DNA from: Laetmonice hystrix
Taxonomy: Eukaryota
DNA: 64,000 nucleotides
Direction of reading: 5' to 3'
Assembly: GCA_965235115.1 (NCBI GenBank)
Contig: OZ249436.1
Location: 32,800,001 to 32,864,000 of the forward strand
Positions 1 through 64,000 of the stretch are shown here, piece by piece. The notes under the pieces are model-generated. The model worked only from the letters and a program-made list of their open reading frames with translations, was not told the origin of the DNA and did no database searches. A program made the translations under genes and the position numbers. Position 1 is the stretch's first letter. The number at the start of each line of letters is the position of its first letter.

Positions 1-414
1 GGGGGTGGGGGCTAGGAGGGGGGGGGGGGGGTTGTGGAGTGGACAATTCTAACACTTTGGCCCATAATATCAAAGCCCTCTCCCGACCGGCTTTGTAGTT
101 AGTATACTTGTGGAATCTTCTACACCCCCTGGGGGCTTGTTAGCCCCCCGTAGCTGTTTTTAGTATAAACCGGCAAATTAACATGTGACTAAATCAAAAC
201 TATAGCAAAATGGCAGGAATGTATGCCTAACGCTGACAACATGAAATTCAGAAGATGTAAACATATACATCAAATTGGCGCACTCCAGTTTTTCTCCCAT
301 GATGGAGGGACATCTTGTGCAGCGACCCTGCCTGCTTCCTGTCAGATAGAAGAGCATCTCATCCGTGGTTCGACAGAGTTGACAAGGCATAGAGGTCTAC
401 GAAACTTCTTCTTA

Positions 415-998
415 TGACCCCGTCACATCGGGGCTACGGGCGCATCCGGCATGATCCATGGTCCGATCCGGCGTGATCCGGGATGTTTCGTAGCTACCCG
501 TGGTCCGTAGCGGCCTTTCGATCCGTGGAAAAGTTTTGGACATGTTTAAATAAAAAATCGATTTCGACCACGGATACAAACCCCGTAGCGGACCCGTAGC
601 AACCCGTATAGATGACCCGTAGAAACCTGTAGACGATATGTATAGCAACCCTTAGTGGGCACTTAGCGCTTGCCTAGTAAGCCGTGATCACGTGATCGCT
701 GACGGATTCACTACGGGTTGCTAGGTATAGGAACGGATCACACCAAGTGTTGGTACGTAGACCTATCTACTACGACTTGAGGGCGTACTACGGGTGGTAG
801 CCTACGTACTGTGGCGGGTTGGTATGGCTTAATTGCTATGGGTTGCTACGAATCAAGCTGGCCAACGCGTGGGTCACGTGGTGACGCTTGCCTATTGGCG
901 AGCATCCCAACCTGTTCAATCCGTAATAACACGTCGGAGATACGGAGATACGGATCATTCCAAACCGTCATGTGATCCGGGAAAGTGTGACGGGGACT
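415..998. mobile_element. PIF/Harbinger-like MITE
   Basis: TTA|TGACCCCGTCACA ... TGTGACGGGGACT|TTA. Confidence 0.7.
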
Positions 999-2967
999 TT
1001 ACAAACTCATCCTGTTGGCTTGTCACCTCATGTTCGACTATCAAGGTCACTGGCAGACATTGTCGAATCCTGACACGAGTTTGACCGCTGGACCGACACA
1101 TTGACTGACATAGTTAATTTCCGTATCCCTCTATAATGTTTATCCTTGTCTTATTAGCATGCATTGTTTGTCGAAAACCTGAGGTTCATTGAGGTTAGCG
1201 AGGTTAATGCTGTTCGAGAAATTCACATCTGTCTGATGCATGTGTCCCGCTTATGGTGCATGAGAGAGATAATGCATCATGTGTTATTGGATATTTTCGC
1301 TTCGCTGGGACACTCGGGAGCCAGGAAATATTTAGACTTCCCTTGCATACGAAGATGTAATACGTAAGGGAGCCTTGATGCTTGATGCCTATAGGATAAA
1401 AACAGATAGGATAGAAATCATGTCGTAGGTGCGAGGGTGGGTATAACGTACCACGAGTGGCACCTTCACAGCTCCTCGCCTCCGGCAGGATCTTCTCCAG
1501 AATAGTTTAGTTTTTGTACCAGTAGAGCCCGCGAGAACAGACTGGCTTTCGTTTGCCCCCATTATACCTCATGTGTATTGTTTATTATGCTGATAAACAA
1601 TTTCTTATAAAAAAATAATAAGCTGTCCTTGTGGCCATTATTTGATTCATGGCTGCGAATACGCTGTGATACCATGTAGTCACTGAGAGACCATACAGAT
1701 CCGACAGAACCAGGCAATCAGACGTTCCTGAGCGTTCATATCGCCAGGCAGTTTTTACGTCTGTGCCACACGACTCGTGTGACGTGTGAACTCTATGCTG
1801 ATCTCTGTCGCACTCAGCAGGAACGTGGTATAACAATCTCAGACATAGACAACTGCACGCCAATATGGAAAACGGCAACCTTTTTTTCCTTAGGAAGACA
1901 AATTGACAGATTGTACATTTTGAGTGACGTGATTGGGACAGGGATTATTATTATAAGTGAAGCGACGGGGTTTCTTCACGAGATAAACTATCAGTTCATG
2001 TCGCTTCGAGACATCTTTTTGTGACGGACATGTTAAGTCTGGACTAATCCTTCACGGTGGTTGTGGAGGGGAAGTTCCCATCAGAGAGCAGGCGTGACTG
2101 AAGCAATGACAGTTTACCGCCTGCTCATGGTAAATAGTTGGCATATTTCCATTAGCGAGGCCTGTAGGTCCCTAAAATAGCTTCCGCTTTCTGAAGCAGG
2201 TTGAGTTCCTGTATCGCTCCAAATGAACGAGGATATTTCAGTCTCCATTAAACACGGTTTGTATATAGTTCAACAGGATACTACAGATAGATCTGTCAGT
2301 TCTGTTCCATGGAAACTGATATTCGGAATTATCAGGTTAAAATAACAATAATCTCACTTGTGTTACTCTTACACTGGCGCTTATCTCGGGGGGTTAGTAT
2401 CTATGCTGTCATGATAAGGTCAAAAGCAGAAACAAAACTTCAGCCATGAAGCCCATGAAGTTTTATTATTACTATGTAGTCGTCAAATTAAGTACTGGGC
2501 CGATCAAGAGGAACGGTGCGGTGTTTTGTCGTATTTTTAAGGAACTATTGAAGAAACCATCAATTGGAGTAGAGAGGGCTAAAGAGATTTGAATAAGTAA
2601 AAAGTAAAAGGGGCCTATTTTCTCTCACGTCTCCAGTGAAAACCCCGGTTAATCCAATGTGCTGGTCGATTCCATGGGTTAAAGAAAAGGGCACGTTTAG
2701 CTCCACAACTATACCCTTCTCCATGGCTCATCGTTTCTGTCCGTAGAAACTGTAGAGATGTACCACGCCTAAATAACTGCACGATTTTCAAAATTACAAA
2801 ATGCTTGATTAGAGATTAAACCTATCTCAAACTCTTGGACATCGTAACACTCTCATTGTTTTGGCAGAGTCATTATTAGCCTGTGTATTATGAAAGGGTC
2901 TCCTCGTGACCCAACGGTGGACCTCCCTGAACCAGAGCCGGAGTCAGGAATCGGCGTTTTACTTTAA

Positions 2968-3245
2968 AGGAACAGTGTATTCCTTTGAACGCCGTCTTGG
3001 GCCGCGCTGTTGTGTACATCCGCACAGAACATAGTTCCCCACATTAATTCCCAAAAAGTGAATTGTAGGCGCAGCTACAACTAGGCCGCATATAAATAAT
3101 ATTACGTGCATTATTTAAAACAGTTAAATCATATTTTTAGTGTGATATTAATAGATTCTTATAGGTGAGCGGAGTAGGTTATGAAACCGACTTGGGACGG
3201 ATACCCAGGGGGCGCCACCCTCTTCAACAGGAATACACTGGTCCT
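2968..3245. mobile_element. TTAA-target MITE (Kolobok-like)
   Basis: TTAA|AGGAACAGTGTATTCCT ... AGGAATACACTGGTCCT|TTAA. Confidence 0.8.
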
Positions 3246-4145
3246 TTAAACGGGCGAGACATGATAATAGCATTTGCAAAAATAATCATGATTATAACGT
3301 GAAACTATAAAGATATCATGAATGCCAGTAGATAATGCTATAGTAGGCCTAGTCAAGGCCGAGACAGTGATAGGCCTATAATATAAACTTTCATATTGGA
3401 GAGGATTTTCCTCGATTAAAACTTTCTTCAATGCAACAATCTTCTATGTTGCGCAAGGCGACAGTCAAGCACCAACGAATTAATGCTATACGTTATGGAT
3501 CATTGGGTAGTAGATTATTATCTATTTACACCCAAATTATCAACTAGGGATACTTCCACAATATACAGTCCTTGTTAAAGCACCCCTTGTGGTTCGATTC
3601 AACTTAAAGTCCTACAGACATCAAAATTAACAACAACATTAATTTAGTGTCAAATCTTGATGATACGTGTAATTTGTTGTTGTTTGATCTATCTAGATCA
3701 GTAAAGTTACCTATGTGATGTCAGTTGCACTTTAAGGCCCAATTGCGATGCAGCAGGAGGTTGGCAAGCACATTCTGTTTATTCGATGACAGTTGGGTTT
3801 AACTGCTATTGGTTTATGTTAAGTAGGCACGGTGAAATACGAGAGGGATTCCTCGAAGTGGCATACCGTTCAGTCAAACAAATCTCCGCGATTTATGTTT
3901 CGAACCAACATTTAGGTCCCGGCTGTGTGCTGGGTAGAAGGTGATGTTGCCTTGATTGATATGGAAAAACAAACATCTTACATTCCAAAAGACCTGCTCT
4001 TGATGTTAGCGCGGAGAGTGAATTCAACTGTTTATCATTCTACTTCTGATGCCATGACCCCAAGGTCACAACACTAGATCTCCATGGTATCAGTTCCATG
4101 ACATCTGGTGGCAAGAACGAGAAATCTATCATTAATCAAAACCTA

Positions 4146-5385
4146 ACTCCAACCCCCCCCCCCCAACTCGGCCTCAGACCCCTATCGTCAGGGATACCTT
4201 GAACTCCAACCCCAACCCCCAACTCAACCTCAGGCCCCTATCGTCAGGGATACCTTGAACTCCAACCCCACCCCCTAACTCGGCCTCAGACTCCTATCGT
4301 CAGGGATACCTTGAACTCCAACCCCATCCCCCTAACTCGGCCTCAGACCCCTATTGTCAGGGATGCCTTGAACTCCAACCCCAACCCCCAACTCAGCCTC
4401 AGACCCCTATCGTCAGGAATACCCTGAACTCCAAACCCAACCCCTAACTCGGCCTCAGACTCCTATCGTCAGGGATACCTTGAACTCCAACCCCAACCCC
4501 CAACTTGGCCTCAGACCCCTATCGTCAGGGATGCCTTGAACTCCAACCCCACCCCCTAACTCGGCCTCAGACTCCTATCGTCAGGGCTACCTTGAACTCC
4601 AACCCCATCCCCCTAACTCGGCCTCAGACCCCTATCGTCAGGGATACCCTGAACTCCAACCCCAACCCCCAACTCGGCCTCAGACCCCTATCGTCAGGGA
4701 TACCTTTAACTCCAACCCCAACCCCCAACTCGGCCTCAGACCCCTATCGTCAGGGATACCTTTAACTCCAACCCCAACCCCCAACTCGGCCTCAGACCCC
4801 TATCGTCAGGGATACCTTGAACTCCAACCCCATCCCCCAACTCGGCATCAGACCCCTATCGTCAGGGATACCTTGAACTCCAACCCCAACCCCCAACTCG
4901 GCCTCAGACCCCGCTCGCATGCCTTTAACTCCAACCCCAACCCCAACCCCCAACTCGGCCTCAGACCCCTATCGTCAGGGATACCTTGAACTCCAACCCC
5001 ATCCCCCAACTCGGCCTCAGACCCCTATCGCCATGGATACCTTGAACTCCAACCCCAACCCCCAACTCGGCCTCAGACCCCTATCGTCAGGGATGCCTTT
5101 AACTCCAACCCCAACCCCCAACTCGGCCTCAGACCCATATCGTCAGGGATGCCTTTAACTCCAACCCCAACCCCCAACTCGGCCTCAGACCCCTATCTAC
5201 AGGGATGCCTCTCAAAACCCAACCTCTAACCCCTGTCTCTAGGGATACTTTGAACTCCAACCCCAACCCCTAACTGGGCCTCAGACCCCTACTAGTCTCA
5301 AGGGATGCCTTTACTCGAAACCCAACCCCTAACTAGGCCTCAGACCCCTATAGTCAGGGATGCCTTTAACTCCAACCCCAACCCA
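4146..5385. repeat. C-rich minisatellite, ~56-bp unit, ~22 copies
   Basis: AACTCCAACCCCAACCCCCAACTCGGCCTCAGACCCCTATCGTCAGGGATACCTTG repeated. Confidence 0.97.
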
Positions 5386-8300
5386 TTCTTAACAGCTGGA
5401 AGACATCATGTGTTAGTAGATCTCTCCTGTCTATAGTGTTTATATGTAATCACTTAAGTATCCTGTAAGACCGTTAGAAGATTATACATCTGCACTATGT
5501 CTCAATCGAACCAGCCAGGATTGTGGATCGGACAAATTCCCACATGGATTCGTATTACATTAGTTGGCTGCAGTTAACCCGCACTAATTAACCCTTTTAA
5601 TGATTCGTGACTTTGTGTTGTAGATTCCTAGTATCGATGGCACGGTCACTGATCCTCTGAACAAAGAGACTATAATTAATATAACTGTTATTTTAGAATA
5701 TTAGCCTATAGTATGGACCAAGAGTTTCAGTATTATTTATTTCTTTATTATTTAATTATGTTTTTTTACTTATTAAAGTGCCTTTGTTAAATCATGTTTT
5801 ATTAACCGTGCAGCAGCACTTAACCATCTTAACTCGAGACTGTGAGAACCATTTTCACATCCGCAAACATAAGCATACGAATAATTTTGAAAGAATTGCT
5901 ATATCTATAGGCCGATAGCTAATCCATCAGTTCTAATGTACAAAGCTATTCTGTAATATAGTGAATGCCATCTTCTTGCTGCAAATTTAGAAGGAAAAAC
6001 CTCTTTGAGGGCTTTAGGGGAGAACATGCGTTTGGTGAAACATGTCGACATGTGGTTTATGTTGTTACACCCAAGTACACCTAGCCTCGCTTAATGACCG
6101 CCAAGGTTTGTGAATAAATAGGGACATTGACACAGAAAGTTTTCCAATGTAAATCAATAACAGTTGATTGGCAATAACATCGGGATCAATAACCATTAAA
6201 AAGTGATGAAAATTGGAAAAATTATCCTCGCCGCTTCCTGTGCGCCTGCGCCATGGACCATGGTAGTTATAATGACAGGCGTAGGTAATCCAGTTATTTC
6301 AAGATCAGATATGCGTGATCCACCAGACATGTATGAAGCACAATCATATGTCTAATCCTTTTTATTGTCCCTTTGAGACACCATTCTGCAAAGTGTATAG
6401 ATCAGAACAAAGTAACCAGACCAGGATGGCTTTGGCAGAAGTTTTTGAAAGACTAGACTGTTTATTTCCTTGTTAGACTGTCGCACCTGAAGATGGAAGC
6501 TGGTCTATCTCAAGCACGACGTGGTCCACCTTTGCATACAAAATGATCAGCCAATAATCCTCGCCCGGCGACAGTACTTTACATGCACGGCAACAGTGAA
6601 GGTCGCCGAGGCCGTACTGTAGGCCTACACGAGTAGAAATGGTGCAGGAGGTACACCGAGGATGACATGCGTACAAATGGTACATTCCCATGGGAGTGTC
6701 GGAAGTAACTATACACTGCTAATCAGGTCTCCTCAGGACCTTTCGAGGAAATGCTGCTTAAGCGTGACCTTTGTCTACCAAATTAACGGATCCTCTGCAG
6801 TGCGGCTTTGTGTCTGGCTTTTCCATCAGCAGGGAGCAGAGATCACCTAGGCCTAGCGCGCCTATAATGGCTATATGCTATGCTCCAGCTCAAATGTTCG
6901 ATTCTACCAGCTCTCAGGCATTGAGCTGGAGACTAATGCACTCAGTATATCCATCTCCCGCTCTCATACACACAGCCATGCGCAATTCTCGCGCAATGAA
7001 ACATTCACCAAAACCTGTCCTTAAATCTACTAAGAATCGGGTTATATTGACCTATTTGACTGAATAAATCGAAAAAGAATAATGCCCCAAAACGCGTCAT
7101 TTATATCATGCTTATTTTCGCAACTTCCCGAAGTGATAGGCTATGCTTGGAACCCCCTCGATGAGCATAGGCCTATAGCGCGCTTGCCGATTCAAAATCT
7201 CACTCTTTCAAAATTCGCAAAGTCGGAATCTCTGCTGTAGCCTCGGCCCCTGGGCGGGCCTAAGGGCCTTCAGGTCCAACAGGAATGGCATTCGGTTGGC
7301 AACACCGACTGTAAGATCTTAAGATTTTAGGTGTCCCAGTAGGCCTATAGAAGACAAATCTGGGAATTAGACTAAATTGTAAACGAATAAGAGAAGTCAT
7401 TGTAGGTGATTTCGGTTATCAGCTGAATAGGCCGAGGCCCCCCATTCATGTGCACATACATGTGATTTATACCGTCTGCTACTGTCTGCATCACTTGTAA
7501 TGATGTTCCGTCGTCTCGCCTCGACGGCGCACTTAGTCGGAAGTGACAGGGTGGCCATCGTCCTCTGGTAGAATTGTCGGTTTACGGTGGCCTCAAAGTA
7601 CACTGTTAAACTGTTCCCTCAGTGACAAGGACATTATCTTTCATTGGTCAGTTTAGCGGATATAAAAAGCGGGGGCAGAAAGTCTGTCCGCCAGAGAATC
7701 GCCTCTGCGTCAGGAAATTACAAGGCGGGTCAGACCTGAGAGCAACACCCACACACTATCAATATTTGGGCCTTCGTACATCCTCACGGCCGTACATATC
7801 TCATCAGACGTTTGATTTTCCGATAGCATTTTCCACGTCTCCGGTGATGGGCTCTCATGGATTATGGAAAACACGAGAGTTTGAGATGGTGGTGATTTTA
7901 CTTGTATTCTTTGGTGAACCAATCGATGTAGGCTGACCTTCCCCCACATTAGGAACCATTATGAAGATGGTTGTTTTCACTTTTACAATATTAAACAAAG
8001 CACCGCTTTCCAGCTGATTGCGATGACCTGGCCGTGTGTGGCCCGCACTGACCCCAGACTTTCCTTGCACAGAGTTAAGAAAACCTGGAGAAGATCAACG
8101 GATAGTTTTGATTAATTGTGCTGGAGTAATATAGACCGTCTGCTGCATGGGTTTGCTGAGACCTCGACGCCGAAGAACATGTCAAGAAGATGATAGAGTG
8201 AGCACTGATCGGTTCCCTGCACAAACTCTCCCCTGGTAATCCGGATACGATTATTCTTGTTGTCGAGTGTTTTAAGATATCACCACAACGAACTCGACGC

Positions 8301-8460
8301 TCTCCACTCGGCATGTGCATTATGATGGCGTCCAAAGTGCTGTGTATCTAAAAAGTGCAAACCCTGCGTTAGGACCATGACCGATTCACCACCAACACGA
8401 ACGGAAGTGATTTACCCGCGGCTCCCGATTCATCCGCGGTGAGGGGCACAGGTGTAGATT

Positions 8461-8468
8461 TATAAAAG
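8461..8468 (+). promoter_or_regulatory. Candidate TATA box for the rGC gene
   Basis: TATAAAAG; possible donor GAG|GTATAT near 8705; unverified. Confidence 0.2.
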
Positions 8469-9165
8469 AGATCAAGTGTCGACTAATAATTATTCTCCAT
8501 CACGGAACGGAACATTGGCCCGGCCGGATGCGGCTACACAGTTTGTGCGTAGCTGGGAGTAAAAAGTTACGGACGTCTAAATGAATTGGATCTGACAGAC
8601 CAATAACATCATGGCAACGATTACCATGTATCATTCGTCAACTTTGTTTGATATTTCGGCAGCCTGAGAGGGTTTTCAATGGATAACATATTTGGGCCGG
8701 GCGAGGTATATGACCAGTGCGTGTTATTCTACTTCACCCAGCTGCCGACCAAAGGCTTAACGACTGCACGATGAGGATTGTGAATGAATCATGTTTGGAC
8801 GGTGTAGCCATTGCACCTTTTACACATCTATTATCGATGTTATAATTTTCTAAAATGTACTTTATGCGTACCTTTATCATCTTTTATTACTATTTTTCCT
8901 TTAGTGAAAAAGATGTGCTACATGGTACCGTTATACGTCAAGGAATGATGCTAAGAGTTTATACCAATGAAGATGGCAACTCATTAGATATCCATGCCGT
9001 TTCATTTTCGGGGCTTTTACCTGAAAGACGTCTTTGAAATGGTCTCTGAGCCAAAGAGGTCTTTGCGGCAACGGGTGTTTCACTAACCATCCATTTTTTA
9101 ACATTGACCTCGCAAAGACGTCTTTGAAAAGACGTCTTTGCGTGTTTCGTTAGTGAAACGCACCC

Positions 9166-9495
9166 CTGGGCTACGTCTGATTGCCGGTCACAGTGGAGAG
9201 TCTTACTATCTCCCCTAAAAACATCACACACTTAGCCAATGTCAGGATTAACTGAACAGTGGACTGTGCCGTACAAATCTTGTGTAGCCCATCTACGAAA
9301 GCACGGATTCCGTCTCACCTCGGAAGAAGTGTATCGGGGGAGGACCCATTGTCCTCTTCGACCACCAAAGCTTCCTTTTTAAGGACGTGTGGGTGGCCGA
9401 TTGTTCATGGGCGTTGATACCTTATCATGCAATACGAATGGGTACACACATAATAATCACCAAATCTGTATGGCCATTAAATGGAGAGCACAAAA
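9166..9495 (+). mobile_element. Second, diverged copy of the same SINE-like repeat
   Basis: Shares GAAAGCAYGGATTCCGTCTCAYCTCGGAAGA and CGACCA.CAAAGCT..TTTT..TGGCCGA..ATGGGCGTTGATAC. Confidence 0.6.
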
Positions 9496-10403
9496 AAAGA
9501 CCTGCGATCAGCTGCAAAATTGATAAATGAAGTCACTCAGTAAGGCCATCAATTATAGGGTGCTCCAATAAGGTAAATAGGGGCCTAACACAACCCTTTA
9601 TAAAGGTTACAGTACAGGAGGAAGTGACGGTAATAGACCCTGACCTTCCGCCCACGCATGTCTGAGGTGGTTTCAAACATGTGCCAACGACGCTGGGAGA
9701 CCTCCCTGCTGTGGTTGCTAAACTATACACATCGTCTGCGCGAAATTACATTAGCGACTGAAACGTCGTCAAGCGGGTCCGGGAACGAAGGCTGACTGCC
9801 AGGGAACTAAATGGGTAATTTCCTCCAACACTGCTGATAGTATATCTAATGATAAAAACTTCATGCAGGACATGACTCTACACGGTAAAACAGACCTTCA
9901 CACTTATGATAGATTAAGATATTGCTCCATTTTTAATTAGGGTTATTAGCATAGCATGTAAACAGTACTATAAGACACATAATGTATAATGAATAGTGCC
10001 AGATAGGACATTATTATGTAAAATAAATAGGTCTATGATAAGGAGAGCGTTTGTGCTTGTTTTAGCATTTCTATAAACTTCTGATCGGGGGCAGGACATT
10101 GTCAATGTGGACGACGGGTGACTGAACAAATGATTGTATTATGATAAAGTCGGAGAAACTCTTTCGTTTCCAAACGTTGTTCTGGTGCACTGATATTCTT
10201 CTAACGGGTCGTGTGAGTGGTTTCCTTAAATGAGTTTACCATAATTATCTGTTTTACTCACACTTAATAAATTTCACGCAAACCTCTCCACTTCTTTTGC
10301 TCCGGTTAAAGCGCTTCCGTGTGTAGCATCATCGACTTACGGGCGAGAGGCGCTAATATTATTGAACATCCACAACGGTGCCGCTTCAGTATATTCATGA
10401 GGC

Positions 10404-10729
10404 TGTCAGTGGTATGGAAGGCGTATGTCGTTATTTTTGTCAGTGGTATGGAGGGGGTATGTCGTTATTTTTGTCAGTGGTATGGAGGGGGTATGTCGTT
10501 ATTTTTGTCAGTGGTATGGAAGGCGTATGTCGTTATTTTTGTCAGTGGTATGGTGGGGGTATGTCGCTATTTTTGTCAGTGGTATGGTGGGGGTATGTCG
10601 TTATTTTTGTCAGTGGTATGGAGGGGGTATGTCGTTATTTTTGTCAGTGGTATGGTGGGGGTATGTCGTTATTTTTGTCAGTGGTATGGTGGGGGTATGT
10701 CGTTATTTTTGTCCCTGGTATGGAGGGAG
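10404..10729. repeat. 35-bp minisatellite, ~9 copies
   Basis: TGTCAGTGGTATGG(A/T)GGGGGTATGTCGTTATTTTT repeated. Confidence 0.97.
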
Positions 10730-11195
10730 AAAGTCGTTAGGGACGGGTACGCGATGCTAGTTCTTATTTAAGTCACATTAATATTTATTATTGGGACTGA
10801 TATTTGATAATAACGCTTTCAGTCTGGTCCTACATTTAGCTCCTGACTGTAAAATGATTGCAGTGAGGTAATTTATTTTCTAGAGTGTAAAAAGTGTGTA
10901 GATGTAAAATGAATTAAACGCCATTCTAATTAAAATTAATTTTGTGTGAACAGGTTCTATGATAGTCCCCCCCCTTTCATTTGTTTCCCTTTTATTTTTT
11001 CTTACATTTACTTTGTTCGAAGATTGGAGTGAATTGGGGCTACAGAGTAATAAGTGGACTTCTACCATATAAAAACGTTTAAAGCGTTTTGCATCTTCAC
11101 TCTCTTGGGGACCATAAGATGCTTGTTTGAGTTTTAACAGATTTAAAAGTTTTAAAAGGCCTTCAGGGTTGTAGAATTAAGAACATCTTTACCGG

Positions 11196-11219
11196 TACTA
11201 ACGTACATTTCTTCTACAG
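11196..11219 (+). promoter_or_regulatory. Branch point and acceptor of the rGC 5'UTR-containing exon (exon starts 11220)
   Basis: Perfect TACTAAC at 11196-11202, then a pyrimidine tract and CAG ending at 11219; implies an upstream non-coding exon. Confidence 0.65.
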
Positions 11220-11680
11220 ACGGAGCATTGTGACGGGGACAGTAAGCAGCAGCAGCAGCAGCAGCAACACGTGATGCCCCAACCACTAGTCGCCGAGATG
11301 TCTACGTTGTCATCCCGTTCTGATGTTATTCATACTTTGGATGGAATACTCGATGTAATAATACTCGATGAAATGCGGCAAAGCGTCCGTAGACATGTGG
11401 TCCTTGGTTTGGTCTGCTCCCAAGGACATCAAGACTGGCAGACAAAACTTTACCACGAGATATCATGCACGGTCTCGTCTTCGGAAGGATTCTAAAAGGA
11501 TCTATACGTTGACTTCTAATCGCCTTGAGAAGGAAATCGTGATCGTGAAAGGTGGCGTGGTATAACCTCTGTGTGAACCTATACATCAGAAGTGATGACC
11601 ACATTGAGTAACATTCGTTTCCATTGCATCGACGTCGCAAGACCTACGTTCAGAGTGTCAATTTTCATTCCTAAAAGGTC

Positions 11681-12097
11681 ATGCCACTGCTAAGACTGTG
11701 GAACAGGCCACAGGCAAGGAATAGTTACTGCCGGAGTGCCACATTTATTCTAACATTCACACTTCTTCTCAGAGCCTTTTCGGCTGGCGAAGGAGAAAAG
11801 AAGGCTTACACCCTTGGTTTCATCGCTGTGTTGTCAGGAAACCAGACCTTCGAGAAACGTTACTATATTGGAGCCATAGAGTATGCTGTCCGGTACGTCA
11901 ACGAACACAAACTGCTAGGCAAAGATGCCATATTAAAATATATATACACAGACACAAAAGGCGATCCTTTACGATCGATTAAGGCTATGACAGATTTTTA
12001 TCAAAATAAGGTGACGGCTTTCATTGGTCCAAGCACCGATAAATGTATTACGGAGGCTCTTATCGCGTCCGCATGGAACAAACCCCTCGTCTCGTTC
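11681..12097 (+). CDS. rGC coding exon 1 (signal peptide and start of ectodomain)
   Basis: MPLLRL...[27 protein letters not shown]; donor GTAAGT at 12098. Confidence 0.9.
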
Positions 12098-15000
12098 GTA
12101 AGTATTACAGTTTATATCTTCTGGTAAGTTGAAATCTTTTTCAGGTCTATCAAACCAAGCGGTAGAGTAGGCCCATGCATCATGGGCCTAGTACGGTGGC
12201 CCAAAAGTACACCACGGCTCGGCTAAAACACAAAACCTCGTCTCTGCTTACCCAAATCTTCGGCTCGGCTAGCGAAAACCTCGGCTCGGCCACCTGGAGT
12301 GGTATCGCAAGGGTTAGGGTTAGTTAGGGTTAGCCGAGCCGAGGCTTTTGGTTAGGCGGCCGAGCCGAGGTTTTGTGTTTTAGCCAAGCCCTGGTGTACT
12401 TTTGGGCCACCGTAAAATAGAGGCTAAAGTGTTGTTGGCATATCTTCTGCTCGGAAAGAATATTCTGGTTGGGCTGGTTAAGTTGTGAAAAAAGGCCCAG
12501 GCCACTTTCCAATACGGTCAGCTTTAAACCAAAGAAATTAGTGGAGAATTCCGACGGTCTGCCTGATCAGCACTGAACCCTGAGTAATATTCTATTTTCC
12601 CCATACGACACATTTTAAGTTTAAAGAGACTCATGGAAAAACTTGCTTTGCTGTTGTGTTGTGTTAAAACTGTTCATTTCACCCCACAGAAGGCAACTTG
12701 AGCGGAAGTTCAGTTGCTCTCGTAAGGACAATGATTACTGATTGTACTGATTGGACATACGTCTTACCTCTATCGTAATTATACATGGACTGTTTGGTAG
12801 CAACGATACTAAAGCAACATTTAACTTCAGAGGTGCCGTGATTCTGAAGTTACTGAATCCAAGCTGAAGTACCCAACATTCGTTCGTACCTTGCCGCCAA
12901 CCAAGAAGGTCGCCAAGTATATTATTACCATACTCAAACATTATGGGTAAGTATAAGAAAGGACAGATGTACTAGGGGTGGGGTGGGGGGTACCAGGGGA
13001 TATATGGCTATCTCCACCCTTGTAAAACTCAAGGGCAGTCCCCTTCTCGAGATAATAATATATAATGGGGACACGTTGACCTGTCTGTTTGCAGGTTATA
13101 CTATCCTAGACTTGACACTTCTTCTACCTACTTACTACATAAATTCACCTAATATTTGTAAAAGCACCTAATATCCAACCTATCTTCTCGTTATAGCTGG
13201 CACAAGTGCGTGTTGGTGGTGGGCAAAGCGGACGGCCTGACGAGGTGGATGGCGGCCGCGGACGCCCTAAAAAATCACGCCAGACAAGGGAATGTTACCA
13301 TAACGGACGTCAAGTACTTCAAGGAGCCGTACGTCCCGACTCGTTATGCTTCAGACACCCTCTCTTCAATAGTAACAAGTACGATGGACAGAACCCGAGG
13401 TGAGGTACATTATGTATTCCACATTTACCAAGGTCACTCCTGTGATTTATTAAGAACATTTATCGGTCGATGCCGGACACCAAGGATGCTGTGGACCAAT
13501 GAAATGCCTTCTGAACGACCTGGACAAAACAACTAAACTGATCGATCTCAGTGGGCTCTTGTTTGTTTTCCTGCAAGCATGTTCTCTTATGTGAACATTA
13601 GGGAATTTTCGTCCAAGGTAGGATCAGGCATGCTCGGTTTAAGTATACTGATAAGTCGAATTGATCATTTTTCGCCGTGAATCGAATTGATTATATTTAG
13701 TAAGGCTGAATAAAATAAGAGAGATAGGTTAATTTTTCATGCTTATTGCACATTTCACATAATAGTCTGTACTTATTCATGCCTCATCTTGCAGTGTATG
13801 TGTTTCTCGGAGAGAAAGATGCGTTAATTGATTTCGCCCGCCGGAAACAGGCAATTCTACAAGAGGACGAAGGGAAATATGTGATCTTAGCAGTCCAGGA
13901 GGGCTACTACCAGGAGAATAAACGGGATCTCATTTTTAAATGGACCGACCCAATCAGTAATAAGTGTGAGTGTATTTACCCAGCACTTTCTGAACAAGAG
14001 GAATTGCTTCGTTTTGCTGCATTCAACGGGAGTTGAAAGGCTCATGTATTTAACCCCCACTTACAGGAAACAGGCTGTCACTCAAATAAATTGATGTTTA
14101 TTCCTTTACGTTATGTTGTCTTTTTTAATCGGCACATGTGATTTTCTTAATTACAATTCAATCTTCGAACACAAAAATAGCTAATTCTTATTATAAAAAT
14201 GTCACTACATCTTGTATCTTTTTCATCAACCCTCTCATATCTGACAGCACAACATGTTCAGGTGATCGTGATGTTTCAGGGGACAAACCATCACATCCAA
14301 AATTTCTTAAATGTTTTGGCAAAAGGATGATTTGTTTTATAACTTGTCACTTGCACTGCAGCTTCCGATACGATCGACCCGATGGATAGCAACACGCTAG
14401 CAATCCGTAATATCCTCTACTTGCTGCAGCAACCCCCGGCTAACGAGACCAAATACCGAGCCTTCCGCAAGGACTGCCTCAACCTCACCCTGCAAACCTT
14501 TAAACAGATACCACGACCACCGTCATTTCTCGAGAAACAAGCAGTGGACTGGGTGAGCTAGGTCCCACATTTTTCGGGGATTAATAGCCGGGCGGAAATG
14601 CCTACTGAAGGATACTCAGATAGGCCAAGCGACAATGGAGAACAGACAAAAGCGTGGGCCAAAAGAATAGGCCTTCAGAAATTTCAAACCATAGTTTATT
14701 ATACCGGTTAATTAACTTATTATAGTAACATTTCATTTCTTACCTTACAGGTAACAATATATGCTGCCTACCTTCACGACGCTGTCATTGTATTTGCTCA
14801 CGGTCTGAGGCGAGCCCTGTCTAAAGGCATTGATCCCAACAATGGCACAGCCTTGACGAATGCCATTATCAACACGACGTACCAAAGTAATTACAAGGCA
14901 GTATGTTACTACTACTATGAGACACATAGCACGCAATCTTTCTCCTCTCACACATGGGTAGACTGATTTTGAGGCAATGGTTTATGTAAAATCGTGAAGT

Positions 15001-18000
15001 ATTGAAGGAAATGAGGTAATACAGCCACTTTAATTACAAGGCAGTATGTTACTACTACGGTCCTATGAGACACATAGAATATATACGATTACGCAGCCCC
15101 CTTTTTGGCCCCCTCTTTCTCCTTTTTTCTTCTACTACACTGTATTAATCCTGTTGGCCACGTTTGTTAAAGTCGTACTTTTTGGGGGCCAGCTTTCCTT
15201 TATTATTCACCCCCCCTTCATTTGTTTTCTCAACATTCTGGATCCGTCCAGGTGTCCCAATGTCGGGTTTACCCCCCCCCCCCCCCCCCCCCCCCATCAG
15301 ATTACCGGGGGGTAACCTGAAGTTAACCTTAAATTAACCCCCGGTAATCTGAAGTTGGTTTCAAATTACCGGGGGGGGGGGGGGGGGGTAATTTGAAGTT
15401 AACTTCAGAGTAGCCCTCTGTAAATTCTCTATACTAATAAATGTGCTTGAAGGAACATATAAGTATGTGCTCGGTCACAGGTATTCAAGGCTACGACATG
15501 TCCATCGACGAAAGTGGAGATGCGGAGGCAAATTATATTCTGACTGCACTGCAGGCGAGAAAATGGTTGATTGTTGGGAACTTCTCAAAGAATAACGGCT
15601 CCTTGGTAATTGTTTTCTTACATCAATGCCAGTATTAAAATCGAGGAGTTGTTTTTTCTCTGATGGTCTCAGGCATAATAAAATCTATTATATTATTATA
15701 TGATTTTTTCATTATTCTAATAGACATGCTAGATTGATAATGAACATTTTATGGAGGAGAGGAAGAAAAATGATTTAATATGCCTTCGCGGAAATTCAAT
15801 TCGAAAGTGTCATTGGCTGCGTGTATGGTCTAGTACTTGAAGCGCTGGTTAAAGAAAGAAACCATAGTCTTCACCAACATTTATATTATACACTGTCGAG
15901 GTACTTTTAGTAGCAAGCAAAATGACCAAAAAGCTCCTTCATGAAAAAAAATATTGTTTAGCACAGTTCTTCACAGTTTTCAAATAACCAGGATATTCGA
16001 TTCTTATGCCGTTGATTAAATTCAACAGGAACAAAGTCACGGATGTAATTAAAGCCCATAAATTCATATTTCACGCTTTATGTTAGGCATGCACTGTGAC
16101 AACCATGATCAATCAAAAGCACTTGTTTTGTATGAATAAGGAGAATATTTTGTTATTATACGAGTATGGAGAATGTTTTGATGTCGTTCACAGAGCTTTC
16201 ATTCAAGAGATATCAAGTGGATCAATGGAAAACCAGTTACCGAACCAGAGTGTGGATTCAAGGGCGAAGCGTGTAAATCTGAACAAAAAAGTAAGTCTTG
16301 TTTCTACTTTTGTAGGATCTGTTATTGGAACTACACTGTTTTTCTAGATGATGGATATTGAAAACTAGTACACCAGAGGCTTTTTATGTACTCTGTTTGG
16401 CTAAATTACTCCGAACTGACAAATTTGTTGCTGGATGGAAATATATGAAAGGAAATGTGTGTTGATATATGAATAATTCTTTAGGTTATCATGCTGGTCT
16501 CTTCGTGAATTATGACGTTACTATTCCTATTCAGGGACAGGTATCATCATTGGATGTGTGCTTGTCCCAGTAGTCCTGCTGGGAGTCGCCATGCTCTACA
16601 GGTAGGCCCGCATTAGAGATAGACCTACAAAACTATGCTACAGGGTGTCTCAGAGAAAACGAAATCCTAAAAAAATCATCATTTTATGATGATTTTATGA
16701 TGAGAAAATGATATAAGTTCCCAAGTGTATCTGATAGCCCTAAACCTCCTCTTTCCAATGGTGTGGAATTTCTTTTTTCTGAGACGCCCTGTATATTGGC
16801 GTTCCACCATGCTCAGTTCTGAGTTATGCGGTTTATGATGGTCCACGATACAAAGACATTCAAGAGCTCCGGATTGAACTTCTAAACTTTGTTTGCTAAA
16901 GATTTTCTTACTATAGACAACCTCTGCTTGGCGGCTTCCCCCTAACAATTCACATGTTTGATGAGATCAAATTGGTTGCCTCTCTTTGACCAGGCACTAT
17001 CGGTACGAGCAGAAGCTGGCCTCGTTGCTGTGGAAGATTGAATACAAGGACCTTTTGATCACGGAGGGGGAACTAAACGACTCGACCATGTCCGAGAGGC
17101 CCAAGGTACAATTACCTCGAAAAAGGTTTCCTATATATGTCCACACCAGGCAAACTCCAACACCTCTTGCCTTGACGAGTAGCATAGGGCCTACGGTAGA
17201 CCGTTACATACACTTTCAGATAGATTAAACGCTTGTACATTTTCTACTCCAATTTGCATCCAGGATCTGACGATGTTGGATATTGCAACATTCACCTCCA
17301 AGGTAAAGTTGTTCTACGTGATGTTTCAAAGACAGGTACACCTATTTGAAACGTACACCTGCTTCTCTATATGTCTTTAGCTTGTTTATGCCCTTGTGTG
17401 CAATGCCACGAGTCTCGTCTTGGTGGAGATGTCGGTGACTAGGCCTAACGTGTGTATTTCTGGCCGACAGAGGCGAGACGGAGGCCGACCGAGCCTACTT
17501 TTTCCGGACGAATGTCGGGAAGGAACAGCTGTTCCACACCGGCCCGTCGCCATCAAGGTCGCCTCGTATAAAGGGTCGCTCGTCACAGTGCGCATGCTGA
17601 GGAGGAGACACGTGGAAATCACGCGGTCAGTGCGTAAAGAGCTGCAGGTGGTGAAGGAGCTGGTGCACGACAATGTCAATAGATTTATAGGAGCGTGCAT
17701 CGACCCTCCAAATATGTGCATCGTGACACAGTACTGCGCAAGAGGGTCGCTCAAGGCAAGTAGAATGTTCTCAAACACTTTCTTTAAGAATTGGTTGTTA
17801 TCCATCCGACATATCACGATTTACAATCACGATGCTTCAATTCGCATGTAACTCGTTTACTTCAGTCTGCATCACTCACCGATTGGTTCAATGTTTATAG
17901 CGTGTTTCAGGATAGCTTAGAAAACGACGACCTAAACCTCGACGATATGTTTATAGCGTCACTCACCAATTGGTTGTTTCAGGATATCTTAGAAAACGAC

Positions 18001-21000
18001 GACCTAAACCTCGACGATATGTTTATAGCGTCACTCACCAATTGGTTGTTTCAGGATATCTTAGAAAACGACGACCTAAACCTCGACGATATGTTTATAG
18101 CGTCACTCACCAATTGGTTGTTTCAGGATATCTTAGAAAACGACGACCTAAACCTTGACGATATGTTTATACCGTCACTCACCGATTGGTTCTATACTCT
18201 GTTTCAGGATATCTTAGAAAATGACGACCTAAACCTAGACGATATGTTTATAGCGTCACTCACCGATTGGTTCTATACTCTGTTTCAGGATATCTTATAG
18301 AAAACGACGACCTAAACCTAGACGATATGTTTATAGCCTCATTCACCGATTGGTTCTACTCTGTTTCAGGATATCTTAGAAAACGACGACCTAAACCTAG
18401 ACGACATGTTTATAGCGTCACTCATATTCGATCTCATACGGGTAGGAGATTTTAATCGTGAAAATCGTAAATGAAAAAGATAAAAGCATTATAAATTACA
18501 CATTTAGACATTTCATGTAACAGTTACCCAGAAAATCCAAAGATGTTTCGCCATCTTCCAACAGGGCATGATCTTTCTCCACGACAGTGAGATTGGATCG
18601 CATGGTAACCTAAAGCCATCCAACTGTGTCGTTGACTCACGGTGGGTTCTCCAAATCTCCGATTTTGGTCTTCATCAACTCAAAGGTTGCGAGTTCCCTA
18701 GTCTTTGCGATGAGGACAGTTACTACGGGCGTGAGTATGGATTCCAGTATCATCTTACGGTTTTTGTAAGTACCGGAATGGAAGCCAGAAGGTCTATCAG
18801 TTTAAGTAACAGTAGACAAGCGACTTTAAGTATGGGAACCACTGTCAAATCCAGTTGGGTATCTTAAGTAATTGAAAACCGTATCAATCAAAATTAATAG
18901 AGTTCGAAACGATTAACAATACAATGGTGTTTGCTTAGTATATATCATACACCAGTATCAATCCAATGCGGTTTCTTTAAAGGGAGGGAAAGCCCACACG
19001 GCAAATAATGTTTCGTAGGCCAAATGAAACACCAGCATTTACCACAAGGCAATAAATGCCACAATGACGCTGGTTCTGACCTTGACCTGCTGGTGTGTTC
19101 ATCACCTCGGACGTTTACAAACATTTACAAAGACTGGGACTCCAAACACCGTGTAGACAAGATCTGTGAGCAGAGTAACACGTAATGTTACGCAATATGC
19201 CGTGGTGTGCAACATTCGGCTGTGATGAACACACAAGCAGAACGAGCGGCGTTACGCATCGGGCAGTTACACGTTAATTACTTCATTCAGACAATGTAAT
19301 TGTGGCATTTATTGCCCTGAGATAAATGCTGGTGTTTCATTTGGTCTACGAAACCATATTTGCCGTGTGGGGTTTCCATCCCTTCAAGTATGGAAAACAG
19401 TGTCACTGTTGCCAAAGATACTTACGAGCATCAAGGAGTCCTGCTTTTTTCTATTTCTTTTGGCCTTGTTTTGCCATGTCAATATGTGGCTCAAAACATA
19501 TAAGGAAGTGTACCTTTGATAGTAAAATGGCAGGCTTTGCATTCCCCTTGAGACGTCGTAGATTTAACGTTTCTGACAGACCAGAGGAGAAAAATTATAA
19601 ATAGATAAGTAACATGGACTATCGGGATATTTGCGCTGAGAGCATATACCTCGGGAAGGATGAAATGCCTGTCCTAATGACATCTGTCAGTTGGCGTGAT
19701 ATTATAACACAGCATCACGGTGAATCTATTCCCATGTACCACCGCTCAAATCAAGTTTTAGAGCACATTCATGAATAAAATATAACGGTCCCGCTGCAGC
19801 GTATGATAACATGGGAAACATCAGCAGGTGAGGAGGTGTTGCTAGTGACAAGTAGGGACAGATTCGATCCGTATTTATTCTGGCGAAATAGACCACGGGA
19901 ATGACTCCGTCGTGCGGCTCTGCTTTCAGGGTTACTGTGGCGAGCGCCCGAACTGCTACGAGATCCTGGCATGCGACCGAAGGGAACACAGAAAGGAGAC
20001 GTGTACAGTTTTTCGATAATTCTGTTTGAGGTCCACAGTCGGTCCGGACCGTGGGGACCCACCATGTATTCACCTCGAGGTACGTATGTTTGAGAAGGTT
20101 TCAGTTTTGTACAGGGGAATGTGATTGGGGTGAAAAATAAAATTGTTACGCATTTTGTCTTATGAGTTTAGATGACAAAGACATGCCTAATCTTGTAAAG
20201 GGGTGCGATTTGATATTATATATTAGGCTACTTAAGAAGATGGGAACCGGAAAGTAAGGGTTCGTTACATACAAACATATATATGCATTGAAGTCAAAGA
20301 CAACAAATTCCTGTTACATCCTCTTTTCTCTTTCCAATCATACCAAAACTCATACCATTATGTTACTGGCACTGATTACTGAAGAACACTTTTTCTAACG
20401 CCAGTGTATTTAATACGCCTTTTTGTTCGATTTAGCCCGGCCAATTTGAAAGGAGAAAAAAATCTTTTCAAAGCAATAAACAAAACAAAACGATAGCATG
20501 GTTTATGATATCATTATGGTACACAGTAAGTCGAAAAAAAGCTATGCGTGCCGACTATACGTCCCGAATGGATTCTGGTACACCTTTGGGTTTTTGTGGT
20601 GTGTACCACTGACGCTGCCTATGCCTATACTGTTTATTTTAATTTTGAAGAGATTATTGAGAGGTTAAAGTACCCCCCTGACGGCTTCATCCTCCGGCCG
20701 GACACATACCTCCTCAAGTGTGAAGACTTGAGCATACGCTGTATCCGGGAATGTTGGCACGAGACGCCGGAGTGTCGGCCCGACTTCAAGGCCATCCGCA
20801 TCTTACTGAAACACATGCAGCGGGGACTGTGAGTGTCTCCTTCCGGGTATGGGAATACCAAAAAAAATCACAAAGTTAGCCAGTGCCAGGATTATCTTAA
20901 CAGTGGAATGTACCGTAAAAATCATGTGTGTACGCGTAGCTCCATCTAGGAAAGCATGGATTCCGTCTCATCTCGGAAGATAATGTAAGGGGAGGGCCCA

Positions 21001-24000
21001 TCGTCCCGCTCGACCAGCAAAGCTCCGTTTTTTATGGAAGTGGCTGTGGCCGAGCGGGTATGGGCGTTGATACTTTATGTTATGCGAATAGGTGCAGTAA
21101 TCTTGGGGCCGGGGGTCGATTTCAGTAGGGTACTATAAAATTGAATCTGTATATTCTAAAAGTGGACTGGGTTACGCCTGATGCCCGTGCACATTGGAGA
21201 TAGAGTCCCATTTCCCTAAAAAAATGGCACCATTATGTAGGATCCTGTACCAAGCGGGGGGACAAATCGTCCTGTGGTATATCTTCATAATAAATTAAGG
21301 ACCATCTGATGGATTTGTCCATGTGAACAATATTTGATTGATTCCATATTACATATTGCAGGAAATCAAATATTTTTGACAACATGTTGGCAATCATGGA
21401 GAAGTACGCCAACAACCTGGAGGTGGTTGTCGCCGCCAGAACCGAACAGTTGGAGGAGGAGAAGAAAAAGACCGAAGCCCTGCTACATCGCATGTTGCCA
21501 CGGTCAGTAAAATGCCGGTAAAACGTTATTACCATGACATGTTGAAAGGGTCTGCGTGTCTTTCATTCGGTTGCTTTTCACGTCAATAACACGGAATCTG
21601 TTAAATTAACCATTTAAAATATTGAAACGTTTGCCCCTGTTCACACGTGTTTTCCCCCACCTGAATGTTGTCGCTGTTCGTTGCGTTGTTTCACTATAGG
21701 ACCGTTGCCGACCAGTTGAAGCAAGGTGTACCTGTTAGCCCAGAACATTACAACATGGTTACCATCTACTTCTCGGACATCGTCGGCTTCACTGCCATAT
21801 CGGCGGAGAGTACGCCCTTACAGGCAAGTGCAAGTCTCTGGGCTCTCTGTTTCTTGAAATCAACAGCAGCGGCCATCACTCTGCTTCATTTAAAGTATTT
21901 CATTTGGGGAAGAAATAAACGAATAGGCTATCACTTGAAAAACAGAAAATATTACCGGAAGAAGGGGGAAACGTTTCAAAAAATCAAAAAATATTTACAG
22001 AACGGCGGAAATATTTGCACACCAGAGAAATCAGTATAAACTTGAATAAGGGAAACAATGAGGGACTTTGTTACCGTCTTTTCCGCGTGGCGGCAGCACT
22101 ATCAACCCGGTCCCCTTGGGCTACATTATTATGACGTTAGATAGGTCGACGAAATGCTAATCTATCGCTAGGTGCCGTAGTGCTATTTGCTATGAAATAT
22201 TATGATACGTTTAGGAGTTCTACAACATGATGAAGCCTATCAAGTTATTTTTTTTCATAACAAATAGTCTAAACACATCCTGCCACAGATTAGCATTTCG
22301 TCGTCCTATCTAACGTCATACTAATGTGTAGCCAAGAGGACCGGGCGACAGTGCTGCCGCCACGCGGATATGACTGGAAATGTGCCGTTGCGCATGCGTC
22401 TCAAGGAGTGTGAAGTCCCTCATTGGATGTCGCTTATGGTCCACCGTACATAGGTTTCTGTCCCTCCAGTTTTTCGTTCCTATTGTTGTAACGATGACTA
22501 TTTCTATTGTTGAGCAGGTTGTCGATCTCCTTAACGACCTGTACACGTGTTTTGACTCGATCATCGGTGAGTACGACGTGTATAAAGTGGAGACGATCGG
22601 GGACGCCTACATGGTGGTGTCAGGGCTACCTATCCGTAACGGCGACAACCACGCTGGAGAGATCGCCTCCATGTCCCTACACCTGTTGCATGTCATATCA
22701 ACCTTCCGCATACGACATCGTCCTGAAGATAAGATAAATCTACGCATTGGCATACACTCAGGTGATGAAAAGTTTATCAGACGACACGTGGCCTGTCTTT
22801 AGGTTTCAATAGTTATGATATTTCACCCACGCACTCTCTTTGAGCAGTTGGCTTTCTAAATGGGTGATTTTGGGATGGTGTAGATAGAAATAATGCGTAT
22901 ATTTTGTCTAGAAATATAATGCGGACAGATGGTACGAAAGACGAGTAAACGCGGGTTGTAGAGAATGAAACAGACTATATTAAATTGCTAAGTCATTCTG
23001 AGATGTTACTGTGTCAGCTAATTGAAAGTGTTTGGTCTGGCAGGTCCGTGCGTAGCGGGGGTGGTAGGCCTGAAGATGCCGCGGTATTGCCTGTTTGGGG
23101 ACACAGTCAACACCACATCTCGTATGGAGTCTACGGGAGTGCGTAAGTGCATAATTATGTATAAAATATGAAGACTCTTGACGCACCGAACTGTGTGACA
23201 AGCCTAACAGAATCTGTGTTTATTTGTAAAAGTAAAAAAAATGAACGGGTATTAATTGGTGTCGGATCTTATTAAATGACAATAGATAGTGGCTAGAGGA
23301 ATATACCGCCACTGTTAACGTGAAAGCAATAATTGTTTATTCTGACCCAAGTATAAGATTATGCAACATCCTAAAACATTGTCCGTCGCACTGGAAACTA
23401 TTATAATCGTTATGAAAGGTGTGATGAAGTCTACAAAGGGCGTCCACCTTTTCAGTGTTGCATGACTTTCCTGCAATTGCTGTAGACCAACTCGTCTATT
23501 ATTCTACAGCCTTGAAGGTTCACTGCAGTGGATCATGTAAGCAGTTGCTAACCAAACTAGGAGGTTATCTCATTGAGGAGCGGGGGCTAGTTTCAATCAA
23601 GGTATGTGGCTATTCACGAGGAGCGGGGGCTAGTTTCAATCAAGGTATGTGGCTATTCACGAGGAGCGGGGCTAGTTTCAATCAAGGTATGTGGATATTC
23701 ACGAGGAGCGGGGGCTAGTTTCAATCAAGGTATGTGGATATTCACGAGGAGCGGGGGCTAGTTTCAATCAAGGTATGTGGATATTCACGAGGAGCGGGGG
23801 CTAGTTTCAATCAAGGTATGTGGATATTCACGAGGAGCGGGGGCTAGTTTCAATCAAGGTATGTGGATATTCACGAGGAGCGGGGGCTAGTTTCAATCAA
23901 GGTATGTGGATATTCACATGACTGAATATCGAAGAAATAAGGGGTTATGATGGTATAGTAGGCATGTAGATCCACGTGTAGGACCACCCGCCAAATCTAT

Positions 24001-24415
24001 GACTGAACCTAAATGTCAGCCCGCTCCCTCTCAATCGATATTTTTTCAGTTTGGCTGTAGGACTCAATCCTATGCCTTCATTATCATTCCCTACCACAAA
24101 GCCGGCGTACTTGCTAACTCAGTACTCGTGATGCAGGGAAAAGGTGAAATGTTCACCTTTTTTGTGGTTGGCGAGGACAAGTCTCATCGTCTGCGACGTA
24201 TCTCCGTGGAACAGCGTCCATGGTTGGCAGATGTAACACTTCCCAGCCTCCAACACCAGGCGGCGCCACGGAGCGTGACGGAAGCGAGTTGCACCTCTTC
24301 CCTGCACAGCTTCGACTCGGGCGCCGACACCGAGGGCGTGCAACTTCTCAACAACGGCAGTGTCCCTTTCTTCAAAGTTAGCTGCAGCTACGCCAATCTG
24401 GAATCGCAAGTATGA
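11681..24415 (+). CDS. Gyc32E: Receptor-type (single-pass) guanylyl cyclase, Gyc32E-like; 22 coding exons, ~1167 aa: signal peptide, ANF-receptor ectodomain, TM, kinase-homology domain, coiled-coil hinge, cyclase domain
   Basis: Exons join in frame: 11681-12097, 12831-12946, 13197-13399, 13795-13965, 14362-14552, 14751-14886, 15481-15605, 16194-16290, 16535-16601, 16994-17105, 17264-17302, 17471-17755, 18370-18441, 18565-18730, 19930-20079, 20651-20828, 21362-21502, 21700-21823, 22518-22761, 23044-23142, 23510-23601, 24137-24415 (3504 nt). Motifs: [70 protein letters not shown]. Juxtamembrane [16 protein letters not shown] recalls Drosophila Gyc32E; orthology is recalled, not tested. Confidence 0.95.
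12194..12412. mobile_element. TA-flanked MITE with an internal TTAGGG-like tract
   Basis: TA|CGGTGGCCCAAAAGTACACCA ... TGGTGTACTTTTGGGCCACCG|TA. Confidence 0.85.
12831..12946 (+). CDS. rGC exon 2
   Basis: ttcag|RCRDSEV...[11 protein letters not shown]...HYG|gtaagt. Confidence 0.9.
13197..13399 (+). CDS. rGC exon 3
   Basis: ttatag|WHKCVLVVG...MDRTR|gtgagg. Confidence 0.9.
13795..13965 (+). CDS. rGC exon 4
   Basis: ttgcag|[16 protein letters not shown]...GKYVILAV...|gtgagt. Confidence 0.9.
14362..14552 (+). CDS. rGC exon 5
   Basis: ctgcag|SSDTIDP...KQAVDW|gtgagc; phases match both neighbours. Confidence 0.8.
14751..14886 (+). CDS. rGC exon 6
   Basis: ttacag|[19 protein letters not shown]...NGTAL...|gtaatt. 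Confidence 0.9.
15481..15605 (+). CDS. rGC exon 7
   Basis: tcacag|[19 protein letters not shown]...|gtaatt. Confidence 0.9.
16194..16290 (+). CDS. rGC exon 8 (juxtamembrane Cys pair)
   Basis: [21 protein letters not shown]; donor gtaagt. Confidence 0.9.
16535..16601 (+). CDS. rGC exon 9 (transmembrane helix)
   Basis: [20 protein letters not shown]; ttcag acceptor, gtaggc donor. Confidence 0.85.
16641..16791. mobile_element. Tc1/mariner-type MITE
   Basis: TA|CAGGGTGTCTCAGAGAAAA ... TTTTCTGAGACGCCCTG|TA. Confidence 0.8.
16994..17105 (+). CDS. rGC exon 10
   Basis: [20 protein letters not shown]...RPK|gtacaa. Confidence 0.9.
17264..17302 (+). CDS. rGC putative 39-nt symmetric micro-exon
   Basis: tccag|GAT...AAG|gtaaag = [13 protein letters not shown], phase 0-0. 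Confidence 0.55.
17471..17755 (+). CDS. rGC exon 12 (kinase-homology N-lobe), ends at a GC donor
   Basis: ...[15 protein letters not shown]...[10 protein letters not shown]|gcaagt; an alternative in-frame acceptor could start the exon at 17381. Confidence 0.85.
17869..18424 (+). repeat. Tandem array of 7 acceptor + partial-exon units (72/81 bp)
   Basis: TTTCAG|GAT units starting 17911, 17983, 18055, 18127, 18208, 18289, 18370. Confidence 0.97.
18370..18441 (+). CDS. rGC exon 13 (productive copy after the acceptor array)
   Basis: [24 protein letters not shown]|gtagga. Confidence 0.85.
18565..18730 (+). CDS. rGC exon 14
   Basis: [36 protein letters not shown]. Confidence 0.95.
18981..19383. 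mobile_element. TTAA-target MITE (Kolobok-like), copy 1
   Basis: TTAA|AGGGAGGGAAAGCCCACACGGCAAATA...; long TIRs; homologous to 46681-47066. Confidence 0.8.
19930..20079 (+). CDS. rGC exon 15
   Basis: [10 protein letters not shown]...[16 protein letters not shown]...GPW. Confidence 0.95.
20651..20828 (+). CDS. rGC exon 16
   Basis: EIIERLK...[13 protein letters not shown]...MQRGL. Confidence 0.95.
20860..21225 (+). mobile_element. tRNA-headed SINE-like repeat, permuted copy
   Basis: A-box-like TGGCCGAGCGG near 21047 and B-box-like GGGTCGATTTC near 21113; homologous to 9166-9495. Confidence 0.6.
21362..21502 (+). CDS. rGC exon 17 (coiled-coil hinge)
   Basis: [18 protein letters not shown]...[21 protein letters not shown]. 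Confidence 0.95.
21700..21823 (+). CDS. rGC exon 18, ends at a GC donor
   Basis: VADQLKQG...[22 protein letters not shown]|gcaagt. Confidence 0.95.
22057..22425. mobile_element. Long-TIR MITE in rGC intron 18
   Basis: CAATGAGGGACTT..AAGTCCCTCATTG ends; 22082-22163 is reverse-complementary to 22288-22369. Confidence 0.75.
22518..22761 (+). CDS. rGC exon 19 (cyclase core)
   Basis: [13 protein letters not shown]...[17 protein letters not shown]...LRIGIHSG. Confidence 0.97.
23044..23142 (+). CDS. rGC exon 20
   Basis: [32 protein letters not shown]. Confidence 0.97.
23510..23601 (+). CDS. rGC exon 21
   Basis: LKVHCS...[15 protein letters not shown]|gtatgt. Confidence 0.93.
23575..23917 (+). 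repeat. Tandem array of 8 exon-end + donor units (43 bp)
   Basis: GAGGAGCGGGGGCTAGTTTCAATCAAG|GTATGTGGATATTCAC at 23575, 23618, 23661, 23703, 23746, 23789, 23832, 23875. Confidence 0.97.
24137..24415 (+). CDS. rGC terminal exon
   Basis: [14 protein letters not shown]...NLESQV*, TGA at 24413-24415. Confidence 0.9.
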   Translation, partial: GKGEMFTFFVVGEDKSHRLRRISVEQRPWLADVTLPSLQHQAAPRSVTEASCTSSLHSFDSGADTEGVQLLNNGSVPFFKVSCSYANLESQV

Positions 24416-24579
24416 CGGCAACATGACGTCATTGGACGTCATATGTGAGAGTTATTTATAGGCCTACAGGATAACGGGTTGCGGTGGTGACAGTTTGGTC
24501 ACTGTTTGGCGTAGAATCGCCTCTTGTAGTGACGTAACGTCAGTTGGAATAATTGCCACCATGCGCGCCGAACTGATGA

Positions 24580-24745
24580 GGGACCGTCCTTAAATTACGT
24601 AACGCTCAGGGGGTGGGAGGGGGTGTAGGTCTATACGTCCAAGCGTTACGGTCCATTATAAAGCGCCATTGAAAAAGTTACAAAGAGGGGTGGGGGTGGG
24701 TCATATTTTGGTCAGAATAGCGTTACGTAATTTATGGACGGCCCC
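24580..24745. mobile_element. PIF/Harbinger-like MITE in the rGC 3' region
   Basis: TGA|GGGACCGTCCTTAAATTACGTAACGCT ... AGCGTTACGTAATTTATGGACGGCCCC|TGA. Confidence 0.85.
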
Positions 24746-26694
24746 TGACGTAGAGGACATTGTATACGGGTGTTTATCGTAAGGTCTCAAGAGTCTGTGA
24801 TGGATGGAAAAATTGTTTACCTTCATAAAAGACGGGAGTTGGAGTACATGTGCCTTCCTGCACAGTTACAATGGAGTCGTATACACGTGGATTTTGGGGG
24901 GCGATGCACGAACTAACTTCAGGCGATACACTTTACAACACTTAAGTTCCTTTTCTCCTTTTGTATGATCTGCGAGTGCTTCAGTTTATATGAAGATACC
25001 CCCGGAGATGGGCCCCATCGACAATTTTCAACAGGTTTTCGCATAGGCCTACTAGACAACTTCTCTTCGCGGGTTCATCCTAAATCCCCACCATGCAATG
25101 AAGTAAAGGCCTATAGGCTCGAAATGGTGCAAAATTTACCTTTAAGCGTTTGGTGAAGCTGGCCTTCTATATGAATAGAATATTAATGGTTGCTACGGGC
25201 TCGTAGGCCCATGTGTAGTTCACATTTTAGCAAGTGTTAAAATCAATCTACGAAATGACGTTGACAATTCTGTCAAGGATAAAGCCACGAATACATGTGT
25301 ACGTACTGTGTGCGTGATGCGTAATGCGTACTGCGTAATGACTGTTCCCATGTACTGCGTATTGATGTGTGCGTGATATCAGAGATTACGTAACCAAGGT
25401 CACAGAGGCCACACCCCTATATTTCCCAATGTAATGTAAGCGTGATGCGCATTCACCTCCGACGAGTTCTGGTGATTGCGCAATACGCATTAGATACCCA
25501 TGGAAACACTTTCCAATAATAGAGAGGTTTGGCAGCACCTAATTTCATTGCGCCTGTCCGTAGGAGCCATGCCACGCAATAGCGGATGTAGGCCTAACGG
25601 GACAGTCGATGGTCCTCGGCGCGCTTTGGCCCGACCAATTGGAACGAACGAGCCATTTCCGGTTTACTTTCCTTTAGGGAACTGGACAAGGACAGTAAGA
25701 ACGCCGTCTTGCTTGGCTGACGTCACAAAACTAGTTTCAAAATGGCAGGTGTGATGTACAGTTCCAATCTCCTATAATGCAGAGCGGCTCGCTCCACTAC
25801 CCCTCTGCCACACCTGACTTTTTACGGGCAAAATCGGGCCCCTATGCGTTTGGGCCTAACCCTGTTTTTGCAAAGTCGGCCGCCCTTTATGGTAGGCCTA
25901 TCTATAAAGTTTAATGTAGATTATACTTCTCAATCCCAAAACCGAGATTATGACAAGTGACATTCACCGTACAAGAGAAATATCTGATGAAATATTAGGA
26001 ACTACATTTGCGGAGGGAAATCAGCTATAGTCGCAAGTCGGTTGGCCATGATTCGAAATACTTCCGGCGTTTCCGACTAGGTACTTCCGTTCAACATAGC
26101 AGCTGGAGATGATTTCTCCGAAGATTTAGATGTTTGTGTGGCATCATATTCTGACAGTCTGCGCCATAAAAGTAAACAACAAGAGTGCCACAGCAAATTC
26201 GAGCAGTCACGATTCGAGCTCGGCAATGTTCGGCTGTTCCAGTCGGAGATTTCTAGGTCAGGTCAGGGTTCACTTAAACAGCAGTACCCAGGGTGTGGCA
26301 GAGATTGAATGAAGTGAACGATCTCTGTCTGGAGAGTGCGTATCCGTGTCATTAGGTCATACAAAGTGATGACGTCATGCACAACAAACACTAGCTACGC
26401 GCACAGCCCTGTCACTGTCAACGTCGGCCAAACCTCCCTAATAACTGTTTTTTGCGCACTACGCATATTCATTACGCACTACGTAGGCCTATACATGGAT
26501 TCCTGGCTTTATTGGGGGCTGAAAGGGACTTGAATCACTGAAACCAGGTATACCAAATGTACATGTGATATGTTATTCTGATTAATAAAAAGTGATGTTT
26601 GATGTTGTAGACTAAGCCTAGACTATATGTTGTATACCGACGAAATAATTTATTACGTTTCTTGCAGGCATACCTATCTTAATCAGGGGCTTAA

Positions 26695-26856
26695 AGCTGC
26701 ACTGTCCTCAAATAGCAAAATGGCAAAAGAGATACCCGTTCTATGTTTTGATGGAGTTTTGCCATTTTCTGTCCTCTATCAGGCTTTGTGGGCCGAGCAG
26801 ACACCGTTACAACCGTTCAATTCTGTTGGCTGACAAATTACGAGGACAGTGCAGCT
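26695..26856. mobile_element. TTAA-target MITE (Kolobok-like)
   Basis: TTAA|AGCTGCACTGTCCTC ... GAGGACAGTGCAGCT|TTAA. Confidence 0.85.
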
Positions 26857-28323
26857 TTAAAAGAATGTAGGTCTAGTTTAAGGGGCAAATCCAGGAATTT
26901 TCACAGCCTAGATTTGGATCCTGGTTAGGCCTATATTATGTTTTGAAGTTTGGAGTCGAGAGGGCTGACACTTCACAACGGCCATGTCGGTCTATTCTGG
27001 CATTCGGAACACCTCGGCCCAACTTACGGCTGACCGACGTCATAGGCCAAAAATTAAAAACAATACCAATACCAAAGTTCTATTTTTTGTGTGTATAGCA
27101 TAGTCATAGTATAAGCTTCAAAATAAAGCATTAAAAATGATAGGTCACCGTGCTAATTTTCGAGAAAATGACGGGTAAAGATTGATCAATTTAACATAGG
27201 ATTCAATGGGGATATAGACCTTCTGGGACGTTTTTACTTCCGCTGAACTACTTCTGCTAATAACATTCTTCCAAATTTTACATATATTCATCTTAGGACA
27301 ATATTGATCACTTTAAAAGAGAGAAAAAAGTAGGTCACCGTTCTAATTTTTGATGTAGAGTGGAAAAGGTTCAATTCAAAAAACGGGTTTCATTGAGTTC
27401 AATGTTGAGTTCAATGACCCAATATGGCGACCTCCCATTGGTATCCGAGTCTCTCTACATCGTAAAGGGCTCGGTGTTCCGATTGGGCCACCACCGTGCG
27501 AGGGCCGAGAGGATCTGGCCCGAACAGTCCCGAGGTTGGCCGATTGTCTATTCTGGGTGTCATCGCACGCACCAGCAGGCGAGTCCAAGGACGCGTAGCT
27601 TCAGTCTATGCCACCTGACGGAAACTCAAAAAAACTGCAATATTTGGAGCCTCCAGTGCAGGAAAAGCAATATAGGCCCTACCTGATATCAGAGATGCGC
27701 TATGTAGACATCGTTTTGGTGTTGGCCACATAATTATCATTTTAAAGAGCCACCGTAGTCAAACTACTCACTGTTCGGATATCAATGTGATACGCAAAAA
27801 CAATATCCACTGTGAAGTTGAAAAAATGTCAATATATATATTTTGGGGTAAAAATCGGCATTTATTGCAAACTGCCAGAATACACTCTCGTAATACACAC
27901 AGCGAGCCACCGGCACTGACCGCTCGCGGCAGTTCCCGGATGATGACGTCATGAGTTGAACTCCCTTCGATAGCGCGCTCCTCCCTACAGTATGGCGGAC
28001 AGATCGGATTCTGGCTGTAGCAGCGACTTTTCTATCGATTCTGTGTCAGCTAGACATGTCCGGTAATCTAGATGGGGGTTTTGGGGTTGCAACCCCCCTT
28101 AGAAATCTAGAAAAATTCTATCTGAACAGTCTAAGGCCAGATTTCCACCAGATATTGCCCCAATGCACAGTGCACAGTGCTATTTTAGTTGGCAAAGGAG
28201 CAAAATATAAATGTAATGTAATAAAGTGTTTTCTCCTGTCAAGTTGTTGAAGCCCCCCCCCCCCCTTGAAAGAAAATCCTGGATTCGGCCCTGAGGTCCA
28301 GTTGCCAACTGGTCCGGACCAGG

Positions 28324-28637
28324 CTGGGCGGGTTGCACTAACGGTCCTATGGGTTAGGACTGATTTAGGACCAGTCCAAGTGAGTGTCATGCCCCCAAGC
28401 ACTTCATCTCTATCTGAGTTTCAATAGCTCTTGAGATATAAACGTTGACGAATTACATTTAAATTATGGATATTGGCCCCTGTTGAATGTAGAACTGTAG
28501 GACCAGTTCTACATTCAGCAGGGGCCAATATCCATAATTTAAATGTAATTCGTCAACGTTTATATCTCAAGAGCTATTGAAACTCAGATAGAGATGAAGT
28601 GCTAACCCGTTAGGACCGTTAGTGCAACCCGCCCCAG
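28324..28637. mobile_element. Palindromic MITE with a near-perfect 100-bp-arm internal hairpin
   Basis: Outer TIR GGGCGGGTTGCACTAACGGTCCTA; inner arms 28398-28497 and 28504-28603. Confidence 0.85.
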
Positions 28638-29129
28638 ATCCTATTCTTATGACTGAAAACCTCGATTGGCATTCAGGCCAGCCCAGATGCCAATGGGGTA
28701 CCTTGTCTCTAACTATTACCCTCATGTCCGTGCGAATTTTACCATATGTGGGCGAATGTTAATGAATAGGGTCAAAGAGGGTGGGATGATTTCCCTGTAT
28801 GGGAAATGGGATAATAATCGTGTGTGATCAGGAATCCAAATCTTGTGACATAGAGTTAGGTTATATCATCGTGTTAAAATGAAGAAGGGGTGACGACACG
28901 AGGTATATTATCACGACATAACATAGGTCTAGTCTCTACGGAAGATTCGAAACAGTCAGTTATTATGGCGTTATATGGGCCTGCACCAACACGCCATTTA
29001 TCTGTACGGATGGTTTCAATAGGCCGACGAAGGAAGAGATATAGATCTAGGCCTATTGGTACCACTATGAAAATATTATCCTCTGTGAGATATCCGGGAG
29101 GAGTTGATATCTAACTGTTTCTGTTGTTT

Positions 29130-29434
29130 TCAACATTCTTCTGCCTGAGGTTCAGGGACACACGGGGATTGTTCCCCTCCGCTGTCGTCCACGAATGCAG
29201 AATTTGCAGTGGCGAAATCAAAAGGAATAATTATTGTTGGTGTAGAACTACCAGAGCCCCGTCGCCCCCTGCGTAGACGATGTCGGCACGAGCAAACTGT
29301 TCCGAAAGCGACGACAACAACTAACACGACACCAAGGGCACTGACGATAGCAATAGTCTGGTCACTCCAACGCCCGCTACTGTCACCACTGGTATATGTC
29401 TGCACTGTTGATGACACTGAAACGAAGCGAAACA
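29130..29434 (-). CDS. CACHD1-like terminal exon (TM helix and cytoplasmic tail)
   Basis: TIAIVSALGVVLVVVVAFGTVCSCRHRLRR...AEEC*; two in-frame acceptors give exon edges at 29434 and 29416. Confidence 0.85.
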
Positions 29435-32400
29435 CTTAAAGGAGAAGACCAGTCAAAAATCACATTTGGACAGCTGCAAGGCCTCTATATGCACTCACCT
29501 TTCAGAGTAGTGGTTGGAAATAAACATCCCCCCATTCCAAGAAGTCATATGTTGAACATGACAACCGTGTCAAAATCACTGGCTTCAGCGGCGCAGCCAT
29601 TTGTTGCTATTGGGCTGGCCGGAAGTGACGTTTCGGGGCTAATCTATTGTATGCAGGGGCTAGGCTAGACTAGACTAAAGTAAAGGCAGCCGAGGCGTAT
29701 CGGCAAAATCAACGGGGGTCAGTCCCACAGTCACAGTCACAACTAAAACAGGTCTGTGCTGAAGTGACCACAAGAGTCTGACACTGCCAGCACCCGCCCG
29801 CGGTCGAAGCCACGGTCAGGGCCCGGCCCAGTCGCCCTGCGGGTGCCGTCAACATCACGAATGCAGGCGGCCGAAACCCACGGCTGGAGCTTGCCGAGAT
29901 CCGTGTCCACCCTGATATATCCCCTGACATCGGTAGGCTTAATTCCTAGCCAATCCTCTTTACTATGATCGGTAGTTTTCGTCTATGTTCTAACAAATTT
30001 TGCTTATATAAATAAGCTGTCAACGTTCGCTCATAGACCATACAGCATGGTCTATGGTTCGCTCAACGCAACAGGTGCGTCAGTTTTTCGTTCCTCCCAA
30101 ACTGGAGAGCAGTGGTTGGAGCATGCGCAAAGTGAGATTAGACATTAGCTCAAGCAGACAGCTATGGCCGCCATCACCAGCGGAGCAGGTTCTAAGCAGA
30201 CTCCGGCACTGAAGTGCTTATATTTTAACTATTTGAGCACCAATTGTGTTCAAATATTTTTTAACTTGCTTAGAATATCACGGCCTGTGTGCCTGGCCTG
30301 TACAGACTGGCGGTGGTCTTTTCTTTTATTTGAAAGACTTAAAGGTCTGCACGCACTTCGAAAATCACAAACTGGTTCTGTCTGACCTGAACGATATCAT
30401 TTGAATTTATTTAACAAGGAACTGACCCGGCGAATGACTCATAATCAGATATTTCTTGGTGGTAGCTTGGGACTCCTTTGCCTCGCGAATTACGGCGGCT
30501 CGCCGAAAGTTGGACTGCTTACAACTTGACCGTGACCACAGCACATACATAATCTTATGCATTCTCACGCTCGCTCACGGGGGGGGGGGGGGATTCCCCA
30601 ACATGTGCTTGTAATGTAAACAGAAATTCGTCCAGTTTACTTGCATCCCACGCACATGACGTACCTCACTGCACTGCCACAACTTCAGTTAAAAAACGCA
30701 GGAAATGTGAAGGAGATAGGCTATTAGTACTTGTATTAGTAGGCTGTTGGAGTTGCGACCCAATGACAATACCGGGCTTGCTGAGATCCTTCTACTAGGC
30801 AGGTGAGACTTTGGACGTTTGGTCTGTACATGGGAATTTTCTGATTTGAACATTAGGGTGAACCATTTAGTCGTTATTCATACTATAAGTATTAGGAAGG
30901 GTCGTCATTGTCGGTTACAGCTTTGAAAAGTATCGGCCGAGGACCTCAACTGGCAGCACATCACGTGACACCAGGGAGTTCCCCCGTCCGTTCCTGGCCG
31001 CAGTTCAAAATGGCGTCTAAATGCGCAGAAACGGGTTTACGGTATAAGACTGACGAATTCATGTTAATATGACCAGATTATCGTTCCTTTCTCAGCTAAA
31101 AGGCAGGTATTACTTACGATATCGTTCCTGCTTGATGTTGAAAGCGTTTGGGGGAAATATAGGAAAATTGTCAACATTGGATGTCATTATATTGGTTTAT
31201 GTCCATGCCTCTAGGCCACTCTCTTAGAAACAATGACATACGCCACCAATAACTTGCCAGAGAAGTTTAAGGATCCAATGGCATAAACCTTTCCAGAGAT
31301 AACCTGCCCTGTTTGCACAGAAATATATCATTTTTTAACAATCTACGTCAATATTATATATCGATTTACTTCTAAAAATAACGAAACTGTACGAGCAACC
31401 GTGCCATTCTTGCTTGGACATTGAAACATACGATCGCATTTTACTCCAGCTTGTTAACGTTCCTGCCCGCGAGCACCCGTCCGACTAAACACCGAAACCA
31501 ACTGAAACTGACCGAATCTGACTGACTGGCATCAGGGCCCGGTTTCAGAAAGGTTAGCATCTTTTTAACTTAAGCTCTGCTCCGGACTGATTGGCTGGTC
31601 ATATGCTGCTCAGCTTCAACCAGAGAATCAGAGGCCCTATAAGCAGATCTTACCTTAAGATCCCCTTTCTGAAACCGGGCCCTGGTCTGAGATGAATTTG
31701 CAAACAGGTAGCTATATCGGAAAAAGTTGGATTTTTTTTTAAATTTAAGACGTAATTGGTTCCCTTTAATTATTTACCTGTAACAGCTTCAGTCGTGGCT
31801 ATCTTCCGAGGATCATGACATCGACGTACATCTTCTGAACAGGTTGAAGGAGACAGGACATGACCCTCGTCATCCGTCCTACCCCGACACCACCTACAAC
31901 CTCTCTGGTGGCACAGTCTGGGCAAAAGTGGTTCATATCAGACTCGCAACATGTGAAGTGAGGACATGGGCATTTCGATCTGTATTGGACTTTAGCTTTA
32001 CCGATTTACGCCTCAGCCACATGAAACCGGAGAACGCGGGGCATCCACCTTGCAGCAGGTAACTATGAAATCCGGCTTAGACCTGTAACCAGCATTTCAA
32101 AAAAGGATGGGCGTATTTTGGAAGAAGTTAACCTTTATAAAAAATGGGACCATTATTTTAGAAGAAGCAACCTTTTAGGAGAAATTATGTGGATTGTAGC
32201 CAGAGATTGCATTGAAGAAGGTTATAGGCCTACGCTTCCGCTCTCCGTATTTCTTTTTACACGAAAAAGTAACAGTTTCTCTCATTCCTCGCCTAGGTCC
32301 ATGACCTTTGGCTACTGGGCGGCTCCAATCGGTTGGTTCATTGATTGATACCTTCGGTCCTTTTTTGTTAAAAAAAAAGCCACACTATGCACACAGTTCG

Positions 32401-35400
32401 CAGCGGCGGATCCCGGATTTTGGATGAGGAGGGTATTTAACATGGTAACATGGTAAATTCAAAAAGCTCTATGAGAAAAAAAACGGGGAGGAGGATAACC
32501 CCCTTGATCCGGCAATGGTTTCTGTAGCCTACCCCATGTCCCGGGCGTAACGACATCCTGTGCTACAAGATGAGAAGTTTTCAGAGAGATTCCGGTATGG
32601 TATCTTCGTGTCAAACTCGTCATTAGGAGGTGGCTTTGGTTGCACGCAGAACGGGACCAAACTGAAAGGTCAGAGAAAGAATTAGGAACAGGGCCCGACG
32701 GGCCCGACAAGCCATATGTGTTCGGCGCCTTTAAAATTAAACAGGTGATTATTCTGATATTCACTTTTAATCATATAGTCTTCGGTACAGTACTGTATAG
32801 GTCAGTTTGCAGGGTCGCAGACGGAAGCCATTTCGAAATGGATGGGCATATTAAATTTCGAAATCTTTATAATAAACATTCTGAACTTATTCCGCAAGCT
32901 TTATTCTATGTTATGGCTCCGAAAGATTTCTTGATGAGGCATGCACCAAGTTTTGGCGCCCCTTGTCGGAACTATATTGTAGTGTAGGAATGATGACGTT
33001 GATGTAATGAAGGAGAGACGGGGAACAATATCGTATGGACTGAACTCCTACCTGACGTTAGCGTACAGGTTTGGCCGGTTACTATCACAACGACCGTGGC
33101 TGTTAGCCTCCGCACAGGGACAGTTACAAAGATCGCTACACGGCCCGAACTGAAATAAAGCGTTGACATAATAGGTATCTTCAATCGCTTGTCTGTCATC
33201 TCATGGAGGGTGGCAGTAATAAAGGCGAGACCAGGTAGAATTCGAGTTTATTCGATACGCTGGCGATGGTGAGATGATTAAAAGCCTAAATCTTCCCGAC
33301 TTTTCTGTGAACTATGAAATCAGAAATAATTGCCCTCAGAAAACAGCCAAAATCGGTGCCGTATATTTAACTTTGTATTAAATTAATCAAATCTGTCGGA
33401 GCCATACGAGCCCATCAAAAAGATCTGTCAAGGAAAGGAGATTCTGCACCCGCCTGTGTTCTTAAGGACCGGCATATACGATTTTAACAGGCACCTCTTG
33501 ACAGAAGCAGGCAGGACTTCCCTGTGGTCGATTGGCCTTCACAGTGAGGACGTAGATATTTGTGGCCTCTATGGCATGGAAGTGAAAATATTGATTGAAG
33601 TCGTCACGCGTGATCTGAAACACGTTATTACATGAGCAAGTTCGCAAAGACAACATGCATCTTTTACACAAGAGTTGAAGTTTAGAATATATACCTCGGA
33701 TTAGATTCAGTGTATCTTATATATATCTTATATACAAACAGGAAAACTACCCCGGAGCACAGGCCTTTTGGTCTGATGTTTGTTTCTATTGACCGCTAGA
33801 TGGCAGAACAAAACAAAACTTTTTGTTACGCCAAACTGTAGTTATAGCGTCCATATAATAGGTAGGTCTACGTGAGTTCTTTGAAGGTTAGGCATACTTT
33901 ATAGTCTCACCTGCCAACATTTTTGGATTTCCTCCTTGGCTGGGTCGGAACAAGACGCCCGGACCAGCACGCCAGTGTTTATCAGCTCGGATGCAATCAA
34001 TGGCTCCTGCAAATATACAATATTTACTTCTCCACTATGTTCTTATAATGCCTCACACTTGGCATGTCTTTAACTGTCTCACGTTTAGTATTGTTTTACC
34101 TTAAAACAAGTGAAAAGCTAACTCAAAATCTACCTTTTGCACAATGTGTACACCAGCACTGTCTGTAGAATACAGATAGTCAGGGTGGAAGACCAGAAAT
34201 CCCGTGCTGTCCACAACCATACACCTGTTTCCACAATTAAATAGAATCATATTTTTATATAAAGGTACATTATTGTCTAGAAAAGTCATAAATGCATTGA
34301 AGGAACTGATTAAAATCATCACTCAAAGCTAGGCTTTATTGAGGTTTTTTTTTACTTAGGATTAATTGAGCTCCTGAAATACATCACCGATATTACATGA
34401 GACATTAGTTCGTTTTAACTTTGGAATGCATGTCCTTTCTTCTGTCTCCAGCTCCCGAGTCCCGAGAAGAAACCTGCTGTAAAAAGGTAGTGCCCGAAGA
34501 AAACCCCCGATATTGTCTTCAAAGTTGCTTTACCTATGAGGACGGTTTGGCTTGCATTCTTCAAATGATTCTGACAGTAGGTCCCGGAAGTGGCTTATTG
34601 TTACATCAAATGCCAATACGCCGAGGGTGGTCGAGAAAGTCCGAAAGGTGTTCATGTTCACGTCTCGACTTCCGTACCTATGACATCAACATCATAGGAC
34701 TAGAATTACATTTCTCTTGGACAGAACTAATAAATTGCGATATCATTGTGTGCAAGATTTTTTTCTAATTATATTATATATTTAGGGTTGCGAATTGACA
34801 ATCATCGTTTGTGTGTCGGGCGTTAAACTCTCAACATAAAAAGCGCCCTAAAGCGTATCTACATCTATACGTATAAATGTATTAAATAGGTCAGAATATT
34901 GATGTTCGGACAACCAAAGTACATGTATCCTCATGCACTGATGCAGTGCCCCCCCCCCATTATGAAGCACTAAGGAAACAGGACAAACCTGACAATCGGC
35001 ACAGTTTGGGATATGGTGATGACGTTCTCATTAATCTCAGTGCCATGACGTGGAGACACAATCACTAGTTTACCTGAATGACGTAACGCCTCTTGATACC
35101 TAAAATCACAATTAGTCGTATACGATTGGACAAAACATCCGTTGAAACTATCTGACTCCTCATATTACGTGCTGATTTATGTAAATATATACAATACAGT
35201 CACTGTCCTTTAAAAACTCCATGCAGGCGAGTGAAAAAAGGCTCGCCCAGATTTTTTAGGCGAGCTTTTTTCATCGTTTATTTGGGCTAGATATTTTTCA
35301 AAGGCGACATCAAATAAGTTTAGCGGATAAAGACTTATTTTGGGATATAATGTTAGGCTATCTTTATGGGGGGGGGGGTCCAAATTTTGGAAGGGAATTC

Positions 35401-38400
35401 CAAAATTGTGTTTTATAATTAGGCGCGAGCCTTAGACAGTGACTGTACAATATGCATAATTTGTATCTAGGCGTATATTTTAAATAGATACACTTATGCA
35501 CCTTACGTCTACAGTAGAAGTCAGTTTTATATCCCTATTTCGTACCAAAGTTTAGTAGTGTGGTCGTAGGAATCGGGAAGCCGTCGTCCAGGATATCTGA
35601 TATACACTCCGTGGGTGAATCCAATGTAAACCGATATAGGTAGATATATTTCGTTCCTTCTGTCCAGATTTTCCCTCCAAATACTCTCGAGGTACAGCCC
35701 CATGTAAACAATTTTGCGCGCTATTTCCTAAGGGAAGAGGATATTGTATGAATTCTGGGGGCTCTACTACTCCACAGTTTTAGTGGATGTAAGGTGTTTC
35801 TACATAGCGGTAGACTTTTTCACATTTGACGTACGTTTTCACATTTGTCGTAAATATTTGTTAAATATGACGGCGGTTTTACATTTAGCGGAATTTTTAC
35901 AAGGTCTCAATCGAAGGATGTACTTTACATAAATTAACATCATGCATTGAACGTCAATCTCTTCTTAAAACTGTATCATCTAGTTTGGATGAATTTGTCG
36001 CTTCGACTAAAGGCAACTAACCTTGAGCCCGTGGTCCATCTTTGTTCTACCCGTTAAAAACAGAGTGAGAAGTCGCACGCTGTCTGCTGTGTCCTTGTAT
36101 CCGGGATATTGAGCAGGGCTCTCATAGGCGGCAGCCGTCAACTTAATCGTACACAGGGCTGGAACATTTGCATGACCACAACTGATATTGCTGAAACCCT
36201 CTACGCTATACCTAAAACTCTTCAACTTCTCCCTAACTGCATCCCAGGAAGAAAAGGGCGAAAAGAGAGCTGAGAACAAAAATGTTTAGTTACAAGTCTT
36301 CTATGATCATTATACCAACGTTATAGAATTTGCTTGTTATTAAACAAAACTAAATTAATAATTAAACAAAATCTTGATCGCAATATTTGTATGGTGCTTT
36401 TTATGGCGAGTCTCGTGTTAGGAAAAAATGAACCTAAGTATTTTGAAAGGCTGAAAGGATTTTCTAAAATTCTTTACTTGGATATACTTCATCGCCACGG
36501 TAGAGGCAGGTTGGGTGTTTGCGTCTGCCGGCAACTTCCCAGTCCAGGTCTAGTCGGTGGTACAGAACCTCATCAGGAACTATCAAGTTTCTCAAAGACG
36601 TTATCATGAAACTGGTATCTTCTGTGACGACACATATCGACAGGTTTGTCCCGGGAATCTAAAACAACATACAAACAAACAAAATTACATTGTGGGTGGC
36701 CAAGTTGGCGAAAACTCCTACCAGATTAGTCTGAGTTGATAACTGTATGACGTGCCGTTATAATAGAATAGAAAATACTAGGATTGTAGGAAATGGCAAC
36801 ATTGAAAACATTGAAATTGAGCAAATAAAAGCTAAATGTGATTATTCAGTATTTTCTCCCTTTATTATAGGGTCCCTAGTACCAGGCATAGATCCCCCCC
36901 CCCCCACCTACCGGACTCCAGGTGTATGTCACTTGGACAGTTATAGGACCTCGGCCGTCGCGGAAGTCATTTGTTTTGTTGAAAGTTTTCTGGCCTCGTC
37001 CTGCGCTGTAAAGGGGAATCCTGGTCGTTTACATTATGAGTACCATTGAGTATGTCTTTTATTATGTTTGTTAAGCAGTCAAAAGGTTTGACGAAAACAA
37101 GTGTCACCAAACAATGTCATGTAAAACGTGAAAATACATGAAGAGGCAACATTTTCCCCATAAACGGCACCCTTAGTTTGGAAGAATAATATAACGTCGA
37201 TGACTAGAAATAGGAGTTTTAGCAAAGAAATTACCATGATACATGTGTAGCCTACTTTGATGATTCTACGAATTAAAGTGCGACAATTCAGGGTGCAAAT
37301 GCACCAGAAGGAATTATGCATCTGATACGTTACATCCGTCTCATATAGCCTTAAAGGAGTATCAACCATTCAAAGGGATTTCTATACGCTATTTCTACCA
37401 TCAGAGTTGCACCCTCAAAGGTAAAAATTCCGCTAAATGTAAAAACACCGTCATATGTAACAAATATTTACGACAAATGTGAAAACGTCCGTCAAATGTG
37501 AAAAAATCGACCGCATATGTAAAAACTACCTTCCGTCAAATGTAAAAAAAAATTACGCTTAATGTGAAAAAGATATTTTACCACATATGTGAAAAACTTT
37601 TACGTCAAATGTGAAAATCCGACTCTCTGTCTAAGACTTTGCTTCCAGTGGCGGATACAGGGGGGGGGGGGGCCTTTGGGCTTAAGGCCCCCCCCCCAGC
37701 TGACTGCAGGGTTATCATTTTCCAGTGTGTCTACGGCGTAGGCCTACCTAAGAGGTTTATACATACATTAAGCCCCCCCCCCAGTTGCAAAATCCTGGAT
37801 GTAGCCCCCTCCAATTGTAAAATCCTGGATGTAGCCCCCCCCCAGTTGCAAAATCCAGGATGTAGCCCCCCAGTTGCAAAATCCTGGATGTAGGCCCTCC
37901 CAGTTGCAAAATCCTGGATGTCGCCCCCAGTTGCAAAATCCTGGATGTAGCCCCCCCCCCCAGTTGCAAAATCCTAGACATAGCCCCCCCCCCCCCAGTT
38001 GCAAAATCCTGGATCCGCCCCTGGCTTCCCCCTCACCTTTCTTACAGTGATCACCGTTGATACGTCGTATGACCCACTGTTGCATATTATGGGCAATGAC
38101 CCCCAGCAAACTCGTCCGGTAGAGTTTTTGGGGCTGATAGTAACAGTGCAGTGTGATCGGTTAGTTTTGCACTATTGCATGCCAAGAAGCAGGAAGCAGG
38201 ACTGAAGGCTCAGGACTGAAACTTTGAAAGTATTCCTCTCGAAAGTGTTTGCTTAGATTTTTTTTTTTATTTGTCTCTTAATCATTGTATGGAGGCTCAC
38301 GATTCAATTTTTTGTAACTCAAGCTCGACTAAAGGCCCAGGACTGAAACTTTGAAAGCTCGACTAAAAGTTTTATATTTGTATCTTAATCATTGTGTCGA

Positions 38401-41400
38401 GGCTCATGATTCAATTTTATATAACATAATGGCCTCAGGTTAGATAAGTTGTTCATTTGCAAAGGTAATTTCTTATCTAATTGATTTTAACACTCTTAGT
38501 CATTGTCAAGACTTGCACTGATGTATTATTTGTTGATATTTAAATATAAATTATATTGAAAGTTAAAAATAAAAGAAAGTTTGTTTTCATTTCAGTCTCA
38601 TTTATACTGTATACCACAATATACTGCAGCATCACAAACCTAGCTCCCACTAAGTTCCTTACTTTAACATTTGGATGTGGGTGAAGTTCAAATTTCTGTG
38701 GGACTGATCTGAAATATGCAGCTTACATTCATATTTTCCGGGTCGACTGTATATATCGAGGGAGTATATAAAGTAATAACCTATAGATCTTTGGTAATCG
38801 AAGTAAAAAGTCATTTTTTACATTTGTCGTAAAAGTTTTTCACATATGTAGTAAAATATTTTTTCCACATTTAGCGTAAATTATTTTTACATTTAGTAGG
38901 GTCCAGAACCTCAATTCCGTGACCATTCTCTGGCTAGTAAGGTTTGATGATTGATTTGACTTCTATGGACCCTTTATAAAAGAATTAGCCCCCATGTCCC
39001 TCCCAAAAATCCTGGCATTTTTTGCCAGAGGCCCTAATCCAAAATGGCCGCCAGCGCCATCTTGAAAAATTAACTTTTGAACCAGAGCACCTAGAATCAT
39101 GTACAAAGACACTTTTTCGAGTAAGTCGACCATGAGGATTCCAAATCTGACATTAGTTTGACTTTAGGACATCATTTACACACAGAAATCCAAGATGGCC
39201 GCCGTCCGGTAGAGCAAAAGCATAACTTTTGTATAGGAGCACCTAGAATCATGAATTAACACATTATATCAGCTAAATCTATAATGGTCACCAAATTGCG
39301 GTCCTGATTAGTGAATTCTTCGGGGGGGGGGGGGGGGGGGATTTTTGTTTGTGTGTGTGTGTGGGGGGGGGGTGTAATTTCATATCTAGTTGGGTCATCC
39401 GTAGCAATTCCGTGACCGTGGAGAGCAAAGGTTGGTTTCATAGTGGATTTGTCTTCTATCAAGGTTAAATAAAAGATTTGGCCCCCATGCCCCTCGCAAA
39501 AATGTGGGCTAGTTAACTCCTTGAGGACCCTAAATCCAAAATGGCCGCCGTCAGCCATCTTGGATATTATCTTTAGAATGGTTTACAATGCCTACAATGC
39601 TGCACAGTATATCGATTTCAAGACTTTTTGGGGCAAAGAATTCATATTTGATGTCATTTTGATTATTTGACCTATTTTTGACCTATTTTTGACCTTCAAA
39701 TTCAAGATGGCCGCCAATTTCCAGCTCAGAAAGGTCAATTGTTCAAAGCCGTCGTAGAGCCTTCACACTAGCCTCTAATGGAGGCTCTTTTCATGCTGAG
39801 TTGAGTTAGAAACAGTAAAACTACAAGTAAATGTATATCTTCTCAGAGGGCCAAAGATAAACATTTGTGGTTGATGAGAAACAAACCTTAGCTCTATATG
39901 GTCATAGAATGACTTAATTATAAGGGCAAAGATAAGTAATTACATTCCATAGTAATGGGGGATGTAGTTACTTACCCATGCCCTAGATACCTAATTCTGG
40001 TGCACGTTATTAATTTATATATATTTTTCAGATCTGTGGTGCGGTGCTCTATAATTTAACGTCATCAATTGAAGGTCAAGAATGAATGAGCAGCAAAGAC
40101 ATTTGAAGTAGATAGTGTAGAGTGGAAGTATAGACTACTGCATTAAATTGAACTCCGGGCCCAAGATTACTGCAAAAATTTGAAAAATATGAAAATATAT
40201 GCTAAATACGCGTTTTCATGGCATCTGGGAACAAAATCCAAGGTCTTGAGTTAGCTGAAAATAGCTAAATAGTTAAAAAAAAAGTTAGTCTGCAAAAATA
40301 AGGGGGATGCACACCGCGTGGGCCCCCATAAATCCGCCTCTGCTAATGGCGTATAAAAGTATTTTGAGCTAATTTTACTAATTTACGTGTGATCAAGCCG
40401 CAGATTATGCTCAACAAACGACACAAAGTAAGAAGGATAGGCCTACCTGGGCGTTTTAAGCCTAGATTTAAGCCTAGATTCAGGCGAGTCCTATGGCTGT
40501 TCTCGCTGGTCAGCGGGTTTTGGTGCCGGTTTGCGGGTCCGAACAGCCAGATGCGGGTCACTTTGGGGGGGGGGGGGTCTGGGGATGTAGTTACTTAACC
40601 ATCATGCCTAGATACCTAATTCTGGTGCACATGTTATTAATTCATCTGATTTACATATCTATTTTCTAGATCTGTGGTGCGGTGCTCTATAATTTAACAT
40701 CATCAATTGAAGGTCAAGAATGAATGAATGCATTCCACATTAACTCTGTCTTAATAGAGTCCACACTTGGACGGTGGAAAATGGTTTTAAGTTTTCCGTG
40801 CTTTCCATCTCGATCCCAAGTTTTTCAAGGTTTTATCTAGCACAGACTGGGATCGAAGCTCGATTATGGCAGCATAGTTTACGGTTCTGCTTGTAAGCCA
40901 TACATACGGCTTTTGGACACGGTTCCAGGGGTTGCGCCTTCCCCTGGGGGCTTTTAGATACGCAGTTAAACTCAGGACGAATAGATTGAATCCAACTTAC
41001 AACTGTGTTTTTCACCCTTAATTTCAACATTAAATTTTGTATAAACGAAATGAAACTTATATAGCCATTTTAGGCCAAGGGTGAAACGTCATTTGTAAGA
41101 GCTGGACTTTGGTCTAAATGTCCTGGGGCAGACAGATTTCTGCAACATTCCTCCTTGGGACCTGAAAAAGCCTGGCATCATTCTTCAGTTGGCTCAACTG
41201 AAGAAGTCAAGAGACTCCCCCAGGCAAGGTATCCCTTGCATTATGCCTTTTATGCTGATGGCTCAAAGGATGGCAATGATGTGTCTGCAGCAGCAGTTCA
41301 GGGCAAGCGCAGTTCAGGGCATACACCAACAACAGTCTATACTTTCACTCTACACTATCTACTTCAAATGTCTTTGCTGCTCATTCATTCTTGACCTTCA

Positions 41401-44400
41401 ATTGATGACATTAAATTATAGAGCACCGCACCACAGATCTGAAAAATATATATAAATTAATAACGTGCACCAGAATTAGGTATCTAGGGCATGGGTAAGT
41501 AACTACATCCCCCATGACTATGGGATGTAATTACTTATCTTTGCCCTCATAATTAAGTCATTCTATGACCATATAGAGCTAAGGTTTGTTTCTCATCAAC
41601 CACAAATGGTTATCTTTGGCCCTCTGAGAAGACCTATATATACATTTACTTGTAGTTTTACTGTTTCTAACTCAACTCAGCATGAAAAGAGCTACCATTA
41701 GAGCCTAGTATGAAGGCTCTACGACGGCTTTGAACAATTGACCTTTCTGAGCTGGAAATTGGCGGCCATCTTGAATTTGAAGGTCAAAAATAGGTCAAAT
41801 AATCAAAATGACATCAAATATGAATTCCTTGCCCCAAAAAGTCTCGAAATCGATATACTGTGCAGCATTGTAGGCCAAACCATATTAAGATAATATCCAA
41901 GATGGCTGACGGCGGCCATTTTGGATTTAGGGTCCTCAAGAAGTTAACTAGCCCACATTTTTGCGAGGGGCATGGGGGCCAAATCTTTTATTTAACCTTG
42001 ATAGAAGACAAATCCACTAAGAAACCAACCTTTGCTCTCCACGGTCACGGAATTGCTACGGATGACCCAACTAGATATGAAATTACCCCCCCCCCCCCAC
42101 ACACACAAACAAAAATCCCCCCCCCCCCCCCCCCCGAAGAATTCACTAAACAGGACCGCAATTTAGTGACCATTATAGATTTAGCTGAAATAATGTGTTA
42201 ATTCATGATTCTAGGTGCTCCTATACAAAAGTTATGTTTTTGCTCTACCGGACGGCGGCCATCTTGGATTTCTGTGTGAAAATGATGTCCTAACGTCAAA
42301 CTAATGTCAGATTTGGAATCTTCATGGTCGACTTACTCGAAAAAGTGTCTTTGTACATGATTCTAGGTGCTCTGGTTCAAAAGTTAATTTTTCAAGATGG
42401 CGCTGGCGGCCATTTTGGATTAGGGCCTCTGGCAAAAAATGCCAGGATTTTTGGGAGGGACATGGGGGCTAATTCTTTTATAAAGGGTCCATAGAAGTCA
42501 AATCAATCATCAAACCTTACTAGCCAGAGAATGGTCACGGAATTGAGGTTCTGGACCCTACTAATTTGACGGAAGGTAGTTTTTACATATGCGGTAGATT
42601 TTTTCACATTTTACGGACGTTTTCACATTTGTCGTAAATATTTGTTACATATGACGGCGTTTTTACATTTAGCGGAATTTTTACATTTGAGGGTGCAACA
42701 CACGACATCTAACTATGAACTTCACCTCATCATGCCCTGTAGAATGTTTGCCGCCTCTGGCGCCCTCTCTACGTCACTGAAGAGAACTGTTTTGTGAATA
42801 GTGCTGCTTTTATCCGGCAGGGGGACGAGGGGATGTAGGAGTACCTTGCCGATGCCATCGATGAGCATTGTGTATGTGTGGGACAGCTCAGGCACTGGGA
42901 AAACCGCATCTTCTATCAGGTTCTGCATTCTGACGACAGTACAGATGACCCCGGCCAGATACCGTAGATGAACAGGCAGGCACGCGTAGGTGACTGCCTC
43001 TGCAGATTTCAAATCTCCGTAAATAAGTAGGCCTAATCATATTTATCAAACCCATAGATCTGACTTTCAAGAGTGAAAAGTAATATTAACTTTAGGAGCA
43101 TCAACTCTGACCCGTGCTTACGTATAGACAACTCGTACGCAAACTCTGATCTACGGAGCCCCTAAGGGGACATGTGGGAATTTTGAGATATTATTTCGTT
43201 TCATCGAATTATATTTAGATCGTTCCAAATATATTTCGTTCCATCGAAATATATTTCAATCCATCGAAATATATTTCGTTGCCTCTAAATCAGCATCGTC
43301 CCTTCGAAATAGATTCCGTTCCCTCCAAATACATTTTGTTCCCTAGAAATACACTTTGTTCCCTCAAAATCCTAATCGTTTCATATTAAAGTTCATATTC
43401 TACATATATTCATACTCACAGACCATAAACAAATCTTTATTACTGAAATATTTGTAAGCATTTAGCCTTAACAAGTCATAAAAGTACATAGAAAGTTCTG
43501 TTAGCAGCTATTTACAACCTTTTAGGAGGTACATTAAACTGGGGGATGTGGATTTCGAGGGAACGAAATGTATATCGAGGGAACGAAATAGATTTCGAGG
43601 GAATGAAATCTATTTGGAGGGAACGAAATAGATTTCGAGGGGATGATACTGATTTCGAGAGAACGAAATCTATTTCTAGGGAATGAAATATATTTCGAGG
43701 GAACGAAACATATTTGGAAGGATCGAAATATATTTCGATGGAACAAAATAATAATAAACAAAATAATTCCCACATGTCCCTTTAGGGGCTCCGTACGATC
43801 CAAGGATGGTTATTAACGATATACTATAGTAGTTTCAATTTTACCTGGTCATGAATGGGAGGTCTATGGTTATTGGGATCGTTATTAACTAGACACTCTC
43901 ATGTACTCCCATCGACGATATCGATTCGTTACCAGACCTCAGCCCCCCCCCCCCCCACCACCGCCACTATAGGCGCTGAAGACAACCACCGACAGAGCAA
44001 TGGACCTAGACCTACACGTACCTGAGCCAAGGTCATCTATTTGTGGAGTCCCGTACGTGACAGTGTCGGCAGACACTCCGTGTCGACTGAACGTGTCGTG
44101 TAATGTGGTTCGTAGTGAGGAAATCTTGTCATCTCCATCTATCAGCAAGGAGCGGCCAGTCTGGGGGGTTCAATGTCAAACAACAAGCGTGTTAATTTGT
44201 GCCTTCTTCACCTGTCAATTGTATGTTTCACAATCTGAACACGTTTAACAGGCACCACACTATACAACTTTCCGATAAAACGAGGTCGGGCTATACAAAG
44301 GCAAAGTCGGCAGAAAAAAAAGAAAAAATAGAAAAGGAATTGTTCCCCTCCTGAAGATGGCCAATAGTTGCCAAGGACCAAGGAAAGTCGCACCAATGAT

Positions 44401-47400
44401 TTGCAAAGCAAATACTGGAACGTAGAAACTATTATCGTGGAATTGTGATTCTATAACAGACTTCACCGGGTGGGTATTTGGGTTTCAACGGTGGGTGTTG
44501 CAACTTGGGACTCTTTTGCCTTGCGAAAAACAGCCGCTCGCCAAAAGTCGACCTGTTTACTCCGACCGTGACGTCAGCACCTCTTATCTTGTGCATTCTC
44601 ACGCTCTCGCCCAACGCGGAAGGGGGGGGGATTCCCCAACATGTGTTTGTAATGTAAACAGACATTCGTCCACATTAGGCTACTTGCTGCAACGGTTGAA
44701 CAGGCAACATGTCACGCACAGGACACAGCTTCAGCTAAAACAACGCAGGAAACGCAAACGAGACATGAGTAGATTTCAGTGTAGATTTTTTTATCGGCGA
44801 TGCATTTAAGCGTTGGGGGGATTTACGGGAGTTGGAGCTGCGACTGAGAACCTCAACTGACAGGTGCACGTCACATGACGCCAAGGAATTTTCCCGTTAG
44901 TTCCTAGTGCCAGTTCAAATGGCGTCTAAGTGCGCAAGAACGAGTTGACCGTGCATGCCTGACGAATTCATGTTAATATATATGTCCGAATTATCGTCCT
45001 TTTCTCAGCTAAAAGGCAGGTATTACCTATGATATCGTTTCTGCTTGATGTTGAAAGCATTTGGGGGGAAGGATAGGAAAATTGTCAACATCGGATGGCA
45101 TCATATAACTTTAACGTAGGTATATAACAAAAGCACCAACCCACCACCACCAGTATCAAGACATACCGTCAGTTCTCCAGCACTGCTGTTTCGAACATCG
45201 TGAACAGCTATATCATGAAGCAGTTTGACTGTCTTCTCCAAGTCATCTGAGCCAGCAGAAACAAATACCAAGTCAAACATGGTCCCTCTAGCGGACGTGT
45301 GTCAGAGTATACTGTCCAACAGTGCAGTTTTGCCAGCTCAAAACAATGTTGTCCAAAATCCTTGGTACTTGGTACTTGGTATTGATACTGCCCTTGGTAT
45401 TATAGTACTATCTTCTCTCTTCCCGACTTACTATGTACAATGTTAATCGTGCTTACTGGGCAGCCGAGGGATGGGGTGTATTAAAGGGGTAATTTGTACC
45501 GAGAGGGCACCTACATGGTTTGCCGACGAGCGCTGTCAGTAGAGCCACAGATCTGCCCAGGCGAGCTTTCTCCTCGGACAGGATGCTCAATATGTCCTCT
45601 TCACTTTCCTCAGATTCGGTCCCGACAAGCAGGACCACTATGGTATCTTAAAGTGAAAATATTTATAAGTGATTTTAACATCTGCTTTTTTCAAATGGTA
45701 GGCCTACATGGCATTGTATTGATGGGAACATGAAAATAGCTCACCTTGTGCAACTTGGAACAATGCTGGCAAGAGCGTTCACTTGCCACTATTCGGTCAT
45801 CGTTATTAAAAAGGGCAAACTGTCAAACCCGAGTTGGCAGAGCCCTGACCACGGGGTTGACTAGTCTAACTACTTGCCATGCAGATGTCTCCCCTGGAAC
45901 CCTCACCCCCTCCGAAATCATGTATGGATCCGCGCCTCAGTTCATTATGCAGGGTCATCAGAAGCTATGCGAAACTGGGCATGATAAATCGTTAATTAAC
46001 CTCTTCAGATTTTAATTGTTGACTTTATCTAGTTGGCCAGACAGGACATGTCCCTCCCACCTGGTTCCGACGCCCTTGACAAGAGTTACATAACAGAATT
46101 TAAGGTCGGACAGCAGGCGTACCTCTACCATAAATAGGGAAGTCTTGACTGTCCTCTTGAAGAATGTCGAATGCCTTTCTGAGGGCGGGTCCCAGGGAAG
46201 GAGACCCGTTAGGCTGCACGTGCCGATTCAGGAATGTGTTCAAGGTGTTCACATTGGCACGTGTGGCGACCGTTAGGGTCTTCGTGTAGCAGTCGAACCC
46301 GGTCGTGTAGGACGTGGTGGTCGGTACCACCGCCACCTGTAGAATAGATTGGTCACCACATGTGCTCTAAAAACGGGCCAAGCGAAGAACGGTCATTTTT
46401 ACTTCTTTCACTTGATGGTGCTAGACAACTTACCCTGTCATAATCCACCAGTGAGGTTAAAATGTCTATCACGGCTTTTCTTTCGAGATCAAAAAGTGAA
46501 GTCCCACTTTGTAGCTCTGTGTCGAAGTTCATGCCCTTGGACGTATCTAACACTATGACGACATCTTTGGGGATTCCCTGCGTCTCTCGATACCACTGAC
46601 TATAAACAACAGTAAGCCTAAAAAAATCAGAGCTGAAAAGCGTGGCCTTTGGAGTTGAGATCACGTGATGTTTAAATTAAAGGCAGGGTAAACACCTACG
46701 GCAAATAAGGCTTCGTAGACCAAATGAAACACCAGCATTTTCTCAATGTATGTACCTGATGTATGACGCCGCTGGTTCTTACCTCGACCTTCTTGTGTGT
46801 TCATCAAAACCGAATGCTGCACACCGCGGCGTATTGCGTAACATTACGTGTTACTCTGCCTACAGACCTTGTCTACACGAGTCCCAACGTTTGTAAACGT
46901 CCGAGGTGTTGAACACACAAGTAGAACCAGCGGCGTCACATATCGGGCAGTTACAGGTTAATTACTTCATTTAGACAACGTAATTGTGCATTTATTGCCC
47001 TGAAGTAAATGCTGGTGTTTCATTTGGTCTACAAAACCTTATTTGCCGTAGGTGTTTACCCTGCCTTTAACGGAGAGAAAGCGAAGTTAGTGATGCAACG
47101 GAAATTACACCTTCAATAAAGATGGAGAGCCCCATTCTTTTATTTAGGCCTGTTGTATTTAAATTCCTTTTCTTCTTTCCTTAGGTCAGTATTGTTCCAT
47201 TCCTTAGAGTTAGGGGTACTTGTCTTTTTAATAGCACAGTTGAACCGATTCATTATGCGTTTTACCCACGATTACATGGGATCTTCCCCAGGCCGGTCGA
47301 AAAAATGCGAAAATACCTACGAAAGGATTAAAAAGCAAACTCACATTGTGGTGGGCAGGGCTAGTTTCTTGCAGACAGCTGGGTAGACGACCATGTCTTC

Positions 47401-50314
47401 CTCCAGAGAAACAAACACGTTCCGAAGTGCTGGAGGCTCATAGGTGAGGGCCCGGAAGACGCGGTTGAGCATGCGCTCTCTCTCATCTCGATCTGCGGGA
47501 TGGGTCCCACGCCCAACGTTTGGAGTATTCATCATACACGCACCTTGGTTTACAATCTGAAAACATAGTAATTGTGACTGACGTTACCAATGTACCAGTG
47601 TAACCTTAAAGGTAATATGTCACGAATTTCAAATAATACGTCGTGTTTCAGCAAAAATATATCTGCATTGCGGTTCTCCGATATGCCCCAAGGATCCCCT
47701 ACCTGTTTATGTAGCTTTGGTCGGTATTTTGTAAAAAAGAAATCTATTTATAGATCACAGAGTATGGCAGCGGAATCGGCATGAAAGCCAACGGGGACAT
47801 ATTTTTTCCCATTTCACTTTTAAAGCCATAGATCTAGGGAGTGTCAATTATTTCATATACATTTCACAAATTGGCAAAAATACTGCTTGTATATAGTCTG
47901 GTAATTATGTTCCATAGCACTGCCTACTTGCCTGATTGGATTTCGTGAATATTTTTTTTAATATTTAAAAACCAGCAAATTTGGAATGACGCGGGTCTTT
48001 TCCTAGGCCTGCAGCCCACCTACGCGATAGACTTTTGGCCGGGCGACTTTACACCCTTTTCACAGAACGTGAGACTATAGCCGCAATCACGTGATCATCA
48101 CACCCGTTGCAACGCTATGTCTGCAGGTCAGACATTCCCGATGGCGGAAAGCAGCGTTGTTTTTGAGTGTTCCCGACAAGAAATTATATGTGGAATGTGA
48201 AGGTGACAGTGCATTTCGCTGAGCACTGTCTGTTTACAGTATGCCTACATAGCCTACGTATATTAAACCTAGGAAGTATCCTCGGGACAGAATGTGGCTC
48301 ATGTCGGGGAATGGGCGTGACGTCATAAAAATGAGCGATAAAAGATGCTAAACCTGGGCATCATTAAACAGCGAACTGAACGAACTGAGATCGTCTAGTT
48401 ATGCCTCGGGGGATTCCCCATAGGGACTGGCTATTGACACCAACACGGAAACAGCCGACCTAAATTAGTTTGACTAATTCCTACACGAAACATTGTGTTT
48501 GGGTTAGGGTAAAGGTTAGGTCTAGGGTTAGTGTTAGTTTAATCCCAAAATTGTTGTTAAAATAGGCAATAACTTCCGGTCGTGACGTCATACCTGAAGT
48601 CACTGGCTTGTAGCACGACTAATCGATCTCAGTTCGCTCAGTTCGTTCAGCTCGCTGTTTATGCCCGCTAAACCTAGCCCTAACCGTTACCGAACACACA
48701 TTATCACTCATTTAGTGACGTCACTGCCACTCCTCGACTTGTGCCGACATGATTCCTTTAACATACTTTCGCTTATCGCTCGAGCATGAAATTTTAACAT
48801 GGTGGGCTGGGTTTCAAAGCTAACTAGATGCTCAAGGATCACAATTAGGATGTGCCAAGGACAGAGCTCTGTATCGCATCAATTGGCGTCCGTAGGAAAT
48901 ATTTCATGGGGGCAAAATTTACCAAATTAGTTTTGAACTTAACTGAAAACACAATTTTCGGCCGTAGTCCGGAGCAACTCCTCCGCCCCCCCCCCCCCCC
49001 CACCGCGGACGCCCATGCTACACAGGCTCTCTGCCATAGACGCGTCTGTGGTACAATATTATAATGCGCCTATTAGGCCTATAGGTCACTTACCTGTGAC
49101 TGTTGACAGCAGATGTGATACCCTCCTGGGCCAACCGTTCCAACTCGCCGATCCTCAATGTTTCTACGCATTCTGAACAACTTCTCCTCTGTGCTTATCA
49201 GTCGTCGGCGAAGGTTTTCCATCATCTGCATATATGCAAACCTCAAATTTTATATAGGGTGTCGCCAAACCAAGCAACCTAAGAATCTGTATGGAATCTT
49301 CTTACGTGAAAAACAGTTTTTATTTTATCAAAATCAGTCAAGCGAATAAAATGTTATGCCATTCTTAGTACAGCAAAGGCACACCCTGGTTTATTAGCCA
49401 GATCTCATTAAATCTAGACCTAGCCACTGTAAAACGTTCGTTTTTAGCTTCCCATACCGGTTTACGTGCTTGGCCCAACTATCATACCTGATCATACTAT
49501 CGAAATAATGTATAACTTCACTGGCGGACCGGGGGGGGGGCTAAGGGGGCTCCAGCCCTCCTAAATTCTGAAAGATGTTATTTTTATCATCGAATTAAGA
49601 TAATATTTATCATAGATTTTTAGCCTTGGCTTAATATGTTTTAGCCCAATGGATTGCCCCTCCCCTAAAAGAGATCCGCCTAGAGGTCTATGGACTTACA
49701 GCTATGATATAGAGAGCGTATATCTATGTGCCGAATAAACGATGCAGTGTGTGTGATATTTTGATGCCTGTGCTAGATGGCACATTATTCCGTCCGTCCG
49801 TATATTGGCAGGAAAAGTGACATGATACACTACTTGGTTATAAATCTGGTTTACTTTGATATAATATCACATAGTAAACATACCTTGGTAAGAATGGCGG
49901 ACCCTTCTACTCGACTCAGAGTAACTTCCACCTCATTATGGACATATTTCTGGAGATAATTATCACAAATTTGGGAAGCAATAATATTATATATCTGTAT
50001 CATTCCAACATGAAACGGAGATATTTAAATGTATGCAATATAGACTACAATTAATGTTGTCCTCAATGTGGCCAATAAACGTTGAAAGTTTTGGACTCGA
50101 TAGTCGTGGTGTTTTATGTATATCAAGATCATATCGATTGTTTTATGCGTTTCTCAATGACAGTGACTCTTACACGGAATTTGTTCAATCCAATGGCGTT
50201 GTTCATGATGTTGGTGAGGGTTTTTGTAAAGTGTTCCGAGTCCATTATTGAATTTGAAGAGGATGTCATAAAAATGAAGAAGATGGTAACGATAGCGTGG
50301 TAGGAGCCCATCAT
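29130..50314 (-). CDS. CACHD1: VWFA and Cache domain-containing protein (CACHD1-like, alpha2delta family); 23 coding exons, ~1121-1127 aa, signal peptide and C-terminal TM
   Basis: Minus-strand exons join in frame: 50314-50174, 49949-49884, 49225-49094, 47556-47345, 46599-46434, 46336-46123, 45646-45515, 45246-45167, 44160-44022, 42999-42726, 37005-36912, 36658-36478, 36158-36022, 35727-35546, 35099-34989, 34677-34534, 34224-34134, 34006-33911, 33614-33495, 33149-33052, 32661-32533, 31917-31778, 29416(or 29434)-29130. Motifs: WYRE..PKDVVIVLDTS (VWA), LIDGIGKVLLHP and VVDSTGFLVFHP (Cache), LYHRLDL, YPG..YDHT..WY, Cys-rich CNCPC and CRWC, TM helix, terminal AEEC*. Motif order matches CACHD1 as recalled. 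Confidence 0.88.
30560..31190. repeat. Dispersed repeat, copy 1 (homologous to 44593-45105)
   Basis: Shared blocks GATTCCCCAACATGTG.TTGTAATGTAAACAG and TTTCTCAGCTAAAAGGCAGGTATTAC. Confidence 0.8.
31533..31684. mobile_element. Short MITE
   Basis: CAGGGCCCGGTTTCAGAAAG ... TTTCTGAAACCGGGCCCTG. Confidence 0.75.
31778..31917 (-). CDS. CACHD1-like exon 22 (Cys-rich)
   Basis: LCHQRGCRWCRGRTD...C...C. Confidence 0.85.
32533..32661 (-). CDS. CACHD1-like exon 21
   Basis: LVPFCVQP...SSCSTGCRYARDM. Confidence 0.8.
33052..33149 (-). CDS. CACHD1-like exon 20 (Cys-rich)
   Basis: FGPCSDLCNCPCAE...C. Confidence 0.85.
33495..33614 (-). CDS. CACHD1-like exon 19
   Basis: ITRDD...IEATNIYVLTV...CFCQE. Confidence 0.85.
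33911..34006 (-). CDS. CACHD1-like exon 18
   Basis: EPLIASELIN...C...IQKCWQ|gtgaga. Confidence 0.9.
34134..34224 (-). CDS. CACHD1-like exon 17 (Cache)
   Basis: CMVVDSTGFLVFHPDY...HIVQK. Confidence 0.9.
34534..34677 (-). CDS. CACHD1-like exon 16
   Basis: ...TLGVLAFDVTISHFRDLL...EC. Confidence 0.85.
34989..35099 (-). CDS. CACHD1-like exon 15
   Basis: YQEALRHSGKLVIVSP...VITISQTV. Confidence 0.9.
35197..35445. mobile_element. Tc1/mariner-type MITE
   Basis: TA|CAGTCACTGTC ... GACAGTGACTG|TA. Confidence 0.7.
35546..35727 (-). CDS. CACHD1-like exon 14
   Basis: ...VYIGFTHGVYIRYPGRRLPDSYDHTTKLW. Confidence 0.9.
36022..36158 (-). CDS. CACHD1-like exon 13
   Basis: TIKLTAAAYESP...HGLK|gttagt. Confidence 0.85.
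36478..36658 (-). CDS. CACHD1-like exon 12
   Basis: IPGTNLSICVV...VLYHRLDL...CLY. Confidence 0.9.
36912..37005 (-). CDS. CACHD1-like exon 11
   Basis: GRGQKTF...VQVTYTWSP|gtaggt. Confidence 0.8.
37646..38023. mobile_element. CAGTGGCGG-type MITE with 5-bp TSD and an internal ~31-bp tandem repeat
   Basis: TIR CAGTGGCGGAT / ATCCGCCCCTG; TSD GCTTC; (CCCAGTTGCAAAATCCTGGATGTAG)n at 37770-38012. Confidence 0.8.
38894..42563. mobile_element. 3.67-kb foldback element with ~1.24-kb inverted arms, TAG..CTA termini and 3-bp TSD (Academ-like, non-autonomous)
   Basis: Arms 38894-40136 and 41334-42563 are near-perfect reverse complements; ATT duplicated at both ends, and removing the element restores the host TIR sequence TTTTACATTTGACGGAAGG. 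Confidence 0.88.
40731..41310 (+). pseudogene. Decayed non-LTR retrotransposon ORF2 fragment (RT C-terminus to RNase H; I/Nimb-like) in the foldback spacer
   Basis: Colinear broken peptides TVENGFKFS, FKVLSSTDW, SKLDYGSIVYGSA, QGLRLPLGAFR, NPTYNCVFHP, IPPWDLKKP, FYADGSKDG. Confidence 0.85.
42726..42999 (-). CDS. CACHD1-like exon 10 (Cache)
   Basis: ...LAGVICTVV...YTMLIDGIGKVLLHPLVP. Confidence 0.9.
43154..43793. mobile_element. TA-flanked MITE with ~22-bp subterminal repeats
   Basis: TA|CGGAGCCCCTAAGGGGACATGTGGGAATT ... AATTCCCACATGTCCCTTTAGGGGCTCCG|TA. Confidence 0.88.
44022..44160 (-). CDS. CACHD1-like exon 9
   Basis: TGRSLLID...VTYGTPQIDDLGS|gtacgt. Confidence 0.8.
44593..45105. repeat. 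Dispersed repeat, copy 2
   Basis: Same blocks and same orientation as 30560-31190. Confidence 0.8.
45167..45246 (-). CDS. CACHD1-like exon 8
   Basis: YDLEKTVKLLHDIA...ELT|gtatgt. Confidence 0.8.
45515..45646 (-). CDS. CACHD1-like exon 7 (VWA)
   Basis: DTIVVLLVGTESE...VALLTALVGKP. Confidence 0.85.
46123..46336 (-). CDS. CACHD1-like exon 6 (VWA)
   Basis: VAVVP...CYTKTLTVATRANV...ALRKAFDIL. Confidence 0.9.
46434..46599 (-). CDS. CACHD1-like exon 5 (VWA start)
   Basis: QWYRETQGIPKDVVIVLDTSKGM...DYDR|gtaagt. Confidence 0.9.
46681..47066. mobile_element. TTAA-target MITE (Kolobok-like), copy 2
   Basis: TTAA|AGGCAGGGTAAACACCTACGGCAAATAAGG ... TAGGTGTTTACCCTGCCT|TTAA. Confidence 0.9.
47345..47556 (-). 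CDS. CACHD1-like exon 4
   Basis: IVNQGAC...VFVSLEEDMVVYPA...|gtgagt. Confidence 0.85.
48356..48666. mobile_element. Mutator-like MITE, 9-bp TSD, nested in another TIR element (~48290-48756)
   Basis: TSD GCTAAACCT on both sides; TIR GGGCAT..AAACAGCGA.CTGAACGAACTGA. Confidence 0.85.
49094..49225 (-). CDS. CACHD1-like exon 3
   Basis: MMENLRRRL...YHICCQQSQ|gtaagt. Confidence 0.8.
49884..49949 (-). CDS. CACHD1-like exon 2
   Basis: ctccag|KYVHNEVEVTLSRVEGSAILTK|gtatgt. Confidence 0.75.
50174..50314 (-). CDS. CACHD1-like coding exon 1 (signal peptide)
   Basis: MMGSYHAIVTIFFIFMTSSSNS...IGLNKFR|gtaaga; acceptor puts the exon edge at 50347. Confidence 0.8.
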
Positions 50315-50465
50315 CGGAATGTAGTGATGAATCTCCAGGGGTAAAAGCTGAAGAAAGAAGGAAAGCAAATAATTCACCTAGTAATATCTTTTAGTTATCT
50401 CATAGAACAAGAATTCCCATACCACATGTGAATAACTGTTAACAAGAAATAAAGCCCGGCTTTAA

Positions 50466-50805
50466 AGGTGCTATTCGTCTCGCACAGAATGGCATTTCTC
50501 CTATCATACATTGTGCACATAGTACTAGAAAAAATTCCTACCGATACCATTGGCCTGATAAACCTTCTATTAGTTTGTGTGCAGCATTTGAAACCTATCT
50601 CGGTGCGCACCGACATAGAGCCATTTCCTATGGTGGGGCGTGTCAGGGTCTCCACAGGCCTTCTGAGAGAGCCCCATTTGTGCCGTTATCCATGAAAAAT
50701 TTTGATTTCCTTTGTTGTGAATCTATTTCCATGATAGGTGGGATCACATAAACGTCAACAAATAAAAAATAAAAAAATAGAACTTTTTTTTCACGAATAG
50801 CACCT
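50466..50805. mobile_element. TTAA-target MITE (Kolobok-like)
   Basis: TTAA|AGGTGCTATTCGT ... ACGAATAGCACCT|TTAA. Confidence 0.85.
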
Positions 50806-51203
50806 TTAAAAAGCGAGACAGCACTTAAACAAACCTCCTGAGATGAGATGCTTATGAGCTGGTTCCCGACTCACTCGCTAGGTGGCTCTGTGGTCGACGC
50901 GAGTGAGCCGGGAACCAGATTAAGATGCTTACAAACACCCATTGAGACAAAATTACTGGGAACACCCATTTTTTAAGCATCTGCGAGTCGTGATTTTGTA
51001 GGGAATACCGGGGCTAGTCCGTCTATCGGGTATGTCTGTCATTGTTCTTTGCTTTACTTGATGCTCGATTAAGGTACCGTAGGCCTACTATTACCGTCAA
51101 GAGTTAGACTATCTCCCGACTTTGGAGCAAGTCCGCCAAAGTTGTATGGCCGGATGCAAGAAGTGTTTAATAATGGGACCCCAATAGTCTTTCCTAGAGC
51201 CTA

Positions 51204-52220
51204 TAGTCCATGGGCCAAGGGTTGAAACCCTCCCCCCCCCGGGGGATTTTTGCAGACTACCATTTTTAGATACCCTGTGATATGCCATTCCAGAATCTAG
51301 AATGTAGCCCCACCCACACCCCACTAACCCCTACCCCCAGTCATGTAGTCCCACCCACACCCCACTAACCCCCACCCCCAGTCATGCAGCCCCACCCACA
51401 CCTCACTAACCCACACCCCCAGTCATGTAGTCCCACCCACACCCCGCCCCCAGTCATGTAGTCCGTAATTTGAGCTTGTTTCCTGCTGAAATGTCCCTGA
51501 TACTACAGGAAGGAAGGACTTCGGACCGACTATTTGTGCCATTTGTGGCCTTGACCTTGACATTTGACCTTGACTTTAATGTCGAATCACAAGACGTATG
51601 CCACAATTGGATTGCCTGCCTCTATATTGTAAGGAAACACTCCATTAAATGTGATTTTAGGCCAACTGTCCTGGAAACCCCAGTTTTTTTGCCATTTTTG
51701 GCCTTGACCTTGATATTTGACCTTGATCTTGACCTTGAATCACAAAACAAATGTCACAAATGGATTCCCCGTGTTTATATTGTATGGAAAAGTGCTATTA
51801 CATATGATTCTAGGCCAAATGGTTTTCAAGTTACCTGAGCTTATGACGATTTGTTATTAATTATGCTAATTTATGCAAATTAGCTTATAAAAAAAATTCC
51901 TTAACAGCCAACTTCGACCAACAAAGCTGAAAATCTTCACAGAGCCTATGTGGACACAAATCAATCATAATCTCTTGCGGGTCTAAAAATTTCCGGGTTA
52001 CCTGGGTTGGCTACCCGACTATTCCCCTACCCTGTAATTGGCCGTGTGAAATGTGCATGTCCACTTCGACTTTGATCTGCTCTAGTGCCTTCACCCACCA
52101 ACAGTTTTCGTGCAGACAAGCAGATTCTGGAATGGCATATCACAGGGTATCTAAAAATGGTAGTCTGCAAAAATCCCCCCGGGGGGGGGGGGAGGGTTTC
52201 AACCCTTGGCCCATGGACTA
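51204..52220. mobile_element. Academ-like MITE (TAG..CTA, ~95-bp TIR, 3-bp TSD CTA) with an internal ~40-bp C-rich repeat at 51303-51464
   Basis: CTA|TAGTCCATGGGCCAAGGGTTGAAACC ... GGTTTCAACCCTTGGCCCATGGACTA|CTA. Confidence 0.85.
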
Positions 52221-52262
52221 CTAGTTGAGGCCTAGCACGATATCATGATCTGCCAATGTTAA

Positions 52263-52840
52263 AGGGAAATGTGAGTGTTCAAAGCGCCACCTAGTGAGTC
52301 GCGTTGGTACCACTGGGGAAATGTGAGTATTCAAAGCGCCGCGTAGTGAGCTTTGACAGAAAAATGTTTGGCTTATTTATGCAGTCAACTAGTTTGATGT
52401 GGAAATCAGTAGTATTTTTTAAACCATGAACTATGTGCCAGAATCTGTCTACTTCATTGAATGCTATAGTTAAGACCCGTGTTTTACCAAGGCACTGACT
52501 GTTTGGCAGGCTGTAACTTTTTTTTTTGATTCGGCGACCCCCAATTTTTTTTGTTTCAAACTATTAGTCCTGATCCACTTTACCTTGTCACCGAGTTTCA
52601 GGAATAAATTGGTGGTCATTTTTTAACTATTAGTGTGAATGTCTGAAAAATCCTGTTTTCCCCATTGAAACCTATAGTAAAAGCCCATTTTTTACGGAGG
52701 CATGTATAAAAAAAATCTAATTTGGTGACATATGATTTTTTTGGCTTCTTTGTACTCCTAAGGACAAAGGCTATCCCTCATAAAATTATTTTGAAAATTC
52801 TATTGGTCAATCAAATTCCGTCGAACACTCACATTTCCCT
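52263..52840. mobile_element. TTAA-target MITE (Kolobok-like)
   Basis: TTAA|AGGGAAATGTGAGTGTTC ... GAACACTCACATTTCCCT|TTAA. Confidence 0.85.
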
Positions 52841-53393
52841 TTAAATCAACTATGTCAACTTTTCAGAAAGTTAGTCCTATGTGGCAAGTGTACAAGGCCT
52901 TGTCGACTCGAGCTGTCAGTTAGCAGCTAGGCTAAGTTTCACAACATTTTAATATGGTTTGTAAAGAATATTATGGACTCTACATAACAGCACATATTAC
53001 AAAGTTGAAACATACTAGAGTAATCAGGATATTAGAACCACGCCTTAGGCTGACTGTCTGAAGGGGGGATCATTCGTGGAGGGAGTATTGGCCGCTTGGC
53101 CGCCATCCACCCGTGCTATCTGACGGACGCGGTGGAAATCCCACACCCCCAGCTCTAGCCGTTGACTCTCCCCTATACACTAGCGAAGCTGTTAAGGGTG
53201 TCCACGTCTACCCCAGCTCCAACCATGAACACCTTCCCCGGGTAAGATGTTGCTGAAGTCTGAAGACCTCGCGATCATAGGCCTAGGCCTCAATTAGTAG
53301 GCCTATATATGAGCAGAACTTCATACTTCATACTGACGGTGACCCCATGTACCAGGAGTTCCTAAGTTGTCGACTAATTTTATGTCTACTCAC

Positions 53394-53524
53394 CGTACGT
53401 GTCCTAGATCTCTGTATCCCGGTGTGTGGCAATGACAAGGACGGACACTACCGTAGTATATGGAGTATCCATGCCTATAGTAAGGTGTGATAATTATTGG
53501 TGAATGTTGCCTGGTCTATACCAC
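53394..53524 (-). other. Candidate non-coding 5' exon of the CACHD1-like gene
   Basis: Minus-strand ttttcag acceptor and ACG|gtgagt donor; stops in all three frames. Confidence 0.3.
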
Positions 53525-55213
53525 TGAAAAGAATTACCTATCCTGGTGATTCTACAATAATCAGTGACAGTAGGTCTATAAAGGTGCTGACTTCCTCACT
53601 GTATAGTGACGTTCTCAGCGCGGGGACGCTCACAGGACCGTGACGGTTAGAGTGAGGGTGGGGGATTTCCCGCCATAATGGGCTAATTCCAGCGTCACTG
53701 GCGCGACAAAGGATACAACCTTTTCAAACTTATTATTCAATAAAAGAAAAGTTTGACAAAACAATCAACAAATAAGTATATGGTGTTGGAGCATAGAACC
53801 TTTACTTCAAATTCATATAAAAATATTAAAACACAGGGCTTCAAGTGCCCTCTTGCAAAAATATAGGGATAAATATAGGGCGATTGTGACAAAAATATAG
53901 GGCCAATATAGGGCGCATGCATAAATTATAGGATTTTAGGGATTGTAAGCAATCACAACGTATGAAATAACAATAATTCTATTGTTTAACACCATTTTCC
54001 TCACTCGGCCTCGGAGGGGGAGGGTCAAGGAAGGGGGCATCCCCCTCCCTTGGTAGGAAGATTTGAAAATGTTGACATTAATTAAGTGCATTTTGGTGGC
54101 ATAATTTTGAGAGGGATATTAACGGTATATCACCCTGGGTGCAAAACAGGCGCTCTTTACTTGCAAAATGCGAGTGGCGAGTGCACCGGGCGAGAACCCA
54201 AGTCGGTACACTGGTCTGTTCTAGCGAGTGCCAAAAAATGGGCAAAAAACTTTAGGTATCTTAAAAATACCTGGCCTGAATGAAATCTGCTAGGTATCTC
54301 ATCTAAACGACAAGAGGGGAATGGAGGAAGTTCTCTCTATAAGTGACATGAGAATAATTAGGCCTACCTCTATCTGTAAAACCTTTGGGATATTATTCAA
54401 ATAATTATTCAAATCAGGGGATTTGGCACTATCTAGGTTGGTGTAATTAATAAATCTTAATTTATGTAAATATGCGTAAATCAGCGACTCAAAGCCAGAT
54501 ATTGTAAATATACGGACCAGCAGTGCTGACCAGTACGGACCAGTACCTCCTGAGGTATACACTGGTCCATAAAAGCCAGTAGGGGCCTATTTTTTCTACT
54601 ACCCTCCGTTTTGACCCCTGATCACCTAACATGGATTTGGACAAGTTTCACCCTAACCCGCCTATCTATGCTCGTCGCCTATTCCTTTCATTCCCACTAC
54701 CTCACTGTACTGTTTGCTTGGGTATTGGGCCAGCCAGTAAGATGTAGGGACTCCTGACTGTACTATGTGGCTTCCCATACTGCTTGGCCTCACAGTGCTG
54801 TTTGGCCTCAACTGTTTGGCCTCACTGCACTGTTTGCTTGGGTTCTACGGCAACGGGTACCAAGCCTTTATTTTCCAAGAGGCAGGCCATACATTTCGTC
54901 GATCATTTCCTCTCATCTAATCTGTGTCTCCTACAGACCGTCTGTAAGCGTCCTACACCCTTGTCAGGTAGTCCCAATGGCAATTTGCCGTAAAGGTTTA
55001 AATTAACAATGCCAAATGAAATGGTTGTACGCCTTTTCTACATCACATATCTCATCCTCATGTAAAAAAAGATTACAGAGATGTTGCAGGCAAACGCCAC
55101 CCTGCTGTCGTCAGGCGGCGCTTCCGACTGCACTGCCACCTTCCGGCTACCGATGGAATCACCACGTATACCTGGCCGGGCTGGCGGGCACCTGTGGCGC
55201 TCAGCGAAGAGAT

Positions 55214-55826
55214 CACTCGGCGCTACCTCGACAGATGGCAGATCATGTCTCGGCCGTAAAGGTCAGGTCGCCATTTTTGAAAGTAGTCACACAACTAAAC
55301 AAACACAGGTGCTTTCCACAGCTCCCATCTTGGCCTTTGTCGCTATAAAAAAAATTCTAGTGGGTGTTCACGGAAGGGACGGTGGTCAGAGTTATGTGAA
55401 ATAACGTTCTCCTTAATATGTATCTCGCCTAGACTGCCTCACCAGTTTCCGAGCGCTTCGCGCATTGTAGCAGTAGCAGCGGCGCTGTCGGTAGCTGCGC
55501 CGGGGAGTCAGCGAGTGTTGCCGTTGGTGGCCGACGATGGGACGAATGAAGGCATAAGCCATTGAGCATGTTTCTCTCTGTTTTGGTTTAACTGCCGCGA
55601 CTTTCCTTTGGTTATCGGACAGTTTTCAAGTGCATAATGCAAACACTCGTCAACCGCTGCCATTACGCTGTAGGGATTACTTGGTCAGCGCCCATTGTGC
55701 CCCCCTGCCTGCTTACTCATATTCATTCGCGCCGCATCACAAAGTCACACAAATCTGTCCATTACACCCGAGGTGAAAATCCGAACCCACTGGAAGGTGG
55801 CGGACTTTCCCGAGGGTTCCCGAATG
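55214..55826. mobile_element. Insertion with 9-bp TSD (Mutator-like) inside a macrosatellite unit
   Basis: TSD CGAAGAGAT at 55205-55213 and 55827-55835; imperfect TIR CACTCGG..CCGAATG; the empty site is visible in sister units. Confidence 0.8.
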
Positions 55827-57317
55827 CGAAGAGATAGGATTGTGCAATGAAAAGCGAAAAATTGCTTCACTTTTAATTTGATACGTCAAATTTAAATTAT
55901 GCCCCCCAAATTATCCTTTTTGGCCAGATGTATAACTGTAAAAGATATCCGTCTCGTACGTTCGCTCCAGATATATGGTTGTCAAATGTTTACTTTCCAT
56001 TTGAGTATCTTCTCCAAATTTTAACCGAAGATGCTCATCGCCTATACCTTTCATTTCCACTACCTTGCTGTACTGTTTGCATGGGTATTGGGCCAGCCAG
56101 TAAGATGTAGGGACTCCTAACTGTACTATGTGGCTTCCCATATTGCTTGGCCTCACAGTGCTCTTTGGCCTCACTGTACTGTTTGGCCTCACTGTACTGT
56201 TTGGCCTCACTGTACTGTTTGCTTGGGTACGAGGGTAACGGGTACCATGTAAGGACTCCTCCCTGTACTGTTTGGCCTCCCTGTACTGTTTGGCCTCCCT
56301 GTACTGTTTGGCCTCCCTGTACTGTTTGGCCTCCCTGTACAGTCTGCTTGCATACAACGGTGGCCAGCAGGGTAAGGACGCGTCAAGTTTCATGTTTCCA
56401 AGCCTTTATTGTCCAGGAGGCAGGCCACCTTCCGGCTACCGATGGAATCACCACGTATACCTGGCCGGGCTGGCGGGGACCTGTGGCGCTCAGCGAAGAG
56501 ATAGGATTGTGCAATGAAAAGCGAAAAATTGCTTCACTTTTAATTTGATACGTCAAATTTAAATTATGCCCCCCAAATTATCCTTTTTGGCCAGATGTAT
56601 AACTGTAAAAGATATCCGTCTCGTACGTTCGCTCCAGATATATGGTTGTCAAATGTTTACTTTCCATTTGAGTATCTTCTCCAAATTTTAACCGAAGATG
56701 CTCCTCGCCTATACCTTTCATTTCCACTACCTTGCTGTACTGTTTCCTTGGGTATTGGGCCAGCCAGTAAGATGTAGGGACTCCTAACTGTACTATGTGG
56801 CTTCCCATATTGCTTGGCCTCACAGTGCTCTTTGGCCTCATTGTACTGTTTGGCCTCACTGTACTGTTTGGCCTCCCTGTACTGTTTGGCCTCCCTGTAC
56901 TGTTTGGCCTCCCTGTATTGTTTGGCCTCCCTGTACAGTCTGCTTGCATACAACGGTAGTTAGTAGTGTAAGGACGCGTCACGTTTCATGTCTCCAAGCC
57001 TTTATTGTCCAGGAGGCAGGCCATATGTTTCGTGCATCATTTACTCCCATCTAATCTGTGTCTCCTATAGACCGTCTGTAAGAGTCCTACAACCTTGTCG
57101 GGTAGTCCCAATGGCAATTTGCCGTAAAGGTTTAAATTAACAATGCCAAATGAAATGGTTGTACGCCTTTTCTACATCACATATTTCATCCCCAGGTAAA
57201 GAAAAGATGACGGAGATGTTGCAGGCAAACGCCACCCTGCTGTCGTCAGGCGGCGCTTCCGACTGCACTGCCACCTTCCGGCTACCGATGGAATCACCAC
57301 CTATACCTGGCCGGGCT

Positions 57318-57650
57318 GCGTAATTTTTTTTCCCACATTAGTTCCGGACCCCATTCTAGCTTCAGCCAATCAGTGAACGCCAGACTCTATCGCTCGCGAT
57401 ATGGGACCGAACAGTGTCAGTGAATGTTTCTTATTGACACATCCACTGCTCATCAATTAGTGCCTATTTAACAATAATTTTGGGCTATGAAAACTAACAC
57501 TAACCCTAGGCCTAACCTTTACCCTAACCCAAACACACTGTCTCGCATCTCGCATGTCGTCGCCGGTATTCCATAGCCATATGTGTGCCTGTTTCTGATT
57601 GGCTGTATGAAAATGGGGGGTCCAGAACTAATGTGGGAAAAAAATTTCGC
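57318..57650. mobile_element. Mutator-like MITE, 9-bp TSD
   Basis: TSD GGCCGGGCT at 57309-57317 and 57651-57659; TIR GCG(T/A)AATTTTTTTCCCACATTAGTTC. Confidence 0.9.
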
Positions 57651-60600
57651 GGCCGGGCTGGCGAGCGATCAGCGAAGGGATAGGATTCTGCAATGAAAAG
57701 CGAAAAAATTGCTTCACTTTTGATACGTAAAATTTAAATTATGTCCCCAAAATTATCACTTTTGGCTAGATGTAAAACTGTAAAGCATATCCGTCTCGTA
57801 GGTTCGCTACAGATAAATCGTTGTCAAATGTAGTATACTGTCCATTTGAGTATCTTCTCCAAATTTTAACCGTAAATGCTCATCACCGGTACCTTTCATT
57901 CTCACTGCCTCACTGTACTGTTTGCTTGGGTACTGAGCCAGCCAGTAAGATCTAGGGACTTCTCACTGTACTGTGTGGCCTCCCATACTGCTTAGACTCA
58001 CAGTGCTCTTTGGCCTCACTGTACTGTTTGGCCTCACTTTACTGTTTGCTTGGGTACTAGGGCAACGGGTACCATGTAAGGACTCCTCACTGTTCTGTTT
58101 GACCTCCCTGTACTGTCGGCTTGCATACAACGGTGGCCAGTAGTGTAAGGACGCCTCAAGTTTCATGTCTCCAAGCCTTTATTTTCCAGGAGGCAGGCCA
58201 TACGTTTCGTCGATCATTTCCTCTCATCTAATCTGTTTCTCCTACAGACCGTCTGTAAGCGTCCTACAACCTTGTCAGGTAGTCCCAATGGCAAATTGCC
58301 GTAAAGGTTTAAATTAACAATGCCAAATGAAATGGTTGTACGCCTTTTCTACATCACATTATCTCATCCTCATGTAAAAAAAGATTACAGAGATGTTGCA
58401 AGCAAACGCCACCCTGCTGTCGTCAGGTGCCGCTTCCGACTGCACTGCCACCTTCCGGCTACCGGTGGAATCACCACGTATACCTGGCCGGGCTGACGGG
58501 CACCTGTTGCGCTCAGCGAAGAGATAGGATTCTGCAATATAAAGCGAAAAATTGCTTCACTTTTGATACGTCAAATTTAAATTATGCCCCCAAAATTATC
58601 ATTTTTGGCCAGATGTATAACTGTAAAAGATATCCGTCTCGTACGTTCGCTCCAGATAAATGGTTCTCAAATGTTTACTTTCCATTTTAGTATCTTCTCC
58701 AAATTTTAACCGTATACGATGCTCCTCGCCTATACCTTTCATTTTCAATACCTCTCTGTACTGTTTCCTTGGGTATTGGGCCAGCCAGTAAGATGTAGGG
58801 ACTCCTGACCGTACAATGTGGCTTCCCATACTGCTTGGCCTCACAGTGCTGTTTGACCTCACTGTACTGTTTGCTTGGGTACGAGGGCAACGGGTACCAT
58901 GTAAGAACTCCTCACTCTACTGTTTGGCCTCCCTGTACTGTTTGGCCTCCCTGTACTCTTCGGCCTCACTGTACTGTTTGCTTGCATACAACGGTAGCCA
59001 GTGGTGTAGGGACGCGTCAAGTTTCATGTTTCCAAGCCTTTATGATGCAGGAGGCAGGCCATACGTTTCGTGCATCATTTACTCCCATCTAATCTGTGTC
59101 TCCTATAGACCGTCTGTAAGCGTCCTACATCCTTGTCAGGTAGTCCCAATGGCAATTTGCCGTAAAGGTTTAAATTAACAATGCCAAATGAAATGGTTGT
59201 ACGCTTTTTCTACATCACATATCTCATCCTCATGTAAAAAAAGATTACAGAGATGTTGCAGGCAAACGCCACCCTGCTGTCGTCAGGCGGCGCTTCCGAC
59301 TGCACTGCCACCTTCCGGCTACCGATGGAATCACCACATACCAGAAGGCCGGGCTGGCGAGCAATCAGCGAAGGGATAGGATTCTGCAATGAAAAGCGAA
59401 AAAATTGCCTTACTTTTGAAACGTCAAATTTAAATTATGCCCCCAAAATTGTCATTTTTGGCCAGATGTATAACTGTAAAACATATCCGTCTGGTACGTT
59501 CGCTCCAAATAAATAGTTGTCAAATGTATACTTTCCATTTGAGTATCTTCTCCAAATTTTAACCGTAGATGCTGCTCGCCTATACCTTTCATTTCCACTA
59601 CCTCCGTGTACTGTTTGCTTGGGTATTGGGCCAGCCAGTAAGATGTAGGGACTCCTGACTGTACTATGTGGCTTCCCATACTGGTTGGCCTCACAGTGCT
59701 GTTTTGCCTCACTGTACTGTTTGGCCTCACTGCACTGTTTGCTTGCATACAACGTTAGCCATTAGTGTAAGGACGCGTCAAGTTTCATGTTTCCAAGCCT
59801 TTATTTTCCAGGAGGCAGGCCATACGTTTCGTCGATCATTTACTCTCATCTAATCTGTGTCCCCTACAGACCGTCTGTAAGCGTACTACAACCTTGTCAG
59901 GTAGTCCCAATGGCAATTTGCCGTAAAGGTTTAATTTAACAATGCCAAATGAAATGGTTGTACGCCTTTTCTACATCACATATCTCATCCCCATGTAAAG
60001 AAAAGATGACGGAGATGTTGCAGGCAAACGCCACCCTGCTGTCGTCAGGCGGCGCTTCCGACTGCACTGCCACCTTCCGGCTACCGATGGAATCACCACG
60101 TATACCTGGCCGGGCAGGCGGGCGATCAGCGAAGAGATAGGATTCTGCAATGAAAAGCGAAAAAATTGCTTCACTTTTGATAACGTTAAATATAAATTAT
60201 GCCCTCAAAATTATCATTTTTGGCCAGATGTAAAACTTTAAAACATATCCGTCTCGTACGTTCGCTACAGATAAATGGTTGTCAAATGTATACTTTCCAT
60301 TTGAGTATCTTTTCCAACCGTATATACCTTTCTCCAACCGTATATACGTTTTTGAGATCTCATCATTTACATCGATCTCGAAGACCACAAATTTCGACCC
60401 GGAAAAAGCGGAAAACCGCGAATCCGCGGAAAATGCTCATGTCTGAATATCATAGATCTTGTTTTCCACTGCGATCATTAGTAAAATAATTTAGGCCTTG
60501 TCATATGATAATAACAGGAGAGTGATTATCACGCTCCTAAAATGGCTCAGGAGAGCCACGGGAGTGCTGTCTGACTCAATGTCAGACAGAGACTTTGGAG

Positions 60601-61699
60601 CAGCGCCATTATCACTCTCCCCAAACCGAAATGGGGAGCTTGCTGTCTGTTTAGTAGACTAGGATCTGAGATCGTCTCAGCTGAGCTTGAGTCAATTGAT
60701 AAAAAAAACTGGCCCCCTAGCTCGGAGTTAAAATTATGTAAAAGACCATTACTAAACAGTTTATGTGCTCTTTGCTTTGGCTCGAAAATTGCTGCCTTTG
60801 GTAGATCCTGCGATGCAATAAAAGACCTATAAAAATACTTTTTTTCCATCTATAGTTAAAAATATAGGGATTTATAGGGCATTTGAAACTTTATAGGGGG
60901 GTATAGGGAAACCTTAAAAATATAGGACATATATAGGAAATATAGGGCCACTTGAAGCCCTGAAAGCATTTGCAAGTGTAACGTTTACCACAACACGGGT
61001 AACTCAGCGTGACAGGCGGGACATCAACTTACACTGAATTTGACCATCAATCTGTTATCAGCAAAAAGCTAGCTCTTCCTATAGAAATTTAATTGTATAC
61101 CACATATAACTTTTCTCACTACTAAATGTGTGATGTTCACAACATATGATCTTCGGTCTAAACGGGAACTGAACTCTGCCACTGCTCCTAGATTTTGTGA
61201 CAGGCAAGACATAAATTGTGACAGGCGGGACATTATTTATTTAGAATAATCTATATGAAGATTTCTCTGCACTGGTATTTTTAAAGAGCTGTAAACTAAC
61301 TTTATGATGTTTTTTTCGTAACAGGCGGGACAAATGCACAGAGGTAAATATTGGCAGTTAACAACCACGGGTTTCAGGGATAAAATACCTATACATAGAC
61401 TGACTCAAACCTTCAAAGTATAAGGCAACCACAAGATATTATCTCCAAAATAAATATACACTGGGGGAAATTCTTTTAACAAATTTGAACAAAATGTATA
61501 ATTCCACTCTGGTCAACGGTCTCACTGCTAGAGCATGCCGAGCTGGTATATTATGGTTATTTGGTCGTTGCGCCATCTGTCGAATTCCAAAGAAACCAAT
61601 ATCCGACTAGCTTGCATGAAGGCATCTTGAGTCTTCCTCGCGCATCCTGCATTCTACCGCTTGAGCCCAGCCGAGGCTAAACCGGCAGAAGTTGGCCTT

Positions 61700-61905
61700 G
61701 AGGTCATAGACTCACCACCCACACTAAAGGGTCCTCATCGAAGGCGTAGGCCCCTAAGTACCGTAGTACGTCTCACAAAAATGCCTGATAGCCTTGCCCA
61801 GTTCGCTGATAAACAAATGTGTCCCTCCCTAACAATACAGTTTGTAACACTCTGACTTGATACGGTTTAACACGCGAAATTCCAAAGTTTAGCTCCCCTG
61901 ATTTC
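61700..61905 (-). pseudogene. Degenerate RecQ-like SF2 helicase N-terminal fragment
   Basis: FGISRVKPYQVRVLQTVLLGRDTFVYQRTGQG-YQ..*..LVWVVS resembles RecQ motifs 0, I and Ia with the Walker A KS missing and stops. Confidence 0.55.
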
Positions 61906-62248
61906 AGCATCGTCGCGCTGGCATCCAAAGATTCACTGGCCTGCTCGCGGTCCGTTATCGCTGGCGCTGGCTGTCGGTCTCTGCCTCTGGGGACGTTCCT
62001 ACTGGCCAACCAGAAATGCACGCTAATTTTTATGAATGCGCCTCAGGCAGTGCTGTAATCTGATTAGTTCTTGTATGTACTGAACGAGGTGGAAAACAGA
62101 TGGCGCTGCGAAGTACGCGTTTCTGAGAATAGGCAGGCAGTGGGGGGGGGGGGGGGGGGGGTCACTGGAAGCGGTTCAACCTCGAGCGTGGGAGGATAGC
62201 ATGAAGGTAGCAGCAGGTCGACCTTACCCTGCGCGACAGAACAGTCGG

Positions 62249-62524
62249 AAGTGGCTGATTCAGGGGTGCCCACCGGGCCCGGCCCCCCTGTTTTTCAAAA
62301 TCTTACATATTTTCTATGTTTCATGCGTACGAATAATGGAATTTCGTTAAAAGATTTAGAAATTTCTACTCTATTATATATGCCCAGTTCAGAAAACACA
62401 TCTACGGCGTCCATGAAAACAATTTCTGCGGGAGGGCCCCCAGACCCCCCGAAAATGGGCCACCGATTATCCACCAAAAGGCGCCCCCCCCCCCCTCCTT
62501 CCTGAAATCCCGGATCCTCCACTG
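62249..62524. mobile_element. Related MITE with 5-bp TSD
   Basis: Degenerate TIR AAGTGGCTGATTCAGG / CCGGATCCTCCACTG; TSD GTCGG on both sides. Confidence 0.7.
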
Positions 62525-63606
62525 GTCGGCGACTGGATTTTCAGGCTGTAAGTTTTCGGACAGTTAAAAATTCAGGGCATAGACTACTGTAAGCCTATTC
62601 ATTCTAAATCGCCATAACATTAGTCATTCAAACAACGACGTATAAAGAGACATTGATCGATATCTGTATGAGACGAGAGAGAAAACGACAACTCTGAGGG
62701 TTTCTTTTTCATCATTAGGGTCCTGATACAAAAATATTTACACAGAAGGTGCACTGAGCTCTCAGAGGACAGTGCGATATCACAATTTGCTTGTTGCTTG
62801 GCAGGAACTGTCGCTAGGGATGACGGGTAACGTAGTAAGACCTCGTCGCGTTCGTCAGGATGACGCGCGAGGAACGCCACGTCGCCGATACAGGAAGACA
62901 TCCTTTTTACGTCGCTCTTCTGGTCTACTTCCATATATTCTTAAACATGTAAACTTATTTTACAGTGTATGGATGTTAAGATCGCATGGTTATAAGAGCA
63001 CCTCATAGCTGAGGGCAAAACGTACCACACTCCGAGATATGAATCTCAGAAAGACAATCAGAATTATGTGGTCGAACGAAAAGGTGATGTATAGTTCGAA
63101 GACAATGACACCGCATGCATCAATATGTAAATACACTGGTCCTTTGAATACATTTCGTGTAACAATTCTTTTTCACCTGTGCAATTTATATTTCTGGTTA
63201 CTTTTTTTGCGGTGTGTGGGGGTCTTCAGAAAAGCCTCCGTAAAATTAGGCTTCTCTGTTTTCTTTGTTTAAAGAGAATTGGAAATAAGTATTCGAAGCG
63301 CTCAATTTTAGTTCGATACATGTACATATTATCTTGTATACATGCAGGTGGTCTTCGAGAGGAGCTCGTATGTAGCCTACATATACAGGTCTATGTATTA
63401 GTATAATATGAAATTCATAATACATCTATACTTGGGTCCGGTTTCTAAAAGGTAGCATTCGTACACTATTTAAACATGGCACCTGAGGGGTAAGACTTCT
63501 TTGTATCCCTTCACAGATGGTCTCAAACATGGTTTACTGCATTAGTCACAGCCGTTCTCCTTGAAACGTTTAGGGCATGGTTACTAACAAACGACACGGG
63601 CTGTTT

Positions 63607-63788
63607 GATAAATAGACAGGAACGACCGAGTGTGATGATACGGAAAGCTGTATCGGACGAGGCGGCAAGCGCGGAGTAATATCAGCACGAGCCCGATAGG
63701 GCGAGTGCTGATGTAAAACTCCGCGCTTGCCGCCGAGTCCGATACAGCTTTCCGTATCAGCACACGAGTTTGTTCCTGTTTTTATTAC
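63607..63788. repeat. Palindromic (foldback) element
   Basis: GATACGGAAAGCTGTATCGGAC..GGCGGCAAGCGCGGAGT is mirrored around GAGCCCGATAGGGCGAG. Confidence 0.8.
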
Positions 63789-63887
63789 CCCTTTCTACAA
63801 TGTAACGAATATTATGTGACTAAGAAATAACATTTTGGCAAGATCAAGAGGAAAAACCATCCTAGGTCTATGATCTATATACTTGAA

Positions 63888-64000
63888 GCAACAAACGTCT
63901 GGTCGTTTGTTATTTGTGACGTCGTCGTTTGTTCAAAATCGATCTATGCGCTAGGCAACAAACGTCATCATCGTTTGTTATTTGTGACGTCGTCGTTTGT
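63888..64000. repeat. Start of a ~67-bp tandem repeat cut by the window end
   Basis: GCAACAAACGTC..TCGTTTGTTATTTGTGACGTCGTCGTTTGT at 63888 and 63955. Confidence 0.6.

Follow-up and report, generated by a model that had tools for sequence, protein, structure and literature searches.

A likely mirage minisatellite across the exon 13 acceptor of a Gyc32E-like receptor guanylyl cyclase gene

The array described here poses the question of how the spliceosome would settle on the last among seven 3′ splice sites, because acceptors 5 and 6 equal the genuine one on paper. Below we describe the gene that carries the repeat, ask whether the repeat is real, and weigh how the gene may live with it.

The host gene and the anatomy of the array

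The array lies in a receptor guanylyl cyclase gene within the window, i.e., the whole 64,000-nucleotide stretch of DNA analyzed. The features at and around exon 13 are as follows (a slash within a motif marks an exon-intron boundary).

11681..24415, + strand: host gene, Gyc32E-like receptor guanylyl cyclase, 22 exons (gene model, tblastn of homologues, Pfam)
17471..17755, + strand: exon 12, encoding the first portion of the kinase-homology domain and ending in phase 0 at the GC donor AAG/GCAAGT
17872..17878, + strand: TCACTCA microhomology in the intron, where the duplicated unit has its left limit
17879..17910, + strand: 32 nt of rearranged intron end ahead of acceptor 1, with an exon-derived piece and an extra AG at -12
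17911..18126, + strand: units 1-3, each of 72 bp (55 nt copied from exon 13 plus 17 nt intron end)
18127..18288, + strand: units 4-5, each of 81 bp (55 nt copied from the exon plus 26 nt intron end)
18289..18369, + strand: unit 6, 81 bp (57 nt exon copy plus 24 nt intron end)
18370..18441, + strand: genuine exon 13, 72 nt, phase 0-0

In the gene model the frame is open over 1,167 aa, and only when exon 13 starts at 18370. PF01094, PF07714 and PF00211 (ANF_receptor, PK_Tyr_Ser-Thr and Guanylate_cyc) score above cut-off on single exons, and exon 9 encodes a hydrophobic membrane span. The ligand-binding, membrane-span, kinase-homology and cyclase domains thus share one open frame, as in a receptor guanylyl cyclase. 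The best named matches of the protein are "guanylate cyclase 32E-like," and it clusters with lophotrochozoans, annelids being nearest; from sequence comparison the host is a lophotrochozoan, probably an annelid. Exon 1 as a homologue-search query gave no match at E ≤ 0.001. Exon lengths range from 39 to 417 nt, and the genuine exon 13 aligns to 24 homologues without insertion. The gene looks alive, because its other 21 exons are intact.

TRF places the array at 17903-18424 (period 72/81, 6.9 copies, 93% matches, score 722). The original prediction of seven acceptors holds: exon starts follow TTTCAG at 17911, 17983, 18055, 18127, 18208, 18289 and 18370, with TTTCAG/G kept in 7/7, and the spacings are 72, 72, 72, 81, 81 and 81. 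The repeated part of exon 13 is its first 55 nt, ending in TCACTCA at 18418-18424. A CTCAC or TTCAC motif had been claimed as a constant of every unit. It is found before the acceptors, but the units are not equivalent, because the A of this motif sits at differing distances: -33 before acceptor 1, -18 before acceptors 2-4, -27 before 5 and 6, and -25 before 7. An eighth acceptor-like AG lies just upstream (exon start 17866).

The exon copy of unit 6, whose intron end precedes the genuine acceptor, carries a 2-nt insertion and reads GAT ATC TTA TAG, with the stop at 18298-18300. The intron part measures 24 nt before acceptor 7 versus 26 nt before acceptors 5-6, which can be read as the "compensating loss" formerly attributed to this copy or equally as the ancestral state. 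Each of acceptors 1-6 yields a translation that terminates at the copy-6 stop, as had been proposed, and the eighth AG would likewise lead to a stop; acceptor 7 gives DILEN...DLIR. The exon copies differ from exon 13 by 2-3 substitutions each, including Ile-to-Ser, Ala-to-Pro and one frameshift, and are drifting freely. Neither a donor regenerated at the acceptor (AG/GT) nor a donor in each unit, as in recursive splicing or a micro-exon array, was found; all acceptors are AG/GA. The GTs within the units all carry a pyrimidine at +3, where a purine stands in 20 of 21 genuine donors.

The non-canonical GC donor noted earlier upstream of the array is present as AAG/GCAAGT at 17756. Intron 18 of the gene has a second GC donor with no array beside it. 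The GC donor is therefore not tied to the array, and we rejected it as part of a device. A comparison of the end of exon 12 covered 145 proteins, 121 of them with the motif. Among the 71 relatives that do not continue with D followed by I, V, L or F, the next residue is Val (GT) in 57 and Ala in one. The intron position between exons 12 and 13 is old, since relatives share the exon end and, in these 71, mostly run on into Val, which implies a GT donor.

Contig evidence and a sister donor array

The contigs come from four sequencing runs of one sample and one study. In each of the three contig sets of DNA type, the long contigs on either side end inside the acceptor array, at 17932, and restart at 18377 or 18395. 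No contig across the array occurs among the 32 pieces listed, nor a joint that skips it among the 15 of 55 joints listed. The contig breaks at the array fit a real repeat. The ends at 17932, 18377 and 18395 compare with 17945 and 18369 expected from the window haplotype alone, a hint of a second allele. One contig begins at 18377, exactly where copy 6 starts matching exon 13, which hints that the second allele has the copy-6 insertion as well. A rival reading is that the assembler made the array or its TAG, or that this is a dead allele giving no normal mRNA; in its favor, contigs do not cross the array. We give this explanation scarcely any credence: the units differ by ordered, shared variants, three runs have contigs breaking at the array limits, and the remaining gene is intact.

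We tested 44 exon ends in the gene for junction repeats, and found only the exon-13 acceptor array and an array at the exon-21 donor.

23575..23917, + strand: sister array of 8 copies, each with the final 27 nt of exon 21, donor GTATGT and the intron start

The donors of this sister array run from 23602 to 23902 with spacings of 43, 42, 43, 43, 43, 43 and 43. The array is out of frame, six of the seven spacings being 43 bp. Run X4 informs on its use. All 13 non-repeat bins with X4 depth contain exons, the wholly intronic non-repeat bins are empty (4/4), and 4/8 of the pieces listed match exon ends within 4 nt. X4 is thus probably spliced RNA; its kind is not on record. An X4 contig joining exons 21 and 22 was placed on the genuine first donor, where the observed depth is 1.54; the expected depth is 1.54 for 30 letters on copy 1 and 1.28 for 25. 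From this one contig and the depth arithmetic, the first donor of the sister array is probably the one used. X4 cover is absent over exons 11-13 and the acceptor array, and is uninformative on acceptor choice.

How the gene may tolerate seven acceptors

A working gene would need the distal acceptor (7), a reading that the sequence supports. Any duplication that spans a junction has a geometry in which the normal exon is restored from the outer site only. What would lead the spliceosome to it is less obvious. By a rough weight matrix trained on 20 sites, acceptors 1, 5 and 6 score 8.7 and acceptor 7 scores 9.4; genuine acceptors in the gene range from -2.4 to 13.7, so that all four fall in the upper range. 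Acceptor strength is thus rejected as the selector, as it does not separate acceptors 5-6 from 7. Exons from acceptors 5 and 6 would be 234 and 153 nt long, within the range of the gene. GGG runs are absent from 17756-18441, which rules out the G-run mechanism by which the distal site is chosen in the human CBS duplication (below) and leaves a likeness in layout only. Predicted RNA pairing also fails to single out acceptor 7: averaged over the 20 nt preceding each of acceptors 1-7, the unpaired probability is 0.29, 0.38, 0.48, 0.43, 0.46, 0.49 and 0.46 (window 150), and the predicted fold of 18200-18460 has z = -0.02. Because strength, G runs and predicted structure do not single it out, the selection of acceptor 7 can only be inferred.

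In our judgment the array is quite likely a mirage minisatellite, tolerated through near-constant use of the last acceptor and close to neutral. It is a head-to-tail repeat whose unit crosses an exon-intron boundary and duplicates splice signals. It may have arisen by slippage or unequal exchange at the shared TCACTCA, giving a 79-81 bp duplication; further rounds would have expanded this, and a 9-bp deletion would have given the 72-bp units. TCACTCA is common to the intron (17872) and the exon (18418), as the original prediction had it, and TCAYTCA occurs at all unit joints (8 sites); microhomology at the unit limits fits a tandem-duplication origin. The six extra exon copies would now act as intron. 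Acceptor 7 would win not by a stronger sequence of its own, but through exon definition, being the only acceptor to pair with the exon-13 donor over an entire 72-nt exon; an enhancer, if there is one among the 17 non-repeated bases of exon 13, may help it. Rare leak to acceptors 1-6 would meet the copy-6 stop and enter nonsense-mediated decay (NMD). In a crude uniform-seeding model an array hits a junction with probability 0.19-0.33, so no special targeting of junctions is needed. That both of the gene's two arrays sit on junctions has a joint probability of ~0.06 in this model, and there is therefore room for junction bias.

The leak may be larger. In a leaky and mildly harmful array, acceptors 5/6 or skipping of exon 13 would take a real share of transcripts, and full-length cyclase would be lowered in an allele-dependent, unselected manner. 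Acceptors 5-6 equal acceptor 7 in score and spacing, and skipping of the 72-nt exon 13 stays in frame, giving 1,143 aa. Precedent exists in the 25-bp donor VNTR of ABCA7, which, in extracts of PMC5954066, combines low use of the second donor with length-dependent skipping of the next exon. The same extracts have the use of the pseudo-donor itself unchanged with length, and pseudo-sites are little or not used in the amphioxus mirages, CBS 844ins68 and the F7 VNTR, so far as extracts on these systems go. We regard the leaky array, including the lowered cyclase, as rather unlikely.

A selected device is a stronger claim. The original prediction had proposed a dial by copy number, for which we found no support, with an NPR-C-like decoy as one output. 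NPR-C is a membrane receptor that is stable and has no more than a short cytoplasmic tail. The truncated products here would be 656-782 aa long with ~150-275 predicted intracellular residues, unlike such a tail, and in length not NPR-C-like. The device might instead be a "safety catch," the stop in the last copy sending in-frame leak products to decay and sparing the dimer from poisoning by inserts in the kinase-homology domain. Units 1-5 are indeed open and in frame, the stop lies in the one copy where reading from each of the six upstream acceptors is caught, and the contig start at 18377 hints at the insertion in a second allele too. Against this, two unit lengths underlie the in-frame spacing, which may be chance (about 1 in 9 for the pair), a stop would fall in the last copy of six about 1 time in 6, intron pieces of like size are stop-free 62-71% of the time, and the sister array is out of frame. 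A selected device, whether dial or safety catch, therefore seems to us very improbable. The bolder combination, in which the array leaks, a selected last-copy stop, one mutation at the sole position that spoils all six alternative products, diverts would-be dominant-negative receptors to decay, and array length forms a heritable cGMP dial, is quite improbable.

Known systems and implications

Canestro 2002 is said to be the defining paper on mirage minisatellites. In amphioxus, extracts of PMC3087553 and PMC3902484 describe mirages in Adh3, the globins BflGb6 and BflGb9, troponin C and PGBD5. As here, the repeat unit crosses an exon-intron boundary with its splice signal, the reported unit range of 10-160 bp includes the present units, and repeats may involve 5′ as well as 3′ boundaries. 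BflGb6, with 6 and 3 units, shares the acceptor type and comes near the present copy number. The lancelet Adh and TnC mirages reportedly yield no aberrant mRNA (extracts of PMC3902484). The cases differ in host (lancelets versus a probable annelid) and in that all acceptor spacings here are in frame with a single stop, in the last of the extra copies. According to these extracts, tests of normal splicing were made in amphioxus; at the exon 12-13 junction here it is predicted.

Human systems offer partial likenesses, again as extracted. In CBS 844ins68 (c.[833C;844_845ins68]) the distal of two duplicated intron/exon junctions is strongly favored, dropping the upstream copy with its damaging change, and the mRNA of carriers is normal (PMC2630376, PMC1802585). 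It has one extra copy versus six here, and G runs that promote the distal site, where our array has no GGG. The 37-bp VNTR in intron 7 of F7 (PMC1557585) resembles the exon-21 array, with identical repeated donors of which the first is used; it is of donor type, and its 5′-to-3′ scanning model does not explain the choice of a last acceptor. The dial idea has a known analogue, because the ABCA7 intron 18 VNTR contains a splice site and can, with its length, alter isoform ratios and feed NMD; its 25-bp unit is of donor type, however, and length acts on skipping of the next exon and not on use of the repeated site (PMC5954066). By title, no annelid mirages were found in the literature on mirage minisatellites and splicing. 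Extracts on an earthworm metallothionein gene describe intronic minisatellites and untranscribed exon-4 duplicates, with no mirage, and those of PMC10078293 give general links between repeats and splicing only.

The array is thus likely a known kind of repeat whose six extra acceptors are ignored, and it adds a probable annelid to the lancelets as a host of mirages. Acceptor and donor arrays within one gene make a natural test bed, and gene annotation should be wary of such arrays. If leak or copy-number dependence proved true, minisatellites across junctions would be a widespread and overlooked cause of variation in expression. They would also offer a path to new introns, which extracts of PMC3087553 propose for amphioxus globins.

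Host gene and acceptor array

The acceptor array, seven tandem copies of the end of intron 12 and most of exon 13, is a real feature of this gene. All seven acceptors of the original prediction were found in the sequence as described, with the expected spacings of 72, 72, 72, 81, 81, and 81 nt, as were the stop in the sixth unit (copy 6, 18298-18300) and the non-canonical GC donor upstream (17756). Translation bore out that only acceptor 7 keeps the frame open: acceptors 1-6 each run into the copy-6 stop, and acceptor 7 gives a 24-residue exon (DILEN...DLIR). TRF delimits the array to 17903-18424 (93% matches); each unit joins 55 nt of exon 13 to an intron end of 17, 24, or 26 nt. The TCACTCA proposed for the breakpoints is indeed common to intron (17872) and exon (18418) at the array limits. 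A mosaic intron end precedes acceptor 1 (17879-17910, + strand) and includes a 13-nt exon-derived piece; this mosaic was left by a separate rearrangement of the array edge.

With exon 13 starting at 18370, the 22-exon model (11681 to 24415) is a single open frame of 1,167 aa in which ligand-binding, kinase-like, and cyclase domains are all detected (Pfam). Its top named relatives are labelled 'guanylate cyclase 32E-like', and human NPR1 is the closest solved structure to the exon 12 peptide. A phylogeny of the intracellular portion, built with 24 homologues hand-picked from 130 fetched, places the protein inside a lophotrochozoan group (support 100/99), adjoining one unnamed protein and then Lamellibrachia and Capitella (92/94, not starred). 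By this placement the gene comes from a lophotrochozoan, probably an annelid. The Owenia homologue is placed elsewhere, away from the host protein. None of the 24 homologues has a repeat-like insertion at the exon-13 point. GC begins 2/21 introns, the second such donor being that of intron 18 (CAG/GCAAGT, 21824, + strand). High-copy dispersed repeats occupy parts of introns 14, 16, and 18 (18860-19570, 20760-21230, and 21940-22650), with a summed contig depth of 10^4-4x10^5; the intron 14 repeat has opposite-strand joints, the pattern expected of an inverted-repeat element.

Proposed selection of the distal acceptor

Scored with a rough matrix, acceptors 1-7 reach 8.7, 4.4, 4.4, 4.4, 8.7, 8.7, and 9.4, and the gene's other 20 acceptors, our comparison set, range from -2.4 to 13.7. 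An additional AG precedes acceptor 1 at -12, and the branch-like A of acceptors 2-4 is at only -18. Acceptors 5 and 6 appear sound and would give exons of ordinary size (234 and 153 nt, respectively). Since these two are comparable to acceptor 7, its own sequence strength was rejected as the selector; neither predicted RNA structure nor G runs helped to explain such a choice. We infer selection by exon definition, in which the full 72-nt exon would be recognised as a unit, acceptor 7 pairing across it with the donor of exon 13, perhaps assisted by the 17 unrepeated exon-13 bases. Any leak products from upstream acceptors would be cleared by decay, since their stop falls about midway through the frame and 141 nt short of the exon's end.

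Sister donor array and sequencing contigs

The same gene carries a second junction repeat, the sister array. It and other features of the window are:

23575-23917, + strand: sister array, the final 27 nt of exon 21 plus its donor, in eight copies spaced 43 bp, once 42
10404-10739, + strand: array of 34-bp units, 9.9 copies, about 1 kb 5' of the start codon
4145-5384: C-rich 56-bp minisatellite, about 19 copies and a diverged tail
about 29100-47600, - strand: multi-exon gene, hydrophobic stretch near 29300
54700-60400: several tandem blocks, each a few hundred bases long, with 18-bp sub-repeats

The sister array's spacing is out of frame, and its donors 2-8 would produce frameshifts or stops. 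A search with all 44 exon ends found near-identical copies only at the exon-13 acceptor and exon-21 donor junctions. The array of the original prediction therefore has an out-of-frame partner in the gene, and in-frame spacing is no rule. Under a crude model of uniformly seeded duplications, the chance of a junction hit is 0.19 and 0.33 for the individual arrays and ~0.06 for both, values that would neither require nor rule out a seeding bias toward junctions. Every 34-bp unit contains TTTTTGTCAG, which resembles an acceptor, and GTATGT, which resembles a donor; this array is possibly a 5'-UTR junction repeat, at a place with no known exon. No exon link was found for the 56-bp minisatellite. 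The minus-strand gene, with a weak VWA_2 match (46356-46676, E 0.032, below the Pfam cut-off), presumably resembles VWA/cache-domain membrane proteins.

Contigs from four runs of one sample were placed on 17200-24300. In the three DNA-type sets (X1-X3), long flanking contigs stop at 17932 and resume at 18377 or 18395. No piece among those listed, a minority of the full set, spans the array, and 0/15 of the joints listed, out of a table with 40 more, skip it. From the window haplotype alone, contigs would be expected to end at 17945 and 18369. The ends seen coincide with the array limits +/-29 and with the position from which copy 6 matches exon 13. They fit a real array plus a second allele of different composition, which may also carry the 2-nt insertion of copy 6. 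The contigs differ from the window by 11-15 mismatches per about 733 letters at 17200-17932, and likewise at other flanks, pointing to high sample heterozygosity. The fourth run (X4) is probably spliced RNA, a nature read from exon-only depth, the record carrying no RNA label: outside high-copy repeats, 13/13 bins with depth hold exons and 4/4 bins lying wholly in introns have none. The X4 contig at exon 22 runs on for 30 letters placed on the first, genuine exon-21 donor, a slight hint of normal splicing at the sister array alone.

Regulatory readings and known junction repeats

The original prediction saw the array as a possible dial, its copy number setting full-length cyclase against an NMD target or NPR-C-like decoy. 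That only the outermost acceptor yields the normal exon is a matter of geometry. Two in-frame unit lengths are expected by chance about 1 in 9 times, and a short intron piece has a 62-71% chance of containing no stop. The intron with the GC donor is an old one that begins with GT in most relatives, GC being a change there, and a GC start recurs at intron 18. At 656-782 aa, the predicted truncated proteins would not make short-tailed decoys. The single stop does lie in the only copy that intercepts all six alternative products, and this placement remains curious; a selected safety catch or dial seems to us very unlikely.

Minisatellites whose unit spans an exon-intron junction (mirages) are described, in portions of PMC3087553 and PMC3902484, from amphioxus Adh3, globins, troponin C, and PGBD5; there the BflGb6 mirage has 6 and 3 units on two haplotypes, and splicing is reported as undisturbed. 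By these portions, the anatomy here is exactly that of the amphioxus mirages, and the acceptor array has three anatomical mirage features. Excerpts on human CBS 844ins68 (PMC2630376; PMC1802585) describe a duplicated intron/exon junction whose distal site is strongly preferred, so that a pathogenic change carried by the upstream copy is spliced out. The F7 VNTR, in part of PMC1557585, is a donor-type counterpart, and part of PMC5954066 indicates that the ABCA7 splice-site VNTR can change isoforms with length, not through use of repeated sites. The acceptor array is a new case of the already described mirage kind.
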